In this document: positions 1-64,000 of the stretch, in pieces
How the letters are laid out: every line of letters starts with the position of its first letter
Numbering within the stretch: the first letter of the stretch is position 1
The notes under the pieces: model-generated
Databases searched by the model: none
Seen by the model: only the letters and a program-made list of their open reading frames with translations
What the model was told of the DNA's origin: nothing
Source: Patescibacteria group bacterium
Lineage (GTDB): Bacteria; Patescibacteriota; Microgenomatia; UBA1400; PJMF01
DNA length: 64,000 nucleotides
Reading direction: 5' to 3'
NCBI GenBank assembly: GCA_016861205.1
Contig: BOKX01000001.1
Location: forward strand, 328,539-392,538
Program-made: the position numbers and the translations under genes

Positions 1-489
1 CCACTGCACATGTGATACGAACAACATACTACCCATGCTGGCTAGATAAACAATCAGCGTCCCCAAATCAGGTTCAAGGGCAACCAAGATGGCGGGCACT
101 CCAATTACTACGCCCAAACCCACAAAATCTTTGACTTGGAGTTTGGTTTTCGTTACCAACTCAGCAACAACCAACCCCACAAAGGGAATAGCCAACTGGG
201 AAGGCTGGATCGAGAACCAACCACCGATATCGATCCAAGCTGCGATACCTCGAGTGGTTTGGCCGATGGCTAAAGGAATACACAACCCAATAACCAGTAG
301 CACATACAGTCCCCAGCGCCAGGCGCTCAAACGATGATATGACCACTGGCTTACAAAACTGAAAATGATCACACCCAGTACTAAATACACCAGCTGCTGA
401 ATAGCGAGCTGTGGGGCCACACTCCGCAGAGTCAGCACACCCAACAAACCCATCACTGTAATCACAAGAGGCAACAACCAACTCCGCAT
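1..489 (-). CDS. SEDS-family peptidoglycan glycosyltransferase (RodA/FtsW type), N-terminal 163 aa; 3' end truncated by the window edge. It is absent from the ORF track because it has no in-window stop. Probably RodA, since FtsW is encoded in the dcw cluster.
   Basis: I reverse-complemented 1..489 by hand: MRSWLLPLVITVMGLLGVLTLRS...GIAAWIDIGGWFSIQPSQLAIPFVGLVVAE...VALEPDLGTLIVYLASMG. The IQPS(E/Q) and EPDLGT motifs plus alternating TM helices are SEDS hallmarks. The ATG at 489 lies 7 nt from the ileS stop. Confidence 0.75.
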   Translation of the reverse strand, partial: MRSWLLPLVITVMGLLGVLTLRSVAPQLAIQQLVYLVLGVIIFSFVSQWSYHRLSAWRWGLYVLLVIGLCIPLAIGQTTRGIAAWIDIGGWFSIQPSQLAIPFVGLVVAELVTKTKLQVKDFVGLGVVIGVPAILVALEPDLGTLIVYLASMGSMLFVSHVQW

Positions 490-496
490 GGCGAAG

Positions 497-3310
497 CTAT
501 TGTAGCTGGAGGGTGTCACCTTTGACTAGCTTGGTCTTGGTTTTGGTTTCGATCTGTGTCTGCCACTCGGCTGGCCAACTTGGAAGTTGCACTGTCACTA
601 CATCGTCAGGTTGCAACTTGTGCGTCCGGCGCAGATTTTGAATGTCCCGCATCAACTCCCGGGCCTCGCCTTCGGCTTTCAACTCTGGGGTCAGCTGGGT
701 GTCAAGCTCGACATTCAGACCTTCAGCGGCTGTTAACCACTCAATTTGTTTGATATTGACCTCAGCGGCCAAAATAGCCAGGGCCTCGCTACTTGGTTTT
801 GGCTGCGAGGTTGACACTGTCACCTTGGCCAGCGGTTGGCGGACTTTCAAAGCAGCCTGTTTGCGGGCAGCATGGATCGCCTCGGTGGCTGTCTGGATAG
901 CTGCCATTTCGGTTTCAAGTTGCTCTGAGACCCATGTCTCGTTTGCCGTCGGCCAATCAGTGTGATGGATAGAGGTGTCAGCATCAACCATAGCTTGATG
1001 GATCACCTCACTAAAAAATGGTGTGATTGGCGCAAACAACTGTGCCAAAGTATAGAGAGCATACCCAAACACTTGGCTGACCTCGGATCGGCTGTCGCCT
1101 TTCAAGCGATCTCGGCTTAGGCGGAGATACCAAGTTGAAAGTTGGTCAACAAAAGCCATCAGCGTACGACTGGCCCGAACAACATCGTAACCATCCAGTT
1201 GTTCTGTGACTTGCTGAATAGTGTGCTCAACACGACTGAGTAGCCATTTGTCCAAAATATGCTTTGGCGGCACTTCGGGTTTAGCCACTCCAGCGGTTGT
1301 GTCAGCAAACTGTCGGTAAAAGCCCAGCATGTTCCACCACACCACGAATACTTTTCGGCGAATGTCGGCAACCTCTTTTTCAGCAAAGTTTAAGTTCTCA
1401 GACTTCATGACTGTTGAGCTCATCAAGTACAGCCGTAGACTGTCAACCCCATAGGTATTGATCAAAATCATTGGATCGGGGTAGTTTTGTTTCGACTTAC
1501 TCATTTTGCTACCGTCTTCAGCCAAAATGGTCCCCGTGGTCAAGACATTTTCAAATGGTGGCTTGCCAAAGATACCAGTTGAGATAACGTGCATGGTGTA
1601 AAACCAAGCCCGTGTTTGAGCAATGTACTCACTGACAAATTGTGCGGGGTAGTTTTGCTCAAACTCGTCTTTGTGTTCAAACGGATAGTGGATGGCGGCA
1701 AACGGCATGGAACCTGACTCCACCCAGCAATCAAACACTTCAGGAATACGCCGCCCTTTGATCGTCTTGGCCTCGTCAACCCAAACTTCGATCGCATCGA
1801 GGTATTCTCGGTGAATGTCACTGAGTTCTGCCTTAGCGGGATTGACGGCCCATTGTTTCAACTCGGCAACCGAACCAATCACTCGACGCTGCTTGCCGTC
1901 CGCTGACTGCCAAATTGGCATGGGTGTTCCCCAATAGCGAGACCGTGAAATGTTCCAGTCCGGCGCATTTTCTAAACCTTTTTGGAACCGACCATGTTTA
2001 AGATGAGCTGGAAACCAGTTGATCTGCTCATTGTTGGCTAACAACTTGTCGCGCAACTGAGCGATATCGATAAACCAAGCCGGTAGGGGTGCGTAGTACA
2101 AACGGGTACCACAGCGATAACACGTCGCCACACTATGGGTGTGGGGTTCATCACGATAGATCAAGTTGCGTTGAGCTAACTCAGCATTCACCAAAGGATT
2201 AACAGCTAAAATATCCATGCCTGCCCAAGGTTTTACCTCTGCTCTCAACTTACCTTCCTCATCGACGTGTTCAACCAACTGAATGTGGTGGTCAGTCATG
2301 ACTCGGTAGTCGTCTTCACCATAAATGGCGAGTGTTACGATACCCGTACCTTCTTCAGCGGTCACAAACTCGTCAGCCACCACCACCCCAAACTGTTCGT
2401 CGCCAATGCGCTCAGGATAGAAATCAAAGTGGGGTGTAAACGTCACCTCAGCCAGCTCTCGCCCACTCATGGTCGCAACCACTTCATAGGGCTCATCTTT
2501 TAACTCACTAAGTCTGGTCTCGGCCAAGATGTACTGTTCGCCACCTTGTTTGACTTTGACGTACTTGAGGTCTGGATTGACAGCTAAAGCTGGCGTCGCC
2601 AGTTTGTTCCAAGGCGTGGTCGACCAAGCAAGTAAGTACGTATCTTGTTCACCAACAACGGGATATTTATACGTGGTCCCAGGCTCAGTCACCTCTTGGT
2701 AACTGTTGTCCATGGCAATCTCAAAATTGGACAGAGGCGTGGCGCAACGAGGACAGTACAAAATCACTTTGCGGCCTTCGTACACGAGACCCTTATCCCA
2801 GAGCTGTTGAAAACCCCACCACACTGACTCCATGAATGTGGCATCCATGGTTTTGTAGTTGTGTTCAAAATCAACCCAGCGCCCGAGACGCCCAATGATC
2901 TTCTCCCACTCTTTGTCTAGTCGCATCACTTCAGCCCGGCAGGCGTCGTTAAACTTGTCGATACCGAGGCTTTCGATGCCTTTTTTGCCATTTTTGATCT
3001 CGAGCTTTTTCTCGATCATGTTTTCGATTGGCAGACCATGGCAATCCCAACCCCAAACCCGCTCCACACGGTAGCCTTTCATGGTCCAGTAGCGAGGAAT
3101 CACATCTTTGGTAGTTGAAGCGAGTAAATGCCCATAATGAGGCATCCCAGTTGCAAACGGGGGCCCGTCATAGAACACGTATGACTTGTCGGCTGACCGT
3201 TGCTCAACTGATTTCTCAAAAGCTTGCGTGTTCTGCCAAAATGTCAAAACCGCTTCCTCAAGCTCAGGGAAAGCTGGCGGCTGGGTAAAGGTGTGGGTTT
3301 TAGTTGGCAT
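497..3310 (-). CDS. ileS: Isoleucyl-tRNA synthetase, type 2 (eukaryote/archaeal-like class I aaRS)
   Basis: 937 aa. The HIGH motif appears as PHYGH near the N-terminus (FYDGPPFATGMPHYGHLL), and there is a KMSKS motif (GSKMSKSKQNYPDP). Length and WCISR-like editing-domain architecture fit IleRS. Confidence 0.9.
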   Translation of the reverse strand: MPTKTHTFTQPPAFPELEEAVLTFWQNTQAFEKSVEQRSADKSYVFYDGPPFATGMPHYGHLLASTTKDVIPRYWTMKGYRVERVWGWDCHGLPIENMIEKKLEIKNGKKGIESLGIDKFNDACRAEVMRLDKEWEKIIGRLGRWVDFEHNYKTMDATFMESVWWGFQQLWDKGLVYEGRKVILYCPRCATPLSNFEIAMDNSYQEVTEPGTTYKYPVVGEQDTYLLAWSTTPWNKLATPALAVNPDLKYVKVKQGGEQYILAETRLSELKDEPYEVVATMSGRELAEVTFTPHFDFYPERIGDEQFGVVVADEFVTAEEGTGIVTLAIYGEDDYRVMTDHHIQLVEHVDEEGKLRAEVKPWAGMDILAVNPLVNAELAQRNLIYRDEPHTHSVATCYRCGTRLYYAPLPAWFIDIAQLRDKLLANNEQINWFPAHLKHGRFQKGLENAPDWNISRSRYWGTPMPIWQSADGKQRRVIGSVAELKQWAVNPAKAELSDIHREYLDAIEVWVDEAKTIKGRRIPEVFDCWVESGSMPFAAIHYPFEHKDEFEQNYPAQFVSEYIAQTRAWFYTMHVISTGIFGKPPFENVLTTGTILAEDGSKMSKSKQNYPDPMILINTYGVDSLRLYLMSSTVMKSENLNFAEKEVADIRRKVFVVWWNMLGFYRQFADTTAGVAKPEVPPKHILDKWLLSRVEHTIQQVTEQLDGYDVVRASRTLMAFVDQLSTWYLRLSRDRLKGDSRSEVSQVFGYALYTLAQLFAPITPFFSEVIHQAMVDADTSIHHTDWPTANETWVSEQLETEMAAIQTATEAIHAARKQAALKVRQPLAKVTVSTSQPKPSSEALAILAAEVNIKQIEWLTAAEGLNVELDTQLTPELKAEGEARELMRDIQNLRRTHKLQPDDVVTVQLPSWPAEWQTQIETKTKTKLVKGDTLQLQ

Positions 3311-3947
3311 GGGCAGTTTCCTTTGGCAGAACTAGTTTCATTCTGGCATTGATTTCATGCGTCTCACGCTGCAACTCACCCAAGTATGCCTGAAGGATGG
3401 CTGCTTCTTGGCGAGTGACCAAATCTGAGCTCTCTAAAGTCCCGGCCAGCGGTCGACCTTCTTCATCATAGCGTTGATACACGGCACTGTCATGAGAAAT
3501 ACCCAGTCGGGTTGGTCGCACATCAAGAGTGAGCAGGTGTCGCTGATCTATGATGTCTCTAATTACTAGCCGTCGAGAGATGTTGTTTGGCTCAAACTTG
3601 CCGGCAACTTGGTCATTTTGCCAAGTTGCCTCATAACGCAACTGTGCCTTTTTGAAGTCAAACCCAAACTGGACGGGCGTTGAGAGTGGAATATCTCTAG
3701 CGCCCAGTGCTCGCCAGTCATGCAGCCAAAAGGCGTTTTTGACGATGGCCTCTAAAATGGTCACTAAGTTGAAGGTGATACCTTCTTGAGCGGTCTCCTT
3801 ATCTCGGAAGAGTCGTGTACTATCGGTTTCATCACTAAAGATTGATACAGCGGCCAAGCCGTCAAAGCTGGTCAGATCGTACTCTTCCAGCCAAGCCTCG
3901 AGCTCGGCTTTGTTCAACTGCGGTCTGTTTTCAAAAGGCACTGACAT
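3300..3947 (-). CDS. Hypothetical protein, paralog A of a tandem pair. Its stop overlaps the ileS start by 11 nt (translational coupling).
   Basis: 215 aa. Clear similarity to the adjacent 200-aa ORF in three blocks: FDGLAAVSIF vs FEGFAALSLF; ITFNLVTILEAI vs VSFNLATVLEEI; AAILQAYLGEL vs AAILQAYLGRL. I recognise no known family. Confidence 0.6.
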   Translation of the reverse strand: MSVPFENRPQLNKAELEAWLEEYDLTSFDGLAAVSIFSDETDSTRLFRDKETAQEGITFNLVTILEAIVKNAFWLHDWRALGARDIPLSTPVQFGFDFKKAQLRYEATWQNDQVAGKFEPNNISRRLVIRDIIDQRHLLTLDVRPTRLGISHDSAVYQRYDEEGRPLAGTLESSDLVTRQEAAILQAYLGELQRETHEINARMKLVLPKETAHAN

Positions 3948-3968
3948 ATGTTCTCTCCATTAGTAATA

Positions 3969-4571
3969 CTATTGTGGTTGGTTTGAGCTTGGTAGTTCTC
4001 TAGCGCGTTGAAGCAAGCGCCCGAGATACGCTTGTAAAATAGCTGCCTCTTTGGTGGTTAGGCTTGTTTCAGCTGATTGGGTTTTAACCTCACCGGTCTC
4101 GTTAAAGAATGAGTAGGCTGTTTCACGTTTGGAGTAGAGATCCTTTGTCGCTCTCAAATCAATACAAAACAAAAATGCCCCGGTGACTGCATCGGTAATT
4201 TTTAAACGACGATACTCAGCTTCAGAACCAGATTTTTGACCCAACCAAGTGGCTTGATAACGATCACAGTTGGTAACTGGATCGAACCCAAACGTGACTG
4301 ATTCGCCAAATTTAACTGAGATGCCACCTTGCTCTTGGCTGTAGCGACTCAATTTCGTCCCTTGCCGCATAATCTCTTCTAAGACAGTAGCTAGATTAAA
4401 ACTCACCGCATTAGCTTCTGGCTCTGTGAACACGTGTTCTGCCTCACTAGTGAACAAACTTAACGCCGCAAACCCTTCGAAAGCATCTAGTCCACGCTGA
4501 CCGGTATAAACTTCGTTTTCATAACCTGTTAGTTGCTTTGATGTTTCCACTATCGGCATTGGCATGGTCAA
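3969..4571 (-). CDS. Hypothetical protein, paralog B of the tandem pair. The ORF-track start is TTG; an ATG 6 nt downstream (MPMPIVE) is an alternative start.
   Basis: 200 aa, paralogous to 3300..3947. It is the first gene downstream of the T-box-like leader. Confidence 0.6.
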   Translation of the reverse strand: MTMPMPIVETSKQLTGYENEVYTGQRGLDAFEGFAALSLFTSEAEHVFTEPEANAVSFNLATVLEEIMRQGTKLSRYSQEQGGISVKFGESVTFGFDPVTNCDRYQATWLGQKSGSEAEYRRLKITDAVTGAFLFCIDLRATKDLYSKRETAYSFFNETGEVKTQSAETSLTTKEAAILQAYLGRLLQRARELPSSNQPQ

Positions 4572-4773
4572 ATCTTTCTCTTTTAACTACTAAAAAAGCC
4601 TCGATCAATCACGCTTAAGCATGATCAATCAAGGCTTTTCTCAAGAAGAGAAAAAGGTACCAACCTTGTGTACTTACTTCCAGCTGTTACGGGCTTGCCC
4701 GGCGCCATCTACTGCAGGTATGAACTGGTTCTCGGCGCACCTTGTTTGGTGATAGCCAAACTCGAGCGGTGTT
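4572..4773 (-). promoter_or_regulatory. Candidate T-box riboswitch leader, Ile-specific, with ultrashort stem I. It controls the operon paralogB-paralogA-ileS-(rodA).
   Basis: Read on the minus strand. A hairpin GUUUGG-CUAUCA-CCAAAC presents AUC (the Ile codon) followed by A in its terminal loop. The antiterminator has helix A1 CAAGG/CCUUG, a 7-nt bulge UGGUACC (canonical UGGNACC, with N=U pairing the tRNA-Ile discriminator A73), and helix A2 CUUUUUCUC/GAGAAAAG. The A1 and A2 3' strands overlap the 5' arm of the downstream terminator hairpin. A sigma70-like promoter sits upstream (see next feature). Confidence 0.6.
4588..4639 (-). terminator. Intrinsic terminator hairpin of the T-box leader
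   Basis: Arms AAAAGCCUUGAUUGAUCA / UGAUUGAUCGAGGCUUUU on the minus strand (15 of 18 complementary; nested TGATCA and GCTTAAGC palindromes), followed by a U6 run. It lies 20-25 nt upstream of the paralog B start. Confidence 0.5.
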
Positions 4774-4779
4774 AGCGCG

Positions 4780-4812
4780 ATTATACGTCAGATAGCTTGT
4801 TTGAGCAATTTC
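4780..4812 (-). promoter_or_regulatory. Sigma70-like promoter for the T-box leader/ileS operon. It overlaps the 3' end of the 316-aa gene.
   Basis: Minus strand: TTGCTC (-35, 4807..4812), a 17-nt spacer, then TATAAT (perfect -10, 4780..4785). Confidence 0.5.
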
Positions 4813-5738
4813 TGCTTACTTGTCACAAGTATGTCACGAGCTGCTTGGTATCGAGTTTGCCATGCTGGCAAGTAACTTTGCAACCATTTCTCAGTGGACT
4901 TTGGCGAAGTTTCCCAGGTACTTAATTGGCCATTAACCATGACCAAACTGGCGTAGTACTTCTCTAGTTGGTCATAAAACTGGGTTGCTTCATCCAAGTA
5001 GCGATTGGTAATCAGCCACTCAACACATACCGTGCTAAGCCGGTTGGTGTTAATTGAACCTTCATTCCCTTTGTTCTCTTTTTCAAGGTCACTATTTGTT
5101 TTGAGTGTGGACAAAATTGAGTCCAAAGCTTTGATGTTTGACTCACACTCATTGAGCAGTGCCTCCAGACGGCGGATGTTTTGGTCACGGTCAAGCGTTT
5201 GCACTAAGCTACCCCTGCCCCCTATTACTTCCAGTACAGTACTGTCGATGCCTTGCGGATTATGAACACAATCAGTTAAGGCTGTTTTAAAGGCCTTTCG
5301 AAATTCCTCCATCTTGATGTGGTCATTCGGGTAGTAAGTAAGTGTTCCTTTATTACTGATGTCGAATGGTAGTGGTTTAGGGCTGTTCACATCTCGGATA
5401 GTGATTGTGCCATGTTTAAAACTTTGTCGAACGCCCAGTTCCCAAAAGACGTTGGCGTTGTTATCTGTTGTGTCGACAACAACCACTGGGGCATTAACTA
5501 ACTCTAAGATAATTTCAGCTTGTAGATTGCCTCTTACCGCTTCAGAGCGTTTTACCTTCAGTTGTGTGTTTTCTTCGATCAAGGGTTTGAGGAATTTTTC
5601 GTAATGTTCCGTCCAGTAACTTTCGGTGTGCTCCTCGGTTGTTTTGCTGAATGGCATCACCACAAAACACGTGTTACTTGTGACTTGTGTGCTCTGTGGC
5701 AAATTTGCTGCTTTTGGGGCACGTTTCTTCCTTGCCAT
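4788..5738 (-). CDS. Hypothetical protein: N-terminal Rossmann-like nucleotide-binding domain of TIR/NDT(SLOG)-like flavour plus a C-terminal coiled-coil. It starts 30 nt downstream of ftsZ.
   Basis: 316 aa. It has a basic N-terminus, then a beta-strand-MPF motif (CFVVMPFS), and later VVVVDTTDNNANVFWELGVRQSFKHGTITI, typical of TIR/nucleoside-2-deoxyribosyltransferase-like folds. The C-terminal third is heptad-rich (IRRLEALLNECESNIKALDSILSTLK...). The family call is from pattern memory only. Confidence 0.5.
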   Translation of the reverse strand: MARKKRAPKAANLPQSTQVTSNTCFVVMPFSKTTEEHTESYWTEHYEKFLKPLIEENTQLKVKRSEAVRGNLQAEIILELVNAPVVVVDTTDNNANVFWELGVRQSFKHGTITIRDVNSPKPLPFDISNKGTLTYYPNDHIKMEEFRKAFKTALTDCVHNPQGIDSTVLEVIGGRGSLVQTLDRDQNIRRLEALLNECESNIKALDSILSTLKTNSDLEKENKGNEGSINTNRLSTVCVEWLITNRYLDEATQFYDQLEKYYASLVMVNGQLSTWETSPKSTEKWLQSYLPAWQTRYQAARDILVTSKQKLLKQAI

Positions 5739-5768
5739 ATAATGCTTTCTGGGGCAGGAAAATGTGGT

Positions 5769-7073
5769 CTACTTTTGTCTCAAAAAAGCCGGGATCTCAA
5801 ACTCGTCATCAAACGAGTCGTCACTCTGAGCCTGATCAGCTGGTTGACCAGCTGGCGGTGCGGCACCAGTTAAGACTGGTGGATTAACTGAATCACCAAA
5901 AGCTTGTGATTTGACAAATGGTTGATGACCACTCATGGCCGACACGTTTTGTGCTGGCATAGAAGCAGCAGGCAGTGGTTGGGTAAATGAACCTGGTGCC
6001 CGGTCAATTTTAGGAGCAGCTGGTTCTTCTTTTGCAGGTGCTGGTGTCAAACGCCGTTGCGAGTCACGACCGTAGGCTCCAAAAATTGGTCGAGTCGCGG
6101 CTGCATAGCCCATTTGGCGCTCATCAAAACCAGTCGCAATGACACTGATTTTGATCTTCGAGCCCATGTTCTCATCAATGGTAGCTCCGAAAATAATGTT
6201 GGCTTCTGGGTGGGCAGCATTCGCAATCAGCGCCGAGGCGTCAGAAACTTCACTCATGGTCATGTCCGGACCACCGATGATGTTGTAGAGAATACCTCGA
6301 GCGCCATCAATGGAAACTTCCAATAATGGTGAAGAGATTGCCATGCGAGCCGCTGTTGAAGCTCGATTCTCACCAGTGGCTTCACCAATCCCCATCAATG
6401 CTGAACCAGAGTCCAACATAATGGTCTTTACATCGGCAAAGTCGACGTTAATTAAGCCTGGGACAGTAATCAAATCAGAGATACCTTGTACACCTTGTCC
6501 TAAAACATTGTCAGCTAAACGGAACGCGTCCAACAAGGTCATTTTCTTATCGACGACATCCATGAGACGTTGGTTGGGGATCACAATGAGGGTATCAACG
6601 TGGTCTTTCAAACTGTCGATACCTTCTTCAGCAGACTGCATCCTGCGAATACCTTCAAAAGCAAATGGCTTGGTAACCACTGCCACGGTCAGAGCACCAG
6701 ATTCTTTGGCGATTTCAGCAATAATTGGTGAGGCCCCGGTTCCGGTGCCACCACCCATACCGGCGGTGATAAAAACCATGTCAGTATCAAAAAGCAGTTC
6801 TTTAATTTTTTCACGACTTTCTTCGGCTGCAGTTCGGCCAACGTCAGGGTCAGCACCCGAACCAAGCCCTTTGGTAAAGTTATTGCCGATTTGGAGTTTT
6901 GTTTCTGCTTTGGAGGTTAAAAGCGCCTGTGCATCAGTGTTAACAGTGATGAACTCAACACCTTGAATTTGATTGGAAGAGATCATGGAGTTGACGGCGT
7001 TACCACCACCACCACCAACACCGATAACTTTAATCTTGGCAAACGTAGTATTTGAGGGTTTAACAAGTCCCAT
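5769..7073 (-). CDS. ftsZ: Cell division GTPase FtsZ
   Basis: GGGGGNAVN and [18 protein letters not shown] tubulin-signature motifs; C-terminal Pro/Ala-rich linker and [11 protein letters not shown] tail. Confidence 0.95.
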
Positions 7074-7168
7074 ATCGCATCCTTACCATTGGGCGGCTAT
7101 CTGGTGCTAGTCCAAAGTGTATCATACTTTGCCCGCTGATGGTGAGTGCCAAATCAGCAGCGCATTAT

Positions 7169-8479
7169 TTAAGGAATCAGTGACCGAATCAAGTGGGTAA
7201 TTTTGCCGAGTAACTGGTCTGGCTTTGCCCCACTAAACATTGAACCCAAGGCCAGACTTGGTGAAGCTGAACGAGTGTTTCCTTGACGACGACCGTACTC
7301 TAACAAACCGACCGCAGCCGCGTAGCTTGGCTTGTGAATGTCAGCAATCATGCCCTGCAGCTCGACAGGCTTCCCAACCCGAGCGGGCAAGTTTAAAACT
7401 CGTTTCGCAACCTCAACCATGCCGACGGTTTCGGCACCGCCACCTGTCAAGACCAATCCAGCCGGAACCAACTCAAGAAGATGGTGGTTTGTCAGGTGTT
7501 GGCCAACCATGGTCATGATTTCCTTCATGCGAGGCACCATAATGCCTTCTACTAAGGCTTTCTTTGACAAAACATCGACTTGTTCGTCAATGCCAAGCAC
7601 CGAGATATCGAGTTGGTCAGCTTTCTTGCGACGCTTAGCCAACTCTTCTTTTGACTCACCAGGAATAGGTGTCACCGCATTTAACTCTTCGTTACCCAAG
7701 GCGAGTTTGATTTTTTCTGCTGAATCAAGGCTTATACGACACCCGAGGGCAATGTCCTGAGTGATATGTCTAGCGCCGATCGGCAACGACGCGGTATACG
7801 CTAATGAACCATCAACAAACACACAAATCGAAGTTGAACCAGCTCCAATATCCACTGCAACTACGCCCAACTCCTTTTCTGTTTCCGACAAAATCACTTC
7901 GCTACTTGCCAAACCCGTAAATACAAATCCATCAACGGTTAACCCCACATCATGAACACACTTCTCAATGTTACGGAGAGCCGTAGTCATGGCTGTGATT
8001 ATATGAGCCTCAGACTCCAAACGAACGCCAGTCATCCCAACTGGGTCTTTAATACCATCCTGTGAGTCAACTTTAAAGTTTTTGGGGATGACGTGGATAA
8101 TCTCCCGATCAGCCGGCAGTGAAACAGCGCGAGCCGCCTCGATCACTCGAGCTACGTCTTCTTTGATTATTTCTTGATTGGGTGCAGCAACTGCCACCAC
8201 ACCTTTGGAGTTTTGAGACGCGATGTGATTACCACCGATGGCCACAAAAGCACTCTTCACTTCAAAACCGGCCATCCGCTCCGCAGCGTCTAAACTCTCA
8301 GTGATAGTTTCCAGGACTTGTTCTAGATCTACGATTGTACTTTTACGCATTCCCCGCGATGAAGCTGCGGCAGCTCCAACTACCCGCAGTTGCTTAGTAG
8401 CTTCATCAAACGTCGCAATCAAGGTGACACATTTGTCTGTGCCTAAATCGATAGCGGTAATAGGTGTAACGCGCGACAT
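7169..8479 (-). CDS. ftsA: Cell division protein FtsA (actin-like ATPase)
   Basis: 436 aa. ITAIDLGTDKC N-terminal phosphate-1 motif, DIGAGSTS, actin-fold organisation; sits between ftsQ and ftsZ. Confidence 0.85.
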   Translation of the reverse strand: MSRVTPITAIDLGTDKCVTLIATFDEATKQLRVVGAAAASSRGMRKSTIVDLEQVLETITESLDAAERMAGFEVKSAFVAIGGNHIASQNSKGVVAVAAPNQEIIKEDVARVIEAARAVSLPADREIIHVIPKNFKVDSQDGIKDPVGMTGVRLESEAHIITAMTTALRNIEKCVHDVGLTVDGFVFTGLASSEVILSETEKELGVVAVDIGAGSTSICVFVDGSLAYTASLPIGARHITQDIALGCRISLDSAEKIKLALGNEELNAVTPIPGESKEELAKRRKKADQLDISVLGIDEQVDVLSKKALVEGIMVPRMKEIMTMVGQHLTNHHLLELVPAGLVLTGGGAETVGMVEVAKRVLNLPARVGKPVELQGMIADIHKPSYAAAVGLLEYGRRQGNTRSASPSLALGSMFSGAKPDQLLGKITHLIRSLIP

Positions 8480-8560
8480 AGTATGGATACCTTACAGCAT
8501 AGCAAACTATCTTCACTACTGTCGAGTATTGCGACTGGCGCATTTATCCAGTCAACTACT

Positions 8561-9304
8561 CTAGTTTGATGTAGTTCTTACTACTGGCAGCTTGTAACGA
8601 ACATCAAACTCCATCACTCCACTCGGTAACTGTTCCAAATCCCTGGCCTGTAACAGAAGCTCTAACCGTTGGACTTGTAACTTTGGCTGATCACTATCGA
8701 TAACACCTCGGCCACCAGATTCTAGGTGAACAATGACTAAGTTATCGTTCATTAACTCTAAGCCTTTGAGTGGAATTTGGCTTTGCTCCAAGGCGGAGAC
8801 CAGCTCCCATAGAAAAGTGTGCAAACTTGGTTTAACTGCGTCACTAGCAATCACTGAACCCAAATCTTGTTGCGTTACAACTATCGGAGCTGTTAAAGCA
8901 CCATTCCACACCATCGGAAAAACTCGACCTTGTTGATTAACAACCCAACCCTCACTTGCACCTGTTTGCGAAATTCCATACGCAATTGATTTGATTTCGG
9001 CATGTAGTCGCAAGGTGCTCGGCAACTCTCTTGTCAACCCAACTACAGAGAAACCTCCGGCTCCCAACTCAGAACGCAAGTTTTCAACGTTCTTGGGCCA
9101 GAGTAACCACTGTCCCTTATGTCCTTTTGCGATGTCTAAGGCCGCCGGTGGACATGGTTGTTGATCGACCCGACAAATGATTGTTTCGATTCGAAACGTG
9201 CTCACCCAGCCCAAAGCAATGATGGCTGGGAGCAACCACCAGACTTGCCTCACCCCCAGGAGGAGTTTTGACCCCGATGAACCATCTGTAGGCAGTTTGG
9301 ACAT
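8561..9304 (-). CDS. ftsQ: FtsQ/DivIB-like cell division protein (single N-terminal TM + POTRA-like periplasmic domain)
   Basis: 247 aa, N-terminal TM (WWLLPAIIALGWV). Position between murG and ftsA. Sequence conservation is weak, as is usual for FtsQ. Confidence 0.55.
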   Translation of the reverse strand: MSKLPTDGSSGSKLLLGVRQVWWLLPAIIALGWVSTFRIETIICRVDQQPCPPAALDIAKGHKGQWLLWPKNVENLRSELGAGGFSVVGLTRELPSTLRLHAEIKSIAYGISQTGASEGWVVNQQGRVFPMVWNGALTAPIVVTQQDLGSVIASDAVKPSLHTFLWELVSALEQSQIPLKGLELMNDNLVIVHLESGGRGVIDSDQPKLQVQRLELLLQARDLEQLPSGVMEFDVRYKLPVVRTTSN

Positions 9305-9308
9305 ACCC

Positions 9309-10427
9309 TTATCGGCTGGCTTTGGCTACCACTTCATACAAAGCTTTTGCAGCATCTTTGGTTTTGGGAACCTGGGCTAAACTAGCCAGGTAATTAGCTC
9401 GATGATTTTTAACATAGTGGAGTGCGGCAACTAACGCAGCAGCGGTGACCTGCTTTTGGGGAATGACGTATGTACCACCTACCCCAGCCAACCACTCGGC
9501 GTTTCGCTGTTGCTCATTACCATGTGAGAACGGTAAAGGAATAACCACACTGGGAAGTTCGAAAGTAATAAGTTCTGCCAAGGTGTTTGCACCTGCTCTG
9601 GCCACTACTACTTGGGCATTTTGGTAAATCCATGCCAAATCTGGCTCTGAAAACCATTCCGAAACAAAGTAGGCACCTTGTTGTGCAGCCGGTAACTTCG
9701 CTTTACTTCTCTCCAGTTGCTTTCGATAGTTCGTCGTCGCGGATTTGTTCCCGCACTGATGAATTACTAGCCACATTTTGGTGAGCGCCGGTAGCGACTG
9801 TTCAATCAGGGTGTTAATAACTTGCGAGCCTTGATTACCACCGGTGACGTACAAAATTGGCTTCCGGGTAGTACTTGGTAGCCAGTTGGGTCGACTCGGT
9901 TTGGGCGTGAATAAAACTGGACGCAAAGGATTACCGGTCACCACGACTTTCCGACCAGGCAGATCTCCGGTCGTGTCTGAAAATGACACTGCTACCGTCG
10001 TTGCGACCTTACTGATGAGCTTAGTGGCTGTGCCAACTACTCTGGTTTGCTCATGTGTCACAATCGGAACTCTCAGCAACCAAGCCGCCAAAGCTAAAGG
10101 CACTGCTAAGTACCCGCCAAACGACACATAAACCGTTGGCCGGTGTCGCAGGCAAATGTATAGAGCCTTCAGCCATGACCACGCAAACTGAAGTGGGAAG
10201 AGCAAAATCCATAAGCCTAGACCACTTTGCCACCGGGGTGCCCAGAACTCTACAAATGTTAAACCTCGGTTGGTGATTTCCTGATACTCATGCGCCAGCT
10301 GTTTGGTTTGGTCTTGTGAGTAGCGACGACCAGCGAACACCAACTCATCGGCCGTAGATTGTGACCGAATGTAGTCGCACAGTGCTAAAGCTGGGGTCAA
10401 GTGACCACCGGATAATAATATCTTCAT
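9309..10427 (-). CDS. murG: UDP-GlcNAc:lipid I N-acetylglucosaminyltransferase MurG (GT28)
   Basis: MKILLSGGHLTPALAL N-terminus, GGNQGS motif, 372 aa, dcw context. Confidence 0.85.
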   Translation of the reverse strand: MKILLSGGHLTPALALCDYIRSQSTADELVFAGRRYSQDQTKQLAHEYQEITNRGLTFVEFWAPRWQSGLGLWILLFPLQFAWSWLKALYICLRHRPTVYVSFGGYLAVPLALAAWLLRVPIVTHEQTRVVGTATKLISKVATTVAVSFSDTTGDLPGRKVVVTGNPLRPVLFTPKPSRPNWLPSTTRKPILYVTGGNQGSQVINTLIEQSLPALTKMWLVIHQCGNKSATTNYRKQLERSKAKLPAAQQGAYFVSEWFSEPDLAWIYQNAQVVVARAGANTLAELITFELPSVVIPLPFSHGNEQQRNAEWLAGVGGTYVIPQKQVTAAALVAALHYVKNHRANYLASLAQVPKTKDAAKALYEVVAKASR

Positions 10428-10438
10428 AGTTCACACTT

Positions 10439-11533
10439 CTATTTTTTGCTCGGTTTGGCAGACTTCGTTGCCGGTAGTGTTTGACGCCTGATAGCGATCA
10501 GGATACCTGTGGCCAACAATACCATGACTAGCGATGATCCTCCATACGAAAAAAATGGCAACGGCACACCAGTCAGGGGAACCAACGCGACGACCGCAGC
10601 CAAGTTGAGAACTGTTTGAAACGCAATCCATAACAATAGACCGACGGCCAACAGGTACTCAAAACTACCTGGTTCTGTCCCTTTAATGATTCGAACGCCA
10701 GTTGCTAAGTACAATCCGAACAGACTTATTAACGCCAATGATCCAATAAAACCAACCTCTTCGGCAATGATGGCAAAGATTGAGTCGGTACTGGCTTCAG
10801 GTATGTATGCATATTTTTGTCGGGAGTTGCCCAGCCCCTGACCAAACCAGTGACCATTTCCCAATGCTAAGGTAATTTGCCGAATGTGAAAGCCTGCTCC
10901 CAGTGGGTCACTCTCAGGATTCAAATAGGTGGTCACCCGAGCTAAGCGGTATGGCGAAGCAATAATGGCTAAACTAACGAGTACCAAGCCAGCGGCCACG
11001 ATCCCCATTATGTACTTGAGTTGTCCGCCAGCCACAAAGTAGAGAGCGAACGAGATGCCAACGAGCACCAACAGAGAGCCCAAGTCTGGCTGTAAAATCA
11101 CAAGGGCAGCCGGTACCCCGGTTAAAAAGAGCCATGGCAGTACGCGACGATGTTGAGTCAGCCAGGTAGCAAAAAACATAATGAGGGATAGCTTCATAAA
11201 CTCAACAGGTTGAAATACTGCTCCCCCGAGTGATATCCAGCGTCGTGCGCCATTGAGATCTAAACCTATCCCTGGCACAAATACTGCCAGTAGCAGTACG
11301 ACGCTCAAGCCAAACGCAATGGGACTAATCGTTCGCCACCATTTCAAGGGAACTTGAGTAGCAATCGCCAGAGCCACTACTCCAATACCCGCCCGGACCA
11401 CTTGTTGTTTGAGAAAAAAATAAGGATCTCCAACCATGTTGAAGGCTTCCGCCACCGACGCCTCAAACACAAACACCAGCCCGACGATCACGAGTAAAGC
11501 AGTAATACCAAGAAAACGCCAAGTGAGTGACAT
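10439..11533 (-). CDS. ftsW: SEDS family lipid II polymerase FtsW
   Basis: 10 TM. Motifs IPEASTDSIFA, FSYGGSSLV and PLTGVPLPF are conserved in FtsW/RodA; dcw context between mraY and murG. Confidence 0.85.
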   Translation of the reverse strand: MSLTWRFLGITALLVIVGLVFVFEASVAEAFNMVGDPYFFLKQQVVRAGIGVVALAIATQVPLKWWRTISPIAFGLSVVLLLAVFVPGIGLDLNGARRWISLGGAVFQPVEFMKLSLIMFFATWLTQHRRVLPWLFLTGVPAALVILQPDLGSLLVLVGISFALYFVAGGQLKYIMGIVAAGLVLVSLAIIASPYRLARVTTYLNPESDPLGAGFHIRQITLALGNGHWFGQGLGNSRQKYAYIPEASTDSIFAIIAEEVGFIGSLALISLFGLYLATGVRIIKGTEPGSFEYLLAVGLLLWIAFQTVLNLAAVVALVPLTGVPLPFFSYGGSSLVMVLLATGILIAIRRQTLPATKSAKPSKK

Positions 11534-11552
11534 AGAATGTCCTGCTGTTGCC

Positions 11553-12596
11553 CTAGATCATGGCTAGCCACACTCCAAAAAGGGTGAGCATCACCTGCAC
11601 TAGCCAGGCTCGTTGAACAATTTTGGGCTCTTCCCAACCGTACTGCTGTAGGAATAAATGAAACGGAGCCGCCGGCATAATTTTTTTGCCACGGAATCGC
11701 TTCGACATCAGTTGAATAAATGAACTACCAATTTCAAACACAAAGATAAAACCAATCACCACTAGGGCGATCACTTTCCCCAGCAATAAACCTACTACGG
11801 CCAACGTGGCTCCAAACGCTAATGCGCCAACATCTCCCATAAACATCCGCGCTGGGTACACATTAAAGTACAAAAACGAGACGAGTGACCCAATCCAAAG
11901 CGCCAAAAAGAGTGAAAGGGGTACATCCAAAATTGAAGCTGACAAAAACCACAAACCAAACAGTGAAATCATCAGCGTTCCTGAAGCCAAACCATCCAAG
12001 CCATCGGTGATGTTAACCGCATTTGCAAATGCAACGATAACAAAAGTGGCAAACGGCACATACAACCAACCCAAATGGAAGGTACCAATGAATGGAATAT
12101 GGACAAACGAAATGCCTAAGTCTAAATGGAGAAGCAAGGCAATTCCGAAAGCGAGCAGGATCTGAAGCACTAGTTTGTGTTTAAGCCTCAAACCAAAAAA
12201 AGCTTCTTTCTCAAACCGAAAAAATTTCTTGACATCATCATACAAACCCAACAAACCAAACGACAAAAAAGTCAAAAAGATAACGTTGATCTCGGCTTGT
12301 GCATCTTTGTACACCCCGGTCACTTCCACTCCAAAAATCCTAAACAGCGGCAGCAAGAGTGCAAAAATGAGTGACACCACAATAATCACCAATAAACCGC
12401 CCCCGACAGGCACACCAGCTTTTTGCCGATGAAACTTGTCAAAAATCGGTGTCAACATGCCAAATGCGTCGCGGGTTTTTTGCTCGGCTCGTTGGAAACG
12501 AAGGGCGTAAAGAGTGTTAATAAACGGCACAATCAGGACACTCGTTACAATGAACGAAAACAACAATACACCCAAAACTAAGGCTAGTGATCCCAT
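11553..12596 (-). CDS. mraY: Phospho-N-acetylmuramoyl-pentapeptide transferase MraY
   Basis: NAVNITDGLDGLA and MGDVGALAFG motifs; 10 TM. Confidence 0.9.
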   Translation of the reverse strand: MGSLALVLGVLLFSFIVTSVLIVPFINTLYALRFQRAEQKTRDAFGMLTPIFDKFHRQKAGVPVGGGLLVIIVVSLIFALLLPLFRIFGVEVTGVYKDAQAEINVIFLTFLSFGLLGLYDDVKKFFRFEKEAFFGLRLKHKLVLQILLAFGIALLLHLDLGISFVHIPFIGTFHLGWLYVPFATFVIVAFANAVNITDGLDGLASGTLMISLFGLWFLSASILDVPLSLFLALWIGSLVSFLYFNVYPARMFMGDVGALAFGATLAVVGLLLGKVIALVVIGFIFVFEIGSSFIQLMSKRFRGKKIMPAAPFHLFLQQYGWEEPKIVQRAWLVQVMLTLFGVWLAMI

Positions 12597-12603
12597 ACGT
12601 CCT

Positions 12604-13929
12604 TTACGTTTCTCGCCGATCGATGGTGGCTCCCATCACTCGGAACTGCTGATCCAACTCTTCATAGCCTCGGTCAATCTGATGGCTGGGATCGTGCAGT
12701 ATGGTTTGACCTGATGCAATCATACCAGCAATCATCAAGGTCGCACCATGACGTAAATCTTTCACTTCAAACTCACCTGGCTTTAAAGCTGCAGGACCAG
12801 TAATCGCAATAGCGTGCGGAGCTGCTAGTGCTTCTGGTGTCAGATTAAAGTTGTACACCGACTCTGGATTATCAACCTTCATATCTAAGTACTCAATTTT
12901 CGCCCCCATTGCTTGGAGTGAAGGGACATACCCGAAACGCTTTTCGTAGATGGTCTCGTGGAGTTGACTGGTTCCAGTTGCTTGTGTCATCAACGTGACC
13001 CACAGTGGCTGCCAGTCCGTCATAAAACCAGGATGCGGTAGGGTTGTAACCTGAGTAGCTTGGAGTGGTTCTTGGTAGTAAAACCGAATACCATACTGAC
13101 CAACTTCGTACCCAGCCTTTGCTTCGCTCAAAGCGTCCAAAAATGCTGTTAAATCTTTAGCTCGAGCGTCCTCCACAATGACATCACCTTTGGTGGCCAA
13201 AGCGGCACAAGCGAAACTAACCACTTGGTTGCGATCAGGCATAATTTTGAACACCACACCGTGTAAACTCTGCACGCCTTTGATGACAATGGTGCGCGGC
13301 TCCACCCGCTTGATGTCAGCACCCATTTGGTTTAAGTAGCTTATTAATTCATCAACTTCAGTTTCCTGAGCGGCATTCTCAAGCGTGGTAGTGCCCTCGG
13401 CTAAAACGGAAGCCATCAAAAGTGTTTCAGTGCCGGTGTGCGAATTTTTTGCAAATCGATAGGTTGTGCCAATGAGCTTCTCAGCAACTACCTCAATCAT
13501 GTCTCCGTCTTGTGAGACTTTGGCACCAAGTGCTGTTAAACCTTCAAAGTGACGTTCGAGTGACCGCTTGCCAATTTTGTCACCGCCTGGGAACGGGACT
13601 CGAGCTCGACCAAATTTGTGCAATAAAATTGGGATGAACATGGTTGATGCTCGCGATGCTTCACCGTGCTCAGCCGAGATTTCACTCTTACTGAGATTTT
13701 TGGGATCAATCATGTAAGCACGCTCACCCACTTGTTGTGCTTGACCACCTAAGTTTCGGATCAGCTGAGCAACTAACTCAACATCACTAATTTTGCTAAA
13801 GTTCAACAACCGTGACGGGGTACTTGCCAACAAGGCCGAGATCATCAACTTGTATGATGCGTTTTTGGCACCACCTACTCGGACTGAACCATACAAGGGT
13901 GTACCACCGGTGATCACATATGTTGGCAT
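12604..13929 (-). CDS. murA: UDP-N-acetylglucosamine 1-carboxyvinyltransferase MurA
   Basis: 441 aa. VRVGGAKNA motif near the N-terminus; EPSP-synthase-like fold length. Confidence 0.85.
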   Translation of the reverse strand: MPTYVITGGTPLYGSVRVGGAKNASYKLMISALLASTPSRLLNFSKISDVELVAQLIRNLGGQAQQVGERAYMIDPKNLSKSEISAEHGEASRASTMFIPILLHKFGRARVPFPGGDKIGKRSLERHFEGLTALGAKVSQDGDMIEVVAEKLIGTTYRFAKNSHTGTETLLMASVLAEGTTTLENAAQETEVDELISYLNQMGADIKRVEPRTIVIKGVQSLHGVVFKIMPDRNQVVSFACAALATKGDVIVEDARAKDLTAFLDALSEAKAGYEVGQYGIRFYYQEPLQATQVTTLPHPGFMTDWQPLWVTLMTQATGTSQLHETIYEKRFGYVPSLQAMGAKIEYLDMKVDNPESVYNFNLTPEALAAPHAIAITGPAALKPGEFEVKDLRHGATLMIAGMIASGQTILHDPSHQIDRGYEELDQQFRVMGATIDRRET

Positions 13930-13938
13930 AAAAATCCT

Positions 13939-16338
13939 CTAGCCCAAGTAAAAGACTTCCTCCTGCAACTCGACTTGGAATCGCTCTTTGACTCTCGCTT
14001 TTACCAGAGCAATTAGTTCTTTAACTTGAGCCGCAGTACCACCGCCTTTATTGATCATAAAGGCTGCATGTTTATGACTGACTTCAATTGGACCACAGTG
14101 TTCACCTTTCAGTCCAGCTTGATCAATCAGGAAACCACCTGAGATATGTTCTCGATCAACAAACTGAGGAAAAAGTTTTTTGAGCTCAGGGGTGTTCGGG
14201 ACGTTTTGAAAAATACAACCTGAGCTGGGTTCTCCTAATGGCTGGGTTGTGGCTCGATATTGAGTCGCCTTTTTAACTAACTCAGCTGAGGTCTGTGGAT
14301 CACCAGGTGGCAATGCAAACTCTACTGCCACAACCACTTCACCGCTTGTCTGGAAACGAGAGTGATCGTACGCAAAGTCACATTCGGACTGATCGAGCCA
14401 AGTTAGTTGAAATTGTTTATCAAGAACTTGTACTCGGTGGATGTGACTACCAATCAAATCAGCTAAATAATGCGCGTTGTTCACAACCGCGCCACCCAAC
14501 GTGCCTGGCACTCCCAAAAAGTACTCTAACCCCGCCAGCTTCCAATCAATCGCCTGTCGGACCAGCAAACCCATTCGGGTACCGGCACCGGCTCGGATCA
14601 CCCGTTTCTCGTCAACATAGGTATCAGTCAGCTCCACACCAGAGTTGGCCAGGCGGATAACTATGCCACGAATCCCTTCATCAGCTACGATGACATTGCT
14701 TGCCCCGCCCAACATGGTAATCGGTATCCCGCGGCGCTGGCTCCACGCCCAGATTTGACCAAGTTGTTCGGCCTGTGTTATTTCGGCCAATACGTCAGCT
14801 GGGCCACCGATCTTAAAGTACGTCACACTGGCCATTGGCACTGAAAAACGCCACTCTATATCAGGGAAAACCTCAGCCAATTCCTTTGCCCACTCAGTTG
14901 GATAGAGCTGGTCATGGATTTGGTAAATGTCCCCAGCACCAACTGTCAGCACCACATCGCCTGCCGCTAGTTGGGTTCGACAAAAAGCAACAACCGCTGC
15001 ATTCGTTTTTAGGTTTTCTACCTTGGACTGTGGGTAGCGCTCCCGAATCGCCTGACATAGTGTGTCACTGCTGATTGTGTCATCAAACTGCTCCCGGGCT
15101 GATGGGAAAATGTCTGTCATAACCACTTGGTCAGCTTGCTCAAATGCTGTCACGAACTCATCAAACAAGGCTTTCGTTCGTGAAAAGGTGTGACTTTGAA
15201 AAGCCACGACCAGTTTCTGATCTGGAAACCACTCTTTGTACGCTTTGATGACTTCAGCAACTTCGTGCGGATGATGTGCATAGTCATCATAGTAACGAAC
15301 CCCGGCTTTTTCACCCTTGAACTCGGCTCGCCGCTGCGTGGATCGAAATGTGGCTAAGGCATCGACGATGTCTGAAATGCTCAGCCCTAGTTGGTGGCAT
15401 GCTGCGACGGCGGCAACTGCATTCATCATGTTGTACTTACCAGGCAACTGCAGTCTCAGAGGATAGTTTTGACCTTGATACGTCAGCATACCGGCACTGA
15501 CACCTCGGATCACTTGATACTGTGTTAACTCAAACACCGCATTTGATCCTTGCCCGTAGTAAACGATCTGAGCTTTAAGCTGTGGCTCTCGCCGAAGCAT
15601 CATTTCAATATGTGGCCGGTCATCACTGTTGACGACTAAAAGTCCGTCAGTTGGCAGTTGCGCAAAAAATGTTTGAAAAACTTCCAGTGTGTGGTCAAAA
15701 TCTCGATAGACATCTGGATGGTCGAAACGCAAGTTGGTACACACCGTGAGATGTGGCTTAAGGAAGGAAAACCGTGGGGTGATCGCTTCTTGCCGGCTGG
15801 GGGCAGCGGGATCTACAACGTACTCATCAGCCTCGGCCACGAAATAGGGACTGTCACTCGACCATTGACCAGACTTGTTTAACCCAATAATATTTCCGAC
15901 CCCAATCGCAAAACTGGGTTTTTTGCCTACTTTCTCTAACACCCACGCAATCATGGCACTCGTGGTTGATTTGCCCCCCACACCACAAACAGCGATGCCA
16001 TGTTTGGCATTAAATAGTTGTCCCAAAGCTTCAGCGTGGGACCACGTTGGTAAACCTTGGTGTTGAGCTTGTTTGACTAATGGATTTGCTGGTCCTTGAT
16101 GTGCGGCTGTGTACACCACCGCTTCAATATCACTCGGCAAAACTTGTTCAAAACCTGTGTCTATCACCACTCCCAATCGGTTTAACATCGGTTGGGTAAC
16201 GAACTCTTCAGCCACGTCACAACCTCTGACTTGAATGCCAGCTTCAGCGAGACACTGTGCCAGGGCAGTCATAGCTACCCCTTTAATACCAATCAAATAG
16301 ACCGATTTGGCTGTTAGTAGTTCCATAGACCGCTGCAC
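13939..16338 (-). CDS. murC-murB: Bifunctional fusion: UDP-N-acetylmuramate--L-alanine ligase (MurC) + UDP-N-acetylenolpyruvoylglucosamine reductase (MurB)
   Basis: 799 aa. N-terminal half: GIKGVAMTALAQ Rossmann motif, CGVGGKSTTSAM Mur-ligase P-loop, DDYAHHPHEV (MurC motif). C-terminal ~300 aa: FKIGGPADVLAEI...LGGASNVIVADEG (MurB FAD-binding domain). Confidence 0.85.
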   Translation of the reverse strand: MQRSMELLTAKSVYLIGIKGVAMTALAQCLAEAGIQVRGCDVAEEFVTQPMLNRLGVVIDTGFEQVLPSDIEAVVYTAAHQGPANPLVKQAQHQGLPTWSHAEALGQLFNAKHGIAVCGVGGKSTTSAMIAWVLEKVGKKPSFAIGVGNIIGLNKSGQWSSDSPYFVAEADEYVVDPAAPSRQEAITPRFSFLKPHLTVCTNLRFDHPDVYRDFDHTLEVFQTFFAQLPTDGLLVVNSDDRPHIEMMLRREPQLKAQIVYYGQGSNAVFELTQYQVIRGVSAGMLTYQGQNYPLRLQLPGKYNMMNAVAAVAACHQLGLSISDIVDALATFRSTQRRAEFKGEKAGVRYYDDYAHHPHEVAEVIKAYKEWFPDQKLVVAFQSHTFSRTKALFDEFVTAFEQADQVVMTDIFPSAREQFDDTISSDTLCQAIRERYPQSKVENLKTNAAVVAFCRTQLAAGDVVLTVGAGDIYQIHDQLYPTEWAKELAEVFPDIEWRFSVPMASVTYFKIGGPADVLAEITQAEQLGQIWAWSQRRGIPITMLGGASNVIVADEGIRGIVIRLANSGVELTDTYVDEKRVIRAGAGTRMGLLVRQAIDWKLAGLEYFLGVPGTLGGAVVNNAHYLADLIGSHIHRVQVLDKQFQLTWLDQSECDFAYDHSRFQTSGEVVVAVEFALPPGDPQTSAELVKKATQYRATTQPLGEPSSGCIFQNVPNTPELKKLFPQFVDREHISGGFLIDQAGLKGEHCGPIEVSHKHAAFMINKGGGTAAQVKELIALVKARVKERFQVELQEEVFYLG

Positions 16339-16343
16339 CTGCT

Positions 16344-17336
16344 TTACTTGGCTTTCAAAATTCGTGCCAGTACCTGCTCAACTTTCTGGGTATCGTGGCG
16401 CAACAACGACCGATGAGCAGTATCGTACGCCACTTTGGCTACCAATTCATCACTAATCAGTGGGGTGCGAATCACTCGGGGATCATCGCCGAGATCATCC
16501 TCAACCGGGAACTCACCTTCATGAGCATAAACTTCCAGTGTCTCTGGTGGAATTGGCTGGTTGTTGACCACAACAATGTCCACTTTTTGACCGATTGATT
16601 TCTCGATACCGGCTAAGTGTTCACTAGCGGTCATGTCTGGGGTCTGAGTCAAACGCGTCATCAGGTTCATCATGTACACAACTTTACCTGCTGAGCTGTT
16701 GACAGCTTTGCCTAAACCTTTAGCAACTAGAACGGCTTGAACACTAGCGTAGTAATCTCCTGGGCCGATCACAATCAAGTCAGCTTCTTTAATATCGTGT
16801 GCTGCACTCGGGTTGATTGGGGCAGATGGCACGAGTGATACATGGGTAACTCTGCGTGGCTGCGTCGGTGTTTCATCTAAAATGTGCTCACCAATCTGGA
16901 CAGTACCATCGGCGTAATGAATCTCCAAGTTCACCAAGTCTTGCGTCACAGGAATCACAGAGCCGTCGATCCGGAACACTTTTTCAGCGATTTCCAAAGC
17001 ACGTGTCGTGTCGCCGGTCATGTCCTGTAAAGCGGTCAAAATTAAGTTACCCAAATTGTGCCCTTTGAGACCTTCACCTTTAGCGAAACGATACAGCAAA
17101 ATTCGCTTAATCCACTCTTGGCCTTCACTCTCAGCCATGGCCGCAAGTGATTGGCGGAGGTCACCCACCGGTTGAAAACCAAATTCATCACGAATCCGGC
17201 CAGTCGACCCACCTGAGTCAGAAACACAAACCACTGTTGAAACTGAAGCGTTGAGGCGTTTCAGGGCGGTAATTACTGGGAACGTACCTGTTCCACCACC
17301 CATTACTACTGCTTTGGTTTGGGTTGCCATAGCCAC
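16344..17336 (-). CDS. yvcK: YvcK/CofD-family (UPF0052) protein, gluconeogenesis-factor/GlmR-like
   Basis: VVMGGGTGTFPVITALK...VVCVSDSGGSTGRIRDEFGFQPVGDLRQ matches the YvcK/CofD signature (GGGTG...DDGGSSGRLR). Confidence 0.75.
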   Translation of the reverse strand: MAMATQTKAVVMGGGTGTFPVITALKRLNASVSTVVCVSDSGGSTGRIRDEFGFQPVGDLRQSLAAMAESEGQEWIKRILLYRFAKGEGLKGHNLGNLILTALQDMTGDTTRALEIAEKVFRIDGSVIPVTQDLVNLEIHYADGTVQIGEHILDETPTQPRRVTHVSLVPSAPINPSAAHDIKEADLIVIGPGDYYASVQAVLVAKGLGKAVNSSAGKVVYMMNLMTRLTQTPDMTASEHLAGIEKSIGQKVDIVVVNNQPIPPETLEVYAHEGEFPVEDDLGDDPRVIRTPLISDELVAKVAYDTAHRSLLRHDTQKVEQVLARILKAK

Positions 17337-17339
17337 TTT

Positions 17340-18563
17340 CTATTTAGTTGCTACTAAGGCTGTGTCCACAGCCACTCGGTCACTCCAAGGATACTCCTGA
17401 TGACCATAGGCCATACTCTGTTCGTGGCCCTTGCCTAGGATCGCAATCGTATCACCTTTTTTGGCCAAAGTCCGAATCGCGAAGGTAATCGCTTCTTGAC
17501 GATCTGCGATAGAAACAACGTTCCGGTGTTGAGCACTTAGATCAGACTTCATTTGTCGAATAATAGACCAGATGTCTTCGGTCCGAGGATCCTCAGCCGT
17601 AAAAACCGCTACATCAGCAATTTCCGCACCATACCGGCCCATTTTTGGTCGCTTTTGCGTGTCACGAAGACCGGCGCACCCAAAAACCGCAATCAATTTT
17701 TGGCCGGTTTTTAGTTCCTGTTTGAGCGTAGTTAAGACAGCTTTAACAGCTTGAGGTGTATGGGCAAAATCTATCACGATCTTCAAACCACGCCGGTTGG
17801 TAACAGTCTCCATTCGACCTGGCACACCTCGAAACTGTTCGAGCGCTTGAATGAGGGCCTTGTTCGGCAAACCGAGTTCATCAGCTATTGTAGCCACCAA
17901 ACTAGCGTTGCGTTGGTTGTAGTCCTGCGTGAATCGCTCTTTGATGGCAGCGCGCACGCTTCGGGGCAGTTCAGCAGGGGTGGTATAGGTACGCAGGTGT
18001 TGGTTGTGACCGATGTATTTTTTGAGCTTTCCAAAAGACTCGTCATCAGCATTGAGCACGACCGTCTTAGCCTGCTTGAGCAGTAATGCTTTGGCAGCCA
18101 CATACTTTTCGTACGTTAAGTGATAATCGAGATGCTCATAGTTGATGTTCGTTACCCCCACAACTAAAGGTTTGATACCCCAGGTTCGATACTGATACAC
18201 CCCGTGTGAAGTAGCCTCCAGTACTAAGTATTCATAGCCTTCATCAACCAACTGACGCATGAAACCATAGAGTTGTTCTGGCTCTGGTGATGTGACATGA
18301 AAACCCGTATCAACTGCAGTATCGCCGGCATAGGCAGCTACCGTTGACACCAGTCCGACTTTCAAACCTGCGGCTTTCAAGGTCTCGTAGAGTAATGTTG
18401 ACGAAGTCGTTTTGCCGTCAGTCCCGGTTATAGCCAGAATTTTGAGGTGTCTTTCGGGGAACCGGTAGCGCCACTGGGCGCGAGCACCTTGCAGCAAGCC
18501 TGTTTTAAAAAAATGATACGGACGTTTGAGATAGTAGATCGAGGTGGCCACGATAGAGCTCAT
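17340..18563 (-). CDS. Mur ligase family protein, MurE-like but lacking most of the N-terminal UDP-binding domain
   Basis: 407 aa. The P-loop ITGTDGKTTSS is already at residue ~45 (MurC/D/E/F have it at ~110). C-terminal EDPR resembles the MurE DNPR motif. Its position after ftsI is where murE usually sits. Confidence 0.6.
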   Translation of the reverse strand: MSSIVATSIYYLKRPYHFFKTGLLQGARAQWRYRFPERHLKILAITGTDGKTTSSTLLYETLKAAGLKVGLVSTVAAYAGDTAVDTGFHVTSPEPEQLYGFMRQLVDEGYEYLVLEATSHGVYQYRTWGIKPLVVGVTNINYEHLDYHLTYEKYVAAKALLLKQAKTVVLNADDESFGKLKKYIGHNQHLRTYTTPAELPRSVRAAIKERFTQDYNQRNASLVATIADELGLPNKALIQALEQFRGVPGRMETVTNRRGLKIVIDFAHTPQAVKAVLTTLKQELKTGQKLIAVFGCAGLRDTQKRPKMGRYGAEIADVAVFTAEDPRTEDIWSIIRQMKSDLSAQHRNVVSIADRQEAITFAIRTLAKKGDTIAILGKGHEQSMAYGHQEYPWSDRVAVDTALVATK

Positions 18564-18583
18564 AGCAATCCATTATAGCGCAC

Positions 18584-20359
18584 CTAATTCTTATCTGGTG
18601 GCATTTCAAGCATCAGAAATAATTTTTCGGCTAGTTGGTACCATAGGGGTGCGGCTGTCTCGGCTGCCCAGACAGAACTGGTGGGTTCAGTTAACTTGAC
18701 CAGCATAATGAACTTAGGGTTTTCTGGTGGGGCGAAACCAATAAAACTGGCCACAGTTTTGGTCTCATCGTACGTACCATCTATCGCAATTTGAGACGTG
18801 CCTGTTTTAGCCGCCACCCGATGTGTTTTAGCAGCCGTCCATTTTGCCTCGCCTGAGGCTGCGGCGACTTCCATCATTTGCGTGACGAGCTGAGCAGTCT
18901 CTGGTCTGATCGCCACTTGCTCGACGATTGGCTGAGCCACAAGTTCTTCACCAGTGACAGGATCCTCAACTTTTTCCACAATCATTGGTCGCATTACCAC
19001 CCCATGATTGGCAATAGCGTTGATAGCTTTAACCAACTGAAGGCTCGTCGTACTTATTCCTTGCCCAAATGAAATCGTAGCTAACTCGACAGGCCCCCAT
19101 TTGCTTGGGAATGGTGGTGACGAGTCCTCTTGCCAGTCAGCGTATGTCCGCTCACCAACTCCAAACTTACGTAAATAGTCTTTAAACAAATCAGCCCCGA
19201 GTAAGTCAGTCACAAAAATCATGGCTGTATTATCTGATTTGGCCAGTGCTTCAGTCATAGTGATATTCGGGTGGTACTCATTGTTCCAGGTTTTGATACT
19301 GTACTTGCCGATCTGACGGGGGCCATCGCAAACTGGGCAAGGTGTATCAGGCTTAATGACACCCGCATCGATACCAGCCGCCACCGTAAGAGTTTTAAAG
19401 GTAGAACCAGGTTCATAAGCGTCACTTACACTTGGTAACTTGTACACTTCACCAGGAAACTCGTTAAAGTACGTAGGATCATAATTAGGATACGTGGCCA
19501 AGGCCAAAATTTTACCCGTGGCAGGCTCCATAATAATGATTTCACCTGCTTTGGCCCCATAACGCTCAATACCGCGATATAACATCTGAACTGCCAATCG
19601 CTGAATGTCCCGGCGGATCGTCAGAACCACATTCCGACCTGCCGGACGATCGGTCACAGCACTTTGACCCCAAAGATGAAAACCTAAAGCATCCTTTTCC
19701 ACAATTCGTTTGCTCGAGCGAGACTGGAGTTCTTTGTCGAGTGCCCCTTCAATTCCAAAGTAGCCGGTCGGTTGATCAGCATCATTGCGCCCCACAAAAC
19801 CAGTAATGTGTGCTGCAAGCGACGCTTCAGGGTAAAAACGAACTTCGCCAGGTTCAAACCCCAAGCCAGCAATATCCAGCTGAGCCAGTTGGGCCCTAGT
19901 ATCAGCAGACAAACCTGGCATCAGTGACACCCACTTGCTGTCACTCTTGCCCAAACGAGCCAGGAGCTGGTTCTTGAGTGTTTCAGCAATCACTTGCCGG
20001 TCCGCCGATTCTGTAGCTTGCTGATACTCACGCCAGTTGGCCAGCAACACTGGCAAAACTTGTTCAGTGATTTCTTGTGGTGACTTTTCAAGCAACTGTG
20101 GTTGAGCAAATAAACGATATACGGTTTGGTTCCCAACCAACAAACTACCATCTGATGTGAAAATTTGTCCACGTGATCCTGAAATCGTTTGCGTGCGCTG
20201 GTACTGATCTTGCGCTTGAGCTTGGAGGGCTGTGCCCTTAATAATCTGCCAGTAAAATAACCGGGTAACAATCAAGCCTAGGCACACATAAACACTAATC
20301 CAAACGATCCGAAGTCGTCGCGTGTGAACGTGTGGTTCAAGTGAAGTGGTTTCTGACAT
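18584..20359 (-). CDS. ftsI: Class B penicillin-binding protein (transpeptidase) FtsI/PBP
   Basis: N-terminal TM; SxxK (EPGSTFK), SxN (KSDNTA), KTG (KTGTSQ). Confidence 0.9.
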   Translation of the reverse strand: MSETTSLEPHVHTRRLRIVWISVYVCLGLIVTRLFYWQIIKGTALQAQAQDQYQRTQTISGSRGQIFTSDGSLLVGNQTVYRLFAQPQLLEKSPQEITEQVLPVLLANWREYQQATESADRQVIAETLKNQLLARLGKSDSKWVSLMPGLSADTRAQLAQLDIAGLGFEPGEVRFYPEASLAAHITGFVGRNDADQPTGYFGIEGALDKELQSRSSKRIVEKDALGFHLWGQSAVTDRPAGRNVVLTIRRDIQRLAVQMLYRGIERYGAKAGEIIIMEPATGKILALATYPNYDPTYFNEFPGEVYKLPSVSDAYEPGSTFKTLTVAAGIDAGVIKPDTPCPVCDGPRQIGKYSIKTWNNEYHPNITMTEALAKSDNTAMIFVTDLLGADLFKDYLRKFGVGERTYADWQEDSSPPFPSKWGPVELATISFGQGISTTSLQLVKAINAIANHGVVMRPMIVEKVEDPVTGEELVAQPIVEQVAIRPETAQLVTQMMEVAAASGEAKWTAAKTHRVAAKTGTSQIAIDGTYDETKTVASFIGFAPPENPKFIMLVKLTEPTSSVWAAETAAPLWYQLAEKLFLMLEMPPDKN

Positions 20360-20646
20360 TACCGAACAGCAACAGTGGTGTTCAGTTTGACTATAAGAGG
20401 TTTCGTAATTGATTCATAGCCTGAGTCTTGAGCAGGTACCACAGCGGCCAACGCTGTTTTCTCTGCCAATTCAAGGCCAAGTTCTTGACGCTTAGCAGCT
20501 AGAACTCGATAATCGTGCTCCAGCTTGCTCAGCTTTTGAGCTTGAAACAAAAATAAACTCCCTTGATAGAGTGTGAAGGCCACCGCAGTGACCACCACCA
20601 CTCCTAAGCAGGAGTAAAAAGTGACGATGTTAAAACGTTGTTTCAT
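20359..20646 (-). CDS. ftsL: FtsL-like small bitopic cell-division protein
   Basis: 95 aa, one TM followed by a short coiled-coil (KLSKLEHDYRVLAAKRQELGLELAEK). Canonical position between rsmH and ftsI; start overlaps the ftsI stop. Confidence 0.6.
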   Translation of the reverse strand: MKQRFNIVTFYSCLGVVVVTAVAFTLYQGSLFLFQAQKLSKLEHDYRVLAAKRQELGLELAEKTALAAVVPAQDSGYESITKPLIVKLNTTVAVR

Positions 20647-21542
20647 ACTTCAAAAATGCGCAGCTTGGCGCTTCTAGATCGAGAGTTAACAGCTAGTTCT
20701 CGATCACCGGCCGTGACCGGATGCTTGGTTATGACTTTGCCTTTACCTTGACGTTCCCAGGTGTTAAACATTTGTTTAACCACTCGGTCTTCACCCTCAT
20801 GGAAAGCGATCGTGACAACTCGGGCAGGTGTTGTCAGAATCTCGAGGGCTTGTGGTAAAGCGCTGCGAATTGCGGTTAACTCATCATTCACGGCAATTCG
20901 CAAAGCTTGGAAAACTTTCGTGGCTGGGTGCAAGTGACCTCGTGGCTCTCGCTTCGTAGCCATAATGACTGCGACCAAGCCACTTACAGAATCGAGCTGA
21001 GTCATGTCGCCAGTCTGGCGAATCTCAACAATAGCGCGAGCAATTTTACGAGCCTCTCGTTCGCCACCATACTCAAAGAAAACTTGACTCAACTGTTTCT
21101 CACTCAGCAACTTGAGCAAGTCTTTGGCTTTTACTCCCAGTCGATCATCCATCCGCATGTCTAAGTCCCCGTCGCCAGCGAAGCTAAATCCGCGTTCCGC
21201 TGACATGAGTTGTTCGGTGCTGGTCCCAAAGTCAAATAAAGCACCTCTGATGTCACCAACTTGGCCAGAATCACGCAGAGTAGATACCACTTTGGCCAGG
21301 CGTTCAAAGTTTTCTCGAACGAGAATCAGTCGATTTTGGGCCAGCTCTGCGGCAAACGTGGTTTGACCATACTCAATCGCACCTTGATCGACATCGAGAG
21401 CAATAACTTTCGCCTGACGTGCCAAGATAGCTTGCGTATGTCCCCCGCGGCCAAATGTGCCATCGAGATACCACTCGCCAGCTTGCGGTTGTAAACCCGA
21501 GATGGCTTCATCAAGTAGGACTGGTATATGTTTACTCGTCAT
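20643..21542 (-). CDS. rsmH: 16S rRNA (cytosine1402-N4)-methyltransferase RsmH/MraW
   Basis: HIPVLLDEAISGL...YLDGTFGRGGHTQAIL N-terminus is diagnostic of RsmH. Confidence 0.9.
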   Translation of the reverse strand: MTSKHIPVLLDEAISGLQPQAGEWYLDGTFGRGGHTQAILARQAKVIALDVDQGAIEYGQTTFAAELAQNRLILVRENFERLAKVVSTLRDSGQVGDIRGALFDFGTSTEQLMSAERGFSFAGDGDLDMRMDDRLGVKAKDLLKLLSEKQLSQVFFEYGGEREARKIARAIVEIRQTGDMTQLDSVSGLVAVIMATKREPRGHLHPATKVFQALRIAVNDELTAIRSALPQALEILTTPARVVTIAFHEGEDRVVKQMFNTWERQGKGKVITKHPVTAGDRELAVNSRSRSAKLRIFEV

Positions 21543-21966
21543 AGGTTGGTGCCACTAATCGTTCTGCAATGGCTTCGGCTTGATCTTCAAGAGTGTCTCG
21601 ATACTGGTGATACTTGGTGACATCCCAAATTTCGATCCAGCGATAACTACCTAAAATCACGATGTCTTTACTCAAACCGGCAAAATCGATCAAGTACTCA
21701 GGCAGTTGCACTCGACCATTGTTGTCCACCGAAATTTGGCTGGCCTCATTCGTCATTAAACGAATGAAGTCTCGATTCATTTTTTTTGTCAAAGAGCGCT
21801 CTTCGAGCTCCTGCAAGTGCTGACCAAACTGACTCTCTCGAAACACAAACAATCCGCCGTCTAATCCTCTGGTCACAATCCAGTTGGTCTCTTGCTCTCG
21901 AAACTTTTTGGGGAGTGAAACTCTGCCTTTGGCTTCGAGATGGTGATAGAAAGTGCCGATAAACAT
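21532..21966 (-). CDS. mraZ: Transcriptional regulator MraZ. I moved the start to the MFIGTF... ATG at 21966; the ORF-track 10-codon extension overlaps the operator repeats.
   Basis: MFIGTFYHHLEAKGRVSLPKKFRE matches the MraZ N-terminus (MFxG....D.KGR...P); two DUF-MraZ repeats fit in ~145 aa. Confidence 0.85.
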   Translation of the reverse strand: MFIGTFYHHLEAKGRVSLPKKFREQETNWIVTRGLDGGLFVFRESQFGQHLQELEERSLTKKMNRDFIRLMTNEASQISVDNNGRVQLPEYLIDFAGLSKDIVILGSYRWIEIWDVTKYHQYRDTLEDQAEAIAERLVAPTYDE

Positions 21967-21977
21967 TTTATAAGATA

Positions 21978-22008
21978 ATTTACCACTTTTTACCACTCAA
22001 TTACATAC
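21978..22008 (-). promoter_or_regulatory. Candidate MraZ operator: 10-bp-phased direct repeats GTGGTAAA
   Basis: Minus strand: TGAGTGGTAAAAAGTGGTAAATT. Two perfect GTGGTAAA repeats lie exactly 10 bp apart, with a degenerate third (TATGTAAT) one more helical turn upstream. All are within 12-40 nt of the mraZ ATG. Confidence 0.5.
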
Positions 22009-22089
22009 TAATTAATCATGTTTGAGACCTCAAGTAAATACCCAGTTTTACCGAAACCATGCCTCCCGACCCTACCGGCAAACCAAAAA

Positions 22090-22116
22090 CTTATAATGTC
22101 TATGTGAATAGGTCAA
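22090..22116 (-). promoter_or_regulatory. Putative sigma70-like promoter of the mraZ/dcw operon
   Basis: Minus strand TTGACC (-35), 15-nt spacer, TATAAG (-10), immediately downstream of the terminator T-run. The spacer is suboptimal. Confidence 0.3.
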
Positions 22117-22145
22117 AAAAAGCCCCCCGCCAACGGCGAGGGGCT
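22112..22145 (-). terminator. Rho-independent terminator ending the upstream co-directional gene array and insulating the dcw promoter
   Basis: Minus-strand RNA GCCCCUCGCC-GUU-GGCGGGGGGC forms a 10-bp GC-rich stem (one G.U pair), followed by UUUUUUU. Confidence 0.75.
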
Positions 22146-22168
22146 AACTATGAGTTAAAACTGAGTGC

Positions 22169-22975
22169 TTACTTTTTGACTACCACATATAACTCAAGCA
22201 GAGGCACTTCGGCAGTCACAGACTTGCCATCCACGGTCCCTGTAAACTCTTGCCATTTACTGCCATCCCAGCCCATGATGGCCAGTGAGCCTTCTTCGTT
22301 GGCTCGCATGGTCAAGGTACCCTTACCACTCAGAGTTGATGACGCGGCTAAGGAATATGGATCAGATACTGGTGTTCCCTTCAAACCTGTTGGATAACCT
22401 GGGGTGTTGTACACCACAACGTATCTTTGAGACGCTAGACTGTCGGCAGTTAACTGAAACTTGGCATCTTTTGAGCCCATGGCTGTTTCTTTAGCCTGGT
22501 TGTCAATATAGCGCCAATCAGATTTGACTGCGTAATTTTCTTGACCAGCAAACTTGAGGAGCAAGCTGCCACCTTTCACGTCAGTGTGATATGTACAGGC
22601 ACCACCAGCGCTGCAGCTCCCCAACAGGACTTGCTTTTGGGCCGGAACTGCATCCAGCTTGATAGAGTCAAACGCACCTTGAAGCAAAGAACCCGCTTGG
22701 TACTCCAGCTCGTACTCTACCTCAGTAGCCGGCTTGTTCAAGCTTTTGACTACTAAGACCAAGTTACGACCGTCTGCCAACGGGGCAATCTGCACATACG
22801 GGCGATCCGTGACCGGGATGACGTTGACCGGTTCTGAGACTTTGCGTTTCTTTTGCTCAGTTGGTGCGTTTTCGGCTGGTTTTTTGCCCCACATCTTCCA
22901 GGCAACCAAACCACCACCGAGCACCAGCACAGCCAAAACTACACCGGCAATTATGATCTGCGTTTTTCTTGACAT
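22169..22975 (-). CDS. Hypothetical membrane-anchored extracytoplasmic protein
   Basis: 268 aa. N-terminal signal-anchor (IIIAGVVLAVLVLGGGLVAW), then a Lys/Pro-rich linker and a beta-rich C-terminal domain. No recognisable family. Confidence 0.45.
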   Translation of the reverse strand: MSRKTQIIIAGVVLAVLVLGGGLVAWKMWGKKPAENAPTEQKKRKVSEPVNVIPVTDRPYVQIAPLADGRNLVLVVKSLNKPATEVEYELEYQAGSLLQGAFDSIKLDAVPAQKQVLLGSCSAGGACTYHTDVKGGSLLLKFAGQENYAVKSDWRYIDNQAKETAMGSKDAKFQLTADSLASQRYVVVYNTPGYPTGLKGTPVSDPYSLAASSTLSGKGTLTMRANEEGSLAIMGWDGSKWQEFTGTVDGKSVTAEVPLLELYVVVKK

Positions 22976-22996
22976 GAAGCTCCTTTAGTTGTTCAA

Positions 22997-24403
22997 CTAC
23001 TCTATCATAGTCGTCAGTCGTGACTCAAGCTCAGCGATTGGCACCCGAACTTGCTCGCCAGTATCACGATCTCGCCAAGTGACGGTCTGATCTTCGAGCG
23101 TCTGGAAGTCGATAGTCAGACAAACTGGTGTCCCAATCTCATCTTGCGACAAGTACCGTTTACCAATGTTTCCACGATCATCCCAAACAATTGCAAATTT
23201 TTTGGCTAGTTTGGCATACACTTCGTCAGCCGCCGCCACCAGTTCAGGTTTATTCTTGAGGAGCGGAAAAACAGCTGCCTTGTACGGAGCCAACCTGGGG
23301 CTGAGTCGGAGCACCAACCTGCCTCGCTCGCTGTCTTGCCAGAGAGCGTCACTGAGCACCATCAAGAAAAGTCGATTTACCCCAACAGCCGGCTCGATCA
23401 CGTGCGGAATAAACTTCTCACCCGTGTGTGGGTCGGTGTACTCCAAACTTTGGCCTGAATGTTCTTGGTGTTGTTTCAAGTCATAGTCTGTCCGATATGC
23501 AACCCCCCACAGCTCCTTCCAACCGAATGCGAATTGGTAATCCAAGTCATAGGTGTCCTGACTGTAGTGGCTGCGCTCCTTGTCCGTATGTTGGCGCCAT
23601 CGCAAGTTTGACTCCTTGATACCCAATGTGTGCGTTACAAACTGCCACATGGCCTGTTTCCAGTCTTCCAACGTCTGTTGCCAGTTGGTCTGCGCCGGGT
23701 TGAAGAAGTACTCAATTTCAGCTTGTTCGAACTCGAGGGTACGGAACACAAATTGACCGGTGGTGATTTCATTTCGGAAACTTTTACCAATGTTCCCTAC
23801 TCCGAATGGCAGTTGCACTCGAGTGGAGTCAAGGATGTTTTTGAAGTTAGTAAAGATACCCTGGGCAGTCTCACCTCGCAAATAGACCACACTTTTTTCG
23901 CCGGCGACCGTTCCGATAGATGTCTCAAACAACAAGTTGAACGCTTTTGGTTCGGTAACCGGGTTCCCATCTGGACTCAAGACCTGGTGCTCGGCGATAA
24001 AGGTGGCCATGTCTGGCAACTGCATGTTTTCTACAGCCACCGGTTCGCTCAGCTTGTCAGAGTGTTTTTCCAACCATGCCTCGATCAAGTGGTCAGCCCG
24101 GTATCGTTTGTGGGTTACCACATCTTCTACCAGTGGATCACTAAACGAGCCGACGTGACCAGACGCTACCCAAGTTTCGGGATGCTGCAAAATTTGGGTA
24201 TCAAGACCGATCATATCTCGCCGGGTGGTAATAAACTCGTGCCACCACAAGTTGCGGAGGTTGCGCAGCAGCTCCGTTCCCAAAGGCCCGTAATCATAGG
24301 AATTGGCTAAACCACCATAGATAACAGAAGTGGGATACACAAAACCACGTCGCTTAGCTAAAGACACTACGTCATCTAATGTGAACCGAGTTTGATCAGA
24401 CAT
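22997..24403 (-). CDS. glyQS: Glycyl-tRNA synthetase, homodimeric alpha2 type. Start set at MSDQTRF (24403); the ORF track extends 18 codons further upstream.
   Basis: FVYPTSVIYGGLANSYDYGPLGTELLRNL is the conserved class II GlyRS (alpha2) N-terminal motif; ~468 aa. The T-box leader ends right at this ATG. Confidence 0.85.
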   Translation of the reverse strand: MSDQTRFTLDDVVSLAKRRGFVYPTSVIYGGLANSYDYGPLGTELLRNLRNLWWHEFITTRRDMIGLDTQILQHPETWVASGHVGSFSDPLVEDVVTHKRYRADHLIEAWLEKHSDKLSEPVAVENMQLPDMATFIAEHQVLSPDGNPVTEPKAFNLLFETSIGTVAGEKSVVYLRGETAQGIFTNFKNILDSTRVQLPFGVGNIGKSFRNEITTGQFVFRTLEFEQAEIEYFFNPAQTNWQQTLEDWKQAMWQFVTHTLGIKESNLRWRQHTDKERSHYSQDTYDLDYQFAFGWKELWGVAYRTDYDLKQHQEHSGQSLEYTDPHTGEKFIPHVIEPAVGVNRLFLMVLSDALWQDSERGRLVLRLSPRLAPYKAAVFPLLKNKPELVAAADEVYAKLAKKFAIVWDDRGNIGKRYLSQDEIGTPVCLTIDFQTLEDQTVTWRDRDTGEQVRVPIAELESRLTTMIE

Positions 24404-24597
24404 GCTGACCTTTCCGCTGTTTGGAGAAACAAAAACCGTCTCTCCACAGCACTTCAAGTATGAACTACTGTAGAGGGACGGTTCAAGACGAATCGCGGTT
24501 CCACCCTCTTTAGTGCATCATGTTTATCCAGTTAACGCACTCACTTTTGGGTTGATCTGTGACTCAGTGGCTGCCAACCACTTCATCATCAACAGAC
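24404..24597 (-). promoter_or_regulatory. Glycine-specific T-box riboswitch leader of glyQS
   Basis: Minus strand contains AAAGAGGGUGGAACCGCG, a 14/18 match to the T-box consensus AAUUAGGGUGGNACCGCG. The UGGA bulge matches the tRNA-Gly discriminator U73. An upstream stem I has GGC followed by A in the loop (GUGG-UUGGCAGC-CACU). The leader ends in a 14-bp terminator followed by UUUUUGUUU. Upstream promoter TTGTGT-17-TATACT (-10 at 24605..24610). Confidence 0.8.
24425..24481 (-). terminator. T-box expression-platform terminator (attenuator) of glyQS
   Basis: Minus-strand arms CCGUCCCUCUACAG / CUGUGGAGAGACGG: 13 of 14 pairs including one G.U, followed by a U-run, 20 nt before the glyQS ATG. Confidence 0.7.
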
Positions 24598-24653
24598 TGG
24601 CGACAGTATAATCTATGCGTCACCTAAACACAAGTCAGCTACCACCATTTGAG

Positions 24654-25199
24654 TTATCTTTTAACGTGCAAGTAACTCCAACTTTTGAGTGGTTTATCAG
24701 CCAAAGCTGATACATACTCATTTAAGTTTTGATACTTGGTTTCAGACGGATGTTGGTAACCTAACTCAACCAGCAACTGTTCTAACTGAGCAGTTACACT
24801 TGCGGGCGTTGGCTGAGGTGAGACGATTTGACGCCGAATCTTGATGATGGTTTGGTATAACGTGTCATCGAGCTCTTCTTCCACGAACAACAGCTCGATC
24901 ATCTCAAGAACTTGACTCAGCTGGCGAAGTTTGGCCAAACTGCCACGAATGGGCGAACAATCAGACACCAACGTGGCCTGGGTTAACAAAGGCATGGATC
25001 GCGTCGAAATGAGTTGGCACTTAATGACGTTTCCCGGCTCTAAACTGGCGGCTCGACTGGAAGTTAACTTACGAACACCTTTAGCCAAACAGGCCACTTT
25101 ACCTTGGTCACGAACCAATAGGGTGACAACTCGGTCAGCTTCGCCGATATTATGTCGTTTCAAAACGAGGGCTTCTGTGGAATGGGCCCGACTTGGCAT
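24654..25199 (-). CDS. recO: DNA repair protein RecO (short form)
   Basis: The N-terminal OB-fold region STEALVLKRHNIGEADRVVTLLVRDQGKVACLAKGVRKL matches the RecO consensus (EAIVLR..DYGE.DRIv.llT...Gkl...AKGaRr). Only 181 aa. Confidence 0.6.
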   Translation of the reverse strand: MPSRAHSTEALVLKRHNIGEADRVVTLLVRDQGKVACLAKGVRKLTSSRAASLEPGNVIKCQLISTRSMPLLTQATLVSDCSPIRGSLAKLRQLSQVLEMIELLFVEEELDDTLYQTIIKIRRQIVSPQPTPASVTAQLEQLLVELGYQHPSETKYQNLNEYVSALADKPLKSWSYLHVKR

Positions 25200-27227
25200 C
25201 TAGAACGCAATTTCTACCTGCTTGTCCTTATCCATCGTCACTACTTCTTCGCCACCATTGACGTCCAAGGTGTGTTGAATCGGTCCGATGCCACCCTGTT
25301 TCCATAGCTTAAGGCGGTAAGTAGTTGCATCGCTGTAAGGTACTGAGTAGGTGATTTTAAGCTTTGCTTGACTCATTGGTTCTAGAATAAAGTAACCGTC
25401 AACTACTTGGAAACCGTTTTCCTCGTACTCCTTGGGCTGTTGAGTGAAACCTTGGGCTTCAATCAGTTGAGAACCCTTGGGCAAGTACAAACGATGCCAG
25501 TCTCGTAGTGTGGAGTTCAAACACAGCAAACCTGCCTCTAGGTTACAGTTATCACCGCGACGGCTGTTTTTATAGGTAATCTCAACCGTCTTAGTAAGCC
25601 GACCATTCTCGGGTGTGGACACCACCTGTTTGACCTCATAATCAGTGAACAAGTTAGATTTTGCACCACCCAAATTAGCATCAACTATTGCTAAGAAATC
25701 TTGACCTTCCGTGGGCGGCACCATTTCTCCAGTAGCGTTGATCTTGGTCAAGGCTGCCTGGGCATCAGTATCAAACAAGTAGAACTGGGCATGACGATCC
25801 GCAATCGATGCGAGCCCTGTCTCAAACAACTGTGGCCACTGCTGTTTTGGCGCAGTATAGGCTTTGGTCAAAATTGCCCGCATCAAAGGTCCGATGATCC
25901 CTTTTCGATCTTCCCGAATGTACGGCGTCGGCCGAGTAATAATTTCTGAGAGGGCCAAAATAATTTGTGGACAATCACACTTAGGATCATTTTCGGCCGA
26001 GAATGTACCGTAACCCTCAACTTGCACCGGGCCAAGTACCTTCAACAAATCAGTCAAAACATGGGTATCAACGGCGATGATGCCATCAATATCTTGCGGC
26101 TCACCTTTAACCAATTTGTAGTTGGCATAAAACTGATCCATCGAGACTTTGAAATCAGGCGAGATGTTCATGTCTCGTAGGTTCCAGTACTTCTCGGTGG
26201 TTAGGTAACGGCCGAGCGCCTCGGGAATAGCAATTTGCTTGTTGAACTTCTTATCAAGCTCGTAGATATCGTCAGATTTCTCTGGTGCCACCTTACCGTC
26301 CTCGATGTAAATAATCGAGTATGCAGTCAAGAATCCGCCGGTTGGTCGAAGCTCATTGTCGTTTTGAAACAGGATGAGGTATTTTTTGCGCTCACCTCTG
26401 CCACCCGCAATGGAAGGCAGCTGTTCGATAACAGGTCTGAACTCTGTCAGAGCCGTCACCGCTCCGGTGCTGAGCTCTTGCGCCTTCACTAAACTCGGTC
26501 TAACTGTGTAACCTTGAAAAGTCTCTGGATAGCGACCCGGCTCAATTGCCGCCAGCTCTGTCTCGACAACCTTCAGCTCACCAGTAATATCATCCATAGC
26601 TGGTGCCACCTTATCGAGCGTCTGCAACAGGAGCTTCAGCCGATCTTCTGCTGTTCCTCCAGCAAATGTTCCCTCACCGGTAAAACCAAGGACGTCTGCA
26701 TATGGAGTTACAGCTTGAATTGATTTCAAACCAGCCCGCAAACCGGCGTCGGCTGCGTTCAGACCATGCTCGCCATCAAGATAGTAGCTGCGAGCAACTG
26801 GGATCGCCTTGTAAAAAGATAGGCGGTTGTACGTACCGCGCATAGCTGTCACTTGGTCTTGGAGTTTCTTGAGCTCGGCCTCAGAACCAGGCAAGTTCTG
26901 GGCTTTGAACGTGTCATATGCTACTTGAGCCTGGACCTTAGCTTCGAGAGCCTGAGACTTAAGTTCGAAAACCACCTGGTACGTATAGAAAGCCATAACG
27001 CCACCAAGTGAGGCAAACAACACCAGTACCACGAGTACCCCGGCGAGCACTTTCTGCCACGGTTTACTTAAAAATCCGCGACGTGATGGGGCCAAAGGGG
27101 CTTCAGAACTCGCAGTTGCGGTGGCTGCGGCTGCAGACTGGTCTGAGTAGAGTGATTCAGTTACTTGATCAATCACTTGATCGTTCAATTGAGGGTCAGT
27201 ATTGGGGGCAGATGGCACAACAGACAT
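25200..27227 (-). CDS. DUF4012-like membrane-anchored extracytoplasmic protein
   Basis: 675 aa. N-terminal TM after a Ser/Ala-rich cytoplasmic stretch, a long coiled-coil segment, and a motif YLILFQNDNELRPTGGF resembling the DUF4012 signature (N.E.R.TGG). Adjacent to recO with no gap. Confidence 0.5.
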   Translation of the reverse strand: MSVVPSAPNTDPQLNDQVIDQVTESLYSDQSAAAATATASSEAPLAPSRRGFLSKPWQKVLAGVLVVLVLFASLGGVMAFYTYQVVFELKSQALEAKVQAQVAYDTFKAQNLPGSEAELKKLQDQVTAMRGTYNRLSFYKAIPVARSYYLDGEHGLNAADAGLRAGLKSIQAVTPYADVLGFTGEGTFAGGTAEDRLKLLLQTLDKVAPAMDDITGELKVVETELAAIEPGRYPETFQGYTVRPSLVKAQELSTGAVTALTEFRPVIEQLPSIAGGRGERKKYLILFQNDNELRPTGGFLTAYSIIYIEDGKVAPEKSDDIYELDKKFNKQIAIPEALGRYLTTEKYWNLRDMNISPDFKVSMDQFYANYKLVKGEPQDIDGIIAVDTHVLTDLLKVLGPVQVEGYGTFSAENDPKCDCPQIILALSEIITRPTPYIREDRKGIIGPLMRAILTKAYTAPKQQWPQLFETGLASIADRHAQFYLFDTDAQAALTKINATGEMVPPTEGQDFLAIVDANLGGAKSNLFTDYEVKQVVSTPENGRLTKTVEITYKNSRRGDNCNLEAGLLCLNSTLRDWHRLYLPKGSQLIEAQGFTQQPKEYEENGFQVVDGYFILEPMSQAKLKITYSVPYSDATTYRLKLWKQGGIGPIQHTLDVNGGEEVVTMDKDKQVEIAF

Positions 27228-27271
27228 GAAGAGAAGTATACCTATGTCTCGGGCTAAAATGCAAGCTTTGA

Positions 27272-27595
27272 TCAGGATTTTAAGCGACGCCCAGACTGAG
27301 CGTGCTGCTTGAGTTGGGCTTCAGCTATCAAACTTAGACCTTCAGTAGCCAAACCGGTTGCTACCGCTGCTACTAACGTGACTAACGTCATCGGGATTTC
27401 TTGAATAGGTACTTTAAAAAACTCACTGGCTACTACGCCTTGACCACCAGCCAAAAACAAAGCCATAATTTCAGCGCTCATGAGCAGTCTTGAGTTTGCC
27501 ACATTCCGTTTAAAGCGCTCACCTTTGGCTTCCCATTCGGCACGTTGAGATTGCCGGCGACGGTTGTATATGTCAGGTCGAGTTACCATACACAA
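27272..27595 (-). CDS. Hypothetical small membrane protein (2 TM); true start may be internal
   Basis: Basic N-terminus, then LLMSAEIMALFLAGGQGVVASEFF and MTLVTLVAAVATGLATEGL helices. Immediately upstream of the initiating phosphoglycosyltransferase. Confidence 0.3.
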   Translation of the reverse strand: MCMVTRPDIYNRRRQSQRAEWEAKGERFKRNVANSRLLMSAEIMALFLAGGQGVVASEFFKVPIQEIPMTLVTLVAAVATGLATEGLSLIAEAQLKQHAQSGRRLKS

Positions 27596-27620
27596 AGTAT
27601 ATCACATGGTCTCGGGATCA

Positions 27621-28241
27621 CTACCATTTTGAGATCATTGCCCGTGGCGTTCTAGCTAAAATCTTCAAATCATTCCAAATTGAACGCTGACGAGCGTACT
27701 CAGCATCCATCTTGGCACGTGTCACAAAGGGCACTTCATTACGACCACCTGTTTGCCAGGGGCCAGTGATTCCGGGCTTAACAGACAAAATATCGTTGGC
27801 GTATGACTTCGTTTCGGGGTAGCGACTCGTCTGCTCATCGAGCTCACGCTTCACGTAGGCACGTGGTCCAACCATGCTCATTTCTCCCTTGAGCACGTTG
27901 TAGAGCTGCGGAAACTCGTCAATCGTTAACGATCGCAAAATCTTGCCCAACTTTGTAATCCGCGGGTCATTTTTGACTTTCCAGTCGTTTTTCTTAAACT
28001 CTTCGAGTAGCTTTTTGTCGTGTTTGTGCAAGATGTCATCGGCATCTTTGACCATCGACCGAAACTTGTACAAGTTAAATTCTTCACCCTGCTGTCCAAC
28101 TCGTTTGTGTTTGAAAATGACCGGCCAACCTGAATCAAAGTAGATTAAAACCGGTACGATAAACCAAAACGGTAAGAAAAGTATCGTCAGTGTCAGGGCC
28201 ACAACCAAATCAAGAATTCGTTTTTGCTGTTCGTAGTGCAT
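27621..28241 (-). CDS. Monotopic polyprenyl-phosphate phosphoglycosyltransferase (PglC/WecA-alternative 'bacterial sugar transferase' family); glycan initiation
   Basis: 206 aa. Single re-entrant helix (LTLTILFLPFWFIVPVLIYF), then KRVGQQGEEFNLYKFRSM and DEFPQLYNVLKGEMSMVGPR, the signature of the small PGT family. Confidence 0.85.
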   Translation of the reverse strand: MHYEQQKRILDLVVALTLTILFLPFWFIVPVLIYFDSGWPVIFKHKRVGQQGEEFNLYKFRSMVKDADDILHKHDKKLLEEFKKNDWKVKNDPRITKLGKILRSLTIDEFPQLYNVLKGEMSMVGPRAYVKRELDEQTSRYPETKSYANDILSVKPGITGPWQTGGRNEVPFVTRAKMDAEYARQRSIWNDLKILARTPRAMISKW

Positions 28242-28249
28242 GGCAGGCT

Positions 28250-29356
28250 TTACAAGTACTCTTTCTGGTCACGCTCTTTCAGTTGCTCAACCAGCTTTTT
28301 AACATCTTGGCTTCTGGATTTGGGAGCGATCATGATGACATCAGGTGTATCAACCACAATCATCTCTGACATTCCCACCATAGCCACCAACTTGTCACCA
28401 ACGTGGATTAAGTTGTTGTGTGAGTCGATCACCAATGTCTTAGACTCTGGCTCTTTGTTATCACCTATAATGACATTTCCATCGGTGTTTTTCTCACCTA
28501 AATCATACACGACTTTCCACTCACCGATATCATCCCAACCAAAATCGCCCGCGATCAGCAGCAAGTTATCCGCCTTTTCAGAAATTGCGTAGTCGATGGA
28601 AATACTTGGGACTGTCGCATACACATCAGGAAGCGCAATCGCAAAGTCTTTTTTCGACATCTCACCTAGGGCTTTCGTGGCCTCATGCATTTCAGGCATG
28701 TACTTGGCAAAAGCCGCCTCGAGTGCAGCTGCTGACCAGACATAGTTATTGGCGTTCCAAAAATACTTACCTGTTGAAATAAAAGCCCGAGCTGTTGCTA
28801 CGTTTGGCTTCTCAGTGAAACTATCAACTTTGAAAACAGGGGTGCTTTTAATTTTTTTGAGCTCCTGACCAACCTTGATATAGCCAAAAGCGCTTGATGG
28901 ATACGTTGGTGTAATGCCCACAGACACAAGTGACTCCTCATCACTAGCCACTTCGGCTGCCACTTTCATCAGTCGTAAAAACTCCTTCTCATTGATCACA
29001 ATATGATCGGCAGCATCATTCACCAAAATGGCGTGGGGGTCTTGAGCCTTAGCAAACAAAGCCGCTGACAACATGGCCATGGCTGTGTCTCGTTTTTCGG
29101 GCTCAGCAATGATGTTGCCCGCTGGAATTTCTGGGAGTTGGCTAGCAACATCATCGACATACTGCTTCGTAGTGACAACGATGATTTTTTCCCAAGGAAC
29201 TAACTTTGCAAACCGGTTGGCCGTCATCTGCAACATGGTGTCTTCACCATAGAGGCGCAGAAACTGCTTGGGGGTTTTGCTGCGAGATTTTGGCCATAAT
29301 CGGGTTCCGCCACCACCAGCCAGAATGACTGCAAAAGTATGATCTAAGGGATTCAT
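28250..29356 (-). CDS. manC: Mannose-1-phosphate guanylyltransferase (GDP-mannose pyrophosphorylase). Start set at MNPLDHTF; the ORF-track extension overlaps the upstream gene.
   Basis: AVILAGGGGTRLWPKSRSKTPKQF nucleotidyltransferase motif, ~368 aa with a C-terminal beta-helix-like domain. Confidence 0.75.
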   Translation of the reverse strand: MNPLDHTFAVILAGGGGTRLWPKSRSKTPKQFLRLYGEDTMLQMTANRFAKLVPWEKIIVVTTKQYVDDVASQLPEIPAGNIIAEPEKRDTAMAMLSAALFAKAQDPHAILVNDAADHIVINEKEFLRLMKVAAEVASDEESLVSVGITPTYPSSAFGYIKVGQELKKIKSTPVFKVDSFTEKPNVATARAFISTGKYFWNANNYVWSAAALEAAFAKYMPEMHEATKALGEMSKKDFAIALPDVYATVPSISIDYAISEKADNLLLIAGDFGWDDIGEWKVVYDLGEKNTDGNVIIGDNKEPESKTLVIDSHNNLIHVGDKLVAMVGMSEMIVVDTPDVIMIAPKSRSQDVKKLVEQLKERDQKEYL

Positions 29357-29357
29357 G

Positions 29358-30509
29358 TTATCCTTTCTGATGCTTTCGCCATGCCGTAGCAACCAGAGTC
29401 CGCCACTGCCGACAAAACTCATTTGTATCATATTTCTTTAGTTTTCGCTGGACAAGATCAGGGTCCACCTGACATGTCAGGAGTTTCGGCAAAGCTGCTA
29501 CCACGTCTGATGTGGTTTCGTCGGCAATCTCAACTTTTGCTGAGTCTGGAATGATCTCTGCTACTCCACTTCGGGCGTGAACTAGAACCGGAATTCCTCG
29601 CGTAACTGCCTCGGCAGCGGTAATCCCAAAGTCCTCTAAACCTGGCATCAACAGACCAGTTGCTTGTTCATAGTGCGTCTCTAGCTGCTGAGCCGTTACC
29701 TGCCCAACAAAAGTAATTAACTGATCTGCACCCGGCAGACTATTCACTAGCCGCTGGAGTCTTCGTCTGTCAGGACCGTCACCAATAATCTTCAAGCGAT
29801 AGCCAGAGATGGCACAAGCCTCAATGGCTAGATCAAGTCGTTTGTAAGCTACCAGCCGAGACACACAAATAAAGTTTGGCGTGGTAACTGGATGATCATA
29901 ATTTTTGGGGAGGGTTGCTGATATTGGTGGGTATATGACTGACTCGGTTGACCGCGAGTACGTTGCTACCACACGGTCAGCAACAAGATTTGAGATAGGT
30001 ATGACAAGATCTGGTCTCCAAGCTGAAACCTGATCAACTCGTCGCAAGTAAGCCAAAAGTGGTTGCGCTAACTTAGAGCTGAGCTTCGCCAGCGGCAGCT
30101 GCGCTTGATACGCCTGTTGATGACTGTATAAATAGCGAGGCGGTGTTAGCAGATAACAAACATGAAGTTGCTGTGGTTGCGTCAGAATACCTTTTGCGGG
30201 ACCACTCGTCACTGAAATCACAACCTCGTACTCTGACAGAGAGAGGCTTTCGGCTGCCAGCGGCAGTAAAGGTGCCAGCCACCGATGGGATCGCCACGGC
30301 AGTGGTAGCCGATTCAACCAGCTACTTACCACCTGCCAACTTTGCAACCAAGCGACTCGATCAGGTCGAGTTAATGTGGTGAAGAGGGGCGCGGTTGGAA
30401 AAGCCGCATGCAACGCTGAAAGTACTTGTTCAGCACCACCATATGGTGTAGTTGCCCAGTCATACACGATCGCGACGCGAGGTGATCTTGAGCGTGACTG
30501 GTTTGTCAT
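29358..30509 (-). CDS. GT4 (GT-B) glycosyltransferase
   Basis: 383 aa. C-terminal E-x7-E region (FGITAAEAVTRGIPVLVHARSGVAEII) typical of the Glycos_transf_1 family. Confidence 0.75.
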   Translation of the reverse strand: MTNQSRSRSPRVAIVYDWATTPYGGAEQVLSALHAAFPTAPLFTTLTRPDRVAWLQSWQVVSSWLNRLPLPWRSHRWLAPLLPLAAESLSLSEYEVVISVTSGPAKGILTQPQQLHVCYLLTPPRYLYSHQQAYQAQLPLAKLSSKLAQPLLAYLRRVDQVSAWRPDLVIPISNLVADRVVATYSRSTESVIYPPISATLPKNYDHPVTTPNFICVSRLVAYKRLDLAIEACAISGYRLKIIGDGPDRRRLQRLVNSLPGADQLITFVGQVTAQQLETHYEQATGLLMPGLEDFGITAAEAVTRGIPVLVHARSGVAEIIPDSAKVEIADETTSDVVAALPKLLTCQVDPDLVQRKLKKYDTNEFCRQWRTLVATAWRKHQKG

Positions 30510-31606
30510 ATGGCTAGTGCTTGGCGATACGTAACCAATGTCTGTTTTGTCATAGCGAGCCAGCTGTACTGCTTAACAAGCCGCGCCACCTGAGTTGAAG
30601 TTGGTTGATGAGTCGCAACTTCTGCCACAGCACGGACAAAATCTGCTGGTGAGTATGGGTCAAAGTAAACTGCTGCATCAGCATAGATTTCGTGAAAAAT
30701 AGGAATGTTTGAAGCTAGCACTGGTGCTCCAGCTGCCAAAGCCTCCACCCCAGTCAATCCAAAACCTTCGGAGAGTGAAGGCTGGACCAAAGCGGTGGCA
30801 GTTAGATAGCGGCGTCGAAGTTCGGCATCGGTTACGTACCCCACAAACTCAACACGATCACTGACATGTAGCTCACGAGCTAGCCGGCGGGTTTGATCCT
30901 GAAACACGTTTCTTGCCCCAACAAGCACCAGTTTATAGTCAGGCAACAGTCGCAACGCTTGAATGACCACTTGGATATTCTTGTGCGGATAGAGCGAACC
31001 AACATACAGCAGCTCTGGCTGTTTTTTGCCTGGGTGACGAGAGACAGGGGTTTTAAATGCTTCAGCAATTCCCTCTTTTGTAACAACCACCTTGGCCTCA
31101 GCCGAGGGATAGTGTCGGCTCAACGTGTGCTTGATTGTTTCGGCTGGAACCAAAACAGCAGTAGCTCGCTGTATGGCTGCCGTGGCTACCAAACGATAGG
31201 CCCAGTACTTGATCCAGTACCAGAGCGGCGATAAGGTGGTCACACGCTGACCACGATACTCATGCCACAACAAGTCATGAATGGTCACCACTAACTTTCC
31301 CCGATACAGCAACGGCACATTAAAATGTGGCACGTGGAGTAAATTAAGGTGAGCCTGATTTAAAACTCGAGGCCATTGCCACTGTTCAGCAAAGGAGTAA
31401 TGCCGGATCGGAGCAAACTTAACTTCCACATTTGCAGGTAAGTCAACACCACCCATCACCTGTTGGAGTTGTTTGGCATCATGAAAAAAATACACCCACG
31501 TCACGTCTTGACCGACTTGCGGCAAGCGTTGAACGAGATTCTCGATATATCGACCGATGCCGGCGTGACGTAATCCCGCCAGCCGGCAATCGACGCCTAT
31601 TCTCAT
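30506..31606 (-). CDS. GT4 (GT-B) glycosyltransferase, mannosyltransferase-like
   Basis: MRIGVDCRLAGLRHAGIGRY N-terminus and GFGLTGVEALAAGAPVLASN C-terminal motif. Confidence 0.75.
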   Translation of the reverse strand: MRIGVDCRLAGLRHAGIGRYIENLVQRLPQVGQDVTWVYFFHDAKQLQQVMGGVDLPANVEVKFAPIRHYSFAEQWQWPRVLNQAHLNLLHVPHFNVPLLYRGKLVVTIHDLLWHEYRGQRVTTLSPLWYWIKYWAYRLVATAAIQRATAVLVPAETIKHTLSRHYPSAEAKVVVTKEGIAEAFKTPVSRHPGKKQPELLYVGSLYPHKNIQVVIQALRLLPDYKLVLVGARNVFQDQTRRLARELHVSDRVEFVGYVTDAELRRRYLTATALVQPSLSEGFGLTGVEALAAGAPVLASNIPIFHEIYADAAVYFDPYSPADFVRAVAEVATHQPTSTQVARLVKQYSWLAMTKQTLVTYRQALAI

Positions 31607-31618
31607 AATAGTGATAGT

Positions 31619-31987
31619 TTACTTCTTAAACTTGGTTGCTTTTTTGGTACTAGCACTAACAGTAGCTACGCTGGGGCTGCATTGACAGTTTTCGCAATCA
31701 CAACCCATTTCCATCATCTGCATTTCCAGTTTTTTGGCTTTTGCGTCGCGCATAAAGTTACCAGCCATGGCGTACACAAAATAACCCACACCCACTACAA
31801 ACGCGGCGACTGGAATGTACTCTAAGAGCTTAGGTTGCTCGGTCAAATCCATGTTCGCGTAGTAGTACTTAAATAAGAGCTGTGGCAGCACTGACGCCAT
31901 GAAGAGTGCAAACACAAACACCGCGATGGACTCGACGGCTTTACTGATGTTTTGAGCTCGTAAAGATTGAGCTTGGAAATGATGCAT
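31619..31987 (-). CDS. Small 2-TM membrane protein with C-terminal Cys cluster (CDCENCQC); start set at the MHHFQ ATG, coupled to the upstream GT2 stop (TAATG)
   Basis: Two hydrophobic helices (IAVFVFALFMASVLPQLL; VAAFVVGVGYFVYAMAG), then ...EMGCDCENCQCSP.... The ATG at 31987..31985 overlaps the TAA stop of GT2 (31989..31987). Confidence 0.45.
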   Translation of the reverse strand: MHHFQAQSLRAQNISKAVESIAVFVFALFMASVLPQLLFKYYYANMDLTEQPKLLEYIPVAAFVVGVGYFVYAMAGNFMRDAKAKKLEMQMMEMGCDCENCQCSPSVATVSASTKKATKFKK

Positions 31988-32865
31988 TAGATGCCTCCCT
32001 TTTTGATAGTAATTACTGCATTGACCAACCAACGAACCCACTCTGGGTACTGCTGACGGTAGTGCTTATCATAATACTGGCTCATTGTATCGTAAAAGTA
32101 GTCACGTGTCTTGCGCCTGACAGAGTCCGAGTTACTCGACATACCAGACTTGTACTTGTGGTGAATCAAAACTACTTCGGGGTGAAAAATAATCTGGAAA
32201 CCTTGGGCTCGAAACCGATGACACCAATCTAAGTCTTCAGCATAGAAAAAGAACCGCTCGTCGAGTAAACCCACCTTGGCAATGGCTGTTTGGCGCACGA
32301 TCATAGCCGCACCTGAACACGCCTCGATCTCATGAACTTGAGTCAAATCTTGATAGGTTTGATGGTATTGTCCCAACCATTTTGAGGCTGGTGACAATTT
32401 GCTCAAACCAGTGAAGTACGTAAATGCGGCCCATAAGGTAGGTTCACCACGATGACAAGCCCAATCTAGTTCACCCGTTGATAGCACCAACTTTGGTGTC
32501 ACTACCGCCACCTGCTTGTTCGCATCGAGGTAGTCTAAGAGCACATCGAGGTTTGAGTCTGATGTGAACTCCACATCTGAGTTCAACAACATCACATAGC
32601 GCCCCTTGGCCTGCTTTAAACCCACGTTGTTTCCAGCCGAGAAACCCAGGTTTTCTTTAAGCGCGATAACCTTGACCCATTTATACTGCTTTTCCAGAAA
32701 CTGAACCGAGTCATCGCTGCTACCATTGTCCACCACTATCACATCCACTTTCCGTTTCGTCTTAGCCAGGTACTCTGCTTTGAGTGAGTTCAACGTTGTT
32801 TTCAACCAAAACTGACCGTTGTAGTTAACGATGATAATGCTTAAATCTGCGACAGCGGCCGACAT
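31987..32865 (-). CDS. GT2 (GT-A) glycosyltransferase
   Basis: LSIIIVNYNGQFWL...VVDNGSSDDS...LNSDVE: classic GT2 DxD architecture. Confidence 0.8.
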   Translation of the reverse strand: MSAAVADLSIIIVNYNGQFWLKTTLNSLKAEYLAKTKRKVDVIVVDNGSSDDSVQFLEKQYKWVKVIALKENLGFSAGNNVGLKQAKGRYVMLLNSDVEFTSDSNLDVLLDYLDANKQVAVVTPKLVLSTGELDWACHRGEPTLWAAFTYFTGLSKLSPASKWLGQYHQTYQDLTQVHEIEACSGAAMIVRQTAIAKVGLLDERFFFYAEDLDWCHRFRAQGFQIIFHPEVVLIHHKYKSGMSSNSDSVRRKTRDYFYDTMSQYYDKHYRQQYPEWVRWLVNAVITIKKGGI

Positions 32866-32876
32866 GCTGGTCTTTC

Positions 32877-34082
32877 TTAGTGATCTGACTTTGGTTTACT
32901 AAAACTACGATAAAGCCGATCTAGTTTTTTCGCAATCTGATCCCAGTCAAAATTCTTGCCTACAAACGCGTGCCCACGCTTGGCTAGCTCCGCCCTGAGT
33001 GCTGAATTCTTTAACAAACGGACTGTCTGGTCAGCTAGCTCCTGGGCATCAGCCCCTATTAAAACTTCTTGTTCGGGTTTTACAGCTAATCCTTCCACTG
33101 CGATCGGAGTGGCCACCACCGGAGTTTCTGAGGCTAAAGCTTCGAGAATTTTATAGCGGGTCCCTTTGCCACTAAATACTGGCGCTACCAAAACATGTGC
33201 TCCCTTGAAAGCATCGCGAATATCTGGGATTCCTCCTGTCACTGTAATCGAGGTATCTTTGTGTTGAAAAGCCACGACCTCTTTCGTCGGGGCATTACCT
33301 ACAATCCATAACCGCGCGTTGGGGACTTGTTGCTTAATGAGTGGCCAAACTTCGGCCACCAGGAAACTGACTGCTTCCACGTTTGGCAACCATTTAAAGG
33401 TTCCCACAGACAACACTGTCGGCTCCGTAGGTATGGCCGCCTTTTTCTCTTCAAACCACTCTAAATCAACGCCATTTGCAACAACTTCAATTTTGGTGTC
33501 ACTCCCGATTTCTTGCGCAATAAACTGCTTATCTTCCTCGCTCATGACCACCAGTTGCTGACACGCTTCCCAGTAGTACTTTTCCCAACGTTTAATCTTG
33601 TCAATGTCGATGCGCAACAACGGTCGCAACCACTTTTTTGCCCGGTTGGCATAACTTTCGTAGCCCAGATACTCGATCGTTTGCTCAACCAGCATCACAG
33701 GCACATCTGTCTTTGGCAGATGAGGCATCATGTAAAACGTTTCCGCGTGAATCAGATCGTACGCTCCATTTTGGAGCTCCGCTTGAATGGCCTTGGTAGC
33801 TGATGGGGCGTGATTGCGAATCACTAAGAACGGATAGGAAGAAATCGCAGTTTGCAAAATATTTTTGAGCGTGAATGGCTTGTGAGAGCGTTTAAAAAGC
33901 TTAACTTTAGCGCAGTACTTCTCGAGCTCAGCGATGTATTGACGCTCGCTGTTTTCTTTAATCAAGGCAAACAAGGTAATTTCGTGCTCTTGCGAAAGCT
34001 TTTTGAGTAAGTTGTACGTCCGAATCTGCCCACCCGATAACAATGGGTATGGCAAGTAGGGAGTCAGCATTAAAATTTTCAT
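32877..34082 (-). CDS. GT4 (GT-B) glycosyltransferase
   Basis: MKILMLTPYLPYPLLSGGQIRTYNL N-terminus; C-terminal KGTRYKILEALASETPVVATP. Confidence 0.75.
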   Translation of the reverse strand: MKILMLTPYLPYPLLSGGQIRTYNLLKKLSQEHEITLFALIKENSERQYIAELEKYCAKVKLFKRSHKPFTLKNILQTAISSYPFLVIRNHAPSATKAIQAELQNGAYDLIHAETFYMMPHLPKTDVPVMLVEQTIEYLGYESYANRAKKWLRPLLRIDIDKIKRWEKYYWEACQQLVVMSEEDKQFIAQEIGSDTKIEVVANGVDLEWFEEKKAAIPTEPTVLSVGTFKWLPNVEAVSFLVAEVWPLIKQQVPNARLWIVGNAPTKEVVAFQHKDTSITVTGGIPDIRDAFKGAHVLVAPVFSGKGTRYKILEALASETPVVATPIAVEGLAVKPEQEVLIGADAQELADQTVRLLKNSALRAELAKRGHAFVGKNFDWDQIAKKLDRLYRSFSKPKSDH

Positions 34083-34108
34083 AGTTCCTGACTAGTACTT
34101 AGAGCAAT

Positions 34109-36028
34109 CTAGCTTCGTCGGGTACGACGCGTTCGTGGTTTCGTTTTCGCACCTCGGGATCGCTTGCCTGCTTTTGATTTGGTCGCCGAAGCCGTCTTGA
34201 TGGCCTGAGCTAACGTCACTGATTCGGCATCCCCAGGTTGAACGGGAGATAGAGTAGCCAGCTTTTCATCTTTTTGGCGGCGGGTAATGTACAAGGCTGC
34301 CATCGCCAAACCGGCCAAACTCCAGTAGGTTTGAGCAACCTTCGAAGCCGCAAATACGTCGATGTAAATGGCGTTCAGCAGCAAACCAATACTGCCACCG
34401 ATAAAGCCAACCGCCACCGAGCTCACTAACCAGTCCGCATCTTTGATACGGCGGAAAGACTTAACGAGCAAGTACACGATTGCACCGTAGAAAACGATAA
34501 AGCCAATCGCGCCCGTCTCACCGAGTGTGCGCAGGTAGTTATTGTCAGTACTATCCGCTTCGGTAAAGATCTCGATCCCTTCTTTGGTAAGCGTCGCATA
34601 ACCCGTACCTAGGAACGGGTTGTACAAGAAACCTTCCAAAGCTCGTGGCCAGAGCGTTTCCAGCCGGATACATAGCGACAATTCTTTCTCAAGTGCACAT
34701 TCAGAGTAAACTCTTGGTCGCTGCACTTTTTTCACCACTTTCTCACCCTGTTCATCAACTGTGGTGACTTCTACCAAGTCAGGGATGTTCTCATATACAC
34801 CGGCCGGTAAGTGAGTGGGAGCCGGTGCCTTGAAAATTGGCGGTGCCGATACCAACGGTTTAGAACCATTATCACCTGTCGGTGTTGGTGGCTGATCTTT
34901 GCTACTGGCAACTTCTTGAGTCGCAGCCAACTCAGCGGCGATCTGGGCCGCAACTTGATCGGTTGAAACACCATTGGCGGGTTGCTTATCGGTTTTGGGC
35001 AACATTTCTTGCAAGCGCTTCGGCGACAGGGGCAAGCTGGCCACCTGCTCATCGCTGAGTACCACTCTTCGCCAGTCTGTTAGCTGCGCCGCAGCTGAGG
35101 CTAAGGTCGGGTTAGCATTGACCACATGTCCCAATCTTTCCGACAGGTCAGCTCCGAAGTAGTAAAACAGGACTAAGATGCCAAGCAGCGTCAGCGTTCC
35201 ACGACTCAAAGCAAACCTGATTCGCTGTGACCAATTAGTCTGTAGTAAGGCTGTAATTAAAACAACTAGACCAACACCTCCCAAGTAGGCGGCGAATGGC
35301 ATTCGAGATGCACTCAAGATAAGCAACCAACTCCCCAGCCAAAAAGTGAGCCACAAACCTCGCTTGGCCCAGGTATGGGCGGTTTTCAGGGCCAACGCCA
35401 AGATAAGTGGTAACACGGCCACCATGTAAGCTGCCATGTCGTAATGCCCGGCAAATGTTGACTGTACACGCGCGTACTGGGTCAGATATAAACGAATACC
35501 TTTGCTAAACTCTCGATTCATTGTCGAGTACACCGGCCAATAGTAGTATTTTTGACCATACCCATACGCTGCAATTGCAACTACGGTGGCCACGAGCAAG
35601 CCAAGGATAACCTTCAACTGCCAGCGGTGCTTAATAGAACTAAATGCAATAAAAAACAGCGTGAAGTACTCAAGGTAGCGGAAGTAATGGAGGATGGTTT
35701 TGCCTAAGTGCAAGGGCTGCAGCGGCACGGTCTGAGTAACGTACACAGCTGAGACTGTTGAGGCCGCTCCCACAATGGCATACGCCACTACCCACCAGAA
35801 GAAACCCACATTCCAAGTGATCTTTCGTCTCAAGGCTTGAACGAGCCATACTAGACTTGCTCCCAAGATTACAAAGTCCTCTAAGCGCACCCGAACGATG
35901 TACTGCTCGATTGGGCTCCACAGCGGAATCTTAGGATACAGAGGTACAAAAACGATGAGCAAACAGGCGAGCACAAACAACAGATACTCATCCAACCAAC
36001 GTCCAACTTTCGAAAGGGTGTGCCACAT
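34109..36028 (-). CDS. O-antigen ligase/polymerase family (Wzy_C) polytopic membrane protein with a large Pro-rich extracytoplasmic insertion and a basic C-terminal tail
   Basis: 639 aa, >10 TM. NNYLRTLGETGAIGFIVF matches the Wzy_C/WaaL motif (HN.yL..l.E.G..G). A ~170-aa insert (..PTPTGDNGSKPLVSAPPIFKAPAPTHLPAG..) precedes it. The C-terminus is KSKAGKRSRGAKTKPRTRRTRRS. Confidence 0.65.
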   Translation of the reverse strand: MWHTLSKVGRWLDEYLLFVLACLLIVFVPLYPKIPLWSPIEQYIVRVRLEDFVILGASLVWLVQALRRKITWNVGFFWWVVAYAIVGAASTVSAVYVTQTVPLQPLHLGKTILHYFRYLEYFTLFFIAFSSIKHRWQLKVILGLLVATVVAIAAYGYGQKYYYWPVYSTMNREFSKGIRLYLTQYARVQSTFAGHYDMAAYMVAVLPLILALALKTAHTWAKRGLWLTFWLGSWLLILSASRMPFAAYLGGVGLVVLITALLQTNWSQRIRFALSRGTLTLLGILVLFYYFGADLSERLGHVVNANPTLASAAAQLTDWRRVVLSDEQVASLPLSPKRLQEMLPKTDKQPANGVSTDQVAAQIAAELAATQEVASSKDQPPTPTGDNGSKPLVSAPPIFKAPAPTHLPAGVYENIPDLVEVTTVDEQGEKVVKKVQRPRVYSECALEKELSLCIRLETLWPRALEGFLYNPFLGTGYATLTKEGIEIFTEADSTDNNYLRTLGETGAIGFIVFYGAIVYLLVKSFRRIKDADWLVSSVAVGFIGGSIGLLLNAIYIDVFAASKVAQTYWSLAGLAMAALYITRRQKDEKLATLSPVQPGDAESVTLAQAIKTASATKSKAGKRSRGAKTKPRTRRTRRS

Positions 36029-36037
36029 AGATTGTTC

Positions 36038-37054
36038 CTAGTTACGGCCCTGCCACAACTCACGGTAAGCTTTCTGACGAGCCTTATGTTTACCCATTGT
36101 ACCAAATAACCACCATCTCCATAGGGCACCAAGTTTCAAAATGGCCTTGACCAACGGCAGTTGCCAGTGAGGCTTGTGTTTCGCCCAAACGTATAAATAC
36201 CCTTTGTATTCACCCTTTATAGCGTTGACCGAACTCGAGCTGGCACTACCAATGTGAGTAACTTGCGCCGCTGGTTGAATAACTACATCCCAGTGATGAT
36301 GCTTCGCCCTCATGCAAAACTCGATGTCTTCGCCATACATAAAGATTCGGTCATCAAGCAAACCAATCTCGTCAAACACACTCCGCCGAATAGCCATGGC
36401 GGTTCCCCCCACCCAATCTCTGACTGCCAACTCCTGACTCAGTTCGATGGCACGCTGACCCGTGTGCTGGGTCGAAGGCAACCACTTGCCCAACACCGGA
36501 ATGTCATCCAGCATCAGCCACTGGGCCGCCAGCGACAAGAGCGTAGGAAAAGAACCACCTTGGTGTTGAACTGTCCCATCAGTGTTGAGCAACAGCGCCG
36601 ACACAATTCCCAACCGGTCAATATCACCCTGCGTTCTAGCCAGCTGGGCGCGGCTTTCCTGAATTGGATGCGTATCGAATGTTTGCACAATCGCTTGTAA
36701 TGCCCCCGGTTTAATCTCGGTATCCGAGTTGAGCAACAAAATAATTTCGCCCTTGGCGGACTGAATACCTTGGTTGTTCGCTCCCGAAAAACCCAAGTTA
36801 TGATCATTGATAATCACCTTAAACTTCTTGGGCTGTTTTAGGGCCAACTGACGCAAGTACTTTGGTGAATCATCACTCGAATTATTATCAACAAAGATTA
36901 GCTCAGTGCGCTTAGCTAGATCCGGATAGTTCTTCAGATCACTCATCACTGACTCAACCGTTTGCTCCGTCAACATTCGCGTGTTGTACGACACGATAAT
37001 GATAGAAAGTTTGAGCGACTCTTCAGTCATAATTGTTGTACTTACTGAAACCAC
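36038..37054 (-). CDS. GT2 (GT-A) glycosyltransferase
   Basis: LSIIIVSYNTRML...FVDNNSSDDS...LNSDTE. Confidence 0.8.
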   Translation of the reverse strand: MVSVSTTIMTEESLKLSIIIVSYNTRMLTEQTVESVMSDLKNYPDLAKRTELIFVDNNSSDDSPKYLRQLALKQPKKFKVIINDHNLGFSGANNQGIQSAKGEIILLLNSDTEIKPGALQAIVQTFDTHPIQESRAQLARTQGDIDRLGIVSALLLNTDGTVQHQGGSFPTLLSLAAQWLMLDDIPVLGKWLPSTQHTGQRAIELSQELAVRDWVGGTAMAIRRSVFDEIGLLDDRIFMYGEDIEFCMRAKHHHWDVVIQPAAQVTHIGSASSSSVNAIKGEYKGYLYVWAKHKPHWQLPLVKAILKLGALWRWWLFGTMGKHKARQKAYRELWQGRN

Positions 37055-37659
37055 CTGGCTCGACCTAAACGATACTTCAGCTCGCCAGCTCGCTCGCCAA
37101 TTACTTTGGCTGGCACTCCAGCGGCGATACTATTGGCTGGCACCGACTTTGTCACCACTGCGCCTGCTCCGATCGCTGCACCACGACCAATACTCACACC
37201 CGGCAAAATAATCACTCTAGGTCCAATGAACACATAGTCTTCAATCACAACCGGCTCTTCAATAGCTCGGAAACGCTCATCAGTTAGGTCATGTTGACTG
37301 GTCCAAATCATAACTTCTGAGGCAATATCAACATGGTTACCAATAGTCACCCCGCTCTTTGAACTAGCGAGTTGCCGACGGCCGTCTATGGTAACTCGCT
37401 CACCAACAATGGTGTCATCACCAATCGTCACAAACCTCGGGTCAAAAAATCGCCCCATCATGTGAATCGTCGAGCCATGGCCAATCTTCATACCAGCTAA
37501 GCGATAGAAAAACCGCCTCAAGTGATGTGAGGGGACGTACCCGACTCCCCACCATAAAAAACCAGTCACAAACTCCAGCCAAATACTGCTTAGCCGGTTG
37601 AGTACCTTTGCGGTCAAGGACCGTCGACCTGTTTGGGAAACATCTGTTGAACCTGTCAT
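37042..37659 (-). CDS. Left-handed beta-helix (hexapeptide-repeat) sugar O-/N-acetyltransferase
   Basis: Repeating [LIV]GxxxxI hexapeptides (IGPRVIILPGVSIGRGAAIGAGAVVTKSV). Confidence 0.7.
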   Translation of the reverse strand: MTGSTDVSQTGRRSLTAKVLNRLSSIWLEFVTGFLWWGVGYVPSHHLRRFFYRLAGMKIGHGSTIHMMGRFFDPRFVTIGDDTIVGERVTIDGRRQLASSKSGVTIGNHVDIASEVMIWTSQHDLTDERFRAIEEPVVIEDYVFIGPRVIILPGVSIGRGAAIGAGAVVTKSVPANSIAAGVPAKVIGERAGELKYRLGRARWFQ

Positions 37660-37663
37660 ACCA

Positions 37664-38692
37664 TCATTGTACTAAATCTGGCTTAGTCTCGCCTACTGAT
37701 AATCCTAAATGTTGGTAAGCAGCTGGGGTAATGACGCGACCTTTCGGTGTTTTTTGGATAAAGCCGATCTGCAGCAGATATGGCTCCAAAACCTCTTCAA
37801 TTGTACCTGGATCTTCACTAAGGGTGGCCGCAATCGTACTCAACCCCACTGGTCCACCGCGGTGTTTATCAATAATAAGCTCCAAGAATCGACGGTCGTG
37901 ATCGCTCAAACCAGCTTGATCAATCGCGAGCAACCGCAAAGCTTGCTCAACAATGTTTTGATTAATGATCTCAATGGCTTGCACTTGAGCAACATCACGG
38001 ACTCGACGCAACAACTGTAGAGCAATCCGCGGTGTACCTCTGGCACGCTGGGCAATCAGGTCTGCGCTGGTAGTATCAAGCTTGATGCTGAGTTTATCGG
38101 CTGCTCGGGCCACAATTTGAGTTAGATCGGCTGGCTGGTAGTGAGTCAATCGGTGCGTCATCCCAAACCGGTCACGAAACGGACCGGCCAACGTGCCAAA
38201 CCGTGTCGTCGCGCCCACCAGGGTAAAGGGCGGGATGTCGAGCCGCACTGTTCGGGCCGACGGACCTTTTCCGATCACAATATCGAGGGCGAAGTCTTCC
38301 ATGACTGGATAGAGGGTTTCTTCGACTGCCTTGGGCAGACGATGAATCTCATCGATAAACAAAACGTCCCCTGGCTCCAGATTTGTAAGAATGGCGGCTA
38401 AGTCACCAGCCTTGGCTAGGGCAGTCCCTGAGGTCAATCGCACGTTCACACCCAGCTCTTTAGCAATCAAGTGCGATAAGGTGGTCTTACCTAAACCTGG
38501 CGGTCCATAGAGTAATGTGTGGTCGAGCGGTTCATGTCGTTGCTTGGCGGCTTCAATGGCAATCTGGAGGGACTGTTTGATGGCTGGCTGGCCGATAAAC
38601 TCATCCCAAGCCGCTGCCCGAAGTGAAACCAAGACAGGATCTTCATCAGTCGGAGAAGTGATAGTTACGGTGGGGTCAAATGCGTCGGTCAT
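37664..38692 (-). CDS. ruvB: Holliday junction branch-migration ATPase RuvB
   Basis: [22 protein letters not shown] Walker A, FIDEIHRL Walker B, AAA+ plus winged-helix C-terminus. Confidence 0.95.
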
Positions 38693-38708
38693 ATCTTGTC
38701 CGAATGGT

Positions 38709-39281
38709 CTAGCGAGGTTTACCTAGTAACTTCATAGCCTGTTTTAACAGCACTTTCAACTCAGAACTCTCTTTGGGTAACTCAGGAAGAACCTGGTAGA
38801 TCTCAGCCTCATCAAATCCCAGTGACTGCAAGGCAGCTACTAGATCTTGTTCGAGTTGCGAACGAGGACCAAGCGATAACTCTTGTAAACTACCCAGTTT
38901 CCCCTTTAGTTCAATAATAATTTTCTGGGCGAGCTTTGTACCAACTCGCGGAATTGAGGTAAAGTACTTAACATCGGCAGTTTGCACGGCTTGCACCAAT
39001 GACTCTGCCCCCCGATCAATAATCGTTAAAGCAATGCGTGGGCCGACGCCTGAGACATCTAGAAGTAACTCAAAAACTTCTTTTTCCCGATACGTCCCAA
39101 AACCAAATAAACTCAGCTGATCTTCTCGGACATGCGTGTGAATAAATAGCTCGGCTTCTTCCAGACTACCCAGTCGCTGGGCCGTGGAAGTACCGACTTC
39201 CACACCATAACCTACACCATGAACCACCAGGATAAAGTGTTGACCGATTAACTGTGGGCGACCTTTTAACCAAGCAATCAT
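38709..39281 (-). CDS. ruvA: Holliday junction DNA-binding protein RuvA (start set at MIAWLKG)
   Basis: [10 protein letters not shown]...[13 protein letters not shown]-fold N-terminus, then HhH motifs ([11 protein letters not shown]) and a C-terminal domain. Confidence 0.85.
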
Positions 39282-39335
39282 AGAATTGTAATTTCGTGTT
39301 TTTTGATCAGAAGTTCGGTGTTCTTTCGCCACCAA

Positions 39336-39854
39336 CTATACACGCTTTGGCCAGCGAACTGAAGCGGCGTGTGTAATCAGAAGTGCCAGTGCATCAAGAG
39401 TGTCGTCGAGCAGCTTGGCGGGGGGCAGCTGTTTACCCAGTTGGAGGCGAACCATTTTTTCGACTTGTGTTTTGGTCGCTTTACCATGACCGGCAGCCGC
39501 TAACTTGACGCTACCAGGATTGTACTCGTAGATCAGACAACCCTGCTGTGTAGCACAGGTTTTAAGAGCCCCGCGCACCTCAGCTACTGCCAACGCTGTA
39601 GTCTGGTTCTTGCTAAAAATGAGGGTCTCCAAGACAACCATTTCTGGTGCCAATTTCGTCATTAACTGCTCGACAGCCATAACCAGCTCACCCAACCGCT
39701 CATTAAAGCTGAGCTGCTTCTGCGTGGTAATACACCCCCAACCAAGAAGCTTGAGCTGGCCACCTTCAACTTCAGCTCCAGCCCAACCTAACCGATCGTA
39801 ACCTGGATCAAATGCCACTATGCGATGTTTTGCCATATTAGTTACCAACTCCAC
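39336..39854 (-). CDS. ruvC: Crossover junction endodeoxyribonuclease RuvC
   Basis: IVAFDPGYDRLGWAGAEV catalytic-Asp N-terminus, ...YEYNPGSVKLAAAGHGKATKTQVEKMV. Confidence 0.8.
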   Translation of the reverse strand: MELVTNMAKHRIVAFDPGYDRLGWAGAEVEGGQLKLLGWGCITTQKQLSFNERLGELVMAVEQLMTKLAPEMVVLETLIFSKNQTTALAVAEVRGALKTCATQQGCLIYEYNPGSVKLAAAGHGKATKTQVEKMVRLQLGKQLPPAKLLDDTLDALALLITHAASVRWPKRV

Positions 39855-40714
39855 CAGGGACGCTCTTGAGGAGACTCAATTCGAAAACCCAAGGGATAGT
39901 ATTCTGGCTGAAAAATCACTTTTTCAAACTGAGTCTTGATCACCCAACGGTAGTGTCCTGTCGACTCATCATAGCTGTACTCCATCGGGGCACAACTTGT
40001 AATTTGTCGGAACAACTTGGGGTTAAAAGCCTTCAGTTGGGACAAGTTACGAGGACACAAACTAGGGTCATCTGACTCGACACACAAAGCCTTGAGGTGT
40101 GCATTAAAATGATGATACTGTCGAACTTGATCTTCGCATCGCATAAGTAGCAAAAATCCACCCACCGCGGTTAAAACTGAGATCGTGAAACTCAGACCCA
40201 ATAAGGCGAGTGACCAGTTTAGCCAAATCCGAACTTTCGCCCAAGTGTGTCGCGAAGCCAACCTAATCATCAACACCCCACCCAGGACAATCAAGGGAAA
40301 AGAAATCAAGAGCGCCAGCGGCACAAAGTACAGTACGATGCTGACTGGCCAAAAAGCAGTTGCTATGTCTGAAGGCGCCACGACCTCTGACCACCGTCCC
40401 GCTAGATAACCCAGGGCCAACCAAACTGGTCGAGTAGCCACATAGAGACCATGTATCAGCCAATACCAAGGATGGTCAGCTTCGGCACTCGATACTTCTA
40501 GTAACCAAATACTGGTCAGAGCCAAGATGGTAGGCCAGATTCCAAAGACTACTGCCACTAAGCCTAACCCTCGATTTTTGAGTTTGGCAGCTGGTTTTTG
40601 CCCCGCATTGATGCGCATCGCCACAACCGTCGTGAACACCGAGCTACATACAATTACCACAGCAACGACACCCCAAATCCCGCTCTGATACAGCCAGCCG
40701 AGTGGAGTCATCAT
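39842..40714 (-). CDS. Hypothetical polytopic membrane protein with a Cys-containing C-terminal soluble domain
   Basis: ~6 TM in the first 200 aa, then a hydrophilic tail (CEDQV...CVESDDPSLCP...). No family recognised. Confidence 0.45.
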   Translation of the reverse strand: MMTPLGWLYQSGIWGVVAVVIVCSSVFTTVVAMRINAGQKPAAKLKNRGLGLVAVVFGIWPTILALTSIWLLEVSSAEADHPWYWLIHGLYVATRPVWLALGYLAGRWSEVVAPSDIATAFWPVSIVLYFVPLALLISFPLIVLGGVLMIRLASRHTWAKVRIWLNWSLALLGLSFTISVLTAVGGFLLLMRCEDQVRQYHHFNAHLKALCVESDDPSLCPRNLSQLKAFNPKLFRQITSCAPMEYSYDESTGHYRWVIKTQFEKVIFQPEYYPLGFRIESPQERPWWSW

Positions 40715-41874
40715 GATTTTTTGGCTGAGGTAGCCACCTCCTCAAGTGTTTGCAGTACTACAGCTGCACTGCTTGACCAATCAAACTTTCTCAGCTGCTG
40801 CCGGGCTAGTCGTTGCAACCGCAGTCTCTCGCTTGCTCGCAAAGTAACAGCCTGATATAAGCCTCGAGCAATATCGTTAATGTCTAGGGGATCAACCAGT
40901 ATCCCTGCCTGCCCCACCACTTCAGGTAAACTGGTGGTATTGGACACCACTGGGACTGTACCAAACTGCATTGCCTCAAGGGGTGGCATCCCAAACCCCT
41001 CATACAAACCAACTAACACACTGGCGGTGGCTGTTTGGTACAGGGCTGCCTTAGCTTGATCATCGATAAAACCTGGTAGCACAATCCGCGACCGGTATGG
41101 TGACTCATTAATCCTGGCTAAGATACCATCTGCCAACCAACCAACCTTGCCTGCTATTACTAGTTGTAGCTGCGGCTGGCTGGAACGTCCTACTTCATGG
41201 TCTAGTCGAGTCGCCAACTTTTCAAAAGCCGCCACGAGCCGCTCCAAGTTCTTACGCGGCTGCAAAGTTCCGACATAGAGAAGGTATGGACCAGTAATCC
41301 CCATAGCCTTCAAAATTGCTTTTGATCTCGTGAGTGGGACCTTAGCTACCTGACTTGTGGTGGCTGGGTAGGCCACAACCACTTCTTTGGCCCGGCGACG
41401 ATACTGTTTCACCACGTCCTTTTTGGTCGCCTGACTAATCGCAACGACTCTTTGGGCATGGCGAACACTGTATGCCGTCCAGTGTTTCAGTTGAATATAG
41501 TCGCGCCGTTTAAATTGGGTCGGGAACTCCAAGAAAGCCAGATCCATCACCGAAGAAACATAGGGCACCACTGACAGTCTTGGTGCATAGTGACCCGGCG
41601 TGAAAAGCACATCGTACCGAGGAGCGTGTGTGAAAAGATGCCAGGGCAAAGCCAACTGTGTCCAAAGTGGATGTGGACCTACAACCTCGTACTGCCAGTT
41701 TGGTCCGGGTTGAGGCAGATCAGATTGGGGAGTATCTGCCAGCAACACGGTCACTTCAATATCTGGCCGGTGACGAGTTAGTTGGGCCAAAGCTGAAATG
41801 AGCTGGTACGCATACACATTGCTACCAACACGGTTTGAGACATTGGCTTCGTTGCCATCAATTGCAATCCGCAT
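40711..41874 (-). CDS. GT4 (GT-B) glycosyltransferase (start set at MRIAIDG)
   Basis: MRIAIDGNEANVSNRVGSNVYAYQ; C-terminal EGFGMPPLEAMQFGTVPVVSN. Confidence 0.75.
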   Translation of the reverse strand: MRIAIDGNEANVSNRVGSNVYAYQLISALAQLTRHRPDIEVTVLLADTPQSDLPQPGPNWQYEVVGPHPLWTQLALPWHLFTHAPRYDVLFTPGHYAPRLSVVPYVSSVMDLAFLEFPTQFKRRDYIQLKHWTAYSVRHAQRVVAISQATKKDVVKQYRRRAKEVVVAYPATTSQVAKVPLTRSKAILKAMGITGPYLLYVGTLQPRKNLERLVAAFEKLATRLDHEVGRSSQPQLQLVIAGKVGWLADGILARINESPYRSRIVLPGFIDDQAKAALYQTATASVLVGLYEGFGMPPLEAMQFGTVPVVSNTTSLPEVVGQAGILVDPLDINDIARGLYQAVTLRASERLRLQRLARQQLRKFDWSSSAAVVLQTLEEVATSAKKS

Positions 41875-41878
41875 AGTT

Positions 41879-43018
41879 TTATCTTCCGCCAGCTGCTTGA
41901 TGATAAACTCGGGTGGTTTCCAAGGCCACTCGGTTCCAGTCAAATAAATGTAACCTAACAATCATTTGTTGTGCCCGGCGTTGCTGGGCTGTGGGTGACT
42001 CACTCAAAATTGCCTTGAGTCCATCACGGATACTCTCGACGGATTCGGGGTTAACTAGTACAGCCGCATTGCCAGCTACTTCAGGCAAACTGGATACGTT
42101 GGAAGTGACTACGGGCGTACCATGATGGAAAGCTTCCAAAATAGGCAAGCCAAAGCCCTCGTACAATGACGGATAAGCAAAAGCCTCAGCCTGACTATAG
42201 AGCACTGCCAGTTCCTGATCTGTGACCTTACCCAGCAACCGCAACTGACCTTTACTTTCAGCTAGCCACTTGTCACTGTCATCCCAGCCAGCTGCACCAG
42301 CAATCAACAGTTGGTACTCTTTAGCCAAAGGTAGCCAAGCTTTAATCAGTCGATCCATGTTTTTGCGCGGCTCCCGAGTCCCAACAGCCAAAATGTACGG
42401 TCGATCGAGTTTGAGCCGATGGACCACTGCTGCTTCGACCTCCTCAGTGATGCTTTGGCTAGCCGCTACAACTTCTTGAGGTAAAGCCTCGTGAATCACG
42501 GTAATCTGCTCACTCGGGATATCGAGATACTCCATGATGTCAAGCTTGGTAGCTCGACTAACAGCAATAATGTGCGCACGACGCGCTTTGAGTGTTTTCC
42601 AAGCTCGTTGGTGATGAGCTAAGATCTCGGGATGGGCTGTCTCGGGAAACTTTAACATCGCCAAATCATGGATTGTCGAAACCAGCGGCAGATCCTCATC
42701 GGGTGGCTGCACCCAGTCCCAGCTGTGAAAAACCTGCAGCCTGGGCCAGAAACTCCGTACCGAGTTCAAGGTGGTGTGTGACCACAACCAGCTCAAAGCC
42801 CGTGGTGGCAACGACTGAATATGGCTGGCGGCTGGTTTAAGCTCTGATACCAAGTTGGTTAGTTTCGATTTTTGCCGCAGCGATGAGCCATAGAGATGGA
42901 CCGCCACATCAGGTTGCTGCCCCAGACATCTCACTAGATTAGTAGTGTATCTAGACACTCCCCGACCGTACACCACTGACGAGATGTCGACACCAACTGC
43001 TAAACGTGTATTGCTCAC
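41879..43018 (-). CDS. GT4 (GT-B) glycosyltransferase
   Basis: RLAVGVDISSVVYGRGVSRYT N-terminus; EGFGLPILEAFHHGTPVVTSN. Confidence 0.75.
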   Translation of the reverse strand: MSNTRLAVGVDISSVVYGRGVSRYTTNLVRCLGQQPDVAVHLYGSSLRQKSKLTNLVSELKPAASHIQSLPPRALSWLWSHTTLNSVRSFWPRLQVFHSWDWVQPPDEDLPLVSTIHDLAMLKFPETAHPEILAHHQRAWKTLKARRAHIIAVSRATKLDIMEYLDIPSEQITVIHEALPQEVVAASQSITEEVEAAVVHRLKLDRPYILAVGTREPRKNMDRLIKAWLPLAKEYQLLIAGAAGWDDSDKWLAESKGQLRLLGKVTDQELAVLYSQAEAFAYPSLYEGFGLPILEAFHHGTPVVTSNVSSLPEVAGNAAVLVNPESVESIRDGLKAILSESPTAQQRRAQQMIVRLHLFDWNRVALETTRVYHQAAGGR

Positions 43019-43039
43019 AGGTATCCTTCTAAACTACTG

Positions 43040-44521
43040 TCAGTTACTACTTATTCTGCCACTTGGTTTTGACCAGATTCTGACAAATCCCACACCAGGC
43101 CAGCTACGCAGTTCCACCTCGGTATAACCCAAGCTGCGCAAAACTTGGTTGACTTTCCGCGCTGGATCACTCAAGTCATTCAGGTAGTCAAAGGTCACCA
43201 CATACTCATACTCAGTGACTGGCTTGAGCACCTCAGCTAGATCGGGGACTTGATCAACGTGGAGCTGACCAGTAGCTATGACCGAGTACCCGTCATCATC
43301 ATACCATCGCCAGGGTGCAAAGGCCTCTGGGAAGGCAAACACCGCCACCGTTTTGGTAGCAGGATATCGGCTACGCACCCAAGTCTGAACCGCTCGCCAG
43401 TCTTCGCGTTGATACTGTGGCTGCCGATAGTAGGCCAAGGTTCCCCATACATTTATAACTAGCAACAATCCTAAGCCAAAACTACCCCATTTAACCTTCG
43501 ATTGCGTTCCTAACCAGCCAACCAATAGGTACCAGGCTGGCAGAGAAAATAACACCCGCTTCGGCTGCAAAACTGGAATCACAAACGACACCAGCCAGGC
43601 ACCGAGAATCGGCAACACCAACCACACACTCGCGATAACCACGGGATGATTCCAAGACCAGCGGCCGACTTTCCGCAGCTGCCAGCTGACCACCCCAAAC
43701 CAAGCACCTATCCCGACCAAGCCTGCTATAAACGGCCAGCTCACCTCAACATCCAAGACCCCAAACACAAACTTGGCCACCACCAGTGGCAAGGATTTCA
43801 GCTGCGGCACACTGACAACCGCTGACCAACCAGGCAACTGAGCTTGAACGTCTCCGCCTGCTGCCAGCTGCAAGCTAAAAATTGGCAGCCAGGGCACCAT
43901 CGCTAGAGCCATTCCGACCGCTGTTATGATGCTCGCTCGTCGCCAAGTCGGCCGGCTAAGCCATAGATACCCCAGCTGGGTCGCTAGCAAAAAAGGATAT
44001 AAGTATGAACTGTACATACCAGCCACGCCCATCACTCCCCACAGACCCCACCATCGAGCCACTGGCACTCGCGAGGTACTCTGTTTTACTAACCACCACC
44101 AACTCAACATAGCCCAAAAGGTAGGTAGTGAGTACTGACGCAACTCCTGTGAATAAAAAATATGGAACGAGCTGGTAGCCAGCAACCCAGCACTCCACCA
44201 TGCAGCTTTAGGACCCGTTATTTTTTCAGCGATCTTAAAACATAGATAAACGCTCAAGACACCCGGCACCAAGGCTCCCCAGAACCGCAGCCACCACTCA
44301 GCGTGACTCACGTACTGAACTACATGAAGTATCAAGTGCAGTAAGGGTGGTTGGAAATCAGGAATGATTTCAAACTGTTGCCACCAGGGCCGAGAACTCT
44401 CGAGTGCTTGGGCTGCCTCGTCGAGCCAAAATGAGCCAGTCAACAGCGGTAACCGCAGCAACAAACTCAGGCCAACTACCATCAGCCATCCCCACTTCAC
44501 CCAAAAAGACTGTTTGCTCAT
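43040..44521 (-). CDS. GT-C fold glycosyltransferase of the ArnT/PMT_2 (GT83/GT39-like) type. It uses a polyprenyl-phosphate-sugar donor. An alternative TTG start is at 44557.
   Basis: ~12 TM. The first periplasmic loop carries LDEAAQALESSR and FQPPLLHLILHVV, matching the GT83/GT39 signature (DE.ryae.a..m / KPPL.yWl). Confidence 0.65.
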   Translation of the reverse strand: MSKQSFWVKWGWLMVVGLSLLLRLPLLTGSFWLDEAAQALESSRPWWQQFEIIPDFQPPLLHLILHVVQYVSHAEWWLRFWGALVPGVLSVYLCFKIAEKITGPKAAWWSAGLLATSSFHIFYSQELRQYSLPTFWAMLSWWWLVKQSTSRVPVARWWGLWGVMGVAGMYSSYLYPFLLATQLGYLWLSRPTWRRASIITAVGMALAMVPWLPIFSLQLAAGGDVQAQLPGWSAVVSVPQLKSLPLVVAKFVFGVLDVEVSWPFIAGLVGIGAWFGVVSWQLRKVGRWSWNHPVVIASVWLVLPILGAWLVSFVIPVLQPKRVLFSLPAWYLLVGWLGTQSKVKWGSFGLGLLLVINVWGTLAYYRQPQYQREDWRAVQTWVRSRYPATKTVAVFAFPEAFAPWRWYDDDGYSVIATGQLHVDQVPDLAEVLKPVTEYEYVVTFDYLNDLSDPARKVNQVLRSLGYTEVELRSWPGVGFVRIWSKPSGRISSN

Positions 44522-44556
44522 AGTCAGTAACCAATTACAATCATGGTATAGTAACA

Positions 44557-44574
44557 ACTATCTCGTGCGATAGT
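44557..44574. promoter_or_regulatory. Palindrome ACTATC-N6-GATAGT in the divergent promoter region between the GT-C gene and the UDP-GlcA decarboxylase gene; candidate operator
   Basis: Perfect 6-bp inverted repeat with a 6-nt spacer, flanked by AT-rich TAGT-rich sequence. Confidence 0.25.
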
Positions 44575-44613
44575 TTAGTATATACAGGTTGCGCCTGTCC
44601 CTGAAAGTAGAGT

Positions 44614-45594
44614 ATGTCATCAGGAACTGTCATTATTACCGGAGCCGCTGGCTTTGTTGGGTCACACTTAACTGATCGTTTTCTATCTGACGGCTGGCGT
44701 GTCGTGGGGGTCGATAACTTGATCACTGGTCGCGATGAAAACCTCGCCCACCTTCAGGGAAATCCCAGCTTTACACTCATTAAGGCAGATGCGAGCCAAG
44801 ATCCAGCCGGCTACCTCCCCGCTGACGTGCAACCCGACTTGGTTCTCCATTTCGCTTCTCCGGCCAGTCCACCTGTTTACCAAGCCCATCCCGTTGAGAC
44901 GTATCTTGTTAACAGTCTTGGCACTCATTTCTGGCTGGAGTGGCTTCGCGAAGCTCATCCTCAAGCCCGGTTTGTGTTTGCCAGTACCTCTGAAGTGTAT
45001 GGGGATCCTGAAGTCCATCCCCAAGTTGAGTCATACTGGGGCCGGGTCAATCCGAATGGTCTTCGATCATGTTATGACGAGAGTAAACGGCTTGGGGAAA
45101 CCATTTGTGGCGTCCACCAACGTGACTTCGGCATGGATGTGCGAATCGTTCGCATTTTCAATACCTATGGCCCCCGAATGAATCCAGCCGATGGCCGGGT
45201 GATCCCTGATTTCATCGCTCACATTCTTAAAAATGAACCAGTGGTCATTCATGGAACTGGTGACCAAACTCGATCGTATTGTTATGTGTCTGACTTGGTA
45301 GATGGCATCGTGGCATTAGCGACCCAAGAGGGACATAGTGGTCTGACAGTGAACCTCGGCAACCCCGAGGAGTTCACCATCAATGAAACCGCTCAAATCA
45401 CATTTGAAGTGGCCAAGGAGTTAGGACTGACTATCTCGGATACACTCCAAACCACCTTCAAACCACTCCCAAGTGACGACCCGACCCGGCGGCAACCTGA
45501 TATAACATGTGCCCGCCAAAAACTAGACTGGTTTCCGACCGTTTCGTTCCGAACTGGTTTGCGAAAAACTATCGGGGCATGGCACTCTCAGTAG
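44614..45594 (+). CDS. UDP-glucuronate decarboxylase / UDP-xylose synthase-like SDR (ArnA-C-terminal-domain type)
   Basis: VIITGAAGFVGSHL Rossmann motif, ASTSEVYGDP, and SCYDESKRLGET (the UXS YDEGKR motif rather than the YxxxK of 4,6-dehydratases). Confidence 0.75.
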   Translation: MSSGTVIITGAAGFVGSHLTDRFLSDGWRVVGVDNLITGRDENLAHLQGNPSFTLIKADASQDPAGYLPADVQPDLVLHFASPASPPVYQAHPVETYLVNSLGTHFWLEWLREAHPQARFVFASTSEVYGDPEVHPQVESYWGRVNPNGLRSCYDESKRLGETICGVHQRDFGMDVRIVRIFNTYGPRMNPADGRVIPDFIAHILKNEPVVIHGTGDQTRSYCYVSDLVDGIVALATQEGHSGLTVNLGNPEEFTINETAQITFEVAKELGLTISDTLQTTFKPLPSDDPTRRQPDITCARQKLDWFPTVSFRTGLRKTIGAWHSQ

Positions 45595-47179
45595 CCAACT
45601 TGAGCAAATACACGTCACACACATGATCACATCCTTCGGATACTGGTACAAAAATAAAAGTTGATTTGTACCGTTCGTAATCACGGATTACTTGCTGCGC
45701 ATGGGTAATATAGGCATTACTAATATACAGCTCTTTGCCTTCGGCAACCCACGCTGCATAACCCTGAATTAAATCTGAATACATTATGTCATCACCCCAG
45801 ATGTATTCTCCCTTCTGCAAAAACTCTTGAGCTGTAGATAGTGGTACCACCCGATAGGCACCCACTTGATACGCATCAACTAAGAAAGGTGGTAAAGCTG
45901 TAATCAGTATGGCAGTAGGTTTATTCGTGAAAACCTGATTGAAGTGCTGAATGGATTCAAACTGCCAGGCTCGTGAGCGGTGCAACACGTTGGCGGCTAA
46001 GATTTCTTTAGCCAATCCAACTTGGCTGTTCAGCTGCCCCAATCCAACCACCATTAACCCAATTATTAGGACAACCATTATCTTTCTATGAGATTTTTGT
46101 AGCAGTTGATCGAAAAACCAAGTCACAACTAGACACAATATCGGAATACTGTAGATGATATATCTGGCATCCACCACATAAAAAACTAAGGCTATCGGCC
46201 AGAGTGCCAACCAAACTGCTGCCATCCCCCGCCACGCACCGCGAAGTTTATCGCTCACCAGGAGGCCGTACCCAAAACCTCCCATGGCTAAAACGAAGAA
46301 CAATCCCGAGCTGAACGGATATCGCTGCCACAAGAATTGATTAGCTCCGCCCAAAACTATTGCAAGATATGCGAGACTGTTACCAGGAATATGAGCTAAG
46401 TTGTAAAACTGCCCGCCATGGAGTAACTGGTCAAAAGCCACCTTAAAAAATGCCCCCACCGGCACTTTGGCCACCAGGAAGTAAGTCCAAAAAAGGACCA
46501 CCATGGCGATCATGACACTCACAAAAGCTACCCGAATCCGCTGGGTTTGGGTAAACCAAATGCGCACCATCAGCCACGTTGCTAGGACTCCCACCAAGCT
46601 GATAGCTGCAAACCTGGTCAATAATAATCCGCCGATACCTATGGCTGTCAAAACCAGCTGCTTCAAGCTTGGCTTAGGCACCACCAAACCATAAAGTGAC
46701 AACAAGAAGAGGGGAACAGCTATATTTTCTGACATCGGGAGGGTCGGCAGCCACCAGATGAAAGCATGACTAGCTAAACACACAACCACCAAACTCGGTG
46801 CCCACCAGTGTTTGGTGGTCACCCGTGCAATCAGCCACATCAGCCCAAAGCTGGTCAAGCCTAACATGGTGTTGACTATCACAAACGAACTAGGTGACTT
46901 ATTGATCAGATAGCCCAAGCTCAAAACTACCGCATATAAAGGCGGCACCCAGAGTCGGACAGTCTCACCTAAATACTCGAGCTGTAATCCCCTGCCCATG
47001 ACTGCATTGCGGGCAGACAACGTATACAGCAACCCATCTGGATATGGTTCTAGATTGAATAAAAAATGATGTGTCGAAACTATGCTAAGAAGTGAAACTA
47101 CCAAAAAACTGATTAGAACTAGCCCGAGGACCCCATACGTTTTTAACCAGTCCAAGTTATGTCGCATGAACACTCTCAT
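45569..47179 (-). CDS. Second polytopic membrane protein, probably also a GT-C fold glycosyltransferase
   Basis: 536 aa, >10 TM. N-terminal loop EPYPDGLLYTLSARNAVMG and VPPLYAVVLSLGYL resemble the GT-C DE/PPL loop motifs. Its 3' end overlaps the convergent UXS gene by 26 nt. Confidence 0.45.
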   Translation of the reverse strand: MRVFMRHNLDWLKTYGVLGLVLISFLVVSLLSIVSTHHFLFNLEPYPDGLLYTLSARNAVMGRGLQLEYLGETVRLWVPPLYAVVLSLGYLINKSPSSFVIVNTMLGLTSFGLMWLIARVTTKHWWAPSLVVVCLASHAFIWWLPTLPMSENIAVPLFLLSLYGLVVPKPSLKQLVLTAIGIGGLLLTRFAAISLVGVLATWLMVRIWFTQTQRIRVAFVSVMIAMVVLFWTYFLVAKVPVGAFFKVAFDQLLHGGQFYNLAHIPGNSLAYLAIVLGGANQFLWQRYPFSSGLFFVLAMGGFGYGLLVSDKLRGAWRGMAAVWLALWPIALVFYVVDARYIIYSIPILCLVVTWFFDQLLQKSHRKIMVVLIIGLMVVGLGQLNSQVGLAKEILAANVLHRSRAWQFESIQHFNQVFTNKPTAILITALPPFLVDAYQVGAYRVVPLSTAQEFLQKGEYIWGDDIMYSDLIQGYAAWVAEGKELYISNAYITHAQQVIRDYERYKSTFIFVPVSEGCDHVCDVYLLKLATESAMPR

Positions 47180-48449
47180 CGGTTAGATGTCGATAGTACC
47201 ACCAAGCAACGACAACCGTACCCAAAAATAAGATACCGCGAGTAACGAGCCTCGTCCAGACGGTGGCTTCAAGCCCATAGATCGGCAAAAACCAGAAATT
47301 TCCCCCAATAGTGAGTGCCAACTGCAGTAAGCCCGAAACTGAAAAATACCATGGGGCTTCAAAACTAAAGAAAACCGCAATAAATGGAATCACAGCAATT
47401 GTTAAAAATGCAGCCCCCAAAAGCCCAACTAAGAGTGGTAAGCCCGGCAAATACTCGGCACCGATGGTCAAAATAATTAGCCACTTGGCACTCACCGCCG
47501 TGACCACAAATCCCAGACAACTAGCTACCACCACAGCCCAAGCTTTCTTGAAGTAGCTTCGTAAATGAGCTTTGCTGTGATACTTTGCCACTCGGGCATT
47601 CAGTACATTTCCCAGTGAGTAGGCAATCAAAGTAAACAGCATTGCAATTCTGGAGGCACCGCTTAACAAGCCTGCTTCATATGTTGAAAGGTAACCTTGA
47701 ACAAATAATACATCCAAATTTTCAACCAAGCCGGCTGCAATAAACGCCACCGCAGAGTGACTGGCCATGCTTCTGATCAGCTGACGTTCAGCCTTAAACT
47801 CACCCTGTACTGAAAACGTTACCCAAACAGGCAAAAACCGTCGCCAAATGAGTACTGGCAGTAAGGGCGCTACCAAATACCAAACAAGGAAACCACTCGT
47901 CGTAGTCAACGACGTGATTGTCAATACCACGATGCCAATCAGTTTGGCAGTTGCTTGCATTACATTAATCACCACTAGCTTAGAAAAAAGGTGGAGAGAC
48001 TGTAACATAGCCTGCAGATGCTCATAGAGTACCGCGCAGCTACTGAGTATAAATGCCAACAACACGATCGTCGGCGAATCGAAGTTTAACCAACTGCTGA
48101 TAAATCGGTGTGCGAATAACCCTACCACAGCTACCACTAGAATCGCGCCAAACTTTAATCGAGTTGTATACGAAAATAACCGGTTAATACCCACCCGATC
48201 ATTACTCCGAGCACCATATTTTTGAACGGCATTACTCAAACCAAGATCAGTCACCCGATTTAAAATCAAAGCCAGAGAAAATCCAATACTGAACTCACCA
48301 AATTTTTCGGGACCCAAAATTCGAGAGACCAAAATCATCGCTAGAGCTGAGATACTCATGGAAACGGTATTCCCAATTAGCACACCCGCGCTTTGTCGCA
48401 ACCCTTTTGATTGGCTCAAGGTTGCCAGACGACGTAACGGTGAATTCAT
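47157..48449 (-). CDS. wzx: MOP-superfamily polysaccharide flippase (Wzx-like)
   Basis: 430 aa, ~12 TM; the N-terminal region (GNTVSMSISALAMILVSRILGPEKFGEFSIGFSLALIL) is typical of the Polysacc_synt family. Confidence 0.7.
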   Translation of the reverse strand: MNSPLRRLATLSQSKGLRQSAGVLIGNTVSMSISALAMILVSRILGPEKFGEFSIGFSLALILNRVTDLGLSNAVQKYGARSNDRVGINRLFSYTTRLKFGAILVVAVVGLFAHRFISSWLNFDSPTIVLLAFILSSCAVLYEHLQAMLQSLHLFSKLVVINVMQATAKLIGIVVLTITSLTTTSGFLVWYLVAPLLPVLIWRRFLPVWVTFSVQGEFKAERQLIRSMASHSAVAFIAAGLVENLDVLFVQGYLSTYEAGLLSGASRIAMLFTLIAYSLGNVLNARVAKYHSKAHLRSYFKKAWAVVVASCLGFVVTAVSAKWLIILTIGAEYLPGLPLLVGLLGAAFLTIAVIPFIAVFFSFEAPWYFSVSGLLQLALTIGGNFWFLPIYGLEATVWTRLVTRGILFLGTVVVAWWYYRHLTDESVHAT

Positions 48450-48571
48450 ACCCTTAGTATAGCAACAACTTTGCTACCAAACAGGTCAAGATATCAACGA
48501 GCTACCCATCAATCCGTTCACGCTCCTTATTGCCCACCACATTCTGTGTTAGTATTGGTGCAGAAAGATCT

Positions 48572-49396
48572 ATGTCGTTCGAAGTTGTTATCAAAGCCAG
48601 ACCTCAGTGGCGATTATTTGATTGGCGCGAGCTGTGGCGTTTTCGCGAGCTACTCTATATCTTTGGTTGGCGGGATATAAAAGTTCGGTACAAACAGACA
48701 GCAATTGGTATTTTGTGGGTTGTGCTTCAACCTGTGGTTAACACGGTTATTTTCACCATTTTTTTTGGTAACTTTGCTCATATCCCCTCAGGCCCGCTGC
48801 CATATCCCATTTTTGTACTCTTGGGTTTGTTGTTTTGGGGGTTTTTTTCTGCTGCTTTGAGCCGGGAAGCCAATAGTTTTATTGAAAATGAACAACTTGT
48901 TAAAAAAGTCTACTTCCCCCGTGAGATCCTACCAATCTCGGCCATCGGAGCTGTTTTGGTGGACTTTTTAGTAACGCTCGGCCTCTTCATACTCATGTTG
49001 CTTATCTATAAAGTGCCTGTTCCATGGCTCTTTATTCCTTACTTTATTGTCGGGATTTTGATCACTATCACCACTTGTATCGGCCTGGGCTTGCTTTTGG
49101 CAGCCATAAACATAAAGTATCGCGATGTTCGCTATGTTATCCCTTTTTTCTTGCAAACGTTGATTTTTGTGACACCGGTGATTTACCCAACGAGCTTAGT
49201 CCGCCCATCATTTCAGTTGTTACTTAGCTTGAACCCCATGACAGGCGTTATCGATTCCTTGCGGTCAATACTCGGGACTAATTCCAATCCACACCCCGAA
49301 TACCTGCTTATCTCAGCATTCTCGAGTATTATCTTACTTTTAATAGGGTTCATGTACTTCAGAAGAACTGAACGTTACTTCGCTGACATCCTATGA
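48572..49396 (+). CDS. wzm: ABC-2 type glycan export permease Wzm (start set at MSFEV)
   Basis: WRELWRFRELLYIFGWRDIKVRYKQTAIGILWVVLQP is the diagnostic ABC-2 N-terminal motif; 6 TM. Confidence 0.85.
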   Translation: MSFEVVIKARPQWRLFDWRELWRFRELLYIFGWRDIKVRYKQTAIGILWVVLQPVVNTVIFTIFFGNFAHIPSGPLPYPIFVLLGLLFWGFFSAALSREANSFIENEQLVKKVYFPREILPISAIGAVLVDFLVTLGLFILMLLIYKVPVPWLFIPYFIVGILITITTCIGLGLLLAAINIKYRDVRYVIPFFLQTLIFVTPVIYPTSLVRPSFQLLLSLNPMTGVIDSLRSILGTNSNPHPEYLLISAFSSIILLLIGFMYFRRTERYFADIL

Positions 49397-50604
49397 AACC
49401 AATCATTGAAGTCTCTCATCTTAGCAAGAAGTATCGCCTTGGAGAGCGTCAGGCGTATATTACCCTGCGTGACAGTGTGAGTGCCCTCCTCAAAAACCCC
49501 TTTCAGCAATTTTCAGCCCACTTGAACCCTGATGAATTTTGGGCATTAGATGATGTTTCATTCTCAGTGAATCAAGGCGAAGTACTCGGCGTGGTTGGTC
49601 AAAATGGGGCAGGAAAAAGTACCCTGCTGAAAATTCTCAGTCAAATTACCCCGCCGACTCAAGGTCAAGTCACGTTGCGCGGACGAGTCGGTAGTTTGCT
49701 GGAAGTTGGCACCGGCTTTCATGCTGAGCTGACTGGTCGTGAAAACATCTACCTGAACGGGGCTGTATTAGGAATGAAACGACATGAAATCAAAGCCAAG
49801 TTTGATGAGATCGTCGCCTTTGCCGATGTGGAACGATTTTTAGATACCCCGCTCAAACATTTCTCAAGTGGTATGTACATGAGACTAGCTTTTGCAGTAG
49901 CTGCCCACCTTGATCCAGAGGTTCTAATTGTTGATGAAGTTTTAGCAGTCGGTGATGCCCAGTTCCAGAAAAAAGCCTTAGGTAAAATGAGTCAGGTGAC
50001 TTCCCAGGGGAGAACGGTCTTATTTGTTAGTCACAACCTGACCGCGGTCAGAAGCTTGTGCCAGAAGGCGATTTTGCTCGATAAAGGTAAACTCATCCAA
50101 CACGGCGACGTCGAACATGTGTTGAATCACTACAATGCAGATGCTAAAACTCAACTCGAAAAAAGTTGGGACTCGGCCGCTACCGCACCTGGCAATTCAG
50201 AAATTAAGCTCAAGTCAGCGCATCTTAAACCACACGGCACTGACACCATAACTGTTGCGACACAATTGACTCTGTCACTCCAGTTTTGGAACTTCATGTC
50301 AAAAGCAAAACTCAATATCAGCTTAGTGGTATCAACAGTTGACGGCCAAGTAGCTTTCAATAGCATCTCACCAACACAAGATTGCTCAGAGGGCGTGATT
50401 AGCTGCACCTGCCACATCCCTTCCAACCTCCTCAATGATGAGCATTACCGTCTCAGAATTCTCGTCGTTCACGACCGGGCTCACATTGTGGCCAGTTTTG
50501 ACGATGTTTTGACATTTGAAGTCAAAGACACCATTCGGGAAGCTGGCTGGCAGGGAAAATGGGTCGGGGTAGTGCGGCCACAGCTTGACTGGAGCTTTTC
50601 TTAG
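49393..50604 (+). CDS. wzt: ABC glycan export ATPase Wzt with a C-terminal (~150 aa) carbohydrate-binding extension
   Basis: Walker A GQNGAGKSTLLKIL, signature FSSGM, Walker B LIVDEVLAVGD. The extra C-terminal beta-rich domain fits a Wzt O-antigen-binding module. Confidence 0.85.
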   Translation: MKPIIEVSHLSKKYRLGERQAYITLRDSVSALLKNPFQQFSAHLNPDEFWALDDVSFSVNQGEVLGVVGQNGAGKSTLLKILSQITPPTQGQVTLRGRVGSLLEVGTGFHAELTGRENIYLNGAVLGMKRHEIKAKFDEIVAFADVERFLDTPLKHFSSGMYMRLAFAVAAHLDPEVLIVDEVLAVGDAQFQKKALGKMSQVTSQGRTVLFVSHNLTAVRSLCQKAILLDKGKLIQHGDVEHVLNHYNADAKTQLEKSWDSAATAPGNSEIKLKSAHLKPHGTDTITVATQLTLSLQFWNFMSKAKLNISLVVSTVDGQVAFNSISPTQDCSEGVISCTCHIPSNLLNDEHYRLRILVVHDRAHIVASFDDVLTFEVKDTIREAGWQGKWVGVVRPQLDWSFS

Positions 50605-50618
50605 ATTGTGACCGCACT

Positions 50619-51464
50619 ATGCGAACTCGATTATCTTCTTTAAAAAAACACCTACCACCAAGCTTAGTCTTAGCACTTGCTAACAGTCGCCAATACATTA
50701 CCCACCGCAGCTACCTAGGGTTCGAGAAGCGCTGTCCAATTTGCCTAGCACCGCTGCGCAAATTCATCCCCCTGAGCGCGATTGCTGACGGCATTTTTAT
50801 GCAAACACTTCAGATCCGCGGCCACCGATACACAGTTAATAATTATGAAACACTGAATGTCGAACACTTTCTTTGCCCGATCTGCGGCTCACAAGATAAA
50901 GCTCGCCTGTATGCTCTTTATTTAAAAAAGATTTTTGACAAGCTCAATCGCCAGCCACCCAAGCGTTTTCGGCTGGTGCACTTTGCCCCAGAAGGTGGAC
51001 TGCCAGAATTAATTCGCCGTTATCCTTGGATACAGTACCGGTCTGCGGATCTTGAAAGGCAAGATGTTGATGACCAAGCCGATCTGACAGCCCTACCGTA
51101 TCGTGACCAGTACTTTGATGCCTTTATCTGCTCCCATATTCTCGAACACATACCAGACGACAAACTGGCCCTTCATGAGCTGCATCGTATTCTCAAACCA
51201 GGTGGTTGGGGTATCTTAATGGTTCCGATCATGAAAAAACTACCTAGAACCTACCAAAACGCCACAATCACTGACCCAGAGGACCGCTTGCGTCACTTCG
51301 GCCAACGAGATCATGTTCGTGTCTATGCCAAACCCAGCTTTTTAGCCATGATTCGAAAGTCCGGTTTCCATTGCCAGCAAGTAACTGCCGTCGATTTTCC
51401 AGAAGTGAACTTTAATTCAATGGGCATCGACCCCAAAAGTGTGTTATACGTAGTGCATAAGTGA
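50619..51464 (+). CDS. Class I SAM-dependent methyltransferase with an N-terminal 2xCxxC zinc-ribbon; candidate glycan chain-terminating methyltransferase
   Basis: CPICLAP...CPICGSQ, then the methyltransferase fold (LVHFAPEGG...ILKPGGWGILMVP). Confidence 0.6.
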   Translation: MRTRLSSLKKHLPPSLVLALANSRQYITHRSYLGFEKRCPICLAPLRKFIPLSAIADGIFMQTLQIRGHRYTVNNYETLNVEHFLCPICGSQDKARLYALYLKKIFDKLNRQPPKRFRLVHFAPEGGLPELIRRYPWIQYRSADLERQDVDDQADLTALPYRDQYFDAFICSHILEHIPDDKLALHELHRILKPGGWGILMVPIMKKLPRTYQNATITDPEDRLRHFGQRDHVRVYAKPSFLAMIRKSGFHCQQVTAVDFPEVNFNSMGIDPKSVLYVVHK

Positions 51465-52039
51465 ACAGCATGCCATCCACACCCCAAACCAGTTTTTATT
51501 CCGAAACTGAGTTAGCGACTCTTGGATTAAAAGCGTACGGCCAAGAGGTACTAATCAGCCGGAAAGCTTCCCTTCTATCACCGAGCCAAATCAGCGTCGG
51601 TGATCATGTGCGGATTGACGACTTCGCGCTTTTATCTGGCGAAATCAGACTTGGCTCTTATGTACACCTCTCTGCTTTTGTAGCACTCTACGGCACCAAC
51701 GGCATACACTTGGAAGACTACTGTGGTATTTCTGCCCACTCAACAGTGTACAGCGTCACCGACGATTTTAGCGGCAAGTCATTGATCGGGCCGATGGTAC
51801 CATCAGCACTTAGAAATGTTTCTGGTGGGCTTGTCCATTTTCAGTCGCACACGCAGCTGGGCGCCCACAACGTAGTTATGCCGGGGGTAACGCTTCATGA
51901 AGGGGCAGTCACAGGCGCACTTTGTTTTGTAAACTCTGATTTACCTGCCTGGACAATCTCAGTCGGAATTCCCAACCGCGTCTTAAAGAAACGACAGCAA
52001 ACAGTCTTATCACTGGTTAAAAGAGACCCTCAATCATGA
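51461..52039 (+). CDS. Hexapeptide-repeat (LbH) acetyltransferase, likely aminosugar N-acetyltransferase
   Basis: ISVGDHVRIDDFALLSGEIRLGSYVHLSAFVAL hexapeptide repeats; ~190 aa, overlapping the downstream aminotransferase. Confidence 0.65.
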   Translation: MNSMPSTPQTSFYSETELATLGLKAYGQEVLISRKASLLSPSQISVGDHVRIDDFALLSGEIRLGSYVHLSAFVALYGTNGIHLEDYCGISAHSTVYSVTDDFSGKSLIGPMVPSALRNVSGGLVHFQSHTQLGAHNVVMPGVTLHEGAVTGALCFVNSDLPAWTISVGIPNRVLKKRQQTVLSLVKRDPQS

Positions 52040-53202
52040 CACAAACCATCCGGCCTTTCAAAAAACCCATCTACGTCACCAGGCCACTACTGCCTGACCT
52101 AGATGTGTTCAAACGACAGCTAGAACACGTCTGGGAGAGTCAATGGTTAACAAACAACGGCCATCAGCATCAGCTCCTGGAGCAGCGGATTGTGGAAACG
52201 TTACGAGTCCCCCATGCTTCATTATTTAATAATGGCACAATTGCACTGATTACTGCCTGCCAAGCCTTGGGACTGACAGGTGAGGTGATCACCACCCCGT
52301 TTACGTTCGCTGCCACCCCACACGTCTTAGCTTGGAATAACCTAACCCCAGTTTTTTGTGATATCGATCCAGTTACCATGAATATTGACCCGTCAAAAAT
52401 CGAGGCACTGATCACTCCCAGAACATCTGCCATCCTGGCTGTCCACGTGTTTGGTCATCCCTGTGATGTTGCGGCCATTGAAACCATAGCCCATCGCCAC
52501 AAACTGAAAGTCATCTATGACGCCGCTCACGCTTTTGGTGCAGAATTGACAGTGACTGATGAAACCTCAAAAAAGTTGCCCACCAAAAAAGGGATTGGCA
52601 CTTTTGGTGACATTACTATGTTCAGTTTCCATGCCACAAAACTCTTTCATTCTGGTGAGGGTGGCGCCTTGACCTTTAATGACCCCAACTTAAAACCGTA
52701 CATCGATTTGCTCAAAAACTTTGGCATCAAGAATGAAGATGAGGTCATCCTACCCGGTATCAATGGCAAAATGAACGAGATACAGGCCGCGTTGGGGTTG
52801 GTTGTCTTAGATGAGGTTCAGGCAGAGCGTCGTCGCCGGCAGAAAATCTTAGCTCGCTATCATCATTGGCTGACTGGTGTACCAGGTATTGAGTTCACCA
52901 AAGTACCATCGTCAGTAACGCCGAGTTATCAATACTTCGTGATCAGAATTAATAAACAGAAATTTGGTAAAAGCCGAGATGAGGTCCATAGCGAGTTTAA
53001 AAACTACAATATCATCACTCGCAAGTACTTCTATCCCCTGTGCAGTCAATATGATTGCTACCGTGATCTGCCATCAGCATCACCGGCTCAACTTCCGGTA
53101 GCAAACACCATTGGCCAACAGGTCCTGTCCATGCCCTTTTACGGTGGTCTCAGCTTGAAATCTGTCGACAAAATTTGCCAAATATTGCTCAATCTAAGAT
53201 AA
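52036..53202 (+). CDS. DegT/DnrJ/EryC1/StrS-family PLP-dependent sugar aminotransferase
   Basis: 388 aa. N-terminal PIYVTRPLLPDLDVFKRQLEHVWESQWLTNNG and the fold-type I AT length; the DAAHAFGA context holds the conserved Lys region. Confidence 0.75.
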   Translation: MTQTIRPFKKPIYVTRPLLPDLDVFKRQLEHVWESQWLTNNGHQHQLLEQRIVETLRVPHASLFNNGTIALITACQALGLTGEVITTPFTFAATPHVLAWNNLTPVFCDIDPVTMNIDPSKIEALITPRTSAILAVHVFGHPCDVAAIETIAHRHKLKVIYDAAHAFGAELTVTDETSKKLPTKKGIGTFGDITMFSFHATKLFHSGEGGALTFNDPNLKPYIDLLKNFGIKNEDEVILPGINGKMNEIQAALGLVVLDEVQAERRRRQKILARYHHWLTGVPGIEFTKVPSSVTPSYQYFVIRINKQKFGKSRDEVHSEFKNYNIITRKYFYPLCSQYDCYRDLPSASPAQLPVANTIGQQVLSMPFYGGLSLKSVDKICQILLNLR

Positions 53203-53208
53203 GAAACC

Positions 53209-54930
53209 ATGTTAAAGCCAGTTGTTAGCGTCCTGATTATCACCTATAACCAAGAGCGCTTCATTGCCCAGGCTGTTCACAGCGCACTCAATCAGCAAAC
53301 CACATTTCCGTACGAAATCGTGATTGGTGACGATGGTTCTACTGATACCACCAGGAAGATACTCACTGATCTCAGAAACCAATATCCTGACCGAATTAAA
53401 CTCATCTTTCAAACCAAAAACCTTAAACCTGTCCGAAATTTGATGAGCGTGTACAAAGCCTGTAAAGGCAAATTCATCGCCCTCCTAGAGGGTGACGACT
53501 ACTGGACTTCACCTTTAAAATTAGCTCGCCAAGTTGAGTATCTAGAAACACATCCCGATGCAGCTATTTGTTACCACAGCACCACGCTTGTTAACGAACA
53601 TGGTCAGCCAATGGTTGTACTCCCGGTACCTCGTTTCAAAAAGCCAGTCTCAACACTGACTGATCTGATCAGAAATGGTAGCTTTATGGCAACTTGTAGC
53701 ACTATGTTTCGAAACAAGCTCTTTGGAGCATTTCCCGATTGGTTTTCCGAATTAACCTATATTGCCGACCTACCACTCAATGTTTTGAATGCCCAGCATG
53801 GAAAAATTGGCTACATCGACCAAAACATGGCCGTGTATCGATCATGTTCGTCAGCGCTAGCATTTACGTCTCAGAAACTGGAGTTGGTTTATCAGGAGCA
53901 CATCACCGTTTTTCAAAAACTCCTCACCCACCTTCCCCAACAGTACACCACTATCATTCAGGACCATCTAGCCCAATTCTATTTCTGGTTGGCTGAAGTA
54001 CAGTTGCGTCAAAATCAGGCCAAAATAGCCTGGAAACAATACCGCAGTTTTCTTCAGCTGCGATCGAGCTACTCCTATATCTCGCTCAGTCGTGAGCTGC
54101 GTTTTCTCGCCAAGTTCAAACTTGTCATCTGGCTCGATCGAATCAAACGAATGATGCGAAACCAGTGGTCAGCCACAATGTATCTGCTCTCAATCAGCTG
54201 GGTGCATTCAAAAGTGAACCAAAAACTGCACTCCCAAAGAGTAATTCTCGGCAGAGTATCCTGCATCGGCCGAGCCATTGTCCAACTTCACGAAGCTGAT
54301 CACTCATATGTTCTGGTTAATCAACAAAAGGTTCGAGCAGATTTGTGGACTGACTGGCTGGGCAGCTGCCCTCGTCCCAAAGCTAACTCGGTGAGTGGCT
54401 GGATTCGACGGCCTGATGTCTATCCTCTTATTATCGAACAGGCCCAGTTGCCGTGGCTGAACCAGCGCAAACCGAGCTACATAGTTTTTGATTCATACAG
54501 CGAGCTGACTGATAAAAAGTTTACCCATCGCAATCAAGGTTGGTCGTTCGCAGCACATTATGCTGATGTTGCGCTAGATCCCGATTTTGAGACAGAGTTT
54601 ATTGGGCACGACCTACTTGATGTGCATGACCTGACAAGTGCATACGACCGCTGTTTTGCCGACCTCACCCACCGCTTTCCTGGTACCCCTATCTACTTTA
54701 TTCACGCATCCACCGCTCATGACTCTCGATCGTTGTACCGATCCAGGGCGAAGACAATTAAAAAAGCTATCACGTCTCTGCTGCCTCGGTACTCAAACTT
54801 ACACAGCATCACCGTGCCAGACTCAGCAGTTAACATGTCTGACGATGGACTTCCCTATCACTATCACCCTGAAACTCTCCGACATTATCAGCAAGCATGG
54901 CTTCGACTTGACAAAGCGCTCGAGGCATAG
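53209..54930 (+). CDS. Two-domain protein: N-terminal GT2 glycosyltransferase fused to a ~320-aa C-terminal domain of unknown function
   Basis: VSVLIITYNQERFIAQAVHSALNQ...IVIGDDGSTDTT...EGDDYW (GT2), then a long C-terminal region with no recognised motif. Confidence 0.65.
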   Translation: MLKPVVSVLIITYNQERFIAQAVHSALNQQTTFPYEIVIGDDGSTDTTRKILTDLRNQYPDRIKLIFQTKNLKPVRNLMSVYKACKGKFIALLEGDDYWTSPLKLARQVEYLETHPDAAICYHSTTLVNEHGQPMVVLPVPRFKKPVSTLTDLIRNGSFMATCSTMFRNKLFGAFPDWFSELTYIADLPLNVLNAQHGKIGYIDQNMAVYRSCSSALAFTSQKLELVYQEHITVFQKLLTHLPQQYTTIIQDHLAQFYFWLAEVQLRQNQAKIAWKQYRSFLQLRSSYSYISLSRELRFLAKFKLVIWLDRIKRMMRNQWSATMYLLSISWVHSKVNQKLHSQRVILGRVSCIGRAIVQLHEADHSYVLVNQQKVRADLWTDWLGSCPRPKANSVSGWIRRPDVYPLIIEQAQLPWLNQRKPSYIVFDSYSELTDKKFTHRNQGWSFAAHYADVALDPDFETEFIGHDLLDVHDLTSAYDRCFADLTHRFPGTPIYFIHASTAHDSRSLYRSRAKTIKKAITSLLPRYSNLHSITVPDSAVNMSDDGLPYHYHPETLRHYQQAWLRLDKALEA

Positions 54931-54947
54931 CATAACAAAGGACACGT

Positions 54948-55562
54948 ATGATTAAGGCAGTCATTTTTGATCTCGATGGGGTGCTCGTTGATGCCACAGA
55001 GTGGCACTATGACGCTCTAAATCAAGCGCTCAATTTATTTGGATACACCATTACCCGGGCTGAACACCAGACCATTTACAATGGCCTGCCGACTGCCAAA
55101 AAATTGGAAATGATGAGTGAGCGAGTTGGCTTACCGCGGGGTTTGCATCCGATCATCCAACACATGAAGCGCCAGTTTACAGACGAAAAGGTTCGGACTC
55201 AGTGCCATCCAGATTACCAAAAGCAAATCATGCTGGCTCAACTTCAACGGCACGGCTATGCACTAGCTTGCTGCAGCAATGCGCAAAAATACTCAGTTCT
55301 CAACATGCTCCAACGGGCCCAAATTGACAACTACTTCAGTTTGATACTTGGTAATGATGAAGGTCTCCCCGCCAAACCACAACCTGATGTCTACCTCCAT
55401 GCGTTTAAACAACTAGGTATTCAGCCGCAGCAAGCCTGTATCGTAGAGGATGCCCCCCATGGTGTCCAAGCGGCCAAGGCAAGCGGAGCAAAAGTTCTGG
55501 CAGTCAAAGGTTACGAAGATGTAACACTAGATCTGTGTATTTCGGCAGGATTGATTTCATGA
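54948..55562 (+). CDS. HAD-superfamily phosphatase/phosphomutase
   Basis: Motif I VIFDLDGVLVD; C-terminal EDAPHGVQAAKASGAKV (motif IV region). Confidence 0.7.
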   Translation: MIKAVIFDLDGVLVDATEWHYDALNQALNLFGYTITRAEHQTIYNGLPTAKKLEMMSERVGLPRGLHPIIQHMKRQFTDEKVRTQCHPDYQKQIMLAQLQRHGYALACCSNAQKYSVLNMLQRAQIDNYFSLILGNDEGLPAKPQPDVYLHAFKQLGIQPQQACIVEDAPHGVQAAKASGAKVLAVKGYEDVTLDLCISAGLIS

Positions 55563-55879
55563 CAAAGTATCAAGCAAATAACTTCATGCGTGGTTGGTTC
55601 ATCGGCAATTTTGAACCAAGCCTACTAAAAAGCACTCAGTTTGAAGTTGCATTCAAGGAATACCAAACTGGCGACACAGAAGCCGCTCATACTCATCAGC
55701 TTGCAACCGAGTACACCGTTATCGCCAGTGGCGTCTTCCAGATAAATGATACTATCTGTCGAGCTGGTGATATCATTAAAATAGACGTCCAGGAGGCAGC
55801 TCGCTTTCTCTGCTTGGAGACAGGTACTACCGTGGTAATTAAGACGCCGTCTGTCCCAGGTGATAAGTATCTTATTTAA
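55559..55879 (+). CDS. Small cupin-fold protein, possibly a sugar-nucleotide ketoisomerase/epimerase (FdtA/QdtA-like)
   Basis: ~107 aa, His-containing EAAHTHQLATEYTVIASGVFQI typical of cupin metal/active-site strands. The functional call is contextual. Confidence 0.4.
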   Translation: MTKYQANNFMRGWFIGNFEPSLLKSTQFEVAFKEYQTGDTEAAHTHQLATEYTVIASGVFQINDTICRAGDIIKIDVQEAARFLCLETGTTVVIKTPSVPGDKYLI

Positions 55880-55881
55880 CT

Positions 55882-56619
55882 ATGAAAAAATTAAATATCA
55901 TCATCCCTATGGCCGGCGCCGGTTCACGATTTGCAGATGTCGGTTACAGCTTTCCCAAACCGCTGATCGATGTCAATGGTAAACCAATGATTCAGGTGGT
56001 TGTTGAAAACTTGAAACCAAAGGTACCGCATCGATTCATTTTTATTTGTCGTGATGAACATTACCATAAGTACTCACTCGCCCAAATCTATGCCAACTCA
56101 ACACAGAACAACTACGAATGCGTTCGTATTAACTCGCTTACCGCTGGTGCAGTGTGCACCGTACTGACCGCCACCGACTTTATCAATAACGATGATGACT
56201 TATTGATTGCAAATGCTGATCAAGTTGTCGACATTGATATTAACGAGTACATCGCATTTTCACGAAAAGGCAAACTGGACGGTAGTATTTTAACTTTCAA
56301 CGCTAGCCATCCGAAATGGAGTTATGCCCGGGTTGATAAACACAATTTAGTTTTAGAGACGGTTGAAAAGAAAGCCATCTCACCTCATGCAACAGTTGGA
56401 ATCTATTACTACCGCAAAGGGCGTGATTTTGTTTCGGCCGCTTTCAACATGATTGAGAAAAACATCCGGGTTAACAATGAATTCTACGTCTGCCCAGTCT
56501 ATAACGAGATGATCTTGGCAAACAAAAAAATATCGATTTACCCAATTAAAGTGAGTGAGATGCACGGCCTCGGCACCCCAGAAGATTTAAATCACTACCT
56601 TCAATTGACCCGCCAATGA
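55882..56619 (+). CDS. Sugar-phosphate nucleotidyltransferase (NTP_transferase fold)
   Basis: MKKLNIIIPMAGAGSRFADVGYSFPKPLIDVNGKPMIQ, the G-x-G-(S/T)-R nucleotidyltransferase motif; 245 aa. Confidence 0.65.
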   Translation: MKKLNIIIPMAGAGSRFADVGYSFPKPLIDVNGKPMIQVVVENLKPKVPHRFIFICRDEHYHKYSLAQIYANSTQNNYECVRINSLTAGAVCTVLTATDFINNDDDLLIANADQVVDIDINEYIAFSRKGKLDGSILTFNASHPKWSYARVDKHNLVLETVEKKAISPHATVGIYYYRKGRDFVSAAFNMIEKNIRVNNEFYVCPVYNEMILANKKISIYPIKVSEMHGLGTPEDLNHYLQLTRQ

Positions 56620-57482
56620 GCAAAGCCTGTACTGTCTTAACGCACCGTGGGCTCGAACCTGATGCTGACGTTCAGTACGGTGAGAGCAGTCAGGAAGCTT
56701 TTTTTTCACAGCTCCAGAGAGGCTTTGGGCTCGAGTTTGATTTCAATATAACCCTTGACCAACAGATAGTTTTATTACACGATGCCACCCTGACCAGATT
56801 GAGTCACGGTTCCGACCATCGGCATGTGTCGAGCATATCAAGCCCTGACCTGATGACCTATGATCTGAAACCAGGCCATGTCTGTTTTTGGACAGACTTG
56901 GCTCCACAACTAGCAAAAAGTCCCAGTCGGTACCACGCGTTCCATATAAAGGCTGCCTTTCAAACACCGGCTCTGCTTGATTTACTCGCTCAGACACTGT
57001 CTAACTGGCCTCAACTCTGGTCAAAACTGGTGCTATTTGATCTGTCAGTAGCTGCTGCTCGACAGCTGAAAGCCATGAATAAGCAGTTGCAGGTAATGGC
57101 TTCTGTTTCGCATCAGTTTGACAGGCTGCGTTACAACCAAGCGGTAGGTGGCACACTTCTGGCTGAATCTACTGTCCTCCAATCGGATCACCTGTATTCA
57201 GGTGTCTGGCTCGACGAATGGGATTTGAGTGACCTTGATGGAGCCACTAAGGAGTTCATTACAGCTGATTACATACACACCTGGCAAGGTAGAGGTTACT
57301 TAGTGGGAGTGGTCAGCCCAGAACTGCATGCCACCTCACCCGGCCTATTAGGTCAAGAGGCCCATCCAGATGCCAGTGACCCAGCACGGTGGCGTCGGCG
57401 GTTGGCAAAAATCCTGGCTGGACGACCTGATATGATTTGCACGGATCATCCAGAGTATGTTCGACAACAACTTGGTGCCTGA
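56616..57482 (+). CDS. Glycerophosphodiester phosphodiesterase (GDPD)-like protein
   Basis: LTHRG...E.....LEFDFNITLDQQIVLLHDATLTRL matches the GDPD motifs HRG / E.D / HD. Confidence 0.5.
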   Translation: MSKACTVLTHRGLEPDADVQYGESSQEAFFSQLQRGFGLEFDFNITLDQQIVLLHDATLTRLSHGSDHRHVSSISSPDLMTYDLKPGHVCFWTDLAPQLAKSPSRYHAFHIKAAFQTPALLDLLAQTLSNWPQLWSKLVLFDLSVAAARQLKAMNKQLQVMASVSHQFDRLRYNQAVGGTLLAESTVLQSDHLYSGVWLDEWDLSDLDGATKEFITADYIHTWQGRGYLVGVVSPELHATSPGLLGQEAHPDASDPARWRRRLAKILAGRPDMICTDHPEYVRQQLGA

Positions 57483-57485
57483 TAT

Positions 57486-58553
57486 ATGCGTGTAGCTTTT
57501 TATAAACTTGGACTTCAAAATCCAAATGTCAAAAAAATATTTGGCAGCATGTACCAAAGTTTTTTTGATGCCTTAAATCAATTGCCAGGCTTCACCGCCG
57601 AACTGGTCTTTGACCGCCTTCAGCTTCGCCAGTATGACCTAGTTGTGTTACCCATGGGGGATGGCCAAGAGGCGGATAGTTTGCGCGCCCTTCAGACTTT
57701 TGGTGGTCCAGCAATCCTGTATGTACCACCAGCTTCTGTTTGGTTTAAAAAGAAACTGCTCCACCGATGGTCATCAAGAATCATCTTCGCGTATGGCACT
57801 GATGTCTCAGGCCGGACCCAAAGTTGCTACCAAGACATCGGGATACCATTCCTCCACCTGCCCCTAGCTTCTGATCCCAGCGTTTTCAAACCATTGCGGC
57901 TTGCCAAAAAATGGGATGTCCTGTTCATCGGCAACCGCACGAGTGGTCGGGGTCGTGGTGAGTTTATCTCCAAGTTAGTAACCACCGCTCTTGAACGTGG
58001 TTGGCAGCTCAAGCTGTTGGGCACGGGCTGGGAAGAGTTTGGTTTCCCACCTAAGCTAGTTTCACATGGCCCAGCTCTGAATAGACTCTACAACCAAACC
58101 AAAGTTTGTGTCAATATTTCTAACCTAGAACAACTACAAGGTAAAAATCGCTGTCTTGATGCTAACAACCGCCTCTTTGACGTTGCCCTGGCTGGTGCGT
58201 GCCAAGTCAGCAATGGCCCGGAGTTGGTACAGCACTACTTTAGTAATGATGAAGTGCTAGCCGCAACCACCCCAGAACTCTGGATCAAGAAGATCGCCAA
58301 CTGTCTTCAACAGCCTGATTTGCGCTCAAAAATCGGTCGCGCGGCTCGGCGCAAAGCCCTAGCTGATCATTGTTGGTCAAATCGAGCTGAACTACTGATG
58401 CATACAATTAGTGCAAACTGGTCTTCGGAAATAAATAGTACTTTTCAGCCACTGACGGCACAGCATTATCTGGACATGTACGCACCTCCCGTTGACTACT
58501 ATATGCGACTCATTCGTTTAAGTATTAGAAAGTATGGCCATGCTTCTTCATAA
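57486..58553 (+). CDS. CgeB-like (DUF3880 / Glyco_trans_1_2) putative glycosyltransferase
   Basis: C-terminal region ...AATTPELWIKKIANCLQQPDLRSKIGRAARRKALADHCWSNRAELL resembles the CgeB C-terminus; paralogous to 60270..61352. Confidence 0.45.
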   Translation: MRVAFYKLGLQNPNVKKIFGSMYQSFFDALNQLPGFTAELVFDRLQLRQYDLVVLPMGDGQEADSLRALQTFGGPAILYVPPASVWFKKKLLHRWSSRIIFAYGTDVSGRTQSCYQDIGIPFLHLPLASDPSVFKPLRLAKKWDVLFIGNRTSGRGRGEFISKLVTTALERGWQLKLLGTGWEEFGFPPKLVSHGPALNRLYNQTKVCVNISNLEQLQGKNRCLDANNRLFDVALAGACQVSNGPELVQHYFSNDEVLAATTPELWIKKIANCLQQPDLRSKIGRAARRKALADHCWSNRAELLMHTISANWSSEINSTFQPLTAQHYLDMYAPPVDYYMRLIRLSIRKYGHASS

Positions 58554-59349
58554 AACCAATATCGACCAGTTAGTTAAAACAAAAATTTCGGGCAAAGTGG
58601 CTCGTGTCGGTGGTAGTGTTGATCAGCTAGTGTCGTACCAAGACTGCAGCATACAGGACTTTGATGTCCAAAACGGTGGGTATGGTGATATTCGACAGCT
58701 CTCGGGTATCAAAGACATTAAAAGCAGCTGGCTGACAGCTGTTCGGCAAACTTGGCAGGAACTCCGGCACATTCGTTATGGAGATCGAGTCAGACTAGAT
58801 AGAAATACCAAAGTACTGGATATCTTAGACGCCCATAAGCATCCCGAACTGCAGCATCGATATGACGCATGCATCACATCAAATGTGATTGAACATAGCC
58901 CCAATCCCATCTTCATGTTGCTAAATTACTACTTTTTAACCAAAATTGACGGGTGGCAATTTCATGCGATTCCACACTACAAATACACTTTCGATGTTTT
59001 TCGCCAGCCAACCCTCATTGATCACTTTTTAGTTGACTTCGAACAGCACACGGGTCCCGACGACTTGACGCATAATGCCGATTACTACAACTCTGCTGTC
59101 ATCAAGCACGGATACAAGCGCAGGTATCATCTTCACTATCCTGTTGCGTATCCCTATATTCATTTTCATGTTTTTGACGAGAAAAACGTCAGACAGCTCT
59201 TCTCAACTTTGTTTGAAGAGGTAACGGTTGATGTACTTCGAACGACACAGTTCTCTGACGTGGTCGTGTTAGCTAAAAATCGATTGAGACCAAGCTTTGT
59301 CAAAAAACACGCTGCCCTCATCGAGAGCTACTCGGCAAACTTCCTTTAG
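58534..59349 (+). CDS. Putative SAM-dependent methyltransferase-like protein
   Basis: ITSNVIEHSPNPIFML resembles the Methyltransf_11/23 motif (d.v.c..vlEHv.dp). Weak. Confidence 0.35.
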   Translation: MAMLLHKTNIDQLVKTKISGKVARVGGSVDQLVSYQDCSIQDFDVQNGGYGDIRQLSGIKDIKSSWLTAVRQTWQELRHIRYGDRVRLDRNTKVLDILDAHKHPELQHRYDACITSNVIEHSPNPIFMLLNYYFLTKIDGWQFHAIPHYKYTFDVFRQPTLIDHFLVDFEQHTGPDDLTHNADYYNSAVIKHGYKRRYHLHYPVAYPYIHFHVFDEKNVRQLFSTLFEEVTVDVLRTTQFSDVVVLAKNRLRPSFVKKHAALIESYSANFL

Positions 59350-60265
59350 CACAGAAAAAAAGATTCAAAAGCAGTAGCTTGACTACGTACCAATAAAAAT
59401 AACGGACATCCCACCATGTGCAGCCTGATCTACGTCGCAACATACTCCCGAGCAACACAACTTGTTGGATTGTCGTGAAGGCAAAGAGCTTATCAGGTTT
59501 GACTTGTGCCGGATTCAAGAATTGGGCCAAGGCCCGGGCATCAGCGAGTGTTAACTCAATTCCCAGTTTCGAGTACTCACGTTGATACAGAGCTGGTAAT
59601 ACTCGGGTAATAGTAGTAGTTGACCGAGCACTGGTACTTTCGCGGTGCAAACGATACTTAGTTAAATACTCTGGCACTAAAGCAACCTGACCGTGTTGAA
59701 GGGCTCTGAAACAAAAGTCGTAGTCTTCAGCTGGTTCAAACTCTGGTTGATAACCCAACCCGTAGGTAGCAACCAAACTTCGCCGAAATGTCAGCGATGA
59801 ATGCACCACCGGGAATTGAAGGTAAAACTGGGCTCTGAGCTGCTTGGGCCGAGCGGGAAACCGCCACCAAGCCAGGTGTTGACTGTCTGCATCGATGACC
59901 TCTGCCCAACTCCCAACCATCTGAATCGACTCATTATCACGAAGTAGGTCGAGCTGCTTTTCCAACCGGCTCGGCATAGCAATGTCATCAGCATCGAGAA
60001 TAGCTAAAAATTGACCCTTGGCTAACGCCACTGCTCGGTTGCGATTCCCAGCCAACCCTAATCTTTGTGCGTTGGTATGGAGATGGATACGTTGATCTTG
60101 ATTCGCAGCCTGACGGACAACTTCTCTGGTACCATCATCTGACGCATCATCAATGATGATCAGTTCCCAATCTGCAATGGTTTGGGCTTGTACACTCTTT
60201 ATGGAATCGAGAATGTACTGTTGCGCATTACAAGCTGGCATGAGGATTGAAATCAATGGTGGCAT
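59318..60265 (-). CDS. GT2 (GT-A) glycosyltransferase
   Basis: ISILMPACNAQQYILDSIKSVQAQT...IIIDDASDDGT...LDADD. Confidence 0.8.
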   Translation of the reverse strand: MPPLISILMPACNAQQYILDSIKSVQAQTIADWELIIIDDASDDGTREVVRQAANQDQRIHLHTNAQRLGLAGNRNRAVALAKGQFLAILDADDIAMPSRLEKQLDLLRDNESIQMVGSWAEVIDADSQHLAWWRFPARPKQLRAQFYLQFPVVHSSLTFRRSLVATYGLGYQPEFEPAEDYDFCFRALQHGQVALVPEYLTKYRLHRESTSARSTTTITRVLPALYQREYSKLGIELTLADARALAQFLNPAQVKPDKLFAFTTIQQVVLLGSMLRRRSGCTWWDVRYFYWYVVKLLLLNLFFCAKGSLPSSSR

Positions 60266-60269
60266 ACGA

Positions 60270-61352
60270 TTATCTCAGTCCTATTTGTTTAAAAAGCTCC
60301 GCAAATCGTCGCTGATAGGTGTGCCGTCGATGGGCAGCCAGATAACCATGGTCGGCACAGTCCTGACGTTCACCTTCATGTGCCAGATAATAACGAATTC
60401 TCTCTGCTAAATCTGATAGAGAGTCGTAGCAAACGAGATCTTCACCAATCGTAAAATAGTCAGCCAAATGCGGTACATTGTAAGTCAATAAAAAAGCTCC
60501 GCAGCCAGTGACCTCAAAAAAGCGGGCTTTAATGTCCTCTTGTCGTTTTCGTGAGAAAAGTGTGTCGTACAAACCAGGCATTATCGTGGTAACGGCATCT
60601 TTCCAACCTCGATGTAATTGGGGAGTATGAATCTGAGTCACATATGGCCAGTACCATTGGGTTGAGTTTGACAGGTTAATGACAATTTTCGCTTGATTAT
60701 AAATACTCACCATTTCTTGAGTAGTCACCCGACCATGTGGCCAACCTTGACCAAAACATGTCACATCGATACCCTGCTTGGACAAGTAGGAAATCACATA
60801 CGATCGCCACGGTGAAATTCCGCCCACAAAAACCACGGGGTATTTTTGGACTAATCGTTTTCGCTTAAAAACAGTTGGATCGTGGGCCCACTGTGACACA
60901 ACTGCCTGTTGATAGCCGATGCTCTGATACTTCATCTTTGCATCCGGATCAGTTGTGACCACGTAATCAAAATGAGGTGCCTGAAACTGCGAGTACTGAG
61001 ACCACCGCCACTTATCATCAGCCATCCAGGCGAGCGAGGTAGCTCGGCTATTCTTTTTCTTGAGCGCGTCAAGGCACTGTGCTGAAAATTGATGTTCTGA
61101 AGGAAAAGTAAAAATAAGATCAAACTGCCGTTTTTCTAAGACTTTCATCAAACCTACGTGAACGCCTGTCTGCCCACCTTGACGGTAAGCGGTACCGTAG
61201 TCAAAAAGACTCACTTGATGTCCCATTTTTTTGAAACCCAGAAAAAAAGTGTCATACTCAAACGAGGATCCTCTGGCTGGGTCACCGTAATCATAACGTT
61301 GGAGGTTAGCTAAAATTTTCAGCTTTGAGGCCATGGCAAAATTATAGCGCAC
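60270..61352 (-). CDS. CgeB-like (DUF3880 / Glyco_trans_1_2) putative glycosyltransferase
   Basis: C-terminal ...GCGAFLLTYNVPHLADYFTIGEDLVCYDSLSDLAERIRYYLAHEGERQDCADHGYLAAHRRHTYQRRFAELF matches the CgeB family C-terminal pattern. Confidence 0.5.
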   Translation of the reverse strand: MRYNFAMASKLKILANLQRYDYGDPARGSSFEYDTFFLGFKKMGHQVSLFDYGTAYRQGGQTGVHVGLMKVLEKRQFDLIFTFPSEHQFSAQCLDALKKKNSRATSLAWMADDKWRWSQYSQFQAPHFDYVVTTDPDAKMKYQSIGYQQAVVSQWAHDPTVFKRKRLVQKYPVVFVGGISPWRSYVISYLSKQGIDVTCFGQGWPHGRVTTQEMVSIYNQAKIVINLSNSTQWYWPYVTQIHTPQLHRGWKDAVTTIMPGLYDTLFSRKRQEDIKARFFEVTGCGAFLLTYNVPHLADYFTIGEDLVCYDSLSDLAERIRYYLAHEGERQDCADHGYLAAHRRHTYQRRFAELFKQIGLR

Positions 61353-61378
61353 TCGGCTCTGACTTGACTAAGTGATTC

Positions 61379-62407
61379 TTGACTGGCATGCTATCGTCCA
61401 TGGGTAACATCAGAGAACAGTTTTTTCATCTGTACCGTTGGTTTGAACTATTTCGAGGTACCAAAACCCATTTTTTAACCTACCATCAAAGGCCGCACAA
61501 CACTACCGACATCAATGTTTTTTCAGATGCCATCCGTCATCAACCCAAAACCGCAATTGTGCTCCAGGGTCCTATTGTCCATCACCGTGATTTCACCCTG
61601 CAAACTATTCAGCTCTACCACCGTCTATTTCCTGACTGCGAAATCATCCTGGCTACCTGGCAAACCGAAGATCAAGACTATCTGAAGTTATTTGACCTAC
61701 CAAAGACACATATCATTTTAAGTCAGCCGCCAAAACTAGCTGGGGTAGCCAATATCAACTACCAGCTCATTTCAAGTCAGGCAGGCACACAACTCGCACA
61801 AGATATTGGTTGTCAATACGTCCTAAAAACCAGAACCGACCAGCGCATGTACGCCCCCAATGTCATGGAGTTTCTCCTGCAAACTGTCCGTCACTTTGCT
61901 ATCCACCCTAAATATAAACCCCACCAGCGGATTGTCAGCATGAGCTTGAACAGTTTTAAATATCGATTGTACAGTTTATCTGACATGTTCATTTTTGGGC
62001 GGACGGATGACGTACTGCTCTACTTTTCAGCACCACTCGACACTCGCCGACGACCAAAAGCTGTCACCTCACTGCGTGATGTTTCTAAACAGAATTTTTG
62101 TGAAGTGTACTTAGCGACTCACTACTTGAAAGCAATTGGCTTCAAAGTCACTTGGAGTCTCCGCAATTCTTGGCAAGCACTGGCCGATTGCTTTGCGATT
62201 ATTGATAGCGAGTCATTAGATTTGTTTTGGCCAAAGTACCAACAGTGGCTTGAGTACCGATACCGAACATATGATCAGTTGTTAAACAAACAAACCCTTG
62301 ATTACAAAGAGTGGTTTATTATCTATACTGCCTTATCGAATAAAGCTGTAATACCAGAAAGAACGCTGGATTATTCGTTCGATCATCCAGTAGTACCGCA
62401 AAAATGA
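61379..62407 (+). CDS. Hypothetical glycan-biosynthesis protein (possibly WavE-like)
   Basis: 342 aa, no TM, no motif I can name with certainty. The WavE resemblance is from pattern memory only. Confidence 0.3.
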   Translation: MTGMLSSMGNIREQFFHLYRWFELFRGTKTHFLTYHQRPHNTTDINVFSDAIRHQPKTAIVLQGPIVHHRDFTLQTIQLYHRLFPDCEIILATWQTEDQDYLKLFDLPKTHIILSQPPKLAGVANINYQLISSQAGTQLAQDIGCQYVLKTRTDQRMYAPNVMEFLLQTVRHFAIHPKYKPHQRIVSMSLNSFKYRLYSLSDMFIFGRTDDVLLYFSAPLDTRRRPKAVTSLRDVSKQNFCEVYLATHYLKAIGFKVTWSLRNSWQALADCFAIIDSESLDLFWPKYQQWLEYRYRTYDQLLNKQTLDYKEWFIIYTALSNKAVIPERTLDYSFDHPVVPQK

Positions 62408-63345
62408 TAGTCACCATCCTTACCATTTTAATTGACTACGCCTGGACAGCTGTGGCTACCATCTACGTACAACTTGCCCCACCAACTCACAACCACCGTA
62501 GAGAAATCAAACAGCTGCGAGCCGCGGTCACCAAACTGAGGCTACGTAAACCAGCCCGCACTCAGACTGCACTGGAAACCTGGCACACCAATTTATACAT
62601 CTTGGGTCAAGAAATTTTGACGCGCGACCCACGGACGTTTTTAACTTGGTCAGTCATCAAAAACACGATGTTTGCTGGACATTCACCTGGAATTGCCACT
62701 GAACTGGCAACTTTAAGCGAAGCTGGCTGGTTAAGCAAAGCCCGGGAAAGTCAGGTCGGTTTGCCAACCCCATACCCCTTTTGCTGGTCAAGCAGTAGCA
62801 ACACGCTCCACCTAACATACCATCTGCTGCAACTCAAAAAAAAGCTGCAGACACCTATTGAGTCATTTCAAGTGGTTGTGGAGTTTGGCGGCGGTTATGG
62901 TAATCTGTGCCGATTAGCTAACCATCATGGGTTTCAGGGTGTGTATATCATCTATGACTTCCCACTCTTGTCAGCGTTGCAGTATTTTTATCTGACACTC
63001 AATGGTTTCTCAGTTAGCCAGTCAGTCGAAAAGTCTGCCCCAATTTACTGTTTAAGTGACTGGCGCTCAGTCGACACGATTCTGAAGCGCTCACAGAAGG
63101 CAGACCGACGGCTATTTGTGGGTACTTGGTCACTCAGCGAGGCCCCGCTAGCGGACCGGCTCAAAGCCTGGCCAAGCTTGAAGAAATGCACTCACTTTCT
63201 CATTGCATTTCAGCGCACTTTCGGCGAAGTTGATAACTTGCAGTACTTCAAGCAGTTAAAAAGTCGCCTTCATCTTAAAAAAGGCCATATTTCACCGATA
63301 ACACATCTGTCCGGCAGTTACTATTTGTTTGCGCAAAAAGACTAG
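62404..63345 (+). CDS. Putative SAM-dependent (sugar O-)methyltransferase
   Basis: VVVEFGGGYGNLCRLA is a motif-I-like E/DxGxGxG; downstream IIYDFP looks like the acidic beta-2 end. Confidence 0.4.
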   Translation: MIVTILTILIDYAWTAVATIYVQLAPPTHNHRREIKQLRAAVTKLRLRKPARTQTALETWHTNLYILGQEILTRDPRTFLTWSVIKNTMFAGHSPGIATELATLSEAGWLSKARESQVGLPTPYPFCWSSSSNTLHLTYHLLQLKKKLQTPIESFQVVVEFGGGYGNLCRLANHHGFQGVYIIYDFPLLSALQYFYLTLNGFSVSQSVEKSAPIYCLSDWRSVDTILKRSQKADRRLFVGTWSLSEAPLADRLKAWPSLKKCTHFLIAFQRTFGEVDNLQYFKQLKSRLHLKKGHISPITHLSGSYYLFAQKD

Positions 63346-63368
63346 TTGAGCCTTAAATATGCGGCCTA

Positions 63369-64000
63369 AAATCCTTTTCTCAGCCTACGCCTTCTACCCT
63401 AGTTTTGGTGGTCTAGAGCAACAGATATACCTCCTTGGACAAACATACCTGCGAGCGGGCTATCAAGTTGATGTCCTGACGGAAAAGACTGCCCCCGAAC
63501 TACCCGCTTACGAGGTGATTGACGGCATCAACGTGTATAGGATGCCGTATCAGCATCACCGAACACCTTGGTCGTACTTAGTGTTAGGCTACCACTTACT
63601 CCGCTTTCAGCTGTTACATGGCAGAAGGTATCAGCTTATGATTCTGAGAGCTGCTCTCACGTTCTATCCACTGATGTTCGGCGTGGGCAAGTGGTTGCAT
63701 CTCTATGACTGTCCAACCTTTGTGACAGCCGACACTGGTGGCACACAAGATGAAATCATTCGCGTCAAAAACTGGCCACTACACAAATTATTACTCTTTT
63801 TCTTCAACCAGCACACGGTGCTCAATAGTGCCTGCCAAGATAACTATCGGCATTATTTGGAGCTAGGTTTTCCACCATCTAAGTTAACTCAGATCGGTAA
63901 TGGTATTGATATTACTCCTTTTAATAAGGCTAAGTACCCTACTCGGGTCACAACTTTTCTCTTCTTGGCAAGGTTAATTAAAGAAAAAGGTATACGAGAA
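63369..64000 (+). CDS. GT4 (GT-B) glycosyltransferase, N-terminal part (runs off the window)
   Basis: MRPKILFSAYAFYPSFGGLEQQIYLLGQTYLRAGYQVDVLTEKT, the typical GT4 N-terminal domain. Confidence 0.65.

Follow-up and report, generated by a model that had tools for sequence, protein, structure and literature searches.

The glycan gene block at positions 27272-37659 of the 64,000-nucleotide stretch of DNA analysed here (the window), from a tiny, uncultured and presumably single-membrane, Microgenomates-type bacterium of the Patescibacteria, is the middle part of a longer conserved array running from the gene of a Wzx-like protein to that of a DUF4012 protein. Our reading, to which we give a rough probability of 0.45, is that the block forms the core of a lineage-conserved pathway for a polyprenyl-diphosphate-linked glycan, in which a 639-residue Wzy_C-family membrane enzyme (WzyC) would polymerise the chain and the DUF4012 protein would attach it to the cell wall. 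The case is built on gene families, protein fold, conserved residues and synteny, and we infer the sugar identities of the glycan.

All members of the block lie on the minus strand, and Pfam places them in the families and at the positions that a first-pass annotation of the window had given (Table 1): a small phosphoglycosyltransferase (PGT), a GDP-mannose pyrophosphorylase, three GT4 and two GT2 glycosyltransferases, the 639-residue Wzy_C protein and a WcaF-like acetyltransferase, with the DUF4012 gene alongside, as had also been noted. The picture of an array that assembles a polyprenyl-phosphate-linked glycan and includes a membrane enzyme of the Wzy_C family is upheld by the Pfam matches and by the structural match to WaaL. 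The line is however not "complete" within the block, as had been claimed: there is no flippase in it, the Wzx-like gene lies 9 kb upstream, and GT4d, GT4e and a PMT_2 gene are found beyond ruvCAB. The order of the longer array is Wzx … PMT2-GT4-GT4-ruvCAB-LbH-GT2-WzyC-GT4-GT2-tm140-GT4-GT4-manC-PGT-DUF4012, with ruvCAB embedded among the glycan genes. This order is colinear in 69 of the 72 related Patescibacteria loci and identical across four independent assemblies of the source species, and GC content is flat across the region. Median identities in the related loci are 71% for the PGT (55 loci), 66% for the left-handed beta-helix (LbH) acetyltransferase (71 loci), 64% for GT4c (68 loci), 62.5% for DUF4012 (51 loci), 60% for manC and 44% for WzyC, and we read the array genes as at least as conserved as the comparison genes that lie among them, RuvA (49.5%) and RuvC (40%). 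Such colinearity and such identities therefore point to a lineage-wide envelope glycan and not to a variable locus of the O-antigen type. Promoter and terminator scans of the interval 24.0-43.9 kb gave counts not above those of shuffled controls, tRNA and Rfam scans returned zero matches, and no gene of the block reaches a curated NCBIfam cut-off. In the literature on O-antigen ligases, Wzy proteins or surface glycans of Patescibacteria, we found no account of the WzyC family or of this cluster.

Table 1. Features of the glycan array, with positions counted from the first letter of the window.
Feature	Position	Strand	Basis
DUF4012 protein, 675 aa, candidate attachment enzyme	25200..27227	-	Pfam DUF4012
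Small monotopic PGT, initiating enzyme, 206 aa	27621..28241	-	Pfam Bac_transf 2e-61
manC, GDP-mannose pyrophosphorylase, ManC-type, without PMI domain	28250..29356	-	Pfam NTP_transferase and ManC_GMP_beta-helix
GT4a glycosyltransferase	29358..30509	-	Glycos_transf_1 7.9e-20; synteny in 57 loci
GT4b glycosyltransferase	30506..31606	-	Glycos_transf_1 5e-32 and Glyco_transf_4
Small 2-TM protein, 122 aa, with Cys-rich, Lys-rich cytoplasmic tail	31619..31987	-	TM prediction; gene calls
GT2a glycosyltransferase, soluble	31987..32865	-	Glycos_transf_2 1.8e-24; no TM segment
GT4c glycosyltransferase	32877..34082	-	Glyco_trans_1_4 5e-25
WzyC, 639 aa, Wzy_C-family membrane enzyme, 12 TM helices, WaaL-like fold	34109..36028	-	Pfam, AlphaFold2, Foldseek
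WzyC extracytoplasmic loop, residues 292-506 (215 aa), between TM9 and TM10	34511..35155	-	Model secondary structure
WzyC Asp495-Asn496-Asn497, at the position of the ligase His-Asn motif	34538..34546	-	Translation; Pfam profile positions 130-132
Pro/Ser/Thr-rich disordered linker in the WzyC loop, residues about 371-412	34793..34918	-	Translation; model
GT2b glycosyltransferase	36038..37054	-	Glycos_transf_2 2.8e-24
WcaF-like O-acetyltransferase, LbH	37042..37659	-	Hexapep 4.8e-16
Upstream section of the array: GT4d, GT4e, PMT_2-type GT-C transferase	40711..44557	-	Pfam; synteny in 45-54 related loci
Wzx-like flippase (Polysacc_synt)	47157-48449	-	PF01943 7.3e-11

The PGT carries a single N-terminal hydrophobic helix (residues 13-31). 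Initiation had been called PglC-like, but the enzyme stands nearer to the catalytic domain of the WbaP Gal-1-P transferase (8t53, 3.8e-41) than to PglC (8e37, 2.8e-28). The manC product matches TIGR01479 at 1.8e-90 over positions 3-353 of 467; its start is most likely at 29356, although the open reading frame (ORF) reaches 29431; the start is that of independent gene calls in four assemblies, which give 368 aa. PDB sequence matches of GT4b include the mannosyltransferases WbaZ and PimA, and GT4c resembles TIGR03087 over its full length (6.5e-66, under the cut-off of that model). GT2b, called as 330 or 338 aa in independent gene calls on four assemblies, may begin at an alternative ATG at 37030, and the LbH acetyltransferase matches the NF007797 WcaF family at 1.2e-28, again under the cut-off.

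Between GT2a and GT4b sits the 122-residue protein, its start taken from independent calls on four assemblies; it has homologues in 51 related loci, with variable cysteine clusters, and no Pfam match. The 107-residue ORF at 27272-27595 is doubtful as a gene: the gene calls disagree on it (69 or 105 aa), and it has no homologue in 80 related loci. The Wzx-like protein, a putative flippase, is the only candidate of its type in the window, and in four related loci its gene occupies the far end, with the order unchanged. An ABC-2 Wzm/Wzt pair with a methyltransferase is found at 48.5-51.5 kb, and a PMT-type gene resembling protein mannosyltransferases comes directly after WzyC in about 74 of 80 relatives. 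The 536-residue polytopic protein at 45569-47179, beside Wzx and GT-C-like by eye, was considered as a second Wzy and rejected, having no relation to the WzyC profile. WzyC is the sole Wzy-like protein in the window.

That this 639-residue protein is related to Wzy_C, as first proposed, is confirmed by a Pfam score of 38.6 bits (gathering cut-off 31.7), the match falling into two stretches split by a long loop. Its AlphaFold2 model (pLDDT 83, pTM 0.85) has one significant structural match, to WaaL (7tpg_B; Foldseek E 1.3e-4, probability 1.0, TMt 0.55), with FtsW as a weak second (TMt 0.49); WaaL is the only solved relative, and this fold search cannot tell a ligase from a polymerase. More than 1000 homologues were found at E <= 0.001, named "O-antigen ligase family protein" in their sources, and 71 aligned homologues supply the residue and loop statistics that follow; identity across species is 41-72%. 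No NCBIfam model matches WzyC, its profile and its C-terminal fragment find nothing among the sequences of solved structures even at E = 10, and plain pairwise alignment with WaaL is uninformative. Catalytic residues were mapped through the Pfam profile coordinates of short fragments, because hhalign of the WzyC profile to E. coli WaaL aligned the N-terminal half only (E = 0.24).

Do these residues belong to a ligase or to a polymerase? Arg242 and Arg455 are invariant (71/71) and fall at Wzy_C profile positions 16 and 83, those of Arg215 and Arg288 in E. coli WaaL, which makes them the predicted Und-PP-binding arginines of WzyC. The catalytic histidine of WaaL (profile position 131), in contrast, is absent from 71/71 homologues and replaced in WzyC by asparagine. 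Asp495 and Asn497 occur in all 71 and Asn496 in 69, the other two having Asp or Gly. The invariant Asp495 stands at profile position 130, one residue before the histidine column and not in it, within a flexible, low-confidence loop (pLDDT <50 at residues 491-499). In clan GT-C1, O-antigen ligases have two arginines and a histidine, and SEDS enzymes and inverting Wzy polymerases an arginine with Asp or Glu at the ligase His position (PMC10920833); WzyC has its arginines and, beside that position, the acidic Asp495, which may correspond to the latter pattern. Its loop contains R455-X10-G466, as read from the sequence, which is similar to the RX10G motif in the loop of Wzy (PMC12004945), and a putative Wzx-type flippase is encoded in the same conserved array, as with inverting Wzy polymerases. 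On the whole, WzyC looks more like a chain polymerase than a ligase, and we infer polymerase rather than ligase activity; the "O-antigen ligase" label on these proteins is probably misleading. Two features set it apart from the inverting Wzy polymerases. There is no Wzz family match, and hence no Wzz/PCP co-polymerase partner, among the scanned ORFs of the window, and conservation within the family is high, quite unlike the well-known divergence of Wzy proteins.

The first-pass annotation had described a Pro/Thr-rich insertion of some 170 residues together with an Arg/Lys-rich tail, both taken as unusual. The loop itself is real, but only about 40 of its 215 residues are Pro-rich, and overall its commonest residue is Ala, followed by Leu, Val and Pro. 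Nor is the loop unusual: all 71 aligned homologues have it, at 168-214 aa. The linker within it, with pLDDT <50 at residues 371-400, ranges from 4 to 30 aa across the family and measures 27 aa in the source protein. Cys444 and Cys453 covary perfectly (50 homologues with both, 21 with neither, 0 mixed). The tail is equally real, with 18 Lys and Arg in the last 83 residues, but it is common to the family, where the median K+R fraction is 0.30. WaaL (CAZy GT121; 7TPG) shares with WzyC the Wzy_C domain, the 12-TM fold, the large outside loop between TM9 and TM10 and the two arginines; WzyC differs from it in having no detectable sequence similarity to solved ligases, and in a disulfide pair, a Pro-rich linker and a loop of about double the length, taking an estimated value for the loop of E. 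coli WaaL.

What, then, would attach the finished chain? The DUF4012 protein is modelled (AlphaFold2, pLDDT 84) with one TM helix, a helical stalk, an LCP-like alpha/beta domain and a beta-sandwich. Nine LCP structures (3pe5, 2xxp, 2xxq, 3tfl, 3tep, 3tel, 4de8, 3nxh, 3owq) match the model at Foldseek probability 1.00, with TM-scores of only 0.31-0.40. A weak hhalign to LCP (E = 0.068) sets KSD against RSD and DIDGIIAVD against PIDKYVTVD, with K317-S-D on R-S-D and I334-P on the I-P of IPRD, the Arg of PRD not being kept; RSD and PRD are the LCP motifs that hold the Arg/Asp residues of the diphosphate-Mg site. The global alignment is uninformative. The Pfam LytR_cpsA_psr signal is absent from all 53 members searched, even at E <= 10, and neither PDB sequences nor NCBIfam models match. 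Motif search of the window and of 80 related loci found no canonical LCP genes. The link between DUF4012 and LCP (LytR-Cps2A-Psr) proteins would therefore lie at the level of the fold only, and it is because the model has an LCP-like fold that we take DUF4012 as a separate candidate ligase with a putative attachment role. In the EPS (eps) cluster of Bifidobacterium longum 105-A, DUF4012 comes after the priming transferase, a placement that our array shares, and there are separate wzz, wzy and wzx genes (PMC5412050).

In the pathway that we propose, the small PGT would put a hexose-1-phosphate onto the lipid carrier, the five cytoplasmic transferases (three GT4, two GT2) would extend the lipid-linked sugar, with mannose from ManC, and the WcaF-like enzyme would O-acetylate the glycan unit. 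The Wzx-like protein would flip this unit outward. WzyC would link the units into a chain, Arg242 and Arg455 binding the lipid diphosphate and Asp495, instead of a histidine, activating the acceptor, and the adjacent DUF4012 protein would move the finished chain to the cell wall. The Streptococcus pneumoniae cps locus (CpsA/Cps2A, CpsE, Wzx, Wzy) offers the same set of priming PGT, glycosyltransferases, flippase, polymerase and wall-attachment protein, and the DUF4012 model has a Cps2A-like fold, but no LCP Pfam match; unlike cps, the array has no CpsC/CpsD tyrosine-kinase module, is conserved and not serotype-variable, and has ruvCAB embedded. The enterobacterial common antigen cluster (wec) is likewise a Wzx/Wzy-type cluster conserved across a whole order and not strain-variable, but with other enzymes, a retaining WzyE, WzzE and two-membrane hosts. 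The prevailing view of Patescibacteria gives them one membrane and no LPS, in which case a lipid A-core acceptor would not exist; within the 64 kb window we saw no LPS genes.

The earlier annotation had suggested that WzyC is instead a ligase, and this possibility, though weakened, deserves tentative credence. As a ligase or O-oligosaccharyltransferase, WzyC would take a single finished oligosaccharide, or a chain made and exported by the neighbouring ABC-2 transporter system, off the lipid carrier and hand it in a single step to its acceptor, whether S-layer protein, pilin or membrane glycolipid. WsaB, PglL and TacL are known enzymes of this kind; PglL, PilO, WsaB and the lipoteichoic acid ligase of pneumococci, TacL, are of the Wzy_C family like WzyC, and transfer lipid-linked glycans to proteins or glycolipids. 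WaaL as the only significant structural match, the family name in the sources and the lack of a Wzz-type co-polymerase among the scanned ORFs all speak for such a role, and an outside domain of this size, folded and with a disulfide, could serve to recognise an acceptor protein. The Wzm/Wzt pair with its methyltransferase also fits, Geobacillus S-layer glycosylation combining comparable parts (a WbaP-like initiator, an ABC transporter and a Wzy_C transferase), as does the PMT-type gene that follows WzyC in most relatives. Neisseria-type O-glycosylation (pgl) loci, moreover, share with the array a PGT, glycosyltransferases, an acetyltransferase, a Wzx-like flippase and a Wzy_C enzyme, and yet have no polymerase, which counts against polymerisation here. 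Against a ligase stands the histidine needed in WaaL (E. coli H338, C. metallidurans H313) and required also in PglL, which is missing in 71/71 members. WzyC furthermore has no PglL_A or other O-oligosaccharyltransferase-specific domain, Pfam search giving only Wzy_C, the conserved array has no gene for an acceptor protein (pilin or S-layer protein), and DUF4012 supplies a separate LCP-like enzyme for attachment.

Two further readings concern the block as a whole. ManC and the enzymes of the GT4 and GT-C types could together make a mannose-containing glycolipid or lipoglycan, much as Actinobacteria make PIM and lipomannan, with WzyC and the PGT serving a separate process. Weak PDB matches of GT4b and GT4c to PimA, manC within the array and the PMT_2-type GT-C genes conserved nearby agree with this, but the GT4 matches are unspecific, with equally good scores for WbaZ, PglA and MshA, we saw no genes linked to phosphatidylinositol, and the Bac_transf PGT, which makes polyprenyl-diphosphate-linked sugars, is an integral and highly conserved part of the same colinear array; we consider a lipoglycan improbable. 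The overall gene content would suit a surface-antigen locus of the O-antigen or capsule type that differs from strain to strain under pressure from phages or hosts. Such a locus is scarcely credible, and we reject it on the synteny data: those 69 of 72 loci come from different species and agree in order and content, identities are at least those of RuvA and RuvC, GC is flat, and the four independent assemblies agree in gene order.

Returning to the wall-linked polymer, a broader proposal, which we consider unlikely on present evidence, is that all Microgenomates-type Patescibacteria make one conserved wall-linked heteropolysaccharide, by means of a His-less Wzy_C polymerase with a 170-215-aa disulfide-stabilised outside domain and of DUF4012 as a very divergent LCP-type transferase onto peptidoglycan. 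To our knowledge, experiments have so far revealed almost nothing of the cell envelope of Patescibacteria. Since its identities are on a par with those of DNA-repair genes, a class-wide colinear glycan cluster makes a strong candidate for an essential polymer of the envelope, and the glycan may be where hosts and phages make contact. The analysis yields two assignments, a Wzy_C subfamily in which Asp-Asn-Asn replaces the His-Asn of ligases, and a predicted LCP-like fold for DUF4012. Should DUF4012 be an LCP-type transferase, this would also provide a function for the DUF4012 proteins of EPS clusters in Actinobacteria and Firmicutes.

All relevant ORFs across 22-48 kb lie on the minus strand, and every gene named by the first-pass annotation in the block at 27272-37659 was verified with Pfam (table). 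Four publicly available assemblies of this species yield the same gene set, and their independent gene calls revise the start sites of manC (368 aa), the small membrane protein tm140 (122 aa) and GT2b (330 or 338 aa). The 107-aa TTG-start ORF at 27272-27595 is perhaps not a gene, and is treated as doubtful because it has no homologue among 80 related loci fetched for comparison and because gene callers disagree on its length (69 or 105 aa, depending on the assembly). The phosphoglycosyltransferase (PGT), previously called PglC-like, does share the small single-helix architecture of PglC, but its sequence is nearer to the WbaP hexose-1-phosphate transferase domain (3.8e-41) than to PglC (2.8e-28). 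The conserved tm140 protein itself (31619-31987, minus strand) carries, besides two membrane helices, a tail rich in Cys (CDCENCQC) and an end rich in Lys; its homologues in 51 loci retain the helices, while the Cys clusters vary.

Features of the glycan array and its surroundings
Feature	Position	Strand	Evidence
Division and cell-wall cluster	5.7-21.5 kb		
DUF4012, immediately downstream of the block	25200-27227	-	Pfam
PGT, Bac_transf, 206 aa	27621-28241	-	Pfam 2e-61
ManC, NTP_transferase and ManC beta-helix, without isomerase domain	28250-29431	-	Pfam; TIGR01479 covers 3-353 of 467
GT4 transferases (GT4a, GT4b, GT4c)	29358-30509, 30506-31606, 32877-34082	-	Pfam
GT2 transferases (GT2a, GT2b)	31987-32865, 36038-37054	-	Pfam
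WzyC, Wzy_C	34109-36028	-	Pfam 38.6 bits (cut-off 31.7), two stretches
Hexapeptide acetyltransferase (LbH)	37042-37659	-	Hexapep; closest family WcaF
ruvCAB	37.7-39.9 kb		
Two more GT4 genes (GT4d, GT4e) and a PMT_2-type GT-C gene (PMT2)	40.7-44.6 kb		
Wzx-like protein	47157-48449		Polysacc_synt
Second glycan block with ABC-2 transporter pair	from 48.5 kb	+	

The window is part of a Patescibacteria chromosome and also holds the IleRS, GlyRS and recO genes. The block had been presented as a complete Wzy-type assembly line; it is incomplete on its own, since no flippase is encoded within it and the Wzx-like protein lies outside. The gene adjoining the latter (45569-47179, minus strand) encodes a 536-aa protein that matches no Pfam family and has ~13 membrane segments; its N-terminal loop EPYPDGLLY resembles, by eye, a GT-C/ArnT-type motif, and it shows no relation to the WzyC profile. 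Further along, the second glycan block (48530-63345, both strands) carries a Wzm/Wzt pair of the ABC-2 type, a methyltransferase, a hexapeptide acetyltransferase, a DegT aminotransferase, a 573-aa GT2, a HAD hydrolase, a nucleotidyltransferase, a GDPD, two Glyco_trans_1_2 proteins, a second GT2 and a WavE-like protein. At the other end, the division and cell-wall cluster includes a 799-aa MurC-MurB fusion (13939-16338, minus strand), in which the three Mur ligase domains (MurC-like) are joined to FAD_binding_4 and MurB_C.

The AlphaFold2 model of the membrane enzyme WzyC, built from 71 homologues (pLDDT 83, pTM 0.85), crosses the membrane with 12 helices, has an extracytoplasmic loop at residues 292-506 and ends in a disordered cytoplasmic tail. 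Among PDB structures, only the O-antigen ligase WaaL matches it significantly (7tpg_B, E 1.3e-4, probability 1.0, TMt 0.55), with FtsW as a weak second. The ~170-aa Pro/Thr-rich insertion noted at first is indeed a long loop, but only its part at ~371-412 is disordered and rich in Pro, Ser and Thr; this linker spans 4-30 aa across the family and is among the longest here. Nor is the insertion unusual, as all 71 aligned members have such a loop (168-214 aa, median 184), which includes helices as well as a beta-hairpin and carries motifs under strong conservation. The Lys/Arg-rich tail is real but likewise a family trait, and is consistent with a cytoplasmic C-terminus. Residues Cys444 and Cys453 show perfect covariation (both present in 50 homologues, neither in 21, mixed in none), which fits an extracellular disulfide.

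Short fragments of WzyC and E. coli K-12 WaaL were scanned against the Wzy_C profile, pairing Arg242 with WaaL Arg215 (profile position 16; reproduced independently by hhalign), Arg455 with Arg288 (position 83), and Asn496-Asn497 with His338-Asn339 (positions 131-132). The His338 pairing presumes a one-residue insertion in WaaL, whereby three glycines stay in register. Arg242, Arg455, Asp495 and Asn497 are invariant in the 71 homologues, and position 496 is Asn in 69 of them and His in none. O-antigen ligases of clan GT-C1 use two arginines and an acceptor-activating histidine, whereas SEDS polymerases and inverting Wzy polymerases have Arg together with Asp or Glu at the position of the ligase histidine (Meitil et al., PMC10920833). 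Lacking the histidine and having an invariant aspartate beside its column, the WzyC family thus misses a defining ligase feature and resembles the polymerase pattern, although Asp495 lies one residue ahead of the His column, in a loop of low model confidence. Arg455-X10-Gly466 is also similar to the RX10G motif of Wzy loops. We put the probability that WzyC is a polymerase at about 0.5.

The main rival builds on the first-pass proposal of a ligase: WzyC would transfer a single oligosaccharide, or a chain exported by the ABC system, onto a protein or a glycolipid. The absent histidine weighs on this reading, which we hold to be the less likely of the two; it draws on the WaaL fold match, the large outside domain, the lack of a Wzz partner and a PMT-like neighbour gene in relatives. 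The latter, a 475-aa PMT/PMT_2 GT-C gene, sits between WzyC and GT4c in ~74 of the 80 related loci (e.g., 11793-13220 of L005) and has no homologue within the 64-kb window, where the corresponding gap is just 26 bp (34083-34108), as in four independent assemblies and locus L051. The second glycan block could act as supplier to a ligase-type enzyme, and the parts list is comparable with those of the Neisseria and Geobacillus protein O-glycosylation systems. A pathway making glycolipid only is unlikely.

DUF4012 surpasses even WzyC in conservation (58-80% identity in an alignment of 53 sequences), and over 2200 sequences match it at E <= 0.001. In its model (pLDDT 84), a disordered N-terminus precedes one membrane helix that extends into long hairpins of helices; an alpha/beta domain lies at ~280-500, and the C-terminus forms a beta-sandwich. 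In Foldseek, nine LCP (LytR-Cps2A-Psr) entries match with probability 1.00 (Cps2A, TagV/YvhJ, Lin1025, 3pe5), at E 8e-4 to 5e-3 and TM-scores of 0.31-0.40 over 240-296 columns. The link is invisible to sequence methods, including the LCP Pfam model. With LCP sequences drawn from PDB alignments, hhalign gives a weak local match only (E = 0.068), which falls on hallmark motifs (DIDGIIAVD…LGPV versus PIDKYVTVD…GGI); when stringency is lowered, Lys317-Ser-Asp also stands opposite the LCP Arg-Ser-Asp. DUF4012 is probably a very divergent LCP-fold protein, and tentatively, at somewhat less than even odds, a candidate wall-attachment enzyme. In the EPS cluster of Bifidobacterium longum 105-A, DUF4012 likewise follows the priming transferase, with separate wzz, wzy and wzx (PMC5412050). 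The literature found mentioning DUF4012 does not contain the LCP link.

The best-supported model for the array is a Wzx/Wzy-type pathway. The PGT would initiate a unit on the lipid carrier, to be elongated by the five glycosyltransferases with sugars presumably including GDP-mannose supplied by ManC, and modified by the acetyltransferase. Once flipped by Wzx, putatively the Wzx-like protein, the units would be polymerised by WzyC, with Arg242 and Arg455 serving the diphosphate and Asp495 the acceptor, and DUF4012 may then join the polymer to the wall. Gene families, fold, conserved residues and synteny are directly observed or modelled here; the sugars, the flippase, the polymerase activity and the part played by DUF4012 are inferred.

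The cluster type is already known. In the literature searched, no description was found of a Wzy_C subfamily lacking the histidine and bearing a long disulfide-bearing loop, of an LCP-like fold for DUF4012, or of class-wide fixed synteny with embedded ruvCAB. Homologues of WzyC number over 1000, almost all of them 560-640 aa long with ~90% or more query coverage, and those with names are labelled Patescibacteria, Pacebacteria or Woesebacteria. Many related MAGs are titled "uncultured Pseudomonadales bacterium" and a few Methylococcaceae, Flavobacteriaceae or Vitreimonas, labels that look wrong given their gene content and Patescibacteria nearest relatives.

Mapping the window proteins onto the 80 loci gave the shared order PMT2-GT4e-GT4d-ruvC-ruvA-ruvB-LbH-GT2b-WzyC-GT4c-GT2a-tm140-GT4b-GT4a-manC-PGT-DUF4012, which 69 of the 72 loci with at least eight array genes follow without deviation. 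The ruvB, ruvA and ruvC genes (37664-39854, minus strand) occupy this position inside the array in more than 55 related loci, a fixed arrangement. Between GT4d and ruvC, all four same-species assemblies encode a 290-aa protein with ~6 membrane segments (39842-40714, minus strand); with no homologue in the 80 loci, it represents an insertion specific to this lineage within an otherwise conserved array. Median identities are 71% for PGT, 66% for LbH, 64% for GT4c, 62.5% for DUF4012, 60% for manC and 44% for WzyC, against 67% for RuvB, 49.5% for RuvA and 40% for RuvC. A variable-antigen locus is unlikely: contrary to O-antigen and capsule loci, in which strains swap transferases and polymerases, the array here is fixed, and its glycan is a fixed trait of the lineage.

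Follow-up and report, generated by a model that had tools for sequence, protein, structure and literature searches.

A UXS-type UDP-glucuronate decarboxylase between two GT-C-fold glycosyltransferases: a conserved module in a possible cell-envelope glycan locus of Patescibacteria

In mycobacterial and corynebacterial lipoglycan and arabinan assembly, the GT4 enzymes PimA and PimB work inside the membrane and the GT-C enzymes PimE, Mpt, Emb and Aft outside it. In the Arn pathway a GT-C enzyme, ArnT (GT83), acts on lipid A, an acceptor that is not available in Patescibacteria, since they are monoderm and lack LPS. Another arrangement is that of the three-component systems, which combine a membrane-anchored synthase with a small 4-TM flippase; the pentofuranose system of Citrobacter youngae, with GT136, belongs to these three-component extracytoplasmic glycosylations (PMC11127046). 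The locus described here recalls each of these and differs from each.

We analysed a window of 64,000 nt of contig BOKX01000001.1, from a Patescibacteria group bacterium; all positions are counted within this window. The three open reading frames which a preliminary description had reported at 43040–47179 are all present, and its view that two GT-C enzymes (A and C) flank a UDP-glucuronate decarboxylase (B) is borne out, for A by Pfam PMT_2 and a structural model, for C by structure. As a whole that interpretation is partly supported: A, UXS and C do not stand together by coincidence but form a conserved module; the Arn-like pathway and the aminopentose then proposed are not supported.

Table 1. 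Features of the locus and their positions in the window
Feature	Position	Strand	Basis or remark
A, PMT_2-type GT-C glycosyltransferase	43040..44521	-	Pfam PMT_2, AF2/Foldseek, invariant residues
B, UXS-type UDP-glucuronate decarboxylase (UDP-xylose synthase), predicted	44614..45594	+	soluble SDR, 326 aa
C, unannotated GT-C-fold glycosyltransferase	45569..47167	-	AF2 + Foldseek; ORF extends to 47179
Wzx-like (Polysacc_synt/MOP) flippase	47157..48449	-	Pfam Polysacc_synt 42.5 bits
Palindrome AACTATC-N6-GATAGTT	44556..44575		A/UXS divergent intergenic region, 92 bp
GT4a, cytoplasmic GT-B (family 4) glycosyltransferase	41879..43018	-	Pfam Glycos_transf_1 + Glyco_transf_4
GT4b, second cytoplasmic GT4	40711..41874	-	Pfam, PDB; ORF extends to 41961 from TTG
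290-aa membrane protein, between GT4b and ruvC	39842..40714	-	hydrophobic segments
ruvC-ruvA-ruvB, housekeeping genes	37664..39854	-	Pfam; conserved synteny within glycan locus
Hexapeptide acyltransferase, GT2, Wzy_C-type membrane protein	34109..37659	-	Pfam; conserved continuation after ruvB

B is clearly close to human UXS1 (PDB 2b69/4gll): phmmer against the PDB gives 293 bits (E 2e-86), the next-best solved SDR being GalE with 127 bits, and the alignment runs end to end with 49.5% identity (148/299 aligned positions). The NAD-binding GxxGxxG, the catalytic T-S-E, the YxxxK(R) and the C-terminal Arg are aligned, as are the motifs GAAGFVG, ASTSEVYGDPEVHPQ, CYDESKR, RIFNTYGPRM and DDPTRRQPDI. 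Unlike the human enzyme, B is bacterial and soluble, lacks the N-terminal membrane anchor, and its activity is predicted only. B stays below the cut-off of every NCBIfam equivalog model (79 bits versus 777 for ArnA, 97.5 versus 294 for UDP-4-keto-pentose/UDP-xylose synthase), and a formyltransferase domain is absent. Of the earlier assignment “UXS/ArnA-decarboxylase”, made from the YDESKR motif, the UXS half stands and the ArnA half does not. By its sequence B is predicted to be a cytoplasmic UDP-xylose synthase of the UXS type; the expected product, UDP-xylose, is no substrate for a transaminase, so that an aminopentose is not supported. A UDP-glucose dehydrogenase, which would supply the substrate of UXS and for which a search had been proposed, was found neither in the window nor in 32 related loci (the host genome has 1.15 Mb).

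The ORF of A (43040–44557, minus strand) has 505 aa when read from a TTG; the ATG at 44521, which corresponds to the start called in L027, a close relative, is likely the true one (493 aa), and the NCBI version of the protein has 480 aa. A matches Pfam PMT_2 with 30.7 bits (cut-off 26.1), as do 59 of the 63 members of its family. Its AlphaFold2 model (pLDDT 93.1, pTM 0.92) retrieves with Foldseek the archaeal oligosaccharyltransferase AglB at the top, together with Pmt4, STT3, ArnT and ALG12, with TM-scores up to 0.60. The “DE..A” and “PPL” motifs first noticed in A are confirmed, and across 63 homologues their residues D46, E47, P70, P71 and L72 do not vary; D67, E138, R140, K333 and R334 are invariant too, and a near-invariant P-W-R-W-Y-D, to be placed outside the membrane by topology, lies a few dozen residues past the last TM helix. 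C, at the opposite, finds no match in Pfam, NCBIfam or the PDB sequences (ORF 45569–47179, minus strand, 536 aa, or 532 aa from the second ATG). Its AlphaFold2 model (pLDDT 95.3, pTM 0.93) nevertheless matches solved GT-C enzymes, ArnT 5f15 first (E 5e-8, TM 0.61), then STT3, ALG12, DPY19 and AftA, so that the “second probable GT-C” of the preliminary description was correctly recognized. N42, E44–D48, E151, D337, R339, Y340, C517 and C521 are invariant in C, whose homologues form 312 clusters (50% identity, E<=1e-30) among 1.84 billion representatives.

Hhalign relates C to the A family (E 6e-7 over 395 columns, with 92% probability). A and C are thus distant paralogues, and by their models both are membrane glycosyltransferases of the GT-C fold. 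Both carry invariant acidic residues just past TM1, D46/E47 in A and E44/D48 in C: this is the expected catalytic position, in agreement with the acidic catalytic residue anticipated for these proteins, and GT-C topology would put it in an outside loop. K333/R334 of A are aligned with R339 of C in a later loop, and each protein has a conserved C-terminal alpha/beta domain past the last TM helix; by analogy with other GT-Cs, this domain and the acidic motif are probably extracytoplasmic. A and C thus resemble ArnT in their multi-TM GT-C(A) architecture, in the acidic residues that follow TM1 and in having a soluble domain at the C-terminus (the TM-score of A to ArnT is 0.56), but neither has a sequence-level match to it.

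The preliminary description also pointed to a palindrome, ACTATC-N6-GATAGT, as a possible regulator site. It is present at 44557–44574, with arms that are in fact 7 bp and not 6. Perfect 6-N6-6 inverted repeats occur 17 times in the window for about 15.6 expected, and in the 92 bp between A and UXS a 6-bp palindrome with a 0–12 nt spacer would arise by chance at least once with a probability of about 0.22. The motif has a single copy in the window; in L027, the closest relative, the intergenic DNA is 91% identical and one arm reads GATAAT; a consensus scan over the region detected no promoter-like site. We judge the palindrome a chance feature, and its role as a regulator site is unsupported.

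The 3’ end of the gene for the 12–14-TM Wzx-like protein overlaps the start of C, and a Wzx homologue adjoins C in 20 of 26 related loci. On the other side GT4a, without TM helix, lies directly downstream of A, an adjacency conserved in related loci, and the position of GT4b ahead of ruvC is conserved as well; the nearest solved relatives of the two GT4s are MshA and PimA, at only 40–63 bits. The 290-aa membrane protein matches no Pfam family and in NCBIfam only HmcB below the cut-off (20.3 bits versus 420); its only counterpart among the related loci is in L027, and it is lineage-specific and stands outside the conserved core. A PglC-like phosphoglycosyltransferase (27621–28241), the Wzy_C protein and several GT4 and GT2 enzymes complete a Wzx/Wzy-type set in the window. 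The GT2s had been taken for ArnC-like candidates, but none of the four has a TM helix, they score 25–30 bits or nothing against the ArnC model (cut-off 529), none reaches an ArnC/GtrB-level score, and they resemble polymer GT2s of the TuaG/EpsE/chondroitin-synthase type. Similarly the DegT protein, supposed to be an Arn-type aminotransferase, scores best with DesI (315 bits), followed by PseC (222 bits), versus 163 bits for the ArnB model (cut-off 631), and its position relative to the core is not conserved.

About 20 Patescibacteria genomes, whose proteins are only 30–60% identical, share one gene order: Wzx-C, then UXS in the reverse orientation, then A-GT4a-GT4b-RuvCAB. In these genomes the conserved order extends past RuvCAB to the acyltransferase, GT2 and Wzy_C genes: the hexapeptide acyltransferase follows ruvB in L001, L027, L029, L030 and L031, the GT2 comes next in the last four, and Wzy_C then in L027 and L031. 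Seventeen distinct loci with a C gene (C identity 30–44%) have kept a homologue of A downstream of it, and in every one of them UXS lies between C and A on the opposite strand. Three further genomes were fetched through homologues of A instead of C; in two of them, L029 and L031, UXS is divergent beside A-GT4a-GT4b-RuvC, and L031 carries a C-like ORF, 25% identical. Altogether, of 22 distinct loci that are informative, 19 have UXS directly between or beside GT-Cs; no other sugar-nucleotide enzyme was found in the conserved core. Extra GT-C paralogues occur near UXS, an A-like copy in L008 and a C-like copy in L031, and L026 lacks all three of UXS, A and GT4a. In several genomes UXS is separated from its neighbours by toxin-antitoxin pairs, a Fic protein, a methyltransferase or a HAD protein.

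How might these enzymes work together? We propose that UXS would turn UDP-glucuronate into UDP-xylose; the soluble Leloir enzymes GT4a, GT4b and GT2 would use nucleotide sugars, probably including UDP-xylose, for assembling an oligosaccharide, carried on polyprenyl diphosphate after priming by the PglC-like enzyme; the Wzx-like protein would flip this intermediate; outside the membrane A and C would extend or branch the glycan with further sugars, from polyprenyl-phosphate donors made elsewhere in the genome; and the Wzy_C-type protein would polymerise or ligate the product. In its favour are the UXS identity of B, the GT-C folds with their invariant residues, the conserved synteny, the lack of lipid-phosphate-sugar machinery in the window, the Polysacc_synt/Wzx type of the flippase and the Wzx/Wzy-type set around it. 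Against it, the UDP-glucose dehydrogenase needed to feed UXS is missing from the window and the 32 related loci, gene order in streamlined CPR genomes may be kept without a functional link, a GT4 xylosyltransferase is to our knowledge not a well-known activity, the sugar specificity of GT4a and GT4b is not readable from their sequences, and the GT-C paralogues around UXS in L008 and L031 fit GT-Cs as the xylose users at least equally well; taken entire, we give it slightly less than an even chance. A GT2 encoded elsewhere might instead make polyprenyl-phosphate-xylose, to be flipped and used outside by A and C, and in some genomes by their extra paralogues. The mycobacterial Emb and Aft enzymes, which use decaprenyl-phosphate-arabinose, offer an analogy, and we know of no characterised GT-C(A) enzyme outside the STT3 family that does not use polyprenyl-phosphate monosaccharides. 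The structural matches of A and C include AftA, AftB, AftD and Emb, and two cytoplasmic GT4s near PimA and MshA stand here also beside several paralogous GT-Cs; on the other hand there is no sequence-level relationship, the phylum is another one, no polyprenyl-phosphate sugar synthase or DprE-like epimerase is seen here, and UXS has no counterpart in the mycobacterial pathway. The place of UXS among multiplied GT-Cs and its joint absence with A and GT4a argue for such a xylose donor, but the joint absence amounts to one contiguous deletion, seen in only one genome. The GtrA/GtrB/GtrC, CsbB/GtcA/YfhO and Citrobacter youngae systems resemble the locus in having a GT-C beside a flippase-like gene in a surface-glycan locus and in the idea of a pentose added outside the membrane, for which GT-Cs provide a precedent (PMC11127046). 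Their lipid-phosphate-sugar synthase and small 4-TM flippase are absent from the window, ORFs in gaps included; the adjacent flippase is a large one, and TM-bearing GT2s (ArnC/GtrB/DPM1 type) have no candidate in the window or in the gene calls of seven related genomes. Moreover our literature searches found no description of polyprenyl-phosphate-xylose made from UDP-xylose: the known xylofuranose routes begin with PRPP or methylthioadenosine (PMC11127046), and the precursor here would be UDP-xylose, not PRPP as in the Citrobacter youngae type. This route is rather unlikely in our view, and so is its outcome, xylose decoration of a surface polymer or polymerisation of a xylan-like chain by A and C.

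The rank of AglB for A, and of STT3 or PglB at many ranks for both proteins with strong Foldseek probabilities, suggests still another role: A and/or C would transfer the flipped polyprenyl-diphosphate oligosaccharide whole, as oligosaccharyltransferase or ligase. The translational coupling of C to the flippase, the P-W-R-W-Y-D motif of A and the likeness to pgl-type loci (PglC-like priming enzyme, aminotransferase, acetyltransferase, GT4s, flippase) go in this direction. However the WWDxG motif is in neither protein, none of the 132 members of the two families matches Pfam STT3, A and C have about 500 aa versus 700–870 for PglB/AglB/STT3, their TM-scores to oligosaccharyltransferases (0.45–0.56) do not exceed the values reached with ArnT or ALG12 (0.56–0.61), and the locus already has a ligase/polymerase candidate of the Wzy_C type. 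We hold a whole transfer to be improbable, and equally so its conceivable acceptors, a protein (pilin or S-layer), peptidoglycan or a lipid. It might also be that UXS and the GT-Cs serve separate glycans, their adjacency being a frozen order: synteny in streamlined CPR genomes can outlast functional coupling, ruvCAB, unrelated to glycans and kept in the block, being an example, and UXS is always on the opposite strand, with unrelated genes inserted beside it in several genomes. Yet the order persists at 30–45% protein identity despite the insertions, UXS still adjoins A in L029 and L031, two of the three genomes that were retrieved by way of A homologues, and all other conserved non-ruv genes of the block are glycan-related, which makes a frozen order quite improbable. 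As for the Arn-like pathway initially proposed, it would lead from UDP-GlcA to UDP-4-keto-pentose, by DegT to UDP-Ara4N, by GT2 to a lipid-linked aminopentose and finally to transfer by a GT-C. A decarboxylase-family SDR does adjoin the GT-Cs here, and the DegT aminotransferase and GT2s lie with them within 12 kb. But the SDR is of the UXS type, the DegT is DesI/PseC-like and outside the conserved core, the GT2s are soluble, no ArnD-like deacetylase, deformylase, ArnE/F-like protein or other small flippase was found in the window, and there is thus no equivalent of ArnA, ArnB, ArnC, ArnD or ArnE/F; we regard this pathway as extremely improbable.

Returning to the proposed route from UDP-xylose through a GT4-built glycan and Wzx flipping to extension by A and C, the module most likely builds a xylose-containing surface glycan and not an aminoarabinose one of the Arn kind. 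It may well form, although we stop just short of calling this probable, the central part of a conserved locus for the assembly of a cell-envelope glycan in a clade of ultrasmall Patescibacteria (CPR; Pacebacteria/Microgenomates-like).

B, the short-chain dehydrogenase/reductase (SDR) gene lying between the two GT-C genes A and C, is predicted to encode a UDP-glucuronate decarboxylase of the UDP-xylose synthase (UXS) type, with UDP-xylose as its expected product. Its length is close to that of an extended SDR (~320 aa), its residues 10-16 (GAAGFVG) correspond to the N-terminal Rossmann GxxGxxG motif for NAD binding, and residues 6-249 match Pfam Epimerase at 179.8 bits. In a search of every PDB chain, human UXS1 takes the first four places (E about 2e-86, 293 bits, residues 6-321), while GalE, the next-best protein, reaches 127 bits and the dTDP-glucose dehydratases/RmlB-type enzymes 78-90 bits; ArnA is absent among the matches with E<1e-20. 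The alignment with human UXS1 (148 identities in 299 positions) includes the conserved blocks ASTSEVYGDPEVHPQ, CYDESKR (CYDEGKR in human UXS1), RIFNTYGPRM and DDPTRRQPDI; in the columns of ASTSEVYG, CYDESKR and DDPTRRQPDI, 4gll has ASTSEVYG, CYDEGKR and DDPQKRKPDI. The Thr/Ser-Glu pair, the Tyr-x-x-x-Lys and the C-terminal Arg of B thus align with the catalytic residues T118/E120/Y147/K151/R277 of human UXS1. The NCBIfam models give 79.1 bits for ArnA (cut-off 777), 128.5 for RmlB (cut-off 365) and 97.5 for the bifunctional UDP-4-keto-pentose/UDP-xylose synthase (cut-off 294), and B is a single SDR domain, not the formyltransferase plus decarboxylase pair of ArnA. By this comparison of scores, B stands nearer to UXS than to any of the ArnA, RmlB and GalE clades and appears to be an ordinary UXS. 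The decarboxylase proposed in the preliminary description is therefore retained; we did not see it side with 4,6-dehydratases or epimerases, UXS1 being best by score.

The two neighbours of B are identified as GT-C enzymes. A matches Pfam PMT_2 (PF13231, of the ArnT/PMT-like clan) by a narrow margin, 30.7 bits for a threshold of 26.1, and so do 59 of its 63 homologues (E<=0.01). Its AF2 model (pLDDT 93.1, pTM 0.92) yields 31 PDB matches at E<=1e-3 with Foldseek, the significant ones being AglB, Pmt4, STT3, ArnT (TM 0.56) and ALG12 (TM 0.60), and all 37 best-ranked entries are GT-C enzymes. For C (pLDDT 95.3, pTM 0.93) the best match is ArnT (E 5e-8, TM 0.61), then STT3/OST, ALG12, DPY19 and AftA; all 21 matches at E<=1e-3 are again GT-C enzymes. 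In A the pair D46 and E47, situated between the helices 18-38 and 45-54, is invariant in 63 sequences, and its N-terminal Lys residues together with GT-C topology suggest that this pair faces the outside of the cytoplasm. Likewise N42, E44, P45, Y46, P47 and D48 of C, after TM1, are invariant in 69 sequences. Since acidic residues are conserved after TM1 in both proteins (D46/E47 and E44/D48), the GT-C assignment stands, and the lack of a periplasmic catalytic Asp/Glu that could have undermined it was not observed. Other invariant residues are D67, P70-P71-L72, E138/R140 and K333/R334 in A, and E151, D337/R339/Y340 and two cysteines of the C-terminal domain in C.

Profile-profile alignment of the two families (hhalign) gives 92% probability and E 6e-7 over 395 columns, the C-terminal domain included, so that A and C are, as far as profiles tell, distant paralogues. 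In this alignment R334 of A faces R339 of C, and we infer that this residue is the counterpart of the phosphate-binding Arg of other GT-Cs. Near the beginning of the C-terminal domain, presumably extracytoplasmic, both families also have a near-invariant motif, at positions that align: F-P-E-P-F-A-P-W-R-W-Y-D in A (residues 409-420, about 43298-43333, W418 and Y419 being found in 63/63) and I-T-A-L-P-P-F-L-V-D-A-Y-Q in C (residues 426-438, P430 and P431 in 69/69). This motif may serve to bind the acceptor or the donor.

Assigning these proteins to a known family is another matter. In the databases A is a "glycosyltransferase family 39 protein", a name that derives from PMT_2 only: PF02366, MIR and PMT_4TMC are absent from A and its 63 homologues. 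The A family is an already labelled, large GT-C family of Patescibacteria, loosely mislabelled "GT39". As for GT83, neither A nor C has a sequence match to ArnT and only the fold is common. C matches no family in Pfam or NCBIfam and no PDB sequence; seven of its 69 homologues touch PMT_2, two of the 69 touch Glyco_transf_22, and the databases call its homologues "hypothetical". NCBIfam is also silent on A and on the flippase beside C. Compared with every PDB chain by phmmer and by family profiles, A and C gave no match at E<=1, 10 and 10 respectively; the equivalence of their catalytic residues with those of ArnT or PglB is one of fold position, not of alignment. C thus appears, from its modelled structure, to be an unannotated GT-C family recognisable only by structure.

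Coordinates of the features discussed (nt of the window)
Feature	Position	Strand	Remarks
A, PMT_2-type GT-C	43040-44557	-	505 aa counted from TTG
B, UXS	44614-45594	+	326 aa
C, second GT-C	45569-47179	-	536 aa
Polysacc_synt/Wzx-type flippase	47157-48449	-	Pfam; upstream of C, overlapping C start
GT4a, glycosyltransferase	41879-43018	-	downstream of A
GT4b, glycosyltransferase	40711-41961	-	ORF extent; downstream of A
Membrane protein		-	290 aa; further downstream of A, before ruvC; weak NCBIfam match, below cut-off
ruvC, ruvA, ruvB	37664-39854	-	Pfam; inside glycan locus
Wzy_C	34109-36028		Pfam
Bac_transf, PglC-like priming enzyme	27621-28241		207 bits
DegT	52036-53202		
GT2	53209-54930	+	573 aa
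Second export route (ABC-2 permease, ATPase; Wzm/Wzt- or TagGH-like) with nearby genes	48530-50604; 55882-57482	+	
MurC-MurB-type ORF	13939-16338	-	799 aa
Seven ORFs	3300-5738; 8561-9304; 22169-22975; 58534-59349; 62404-63345		200-316 aa; no Pfam family
Palindrome	44556-44575		7-bp arms
Hairpin ACAGG-TTGCG-CCTGT	44585-44599	+	15 nt upstream of UXS ATG

A and B point away from each other, with 56 bp between them when A is read from its TTG and 92 bp when it starts at the ATG at 44521. The ATG is probably the true start: it is the one called in the closest relative (locus L027), and it fits the structure model, in which confidence is very low over the first ten residues of the longer ORF. B and C converge tail to tail with an overlap of 26 bp (45569-45594), which leaves no room for a terminator between them; an overlap of 26 bp is found in L027 as well, and one of 14 bp in another relative (L004).

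Read as a regulatory site, the palindrome of the A/UXS intergenic region does not survive closer inspection. Seventeen palindromes of the 6-N6-6 form occur in the window for 15.6 expected, its motif is present there in a single copy, and in L027, whose intergenic DNA is 91% identical, one arm reads GATAAT without compensating change. Its frequency and its lack of conservation lead us to reject it as a regulator site, and we treat it as a chance feature. A consensus scan of the window for promoters and terminators stayed at or below shuffle expectation and found no promoter-like site in this intergenic region, and Rfam returned no RNA family in the window. Between the palindrome and UXS lies a small hairpin; L027 keeps both arms of its stem and changes three of its five loop bases in the otherwise 91%-identical region, an anecdotal observation on two sequences only.

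The homologue lists of A and C share many contigs. Starting from the C family, we collected 21 species-level loci from GTDB genomes, plus several from metagenomes, and mapped the proteins of the window on them by tblastn. An A homologue is kept downstream in 17 distinct C-containing loci, and all 17 show C (as a rule next to Wzx), then UXS on the other strand, A, GT4a, GT4b, RuvC, RuvA and RuvB, with identities of 30-44% for C and 53-64% for UXS. Two more loci (L020, L025) end within or just past UXS. Reached through their A homologues, three genomes keep A-GT4a-GT4b-RuvCAB-hexapeptide acyltransferase-GT2(-Wzy_C), and in two of these loci (L029, L031) a UXS orthologue, 56-59% identical, divergently adjoins A; L031 also holds a C-like ORF (1577-3292, 25% identical). 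Altogether the order A-GT4a-GT4b-RuvCAB-hexapeptide acyltransferase-GT2-Wzy_C is found in about 20 Patescibacteria genomes, the ruv genes having no obvious glycan link. Judged from this synteny, the grouping is a conserved module; we found no description of a conserved block of UXS and several GT-Cs in CPR genomes in the literature searched.

What lies between C, UXS and A varies, with insertions of a methyltransferase, toxin-antitoxin pairs, Fic or HAD proteins, so that the divergent promoter region of the window is not conserved. In two Pacebacteria loci, UXS is parted from A by inserted toxin-antitoxin-like pairs (HTH_3 with Gp49/HigB-like) and a Fic protein (L001, 14792-15426; L005, 13151-14823). 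In L023 A directly follows C, with no UXS between them. Elsewhere UXS, A and GT4a are absent together (L026, 6154-10726), or an extra A-like GT-C stands on the far side of UXS (L008, 12776-16759). The C family is small: at E<=1e-30, a search of 1.84 billion representatives yields 312 clusters at 50% identity. The source labels of the homologues, which point to the phylum, are Pacebacteria, Paceibacterota, Woesebacteria or "Patescibacteria group". Nine GTDB MAG records (L006, L007, L008, L011, L014, L016, L017, L025 and L026) are titled Pseudomonadales, Limisphaerales or Methylococcaceae and show full CPR-type synteny; these are probably mislabelled or contaminated bins.

Of the preliminary description, then, the GT-C, UXS, GT-C grouping is upheld, and the Arn-like aminopentose pathway that was to run through it is not. 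The window does hold GT2 enzymes and a DegT aminotransferase. The four GT2s, offered as ArnC-like, have no hydrophobic segment, find their best models among the TuaG, EpsE, MftF and chondroitin-synthase types, and in this window-wide comparison reach 25.5-30.1 bits (three of them) or nothing (the fourth) on the ArnC model, whose cut-off is 529. DegT scores 314.9 bits for DesI, 221.6 for PseC and 162.8 for ArnB (cut-off 631); it shares a block, placed differently from one genome to the next, with a methyltransferase, an acetyltransferase and a GT2. As B is of the UXS and not of the ArnA type, its expected product, UDP-xylose, could not be used by a transaminase. Pfam scans of the 55 non-spurious ORFs of at least 150 aa in the window revealed neither a deformylase nor a GtrA/EamA/SMR flippase, and the intergenic gaps contain no small 4-TM ORF. 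UDP-glucose dehydrogenase is likewise missing from the window by the Pfam scans of these 55 ORFs and by two motif scans, and from the window plus 32 loci (582 kb) by tblastn with an E. coli Ugd sequence. The original Arn pathway is thus hardly credible to us, and the polymyxin-resistance-like function that an aminoarabinose reading would suggest is without support.

How does xylose then travel through this module? UDP-xylose is a cytoplasmic nucleotide sugar, directly used by Leloir enzymes only. The conserved block contains such enzymes, GT4a, GT4b and one GT2, as well as a large flippase of the Wzx type and a Wzy_C-type protein; with the priming phosphoglycosyltransferase and the further GT2s, the window holds a Wzx/Wzy set, whose parts presumably act on a single glycan. 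The identities of these parts and their conserved linkage are observed, and from them we infer the flow of sugar. The most economical scheme, to which we would give a little less than an even chance, is a Wzx/Wzy-type assembly that would build a xylose-containing unit, which A and C would extend or branch outside the membrane with polyprenyl-phosphate-sugar donors made elsewhere. The best solved relatives of GT4a and GT4b, at only 40-63 bits, do not narrow their specificity.

A lipid-linked xylose route, in which the GT-Cs would receive their sugar from the UXS beside them, is possible, though on the unlikely side. It is favoured by the tight clustering of GT-C paralogues around UXS and by the use of monophosphate-linked monosaccharides by almost all GT-C(A) enzymes. 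We know of no description of a bacterial lipid-phosphate xylose donor made from UDP-xylose, and the literature gave nothing specific on lipid-linked xylose or on CPR GT-C enzymes. Known three-component systems, the pentofuranose one included, depend on a lipid-phosphate-sugar synthase associated with the membrane and on a small flippase with 4 TM helices (PMC11127046), and both are absent from the locus of the window. The "MATE flippase" of the pentofuranose system, considered as a precedent for the flipping of lipid-phosphate sugars by a Wzx-type protein, was discarded, this protein being 4-TM and EmrE/ArnE-like (PMC11127046). That the module both makes and uses polyprenyl-phosphate-xylose, which A, C and the extra copies would polymerise or graft outside the membrane, seems distinctly improbable. 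En-bloc transfer by A and C, in the way of an OST or a ligase, is in our opinion clearly unlikely. STT3/OST enzymes figure among the fold matches of both proteins; neither A nor C has the WWD of the GT66 motif WWDxG (A has P-W-R-W-Y-D instead), and the STT3 Pfam is absent in 132 sequences. Finally, UXS and the GT-Cs might be neighbours without any functional link, which we consider very unlikely; they stand together in the 17 loci.

Several features of the window lie outside this module. Beside it is a second export route with an ABC-2 permease and an ATPase; close to this route are a GDPD-like protein, a HAD phosphatase and a nucleotidyltransferase, and the whole suggests a polymer that is teichoic-acid-like or phospho-substituted. 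A dcw cluster is also present in the window, in which a complete Mur ligase (Mur_ligase, _M, _C) is fused to FAD_binding_4 and MurB_C. Several of the seven ORFs without a Pfam family fall inside the dcw and glycan clusters. The 573-aa GT2 ends in a soluble region of ~400 aa with no family match; among the relatives, L001 has a DegT-GT2 fusion of 671 aa and L004 an 856-aa protein with a DegT match only. UXS excepted, the run of 40 consecutive non-spurious ORFs that ends at 48449 lies wholly on the minus strand. All 2-kb bins of the window have a negative GC skew, which stays unchanged where plus-strand genes take over at 48530.

Patescibacteria account for much of bacterial diversity, and with few of them in culture next to nothing is known of their envelope chemistry. 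Few glycan gene blocks keep their order, as this module does, throughout a clade of such reduced genomes, which argues for a core component of the envelope rather than a strain-variable antigen. A "hypothetical" family of about 300 clusters at 50% identity, C, hereby receives a predicted fold, and both GT-Cs candidate catalytic residues to mutate. If the lipid-linked route were true, it would bring with it a carrier-lipid sugar not known so far and an equally new system for extracytoplasmic polymerisation; were polyprenyl-phosphate-xylose indeed the donor, Patescibacteria would have a xylan-like envelope polymer, built like mycobacterial arabinan from decaprenyl-phosphate-arabinose. Nothing here contradicts current understanding, and the analysis leads to a concrete, testable and, we believe, firm prediction on CPR envelope chemistry: xylose should be a constituent of the envelope.

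Follow-up and report, generated by a model that had tools for sequence, protein, structure and literature searches.

A surface-polymer gene cluster with a sugar-end-recognising ABC exporter, a cassette for a probable methylated amino-sugar cap, and a flippase route

In the S-layer glycan cluster of Geobacillus stearothermophilus NRS 2004/3a, which contains wsaP, wsaB, wzm, wzt, and wsaE, the chain terminates in a 2-O-methyl cap, the predicted ligand of Wzt (PMC2943079). The same system uses a WbaP-type (Bac_transf) initiator and a Wzy_C protein for the final transfer, the Wzy_C domain being found in the S-layer O-oligosaccharyltransferase WsaB (PMC2943079). In Aquifex aeolicus, the carbohydrate-binding domain (CBD) of WzmWzt binds a 3-O-methylated terminal sugar (PMC9445017). 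WbdD, the terminator of E. coli O9a/O8 and K. pneumoniae O3, is a large coiled-coil protein that joins a methyltransferase to a kinase (PMC3482155). A methylated amino sugar can itself be terminal, as in anthrose, a terminal 2-O-methyl-4-acylamino-4,6-dideoxyglucose (PMC9614988, PMC10050317); in antABCD of Bacillus anthracis, antB encodes a glycosyltransferase and antC an aminotransferase (PMC6947953). Last, in the streptococcal, lactococcal, and enterococcal loci for rhamnose-rich wall polysaccharides (GacD/E with GacK/GacL; RgpC/D with WpsG/WpsJ), an ABC exporter serves the backbone, and a Wzx-family flippase together with GT-C enzymes adds side chains or a second chain beyond the membrane (PMC9574508).

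The window, a 64,000-nt stretch of DNA from an uncultured Patescibacteria group bacterium, holds a gene cluster for a surface sugar polymer; it encodes an ABC exporter with a domain that recognises a sugar end, a cassette that probably makes a methylated amino-sugar cap, and a second, flippase-based route. The interval at its core is part of a glycan locus of ~36 kb. The flippase, wzm, wzt, and methyltransferase genes lie where the earlier note had placed them: the plus-strand operon runs wzm, wzt, SAM methyltransferase, acyltransferase, DegT aminotransferase, and GT2, and is faced by the minus-strand flippase gene. The operon is tight, with a 4-nt overlap of wzm and wzt, a gap of 14 nt between wzt and the methyltransferase gene, and later genes that overlap or lie 6-17 nt apart. 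The same gene order is found in a relative with 53% identity (L004). The layout is real, yet it matches designs already known from other bacteria. As in Geobacillus, wzm, wzt, and a methyltransferase-bearing gene succeed one another with overlapping or nearly overlapping codons (PMC2943079), and the window has all four of the Geobacillus gene types (wzm/wzt, methyltransferase, Bac_transf initiator, and Wzy_C); unlike Geobacillus, it also has a MOP flippase and a cassette with DegT and an acyltransferase. The 'TET' operon of the Pseudomonas syringae CPA has the same order of wzm, wzt with a C-terminal domain, O-methyltransferase, and bifunctional glycosyltransferase, and its proposed transport-elongation-termination role matches the one that we propose here (PMC7820976). 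However, the TET polymer is a Gram-negative rhamnan O-antigen made without an amino-sugar cassette.

The wzm gene (48572..49396, plus strand) encodes an ABC-2 permease of 274 aa from ATG (ABC2_membrane, E 3e-21). Its ORF opens at 48530 with TTG, and gene callers on identical contigs use the ATG at 48572; the match of Wzm to the NCBIfam model of the galactan Wzm/RfbD (E 9e-24) falls under the model cut-off. The wzt gene (49393-50604, 403 aa), the start of which overlaps the wzm stop within ATGA, encodes a nucleotide-binding domain (residues 1-244; 49393..50124, plus strand; ABC_tran, E 1e-23) followed by a C-terminal CBD (residues 245-403; 50125..50604, plus strand). The earlier note had taken the C-terminal extension of Wzt to be of carbohydrate-binding type, and comparison of the ~150 residues beyond the nucleotide-binding domain with the known domains bears this out. 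The AlphaFold2 model is all beta with a mean pLDDT of 91.5, and its best 14 PDB matches in Foldseek (E 5e-7 to 2e-4) are all Wzt CBDs (2r5o, 6o14, 8dky, and 5hno), known cap-binding domains of the E. coli O9a, A. aeolicus, and K. pneumoniae O12-type Wzt; 2r5o represents the O9a-type system. In addition, 23 of 51 close homologues match Pfam Wzt_C. These matches mark the C terminus as a genuine Wzt-type CBD and not a generic dimerisation module.

Among solved structures, the closest to the exporter is A. aeolicus WzmWzt (PDB 7k2t, 8dku, and 8dky), with Wzt matching 8dku at E 2e-64 as a single sequence and at E 4e-91 as a family profile, which aligns with 8dku through the CBD. The two Wzt proteins are equally long (404 aa in A. 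aeolicus, 403 aa in the window) and share the CBD fold; however, their CBDs are only 18-20% identical, and the methyl-pocket Trp362 of A. aeolicus falls opposite an insertion and has no conserved counterpart in the window CBD. The lack of this Trp counts against the cap reading developed below, and the ligand of the CBD is therefore not readable from sequence. The domain belongs to a subfamily that is present in 725 representative clusters; the invariant motifs of the window family are instead TAPGN, PxxLLND, and W-x-GKW-x-G-x-x-RP.

On balance, we favour with moderate confidence the reading that the locus encodes the core of an ABC-transporter-dependent, cap-dependent surface glycan pathway, in which a cap made by the cassette ends the chain and the flippase carries a separate lipid-linked sugar. 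Gene identities, the folds of the CBD and the methyltransferase, the four-cysteine motif, the close spacing of the operon, the conserved gene order, and the fusions are shown directly; the order of reactions given here, the chemistry of the cap, chain termination through methylation, and the cargo of the flippase we infer. The many glycosyltransferases of the locus would assemble the chain on a polyprenyl carrier at the cytoplasmic side. DegT would aminate an NDP-keto-deoxyhexose, the hexapeptide transferase would N-acylate it, and GT2 would place the N-acyl-amino-deoxyhexose on the non-reducing end of the chain, where the four-Cys methyltransferase would O-methylate the terminal residue and so block elongation. 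The CBD of Wzt would then bind the capped end, and Wzm/Wzt would translocate the chain. Such a terminal modification, halting polymerisation and read by the Wzt CBD, would be analogous to those of E. coli O9a/O8 and K. pneumoniae O3. The MOP flippase, with a 536-aa membrane protein and beside a PMT_2 GT-C enzyme, may flip a separate lipid-linked sugar or oligosaccharide, to be attached to the exported chain or polymerised beside it outside the membrane as a decoration or a second chain. Capped ABC export and flippase-hybrid designs both already have precedents, although the ABC transporters of the rhamnose wall loci are not described as cap-dependent, unlike the one proposed here.

The flippase (47157..48449, minus strand; 430 aa, MOP superfamily, Wzx-like) scores 42.5 bits with Pfam Polysacc_synt PF01943 (E 7e-11; cut-off 28.2) and has ~12 hydrophobic segments. 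Its gene overlaps by 23 nt that of the 536-aa polytopic membrane protein (45569..47179, minus strand), in which ~11 hydrophobic segments precede a soluble tail of ~150 aa. This protein found no sequence match in Pfam, NCBIfam, or the PDB, and it is weakly similar (E 0.004) to the adjoining GT-C-type membrane glycosyltransferase of the PMT_2 family (43040..44557, minus strand; 505 aa; Pfam PF13231, E 4e-7, 30.7 bits; cut-off 26.1). It is a candidate GT-C transferase or Wzy-like polymerase, co-transcribed with the flippase. Both the pairing of these two genes and the divergent position of the flippase beside wzm are kept in the 53%-identity relative. The divergent intergenic region spans 48450..48571, and thus the two routes meet at 48.45 kb, as had been stated before; no consensus promoter was found in this gap. 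As in the rhamnose wall loci, wzm/wzt thus adjoins genes for a MOP flippase, its polytopic partner, and a GT-C enzyme of the PMT_2 family. Loci that pair an ABC exporter with a Wzx flippase are a well-established hybrid type among Gram-positive wall polysaccharides and no anomaly (PMC9574508).

The earlier note had spoken of a Wzx/Wzy-type machinery. The Wzx-like flippase stands, but the Wzy half was over-called, as the sole Wzy_C protein (34109..36028, minus strand; PF04932, E 1e-9) lies 11 kb off and may be a polymerase, a ligase, or an oligosaccharyltransferase; the Wzy_C domain marks ligases and oligosaccharyltransferases too. This protein matters for a possible but rather unlikely alternative, that the locus makes two independent polymers. 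The flippase would then serve a complete Wzx/Wzy-type pathway for a second glycan, with the small phosphoglycosyl transferase (Bac_transf; 27621..28241, minus strand; PF02397, E 2e-61) as candidate initiator at 27.6 kb, GT4/GT2 enzymes, and the Wzy_C protein at 34.1 kb, and it would adjoin wzm only because envelope genes happen to cluster. The initiator, several glycosyltransferases, and the Wzy_C protein are indeed encoded upstream of the flippase and on its strand, and a flippase adjoining the wzm-wzt-methyltransferase module was not found outside close relatives, which also counts against the capped hybrid pathway. However, ruvABC lies between the flippase and the Wzy_C gene, no Wzz-type chain-length regulator was found among the ORFs scanned, and ABC-dependent pathways too, such as that of the Geobacillus S-layer glycan, make use of Bac_transf initiators and Wzy_C proteins (PMC2943079). 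The pairing of the flippase with polytopic membrane proteins, like that of GacK/GacL and WpsG/WpsJ (PMC9574508), and the conservation of the divergent arrangement at 53% identity likewise argue against two independent polymers.

The methyltransferase gene (50619..51464, plus strand) follows wzt directly, as had been noted, and encodes a 281-aa class I SAM methyltransferase (Methyltransf_11, E 1e-12; mean pLDDT of the model 93), our candidate cap methyltransferase. Its zinc-ribbon segment (50733..50885, plus strand) runs between two CPIC motifs encoded at 50733-50744 and 50874-50885; the four cysteines C39, C42, C86, and C89 are invariant in 25 homologues. The motifs are thus as described before, but the enzyme is not unusual, since its family comprises at least 5609 clusters at E <= 0.001 in many phyla. 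A ubiquinone enzyme was rejected, with scores of 19-29 bits against UbiE/MenG NCBIfam cut-offs of 158-420. The suggested likeness to WbdD did not hold: the window enzyme is short, bears a zinc ribbon, lacks kinase and coiled coil, and has no WbdD match by profile search at E <= 1 or in the Foldseek top 50. It is also a stand-alone protein, whereas the Geobacillus methyltransferase forms the N-terminal part of a rhamnosyltransferase with three functions.

Downstream lie a hexapeptide-repeat acyltransferase (51461..52039, plus strand; Hexapep, E 8e-9), which likely N-acylates the amino sugar, a DegT/DnrJ/EryC1 sugar aminotransferase (52036..53202, plus strand; PF01041, E 1e-99), and a GT2 glycosyltransferase (53209..54930, plus strand; Glycos_transf_2, E 1e-27) as candidate capping-sugar transferase. 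The best NCBIfam model for DegT is a DesI-type 4-aminotransferase (315 bits, under the cut-off of 650). GT2 has no membrane segment; its C-terminal half is lineage-specific, with no homologue elsewhere. GT2 homologues come after DegT in many loci. The SDR at 44614-45594 scores far under curated NCBIfam cut-offs, and the NCBIfam scan identified no clear equivalog for a 4,6-dehydratase, which counts against the proposed pathway.

The cassette resembles one on B. cereus-group megaplasmids, which encodes an enoyl-CoA hydratase, a protein of 852 aa that joins two GT2 domains to a C-terminal four-Cys methyltransferase, an aminotransferase, and an acyltransferase. Judging by gene order, this cassette is probably orthologous to antABCD, and the C-terminal domain of AntB would presumably be the 2-O-methylating enzyme. 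The plasmid methyltransferase domain is 33% identical to that of the window (E 1e-43) with all four cysteines kept, and the acyltransferases are 43.5% identical (E 3e-58). In contrast, the aminotransferases are only 25% identical, which counts against our reading, and the window has no enoyl-CoA hydratase. The anthrose system also works without an ABC transporter, its target being a spore glycoprotein.

We then consider whether the methyltransferase ends the chain or tailors a sugar. In neighbourhood statistics from 80 genomes of many phyla (65 informative loci for wzt and 74 for DegT), wzt was directly upstream of the methyltransferase gene in 21/65 loci, and all 23 Wzt adjoining the enzyme carry at least 153 extra C-terminal residues, the length of a CBD. 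A Bacillota genome even encodes ABC_tran, Wzt_C (E 1e-21), and the methyltransferase in one 677-aa protein. The earlier proposal of a Wzt-linked terminator was thus upheld as to the link. However, the family accompanies DegT (within 10 kb in 45/74 loci, directly downstream in 27/74), in a cassette with an acyltransferase and GT2, more often than Wzt (26/65), and therefore the terminator is likelier to be an amino sugar that the complete cassette makes and methylates than a bare methyl group. In the reverse test, each of the six Wzt of the same CBD subfamily had a methyltransferase no more than two genes downstream, and four had a DegT homologue (39-49% identity), but only two of the methyltransferases were four-Cys enzymes, the others being of other class I types, which counts against our reading.

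We regard it as unlikely that the enzyme only tailors sugars, at the nucleotide-sugar stage or on internal residues, with the CBD reading the amino sugar or another end. The stronger association with DegT would fit this, as would cassettes without an ABC transporter, such as those of the B. cereus plasmids and mycobacterial loci, and the closest solved folds, which include RebM and AtmM, sugar O-methyltransferases that tailor small molecules. Moreover, 39/65 loci have no wzm/wzt within 10 kb, and the Rhizobium mongolense member is an orphan among unrelated genes; thus, family membership alone is no proof of capping. Against tailoring stand the Wzt-CBD-methyltransferase fusion, the CBD on every adjoining Wzt, and the terminal position of the methylated amino sugar in anthrose (PMC10050317, PMC9614988). 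Furthermore, eight loci and the B. cereus plasmids encode fusions of the methyltransferase with GT2 or multi-GT proteins, which places the enzyme at the step of chain assembly; some P. syringae strains have methyltransferase-GT fusions as well (PMC7820976).

Finally, it is highly improbable that the MOP protein is a housekeeping flippase for lipid II or a teichoic-acid-type polymer, unrelated to the glycan: the window does contain a dcw cluster for cell division and wall, and the ORFs scanned included no MurJ-type gene, but the protein matches Polysacc_synt and not the MurJ family, and its gene, which overlaps that of its polytopic partner, is surrounded by glycosyltransferase genes and lies 25 kb away from the dcw cluster.

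The large glycan locus spans ~36 kb (27.6 to 63.3 kb) of a chromosomal stretch that also carries the dcw cell-wall cluster (5.7-22 kb), and it encodes ManC together with many GT4 and GT2 enzymes. Within this locus, a flippase gene on the minus strand (47157-48449) and a wzm-wzt operon on the plus strand are transcribed divergently, with 48450-48571 between them. The flippase is a 430-aa MOP-superfamily protein recognized by Polysacc_synt (PF01943; E 7e-11, 42.5 bits vs. a cut-off of 28.2). The wzm ORF opens at 48530, with ATG 48572 being the start on identical contigs, and its product matches ABC2_membrane (E 3e-21), while wzt (49393-50604) encodes an ABC_tran protein (E 1e-23). The two genes share a 4-base stop/start overlap and form one operon, and a spacing of only 14 nt leads from wzt to the gene of a 281-aa SAM methyltransferase (50619-51464, plus strand; Methyltransf_11, E 1e-12) with two CPIC motifs (50733-50744 and 50874-50885). 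On the same strand, and with virtually no intergenic space, the operon goes on to encode a hexapeptide acyltransferase (51461-52039), a DegT aminotransferase (52036-53202), and a GT2 glycosyltransferase (53209-54930), followed by further genes. The gene calls of the earlier note, from the flippase to the methyltransferase, were borne out by the ORF listing and profile searches. Promoter and terminator scans gave scores no better than shuffled sequence, and no tRNA genes or Rfam families were found across window positions 1-64000. We refer to the polymer throughout as a surface glycan and not as an O-antigen.

The closest solved relative of the whole Wzt is the 404-aa Wzt of Aquifex aeolicus (E 2e-64). 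The nucleotide-binding domain aligns with residues 47-282 of this protein, and the additional domain comprises residues ~255-403. The Pfam family Wzt_C (PF14524) did not match the last 160 residues of the window's own Wzt even at E <= 10, and the isolated C terminus returned a weak Ig-like match alone. The identity of this region was therefore settled by structure prediction and by matches in homologues. Wzt_C was detected in 23 of 51 homologues (31-47% identity, best E 1e-7), which align with the C-terminal part over its full length. An AlphaFold2 model of the domain, calculated as a monomer from the homologue alignment, had a mean pLDDT of 91.5 and was all beta. When this model was compared to solved structures with Foldseek, the top 14 matches were all Wzt carbohydrate-binding domains (CBDs; TM 0.58-0.66, best E 5e-7), namely, those of E. 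coli O9a (2r5o), A. aeolicus (6o14, 8dky, 8dl0, 7k2t, 8dku, and 8dne), and the O12 type (5hno and 5hnp). The predicted fold is the beta-sandwich/jelly-roll seen in 2r5o, 6o14, and 5hno. Thus, the carbohydrate-binding-type extension proposed in the earlier note is supported, and because the top matches are exclusively Wzt CBDs, the alternative of a generic dimerisation domain is ruled out.

The profile alignment of the CBD family with A. aeolicus Wzt extends through the CBD. In A. aeolicus, Trp362 closes the 3-O-methyl pocket (PMC9445017). This residue lies inside an insertion relative to the window's CBD family, where it is not conserved, and the ligand is therefore not readable from sequence. 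The family has invariant motifs of its own and is moderately large, as an exhaustive search with the CBD recovered 725 representative clusters (E <= 0.001), whereas a word-index query with just the CBD returned one protein. The exhaustive search yielded a 737-aa protein in which a Wzt with the same CBD subfamily is joined to a C-terminal GT1 domain. We considered it as a Wzt-CBD-methyltransferase fusion and rejected it because the extra domain is GT1.

Scoring of the candidate clusters placed at least 5609 of them in the family of the methyltransferase (E <= 0.001), with members distributed over Acidobacteriota, Nitrospirota, Bacteroidota, Planctomycetota, Cyanobacteria, Proteobacteria, Actinomycetota, Bacillota, Saccharibacteria, and others. 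Alignment of 25 members showed that C39, C42, C86, and C89 are invariant, together with P87, S172, H173, E176, H177, D231, H232, and R234. The resulting signature consists of CxxC and CPxC before the Rossmann core and of conserved SH-x-LEH and DH-x-R motifs, with HFAPE-x-GL standing where the glycine-rich motif is usual. The CPIC...CPIC zinc ribbon had been described as unusual; given that its cysteines are invariant in the 25 members aligned, the predicted zinc ribbon is a family hallmark and not an oddity of this gene. We call the enzyme a 4-Cys methyltransferase.

The predicted structure of this enzyme (mean pLDDT 93) matched generic class I enzymes alone in the PDB by profile search and Foldseek (TM <= 0.43), with the sugar O-methyltransferases RebM and AtmM among the top structural matches. 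Membership in the WbdD type of terminator was rejected, as the protein has 281 aa and no kinase domain, and no WbdD chain appeared in the PDB profile search at E <= 1 or in the Foldseek top 50. A quinone methyltransferase role of the UbiE/COQ5 or MenG type was also rejected. The Pfam Ubie_methyltran match covers residues 154-197 alone (22.2 bits), and the NCBIfam UbiE/MenG models scored 19-29 bits vs. cut-offs of 158-420, so that the concern that this might be a ubiquinone enzyme falls away. Comparison with viral structures by Foldseek likewise gave generic methyltransferases alone (TM <= 0.45). With no close giant-virus relative, a link to the predicted mimivirus viosamine methyltransferase is unsupported and was discarded.

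To place the family in its genomic setting, we searched 80 genome loci with 10-kb flanks for homologues of the window genes, and upstream counts were restricted to the 65 loci whose upstream sequence extended for 2.5 kb or more. A wzt gene stood immediately upstream of the 4-Cys methyltransferase on the same strand in 21 of these 65 loci, and no transporter was found near the family member in 39. In every adjacent case (23 of 23, two of them on shorter contigs), Wzt had at least 153 residues past the nucleotide-binding domain. Of 74 loci, 45 carried DegT within 10 kb of the methyltransferase and 27 had it immediately downstream; a hexapeptide transferase and GT2 frequently came after DegT. In a Bacillota MAG (L052; JAEZRV010000090.1, 8687-10720), a single 677-aa ORF joins ABC_tran, Wzt_C (E 1e-21), and the 4-Cys methyltransferase with its cysteines kept. 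At eight loci, the methyltransferase was part of a larger protein (358-1797 aa), with a GT2 region detectable in five. In the reverse test, all six Wzt proteins with the window's CBD subfamily had a methyltransferase no more than two genes downstream; two of these six enzymes belong to the 4-Cys family, and a DegT homologue was present for four of the six Wzt proteins. Gene identities, predicted folds, synteny, and fusions are shown by these analyses.

Two of the fetched loci deserve separate mention. In Picosynechococcus sp. PCC 7003 (CP016474.1, L089 4491-12073), wzm, wzt with the same CBD subfamily, a 4-Cys methyltransferase (45% identity), DegT, a hexapeptide transferase, and GT2 follow one another in a gene order that matches the window, and this cultured cyanobacterium is tractable. 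In Rhizobium mongolense (L035 9989-10804), a family member is an orphan: its neighbours encode EAL-GGDEF, alcohol dehydrogenase, MFS, and asparaginase proteins, and glycan genes are absent from its vicinity.

One uninterrupted block of the window (50619-54930) encodes the methyltransferase, hexapeptide transferase, DegT, and GT2 and resembles a cassette from the Bacillus cereus group. On megaplasmids of this group, an anthrose-operon-like row, present on 41 Bacillus plasmid records and represented by B. cereus plasmid NZ_CP045607.2 (L085 7182-12417), starts with an enoyl-CoA hydratase gene and continues with genes for an 852-aa protein, an aminotransferase, and an acyltransferase. The 852-aa protein has two GT2 domains and ends in a 4-Cys methyltransferase domain that is 33% identical to the window enzyme (E 1e-43); the acyltransferases share 43.5% identity (E 3e-58) and the aminotransferases 25% (E 2e-28). 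The plasmid gene order agrees with that of the anthrose operon antABCD, in which we take antA to be a hydratase and antD an acyltransferase, the C-terminal domain of AntB presumably being the 2-O-methyltransferase. In this operon, antB encodes a glycosyltransferase and antC an aminotransferase (PMC10050317, PMC6947953), and the BclA glycan terminates in anthrose, a 2-O-methyl-4-acylamino-4,6-dideoxyglucose (PMC9614988). As in an antABCD-like cassette, the window encodes a methyltransferase, a sugar aminotransferase, an N-acyltransferase, and a glycosyltransferase together. An enoyl-CoA hydratase, the supplier of the 3-hydroxy-3-methylbutyryl group, was not found among the window ORFs scanned, and the acyl group therefore probably differs from 3-hydroxy-3-methylbutyryl.

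Together, these data argue with fair confidence for cap-dependent export. The cassette after wzt would synthesise a methylated N-acyl-amino-deoxyhexose and place it on the non-reducing end of the chain; capping would halt elongation, the Wzt CBD would bind the cap, and Wzm/Wzt would then translocate the chain. The candidate methyltransferase and amino-sugar cassette are linked to wzt by synteny and one fusion; what the cap is made of, whether it stops elongation, and what the CBD binds are inferred. Such terminal-cap logic has been demonstrated for the O-antigens of E. coli O9a/O8 and A. aeolicus (PMC9445017, PMC3482155), and the Geobacillus S-layer glycan is proposed to follow it (PMC2943079). 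The arrangement fits these well-described designs: as in the E. coli O9a-type pathway, a Wzm permease and a Wzt ATPase lie in one operon; in the Geobacillus S-layer cluster, wzm, wzt, and the methyltransferase-bearing wsaE overlap likewise (PMC2943079); and the P. syringae TET operon has the gene order of the window (PMC7820976). The observation behind the earlier note was correct and its interpretation was largely reasonable, the Wzt CBD being supported and the methyltransferase family linked to CBD-bearing Wzt, except that the enzyme is not of the WbdD type.

The same note had proposed two export routes, the second being of the Wzx/Wzy type. Of this machinery, the Wzx flippase stands on its PF01943 match, while the Wzy part would be the Wzy_C protein (34109-36028, minus strand), which is 11 kb from the flippase and whose domain also occurs in ligases and oligosaccharyltransferases. 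An independent second polymer, built with the upstream Bac_transf initiator (27621-28241, minus strand) and this Wzy_C protein, is the less likely reading, and none of the window ORFs scanned matched a Wzz-type co-polymerase. The presence of a MOP flippase next to an ABC exporter involves no contradiction: in the rhamnose wall polysaccharides of streptococci, lactococci, and enterococci, the backbone exits via an ABC transporter, and a Wzx-family flippase together with GT-C enzymes attaches side chains or a second chain extracytoplasmically (PMC9574508). The flippase gene of the window shares its transcription unit with the gene of a 536-aa polytopic membrane protein (45569-47179, minus strand; 23-nt overlap), which has no family match and no PDB sequence relative and is weakly GT-C-like (E 0.004). 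A PMT_2 GT-C enzyme (43040-44557, minus strand) adjoins this unit, the flippase and the enzyme both lying within 5 kb, with an SDR gene at 44614-45594. The divergent flippase/wzm arrangement is retained in a 53%-identity relative of the locus (L004). The flippase partner, the PMT_2 neighbour, and this retained divergence favour a hybrid pathway. A polyprenyl-phosphate GT2 with an activator, as expected for multi-component extracytoplasmic glycosylation of the GacI/J/K/L type, was not identified.

The novelty is modest and lies in the association of a widespread, uncharacterised 4-Cys methyltransferase family with CBD-bearing Wzt and an amino-sugar cassette, and in a natural Wzt-CBD-methyltransferase fusion. 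If the cap reading is right, the signature of wzt with CBD, 4-Cys methyltransferase, DegT, acyltransferase, and GT2 would mark cap-dependent export outside the enterobacterial models, and an unstudied methyltransferase family would be a maker of methylated amino-sugar chain ends. Epitopes of this kind are known from anthrax spores and the cholera Ogawa O-antigen. Sequence-only prediction of surface antigens and phage receptors in uncultured bacteria would be aided, and the current picture of cap-dependent pathways would stay unchanged. More tentatively, the 4-Cys methyltransferase, DegT, acyltransferase, and GT2 might constitute a portable cap-synthesis cassette that would install an O-methylated N-acyl-amino-dideoxyhexose on glycan ends; where the cassette follows wzm-wzt, the anthrose-like cap would be the signal for export, recognised by the co-travelling CBD subfamily. 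Were this so, anthrose-like caps would be predicted on wall or surface glycans of many phyla, and the large 4-Cys family would gain its first general function.

Several further features of the window were recorded. The C-terminal ~320 residues of the GT2 enzyme (53209-54930) contain no membrane segment and have no homologue in the 92 fetched loci, identical contigs excepted. After this gene, the same operon encodes a HAD hydrolase, a 106-aa ORF, an NTP_transferase, and a GDPD-like protein (54948-57482, plus strand), which suggests a phospho-alcohol or glycerol-phosphate-type decoration. The glycan locus is cut into two blocks by ruvB, ruvA, and ruvC (37664-39854, minus strand), inserted in its middle. 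Just upstream of the Bac_transf initiator lies a 675-aa DUF4012 protein with one membrane segment (25200-27227, minus strand). Last, a 799-aa ORF of the dcw cluster (13939-16338, minus strand) joins a MurC-type ligase (Mur_ligase, Mur_ligase_M, and Mur_ligase_C) to MurB (FAD_binding_4 and MurB_C).
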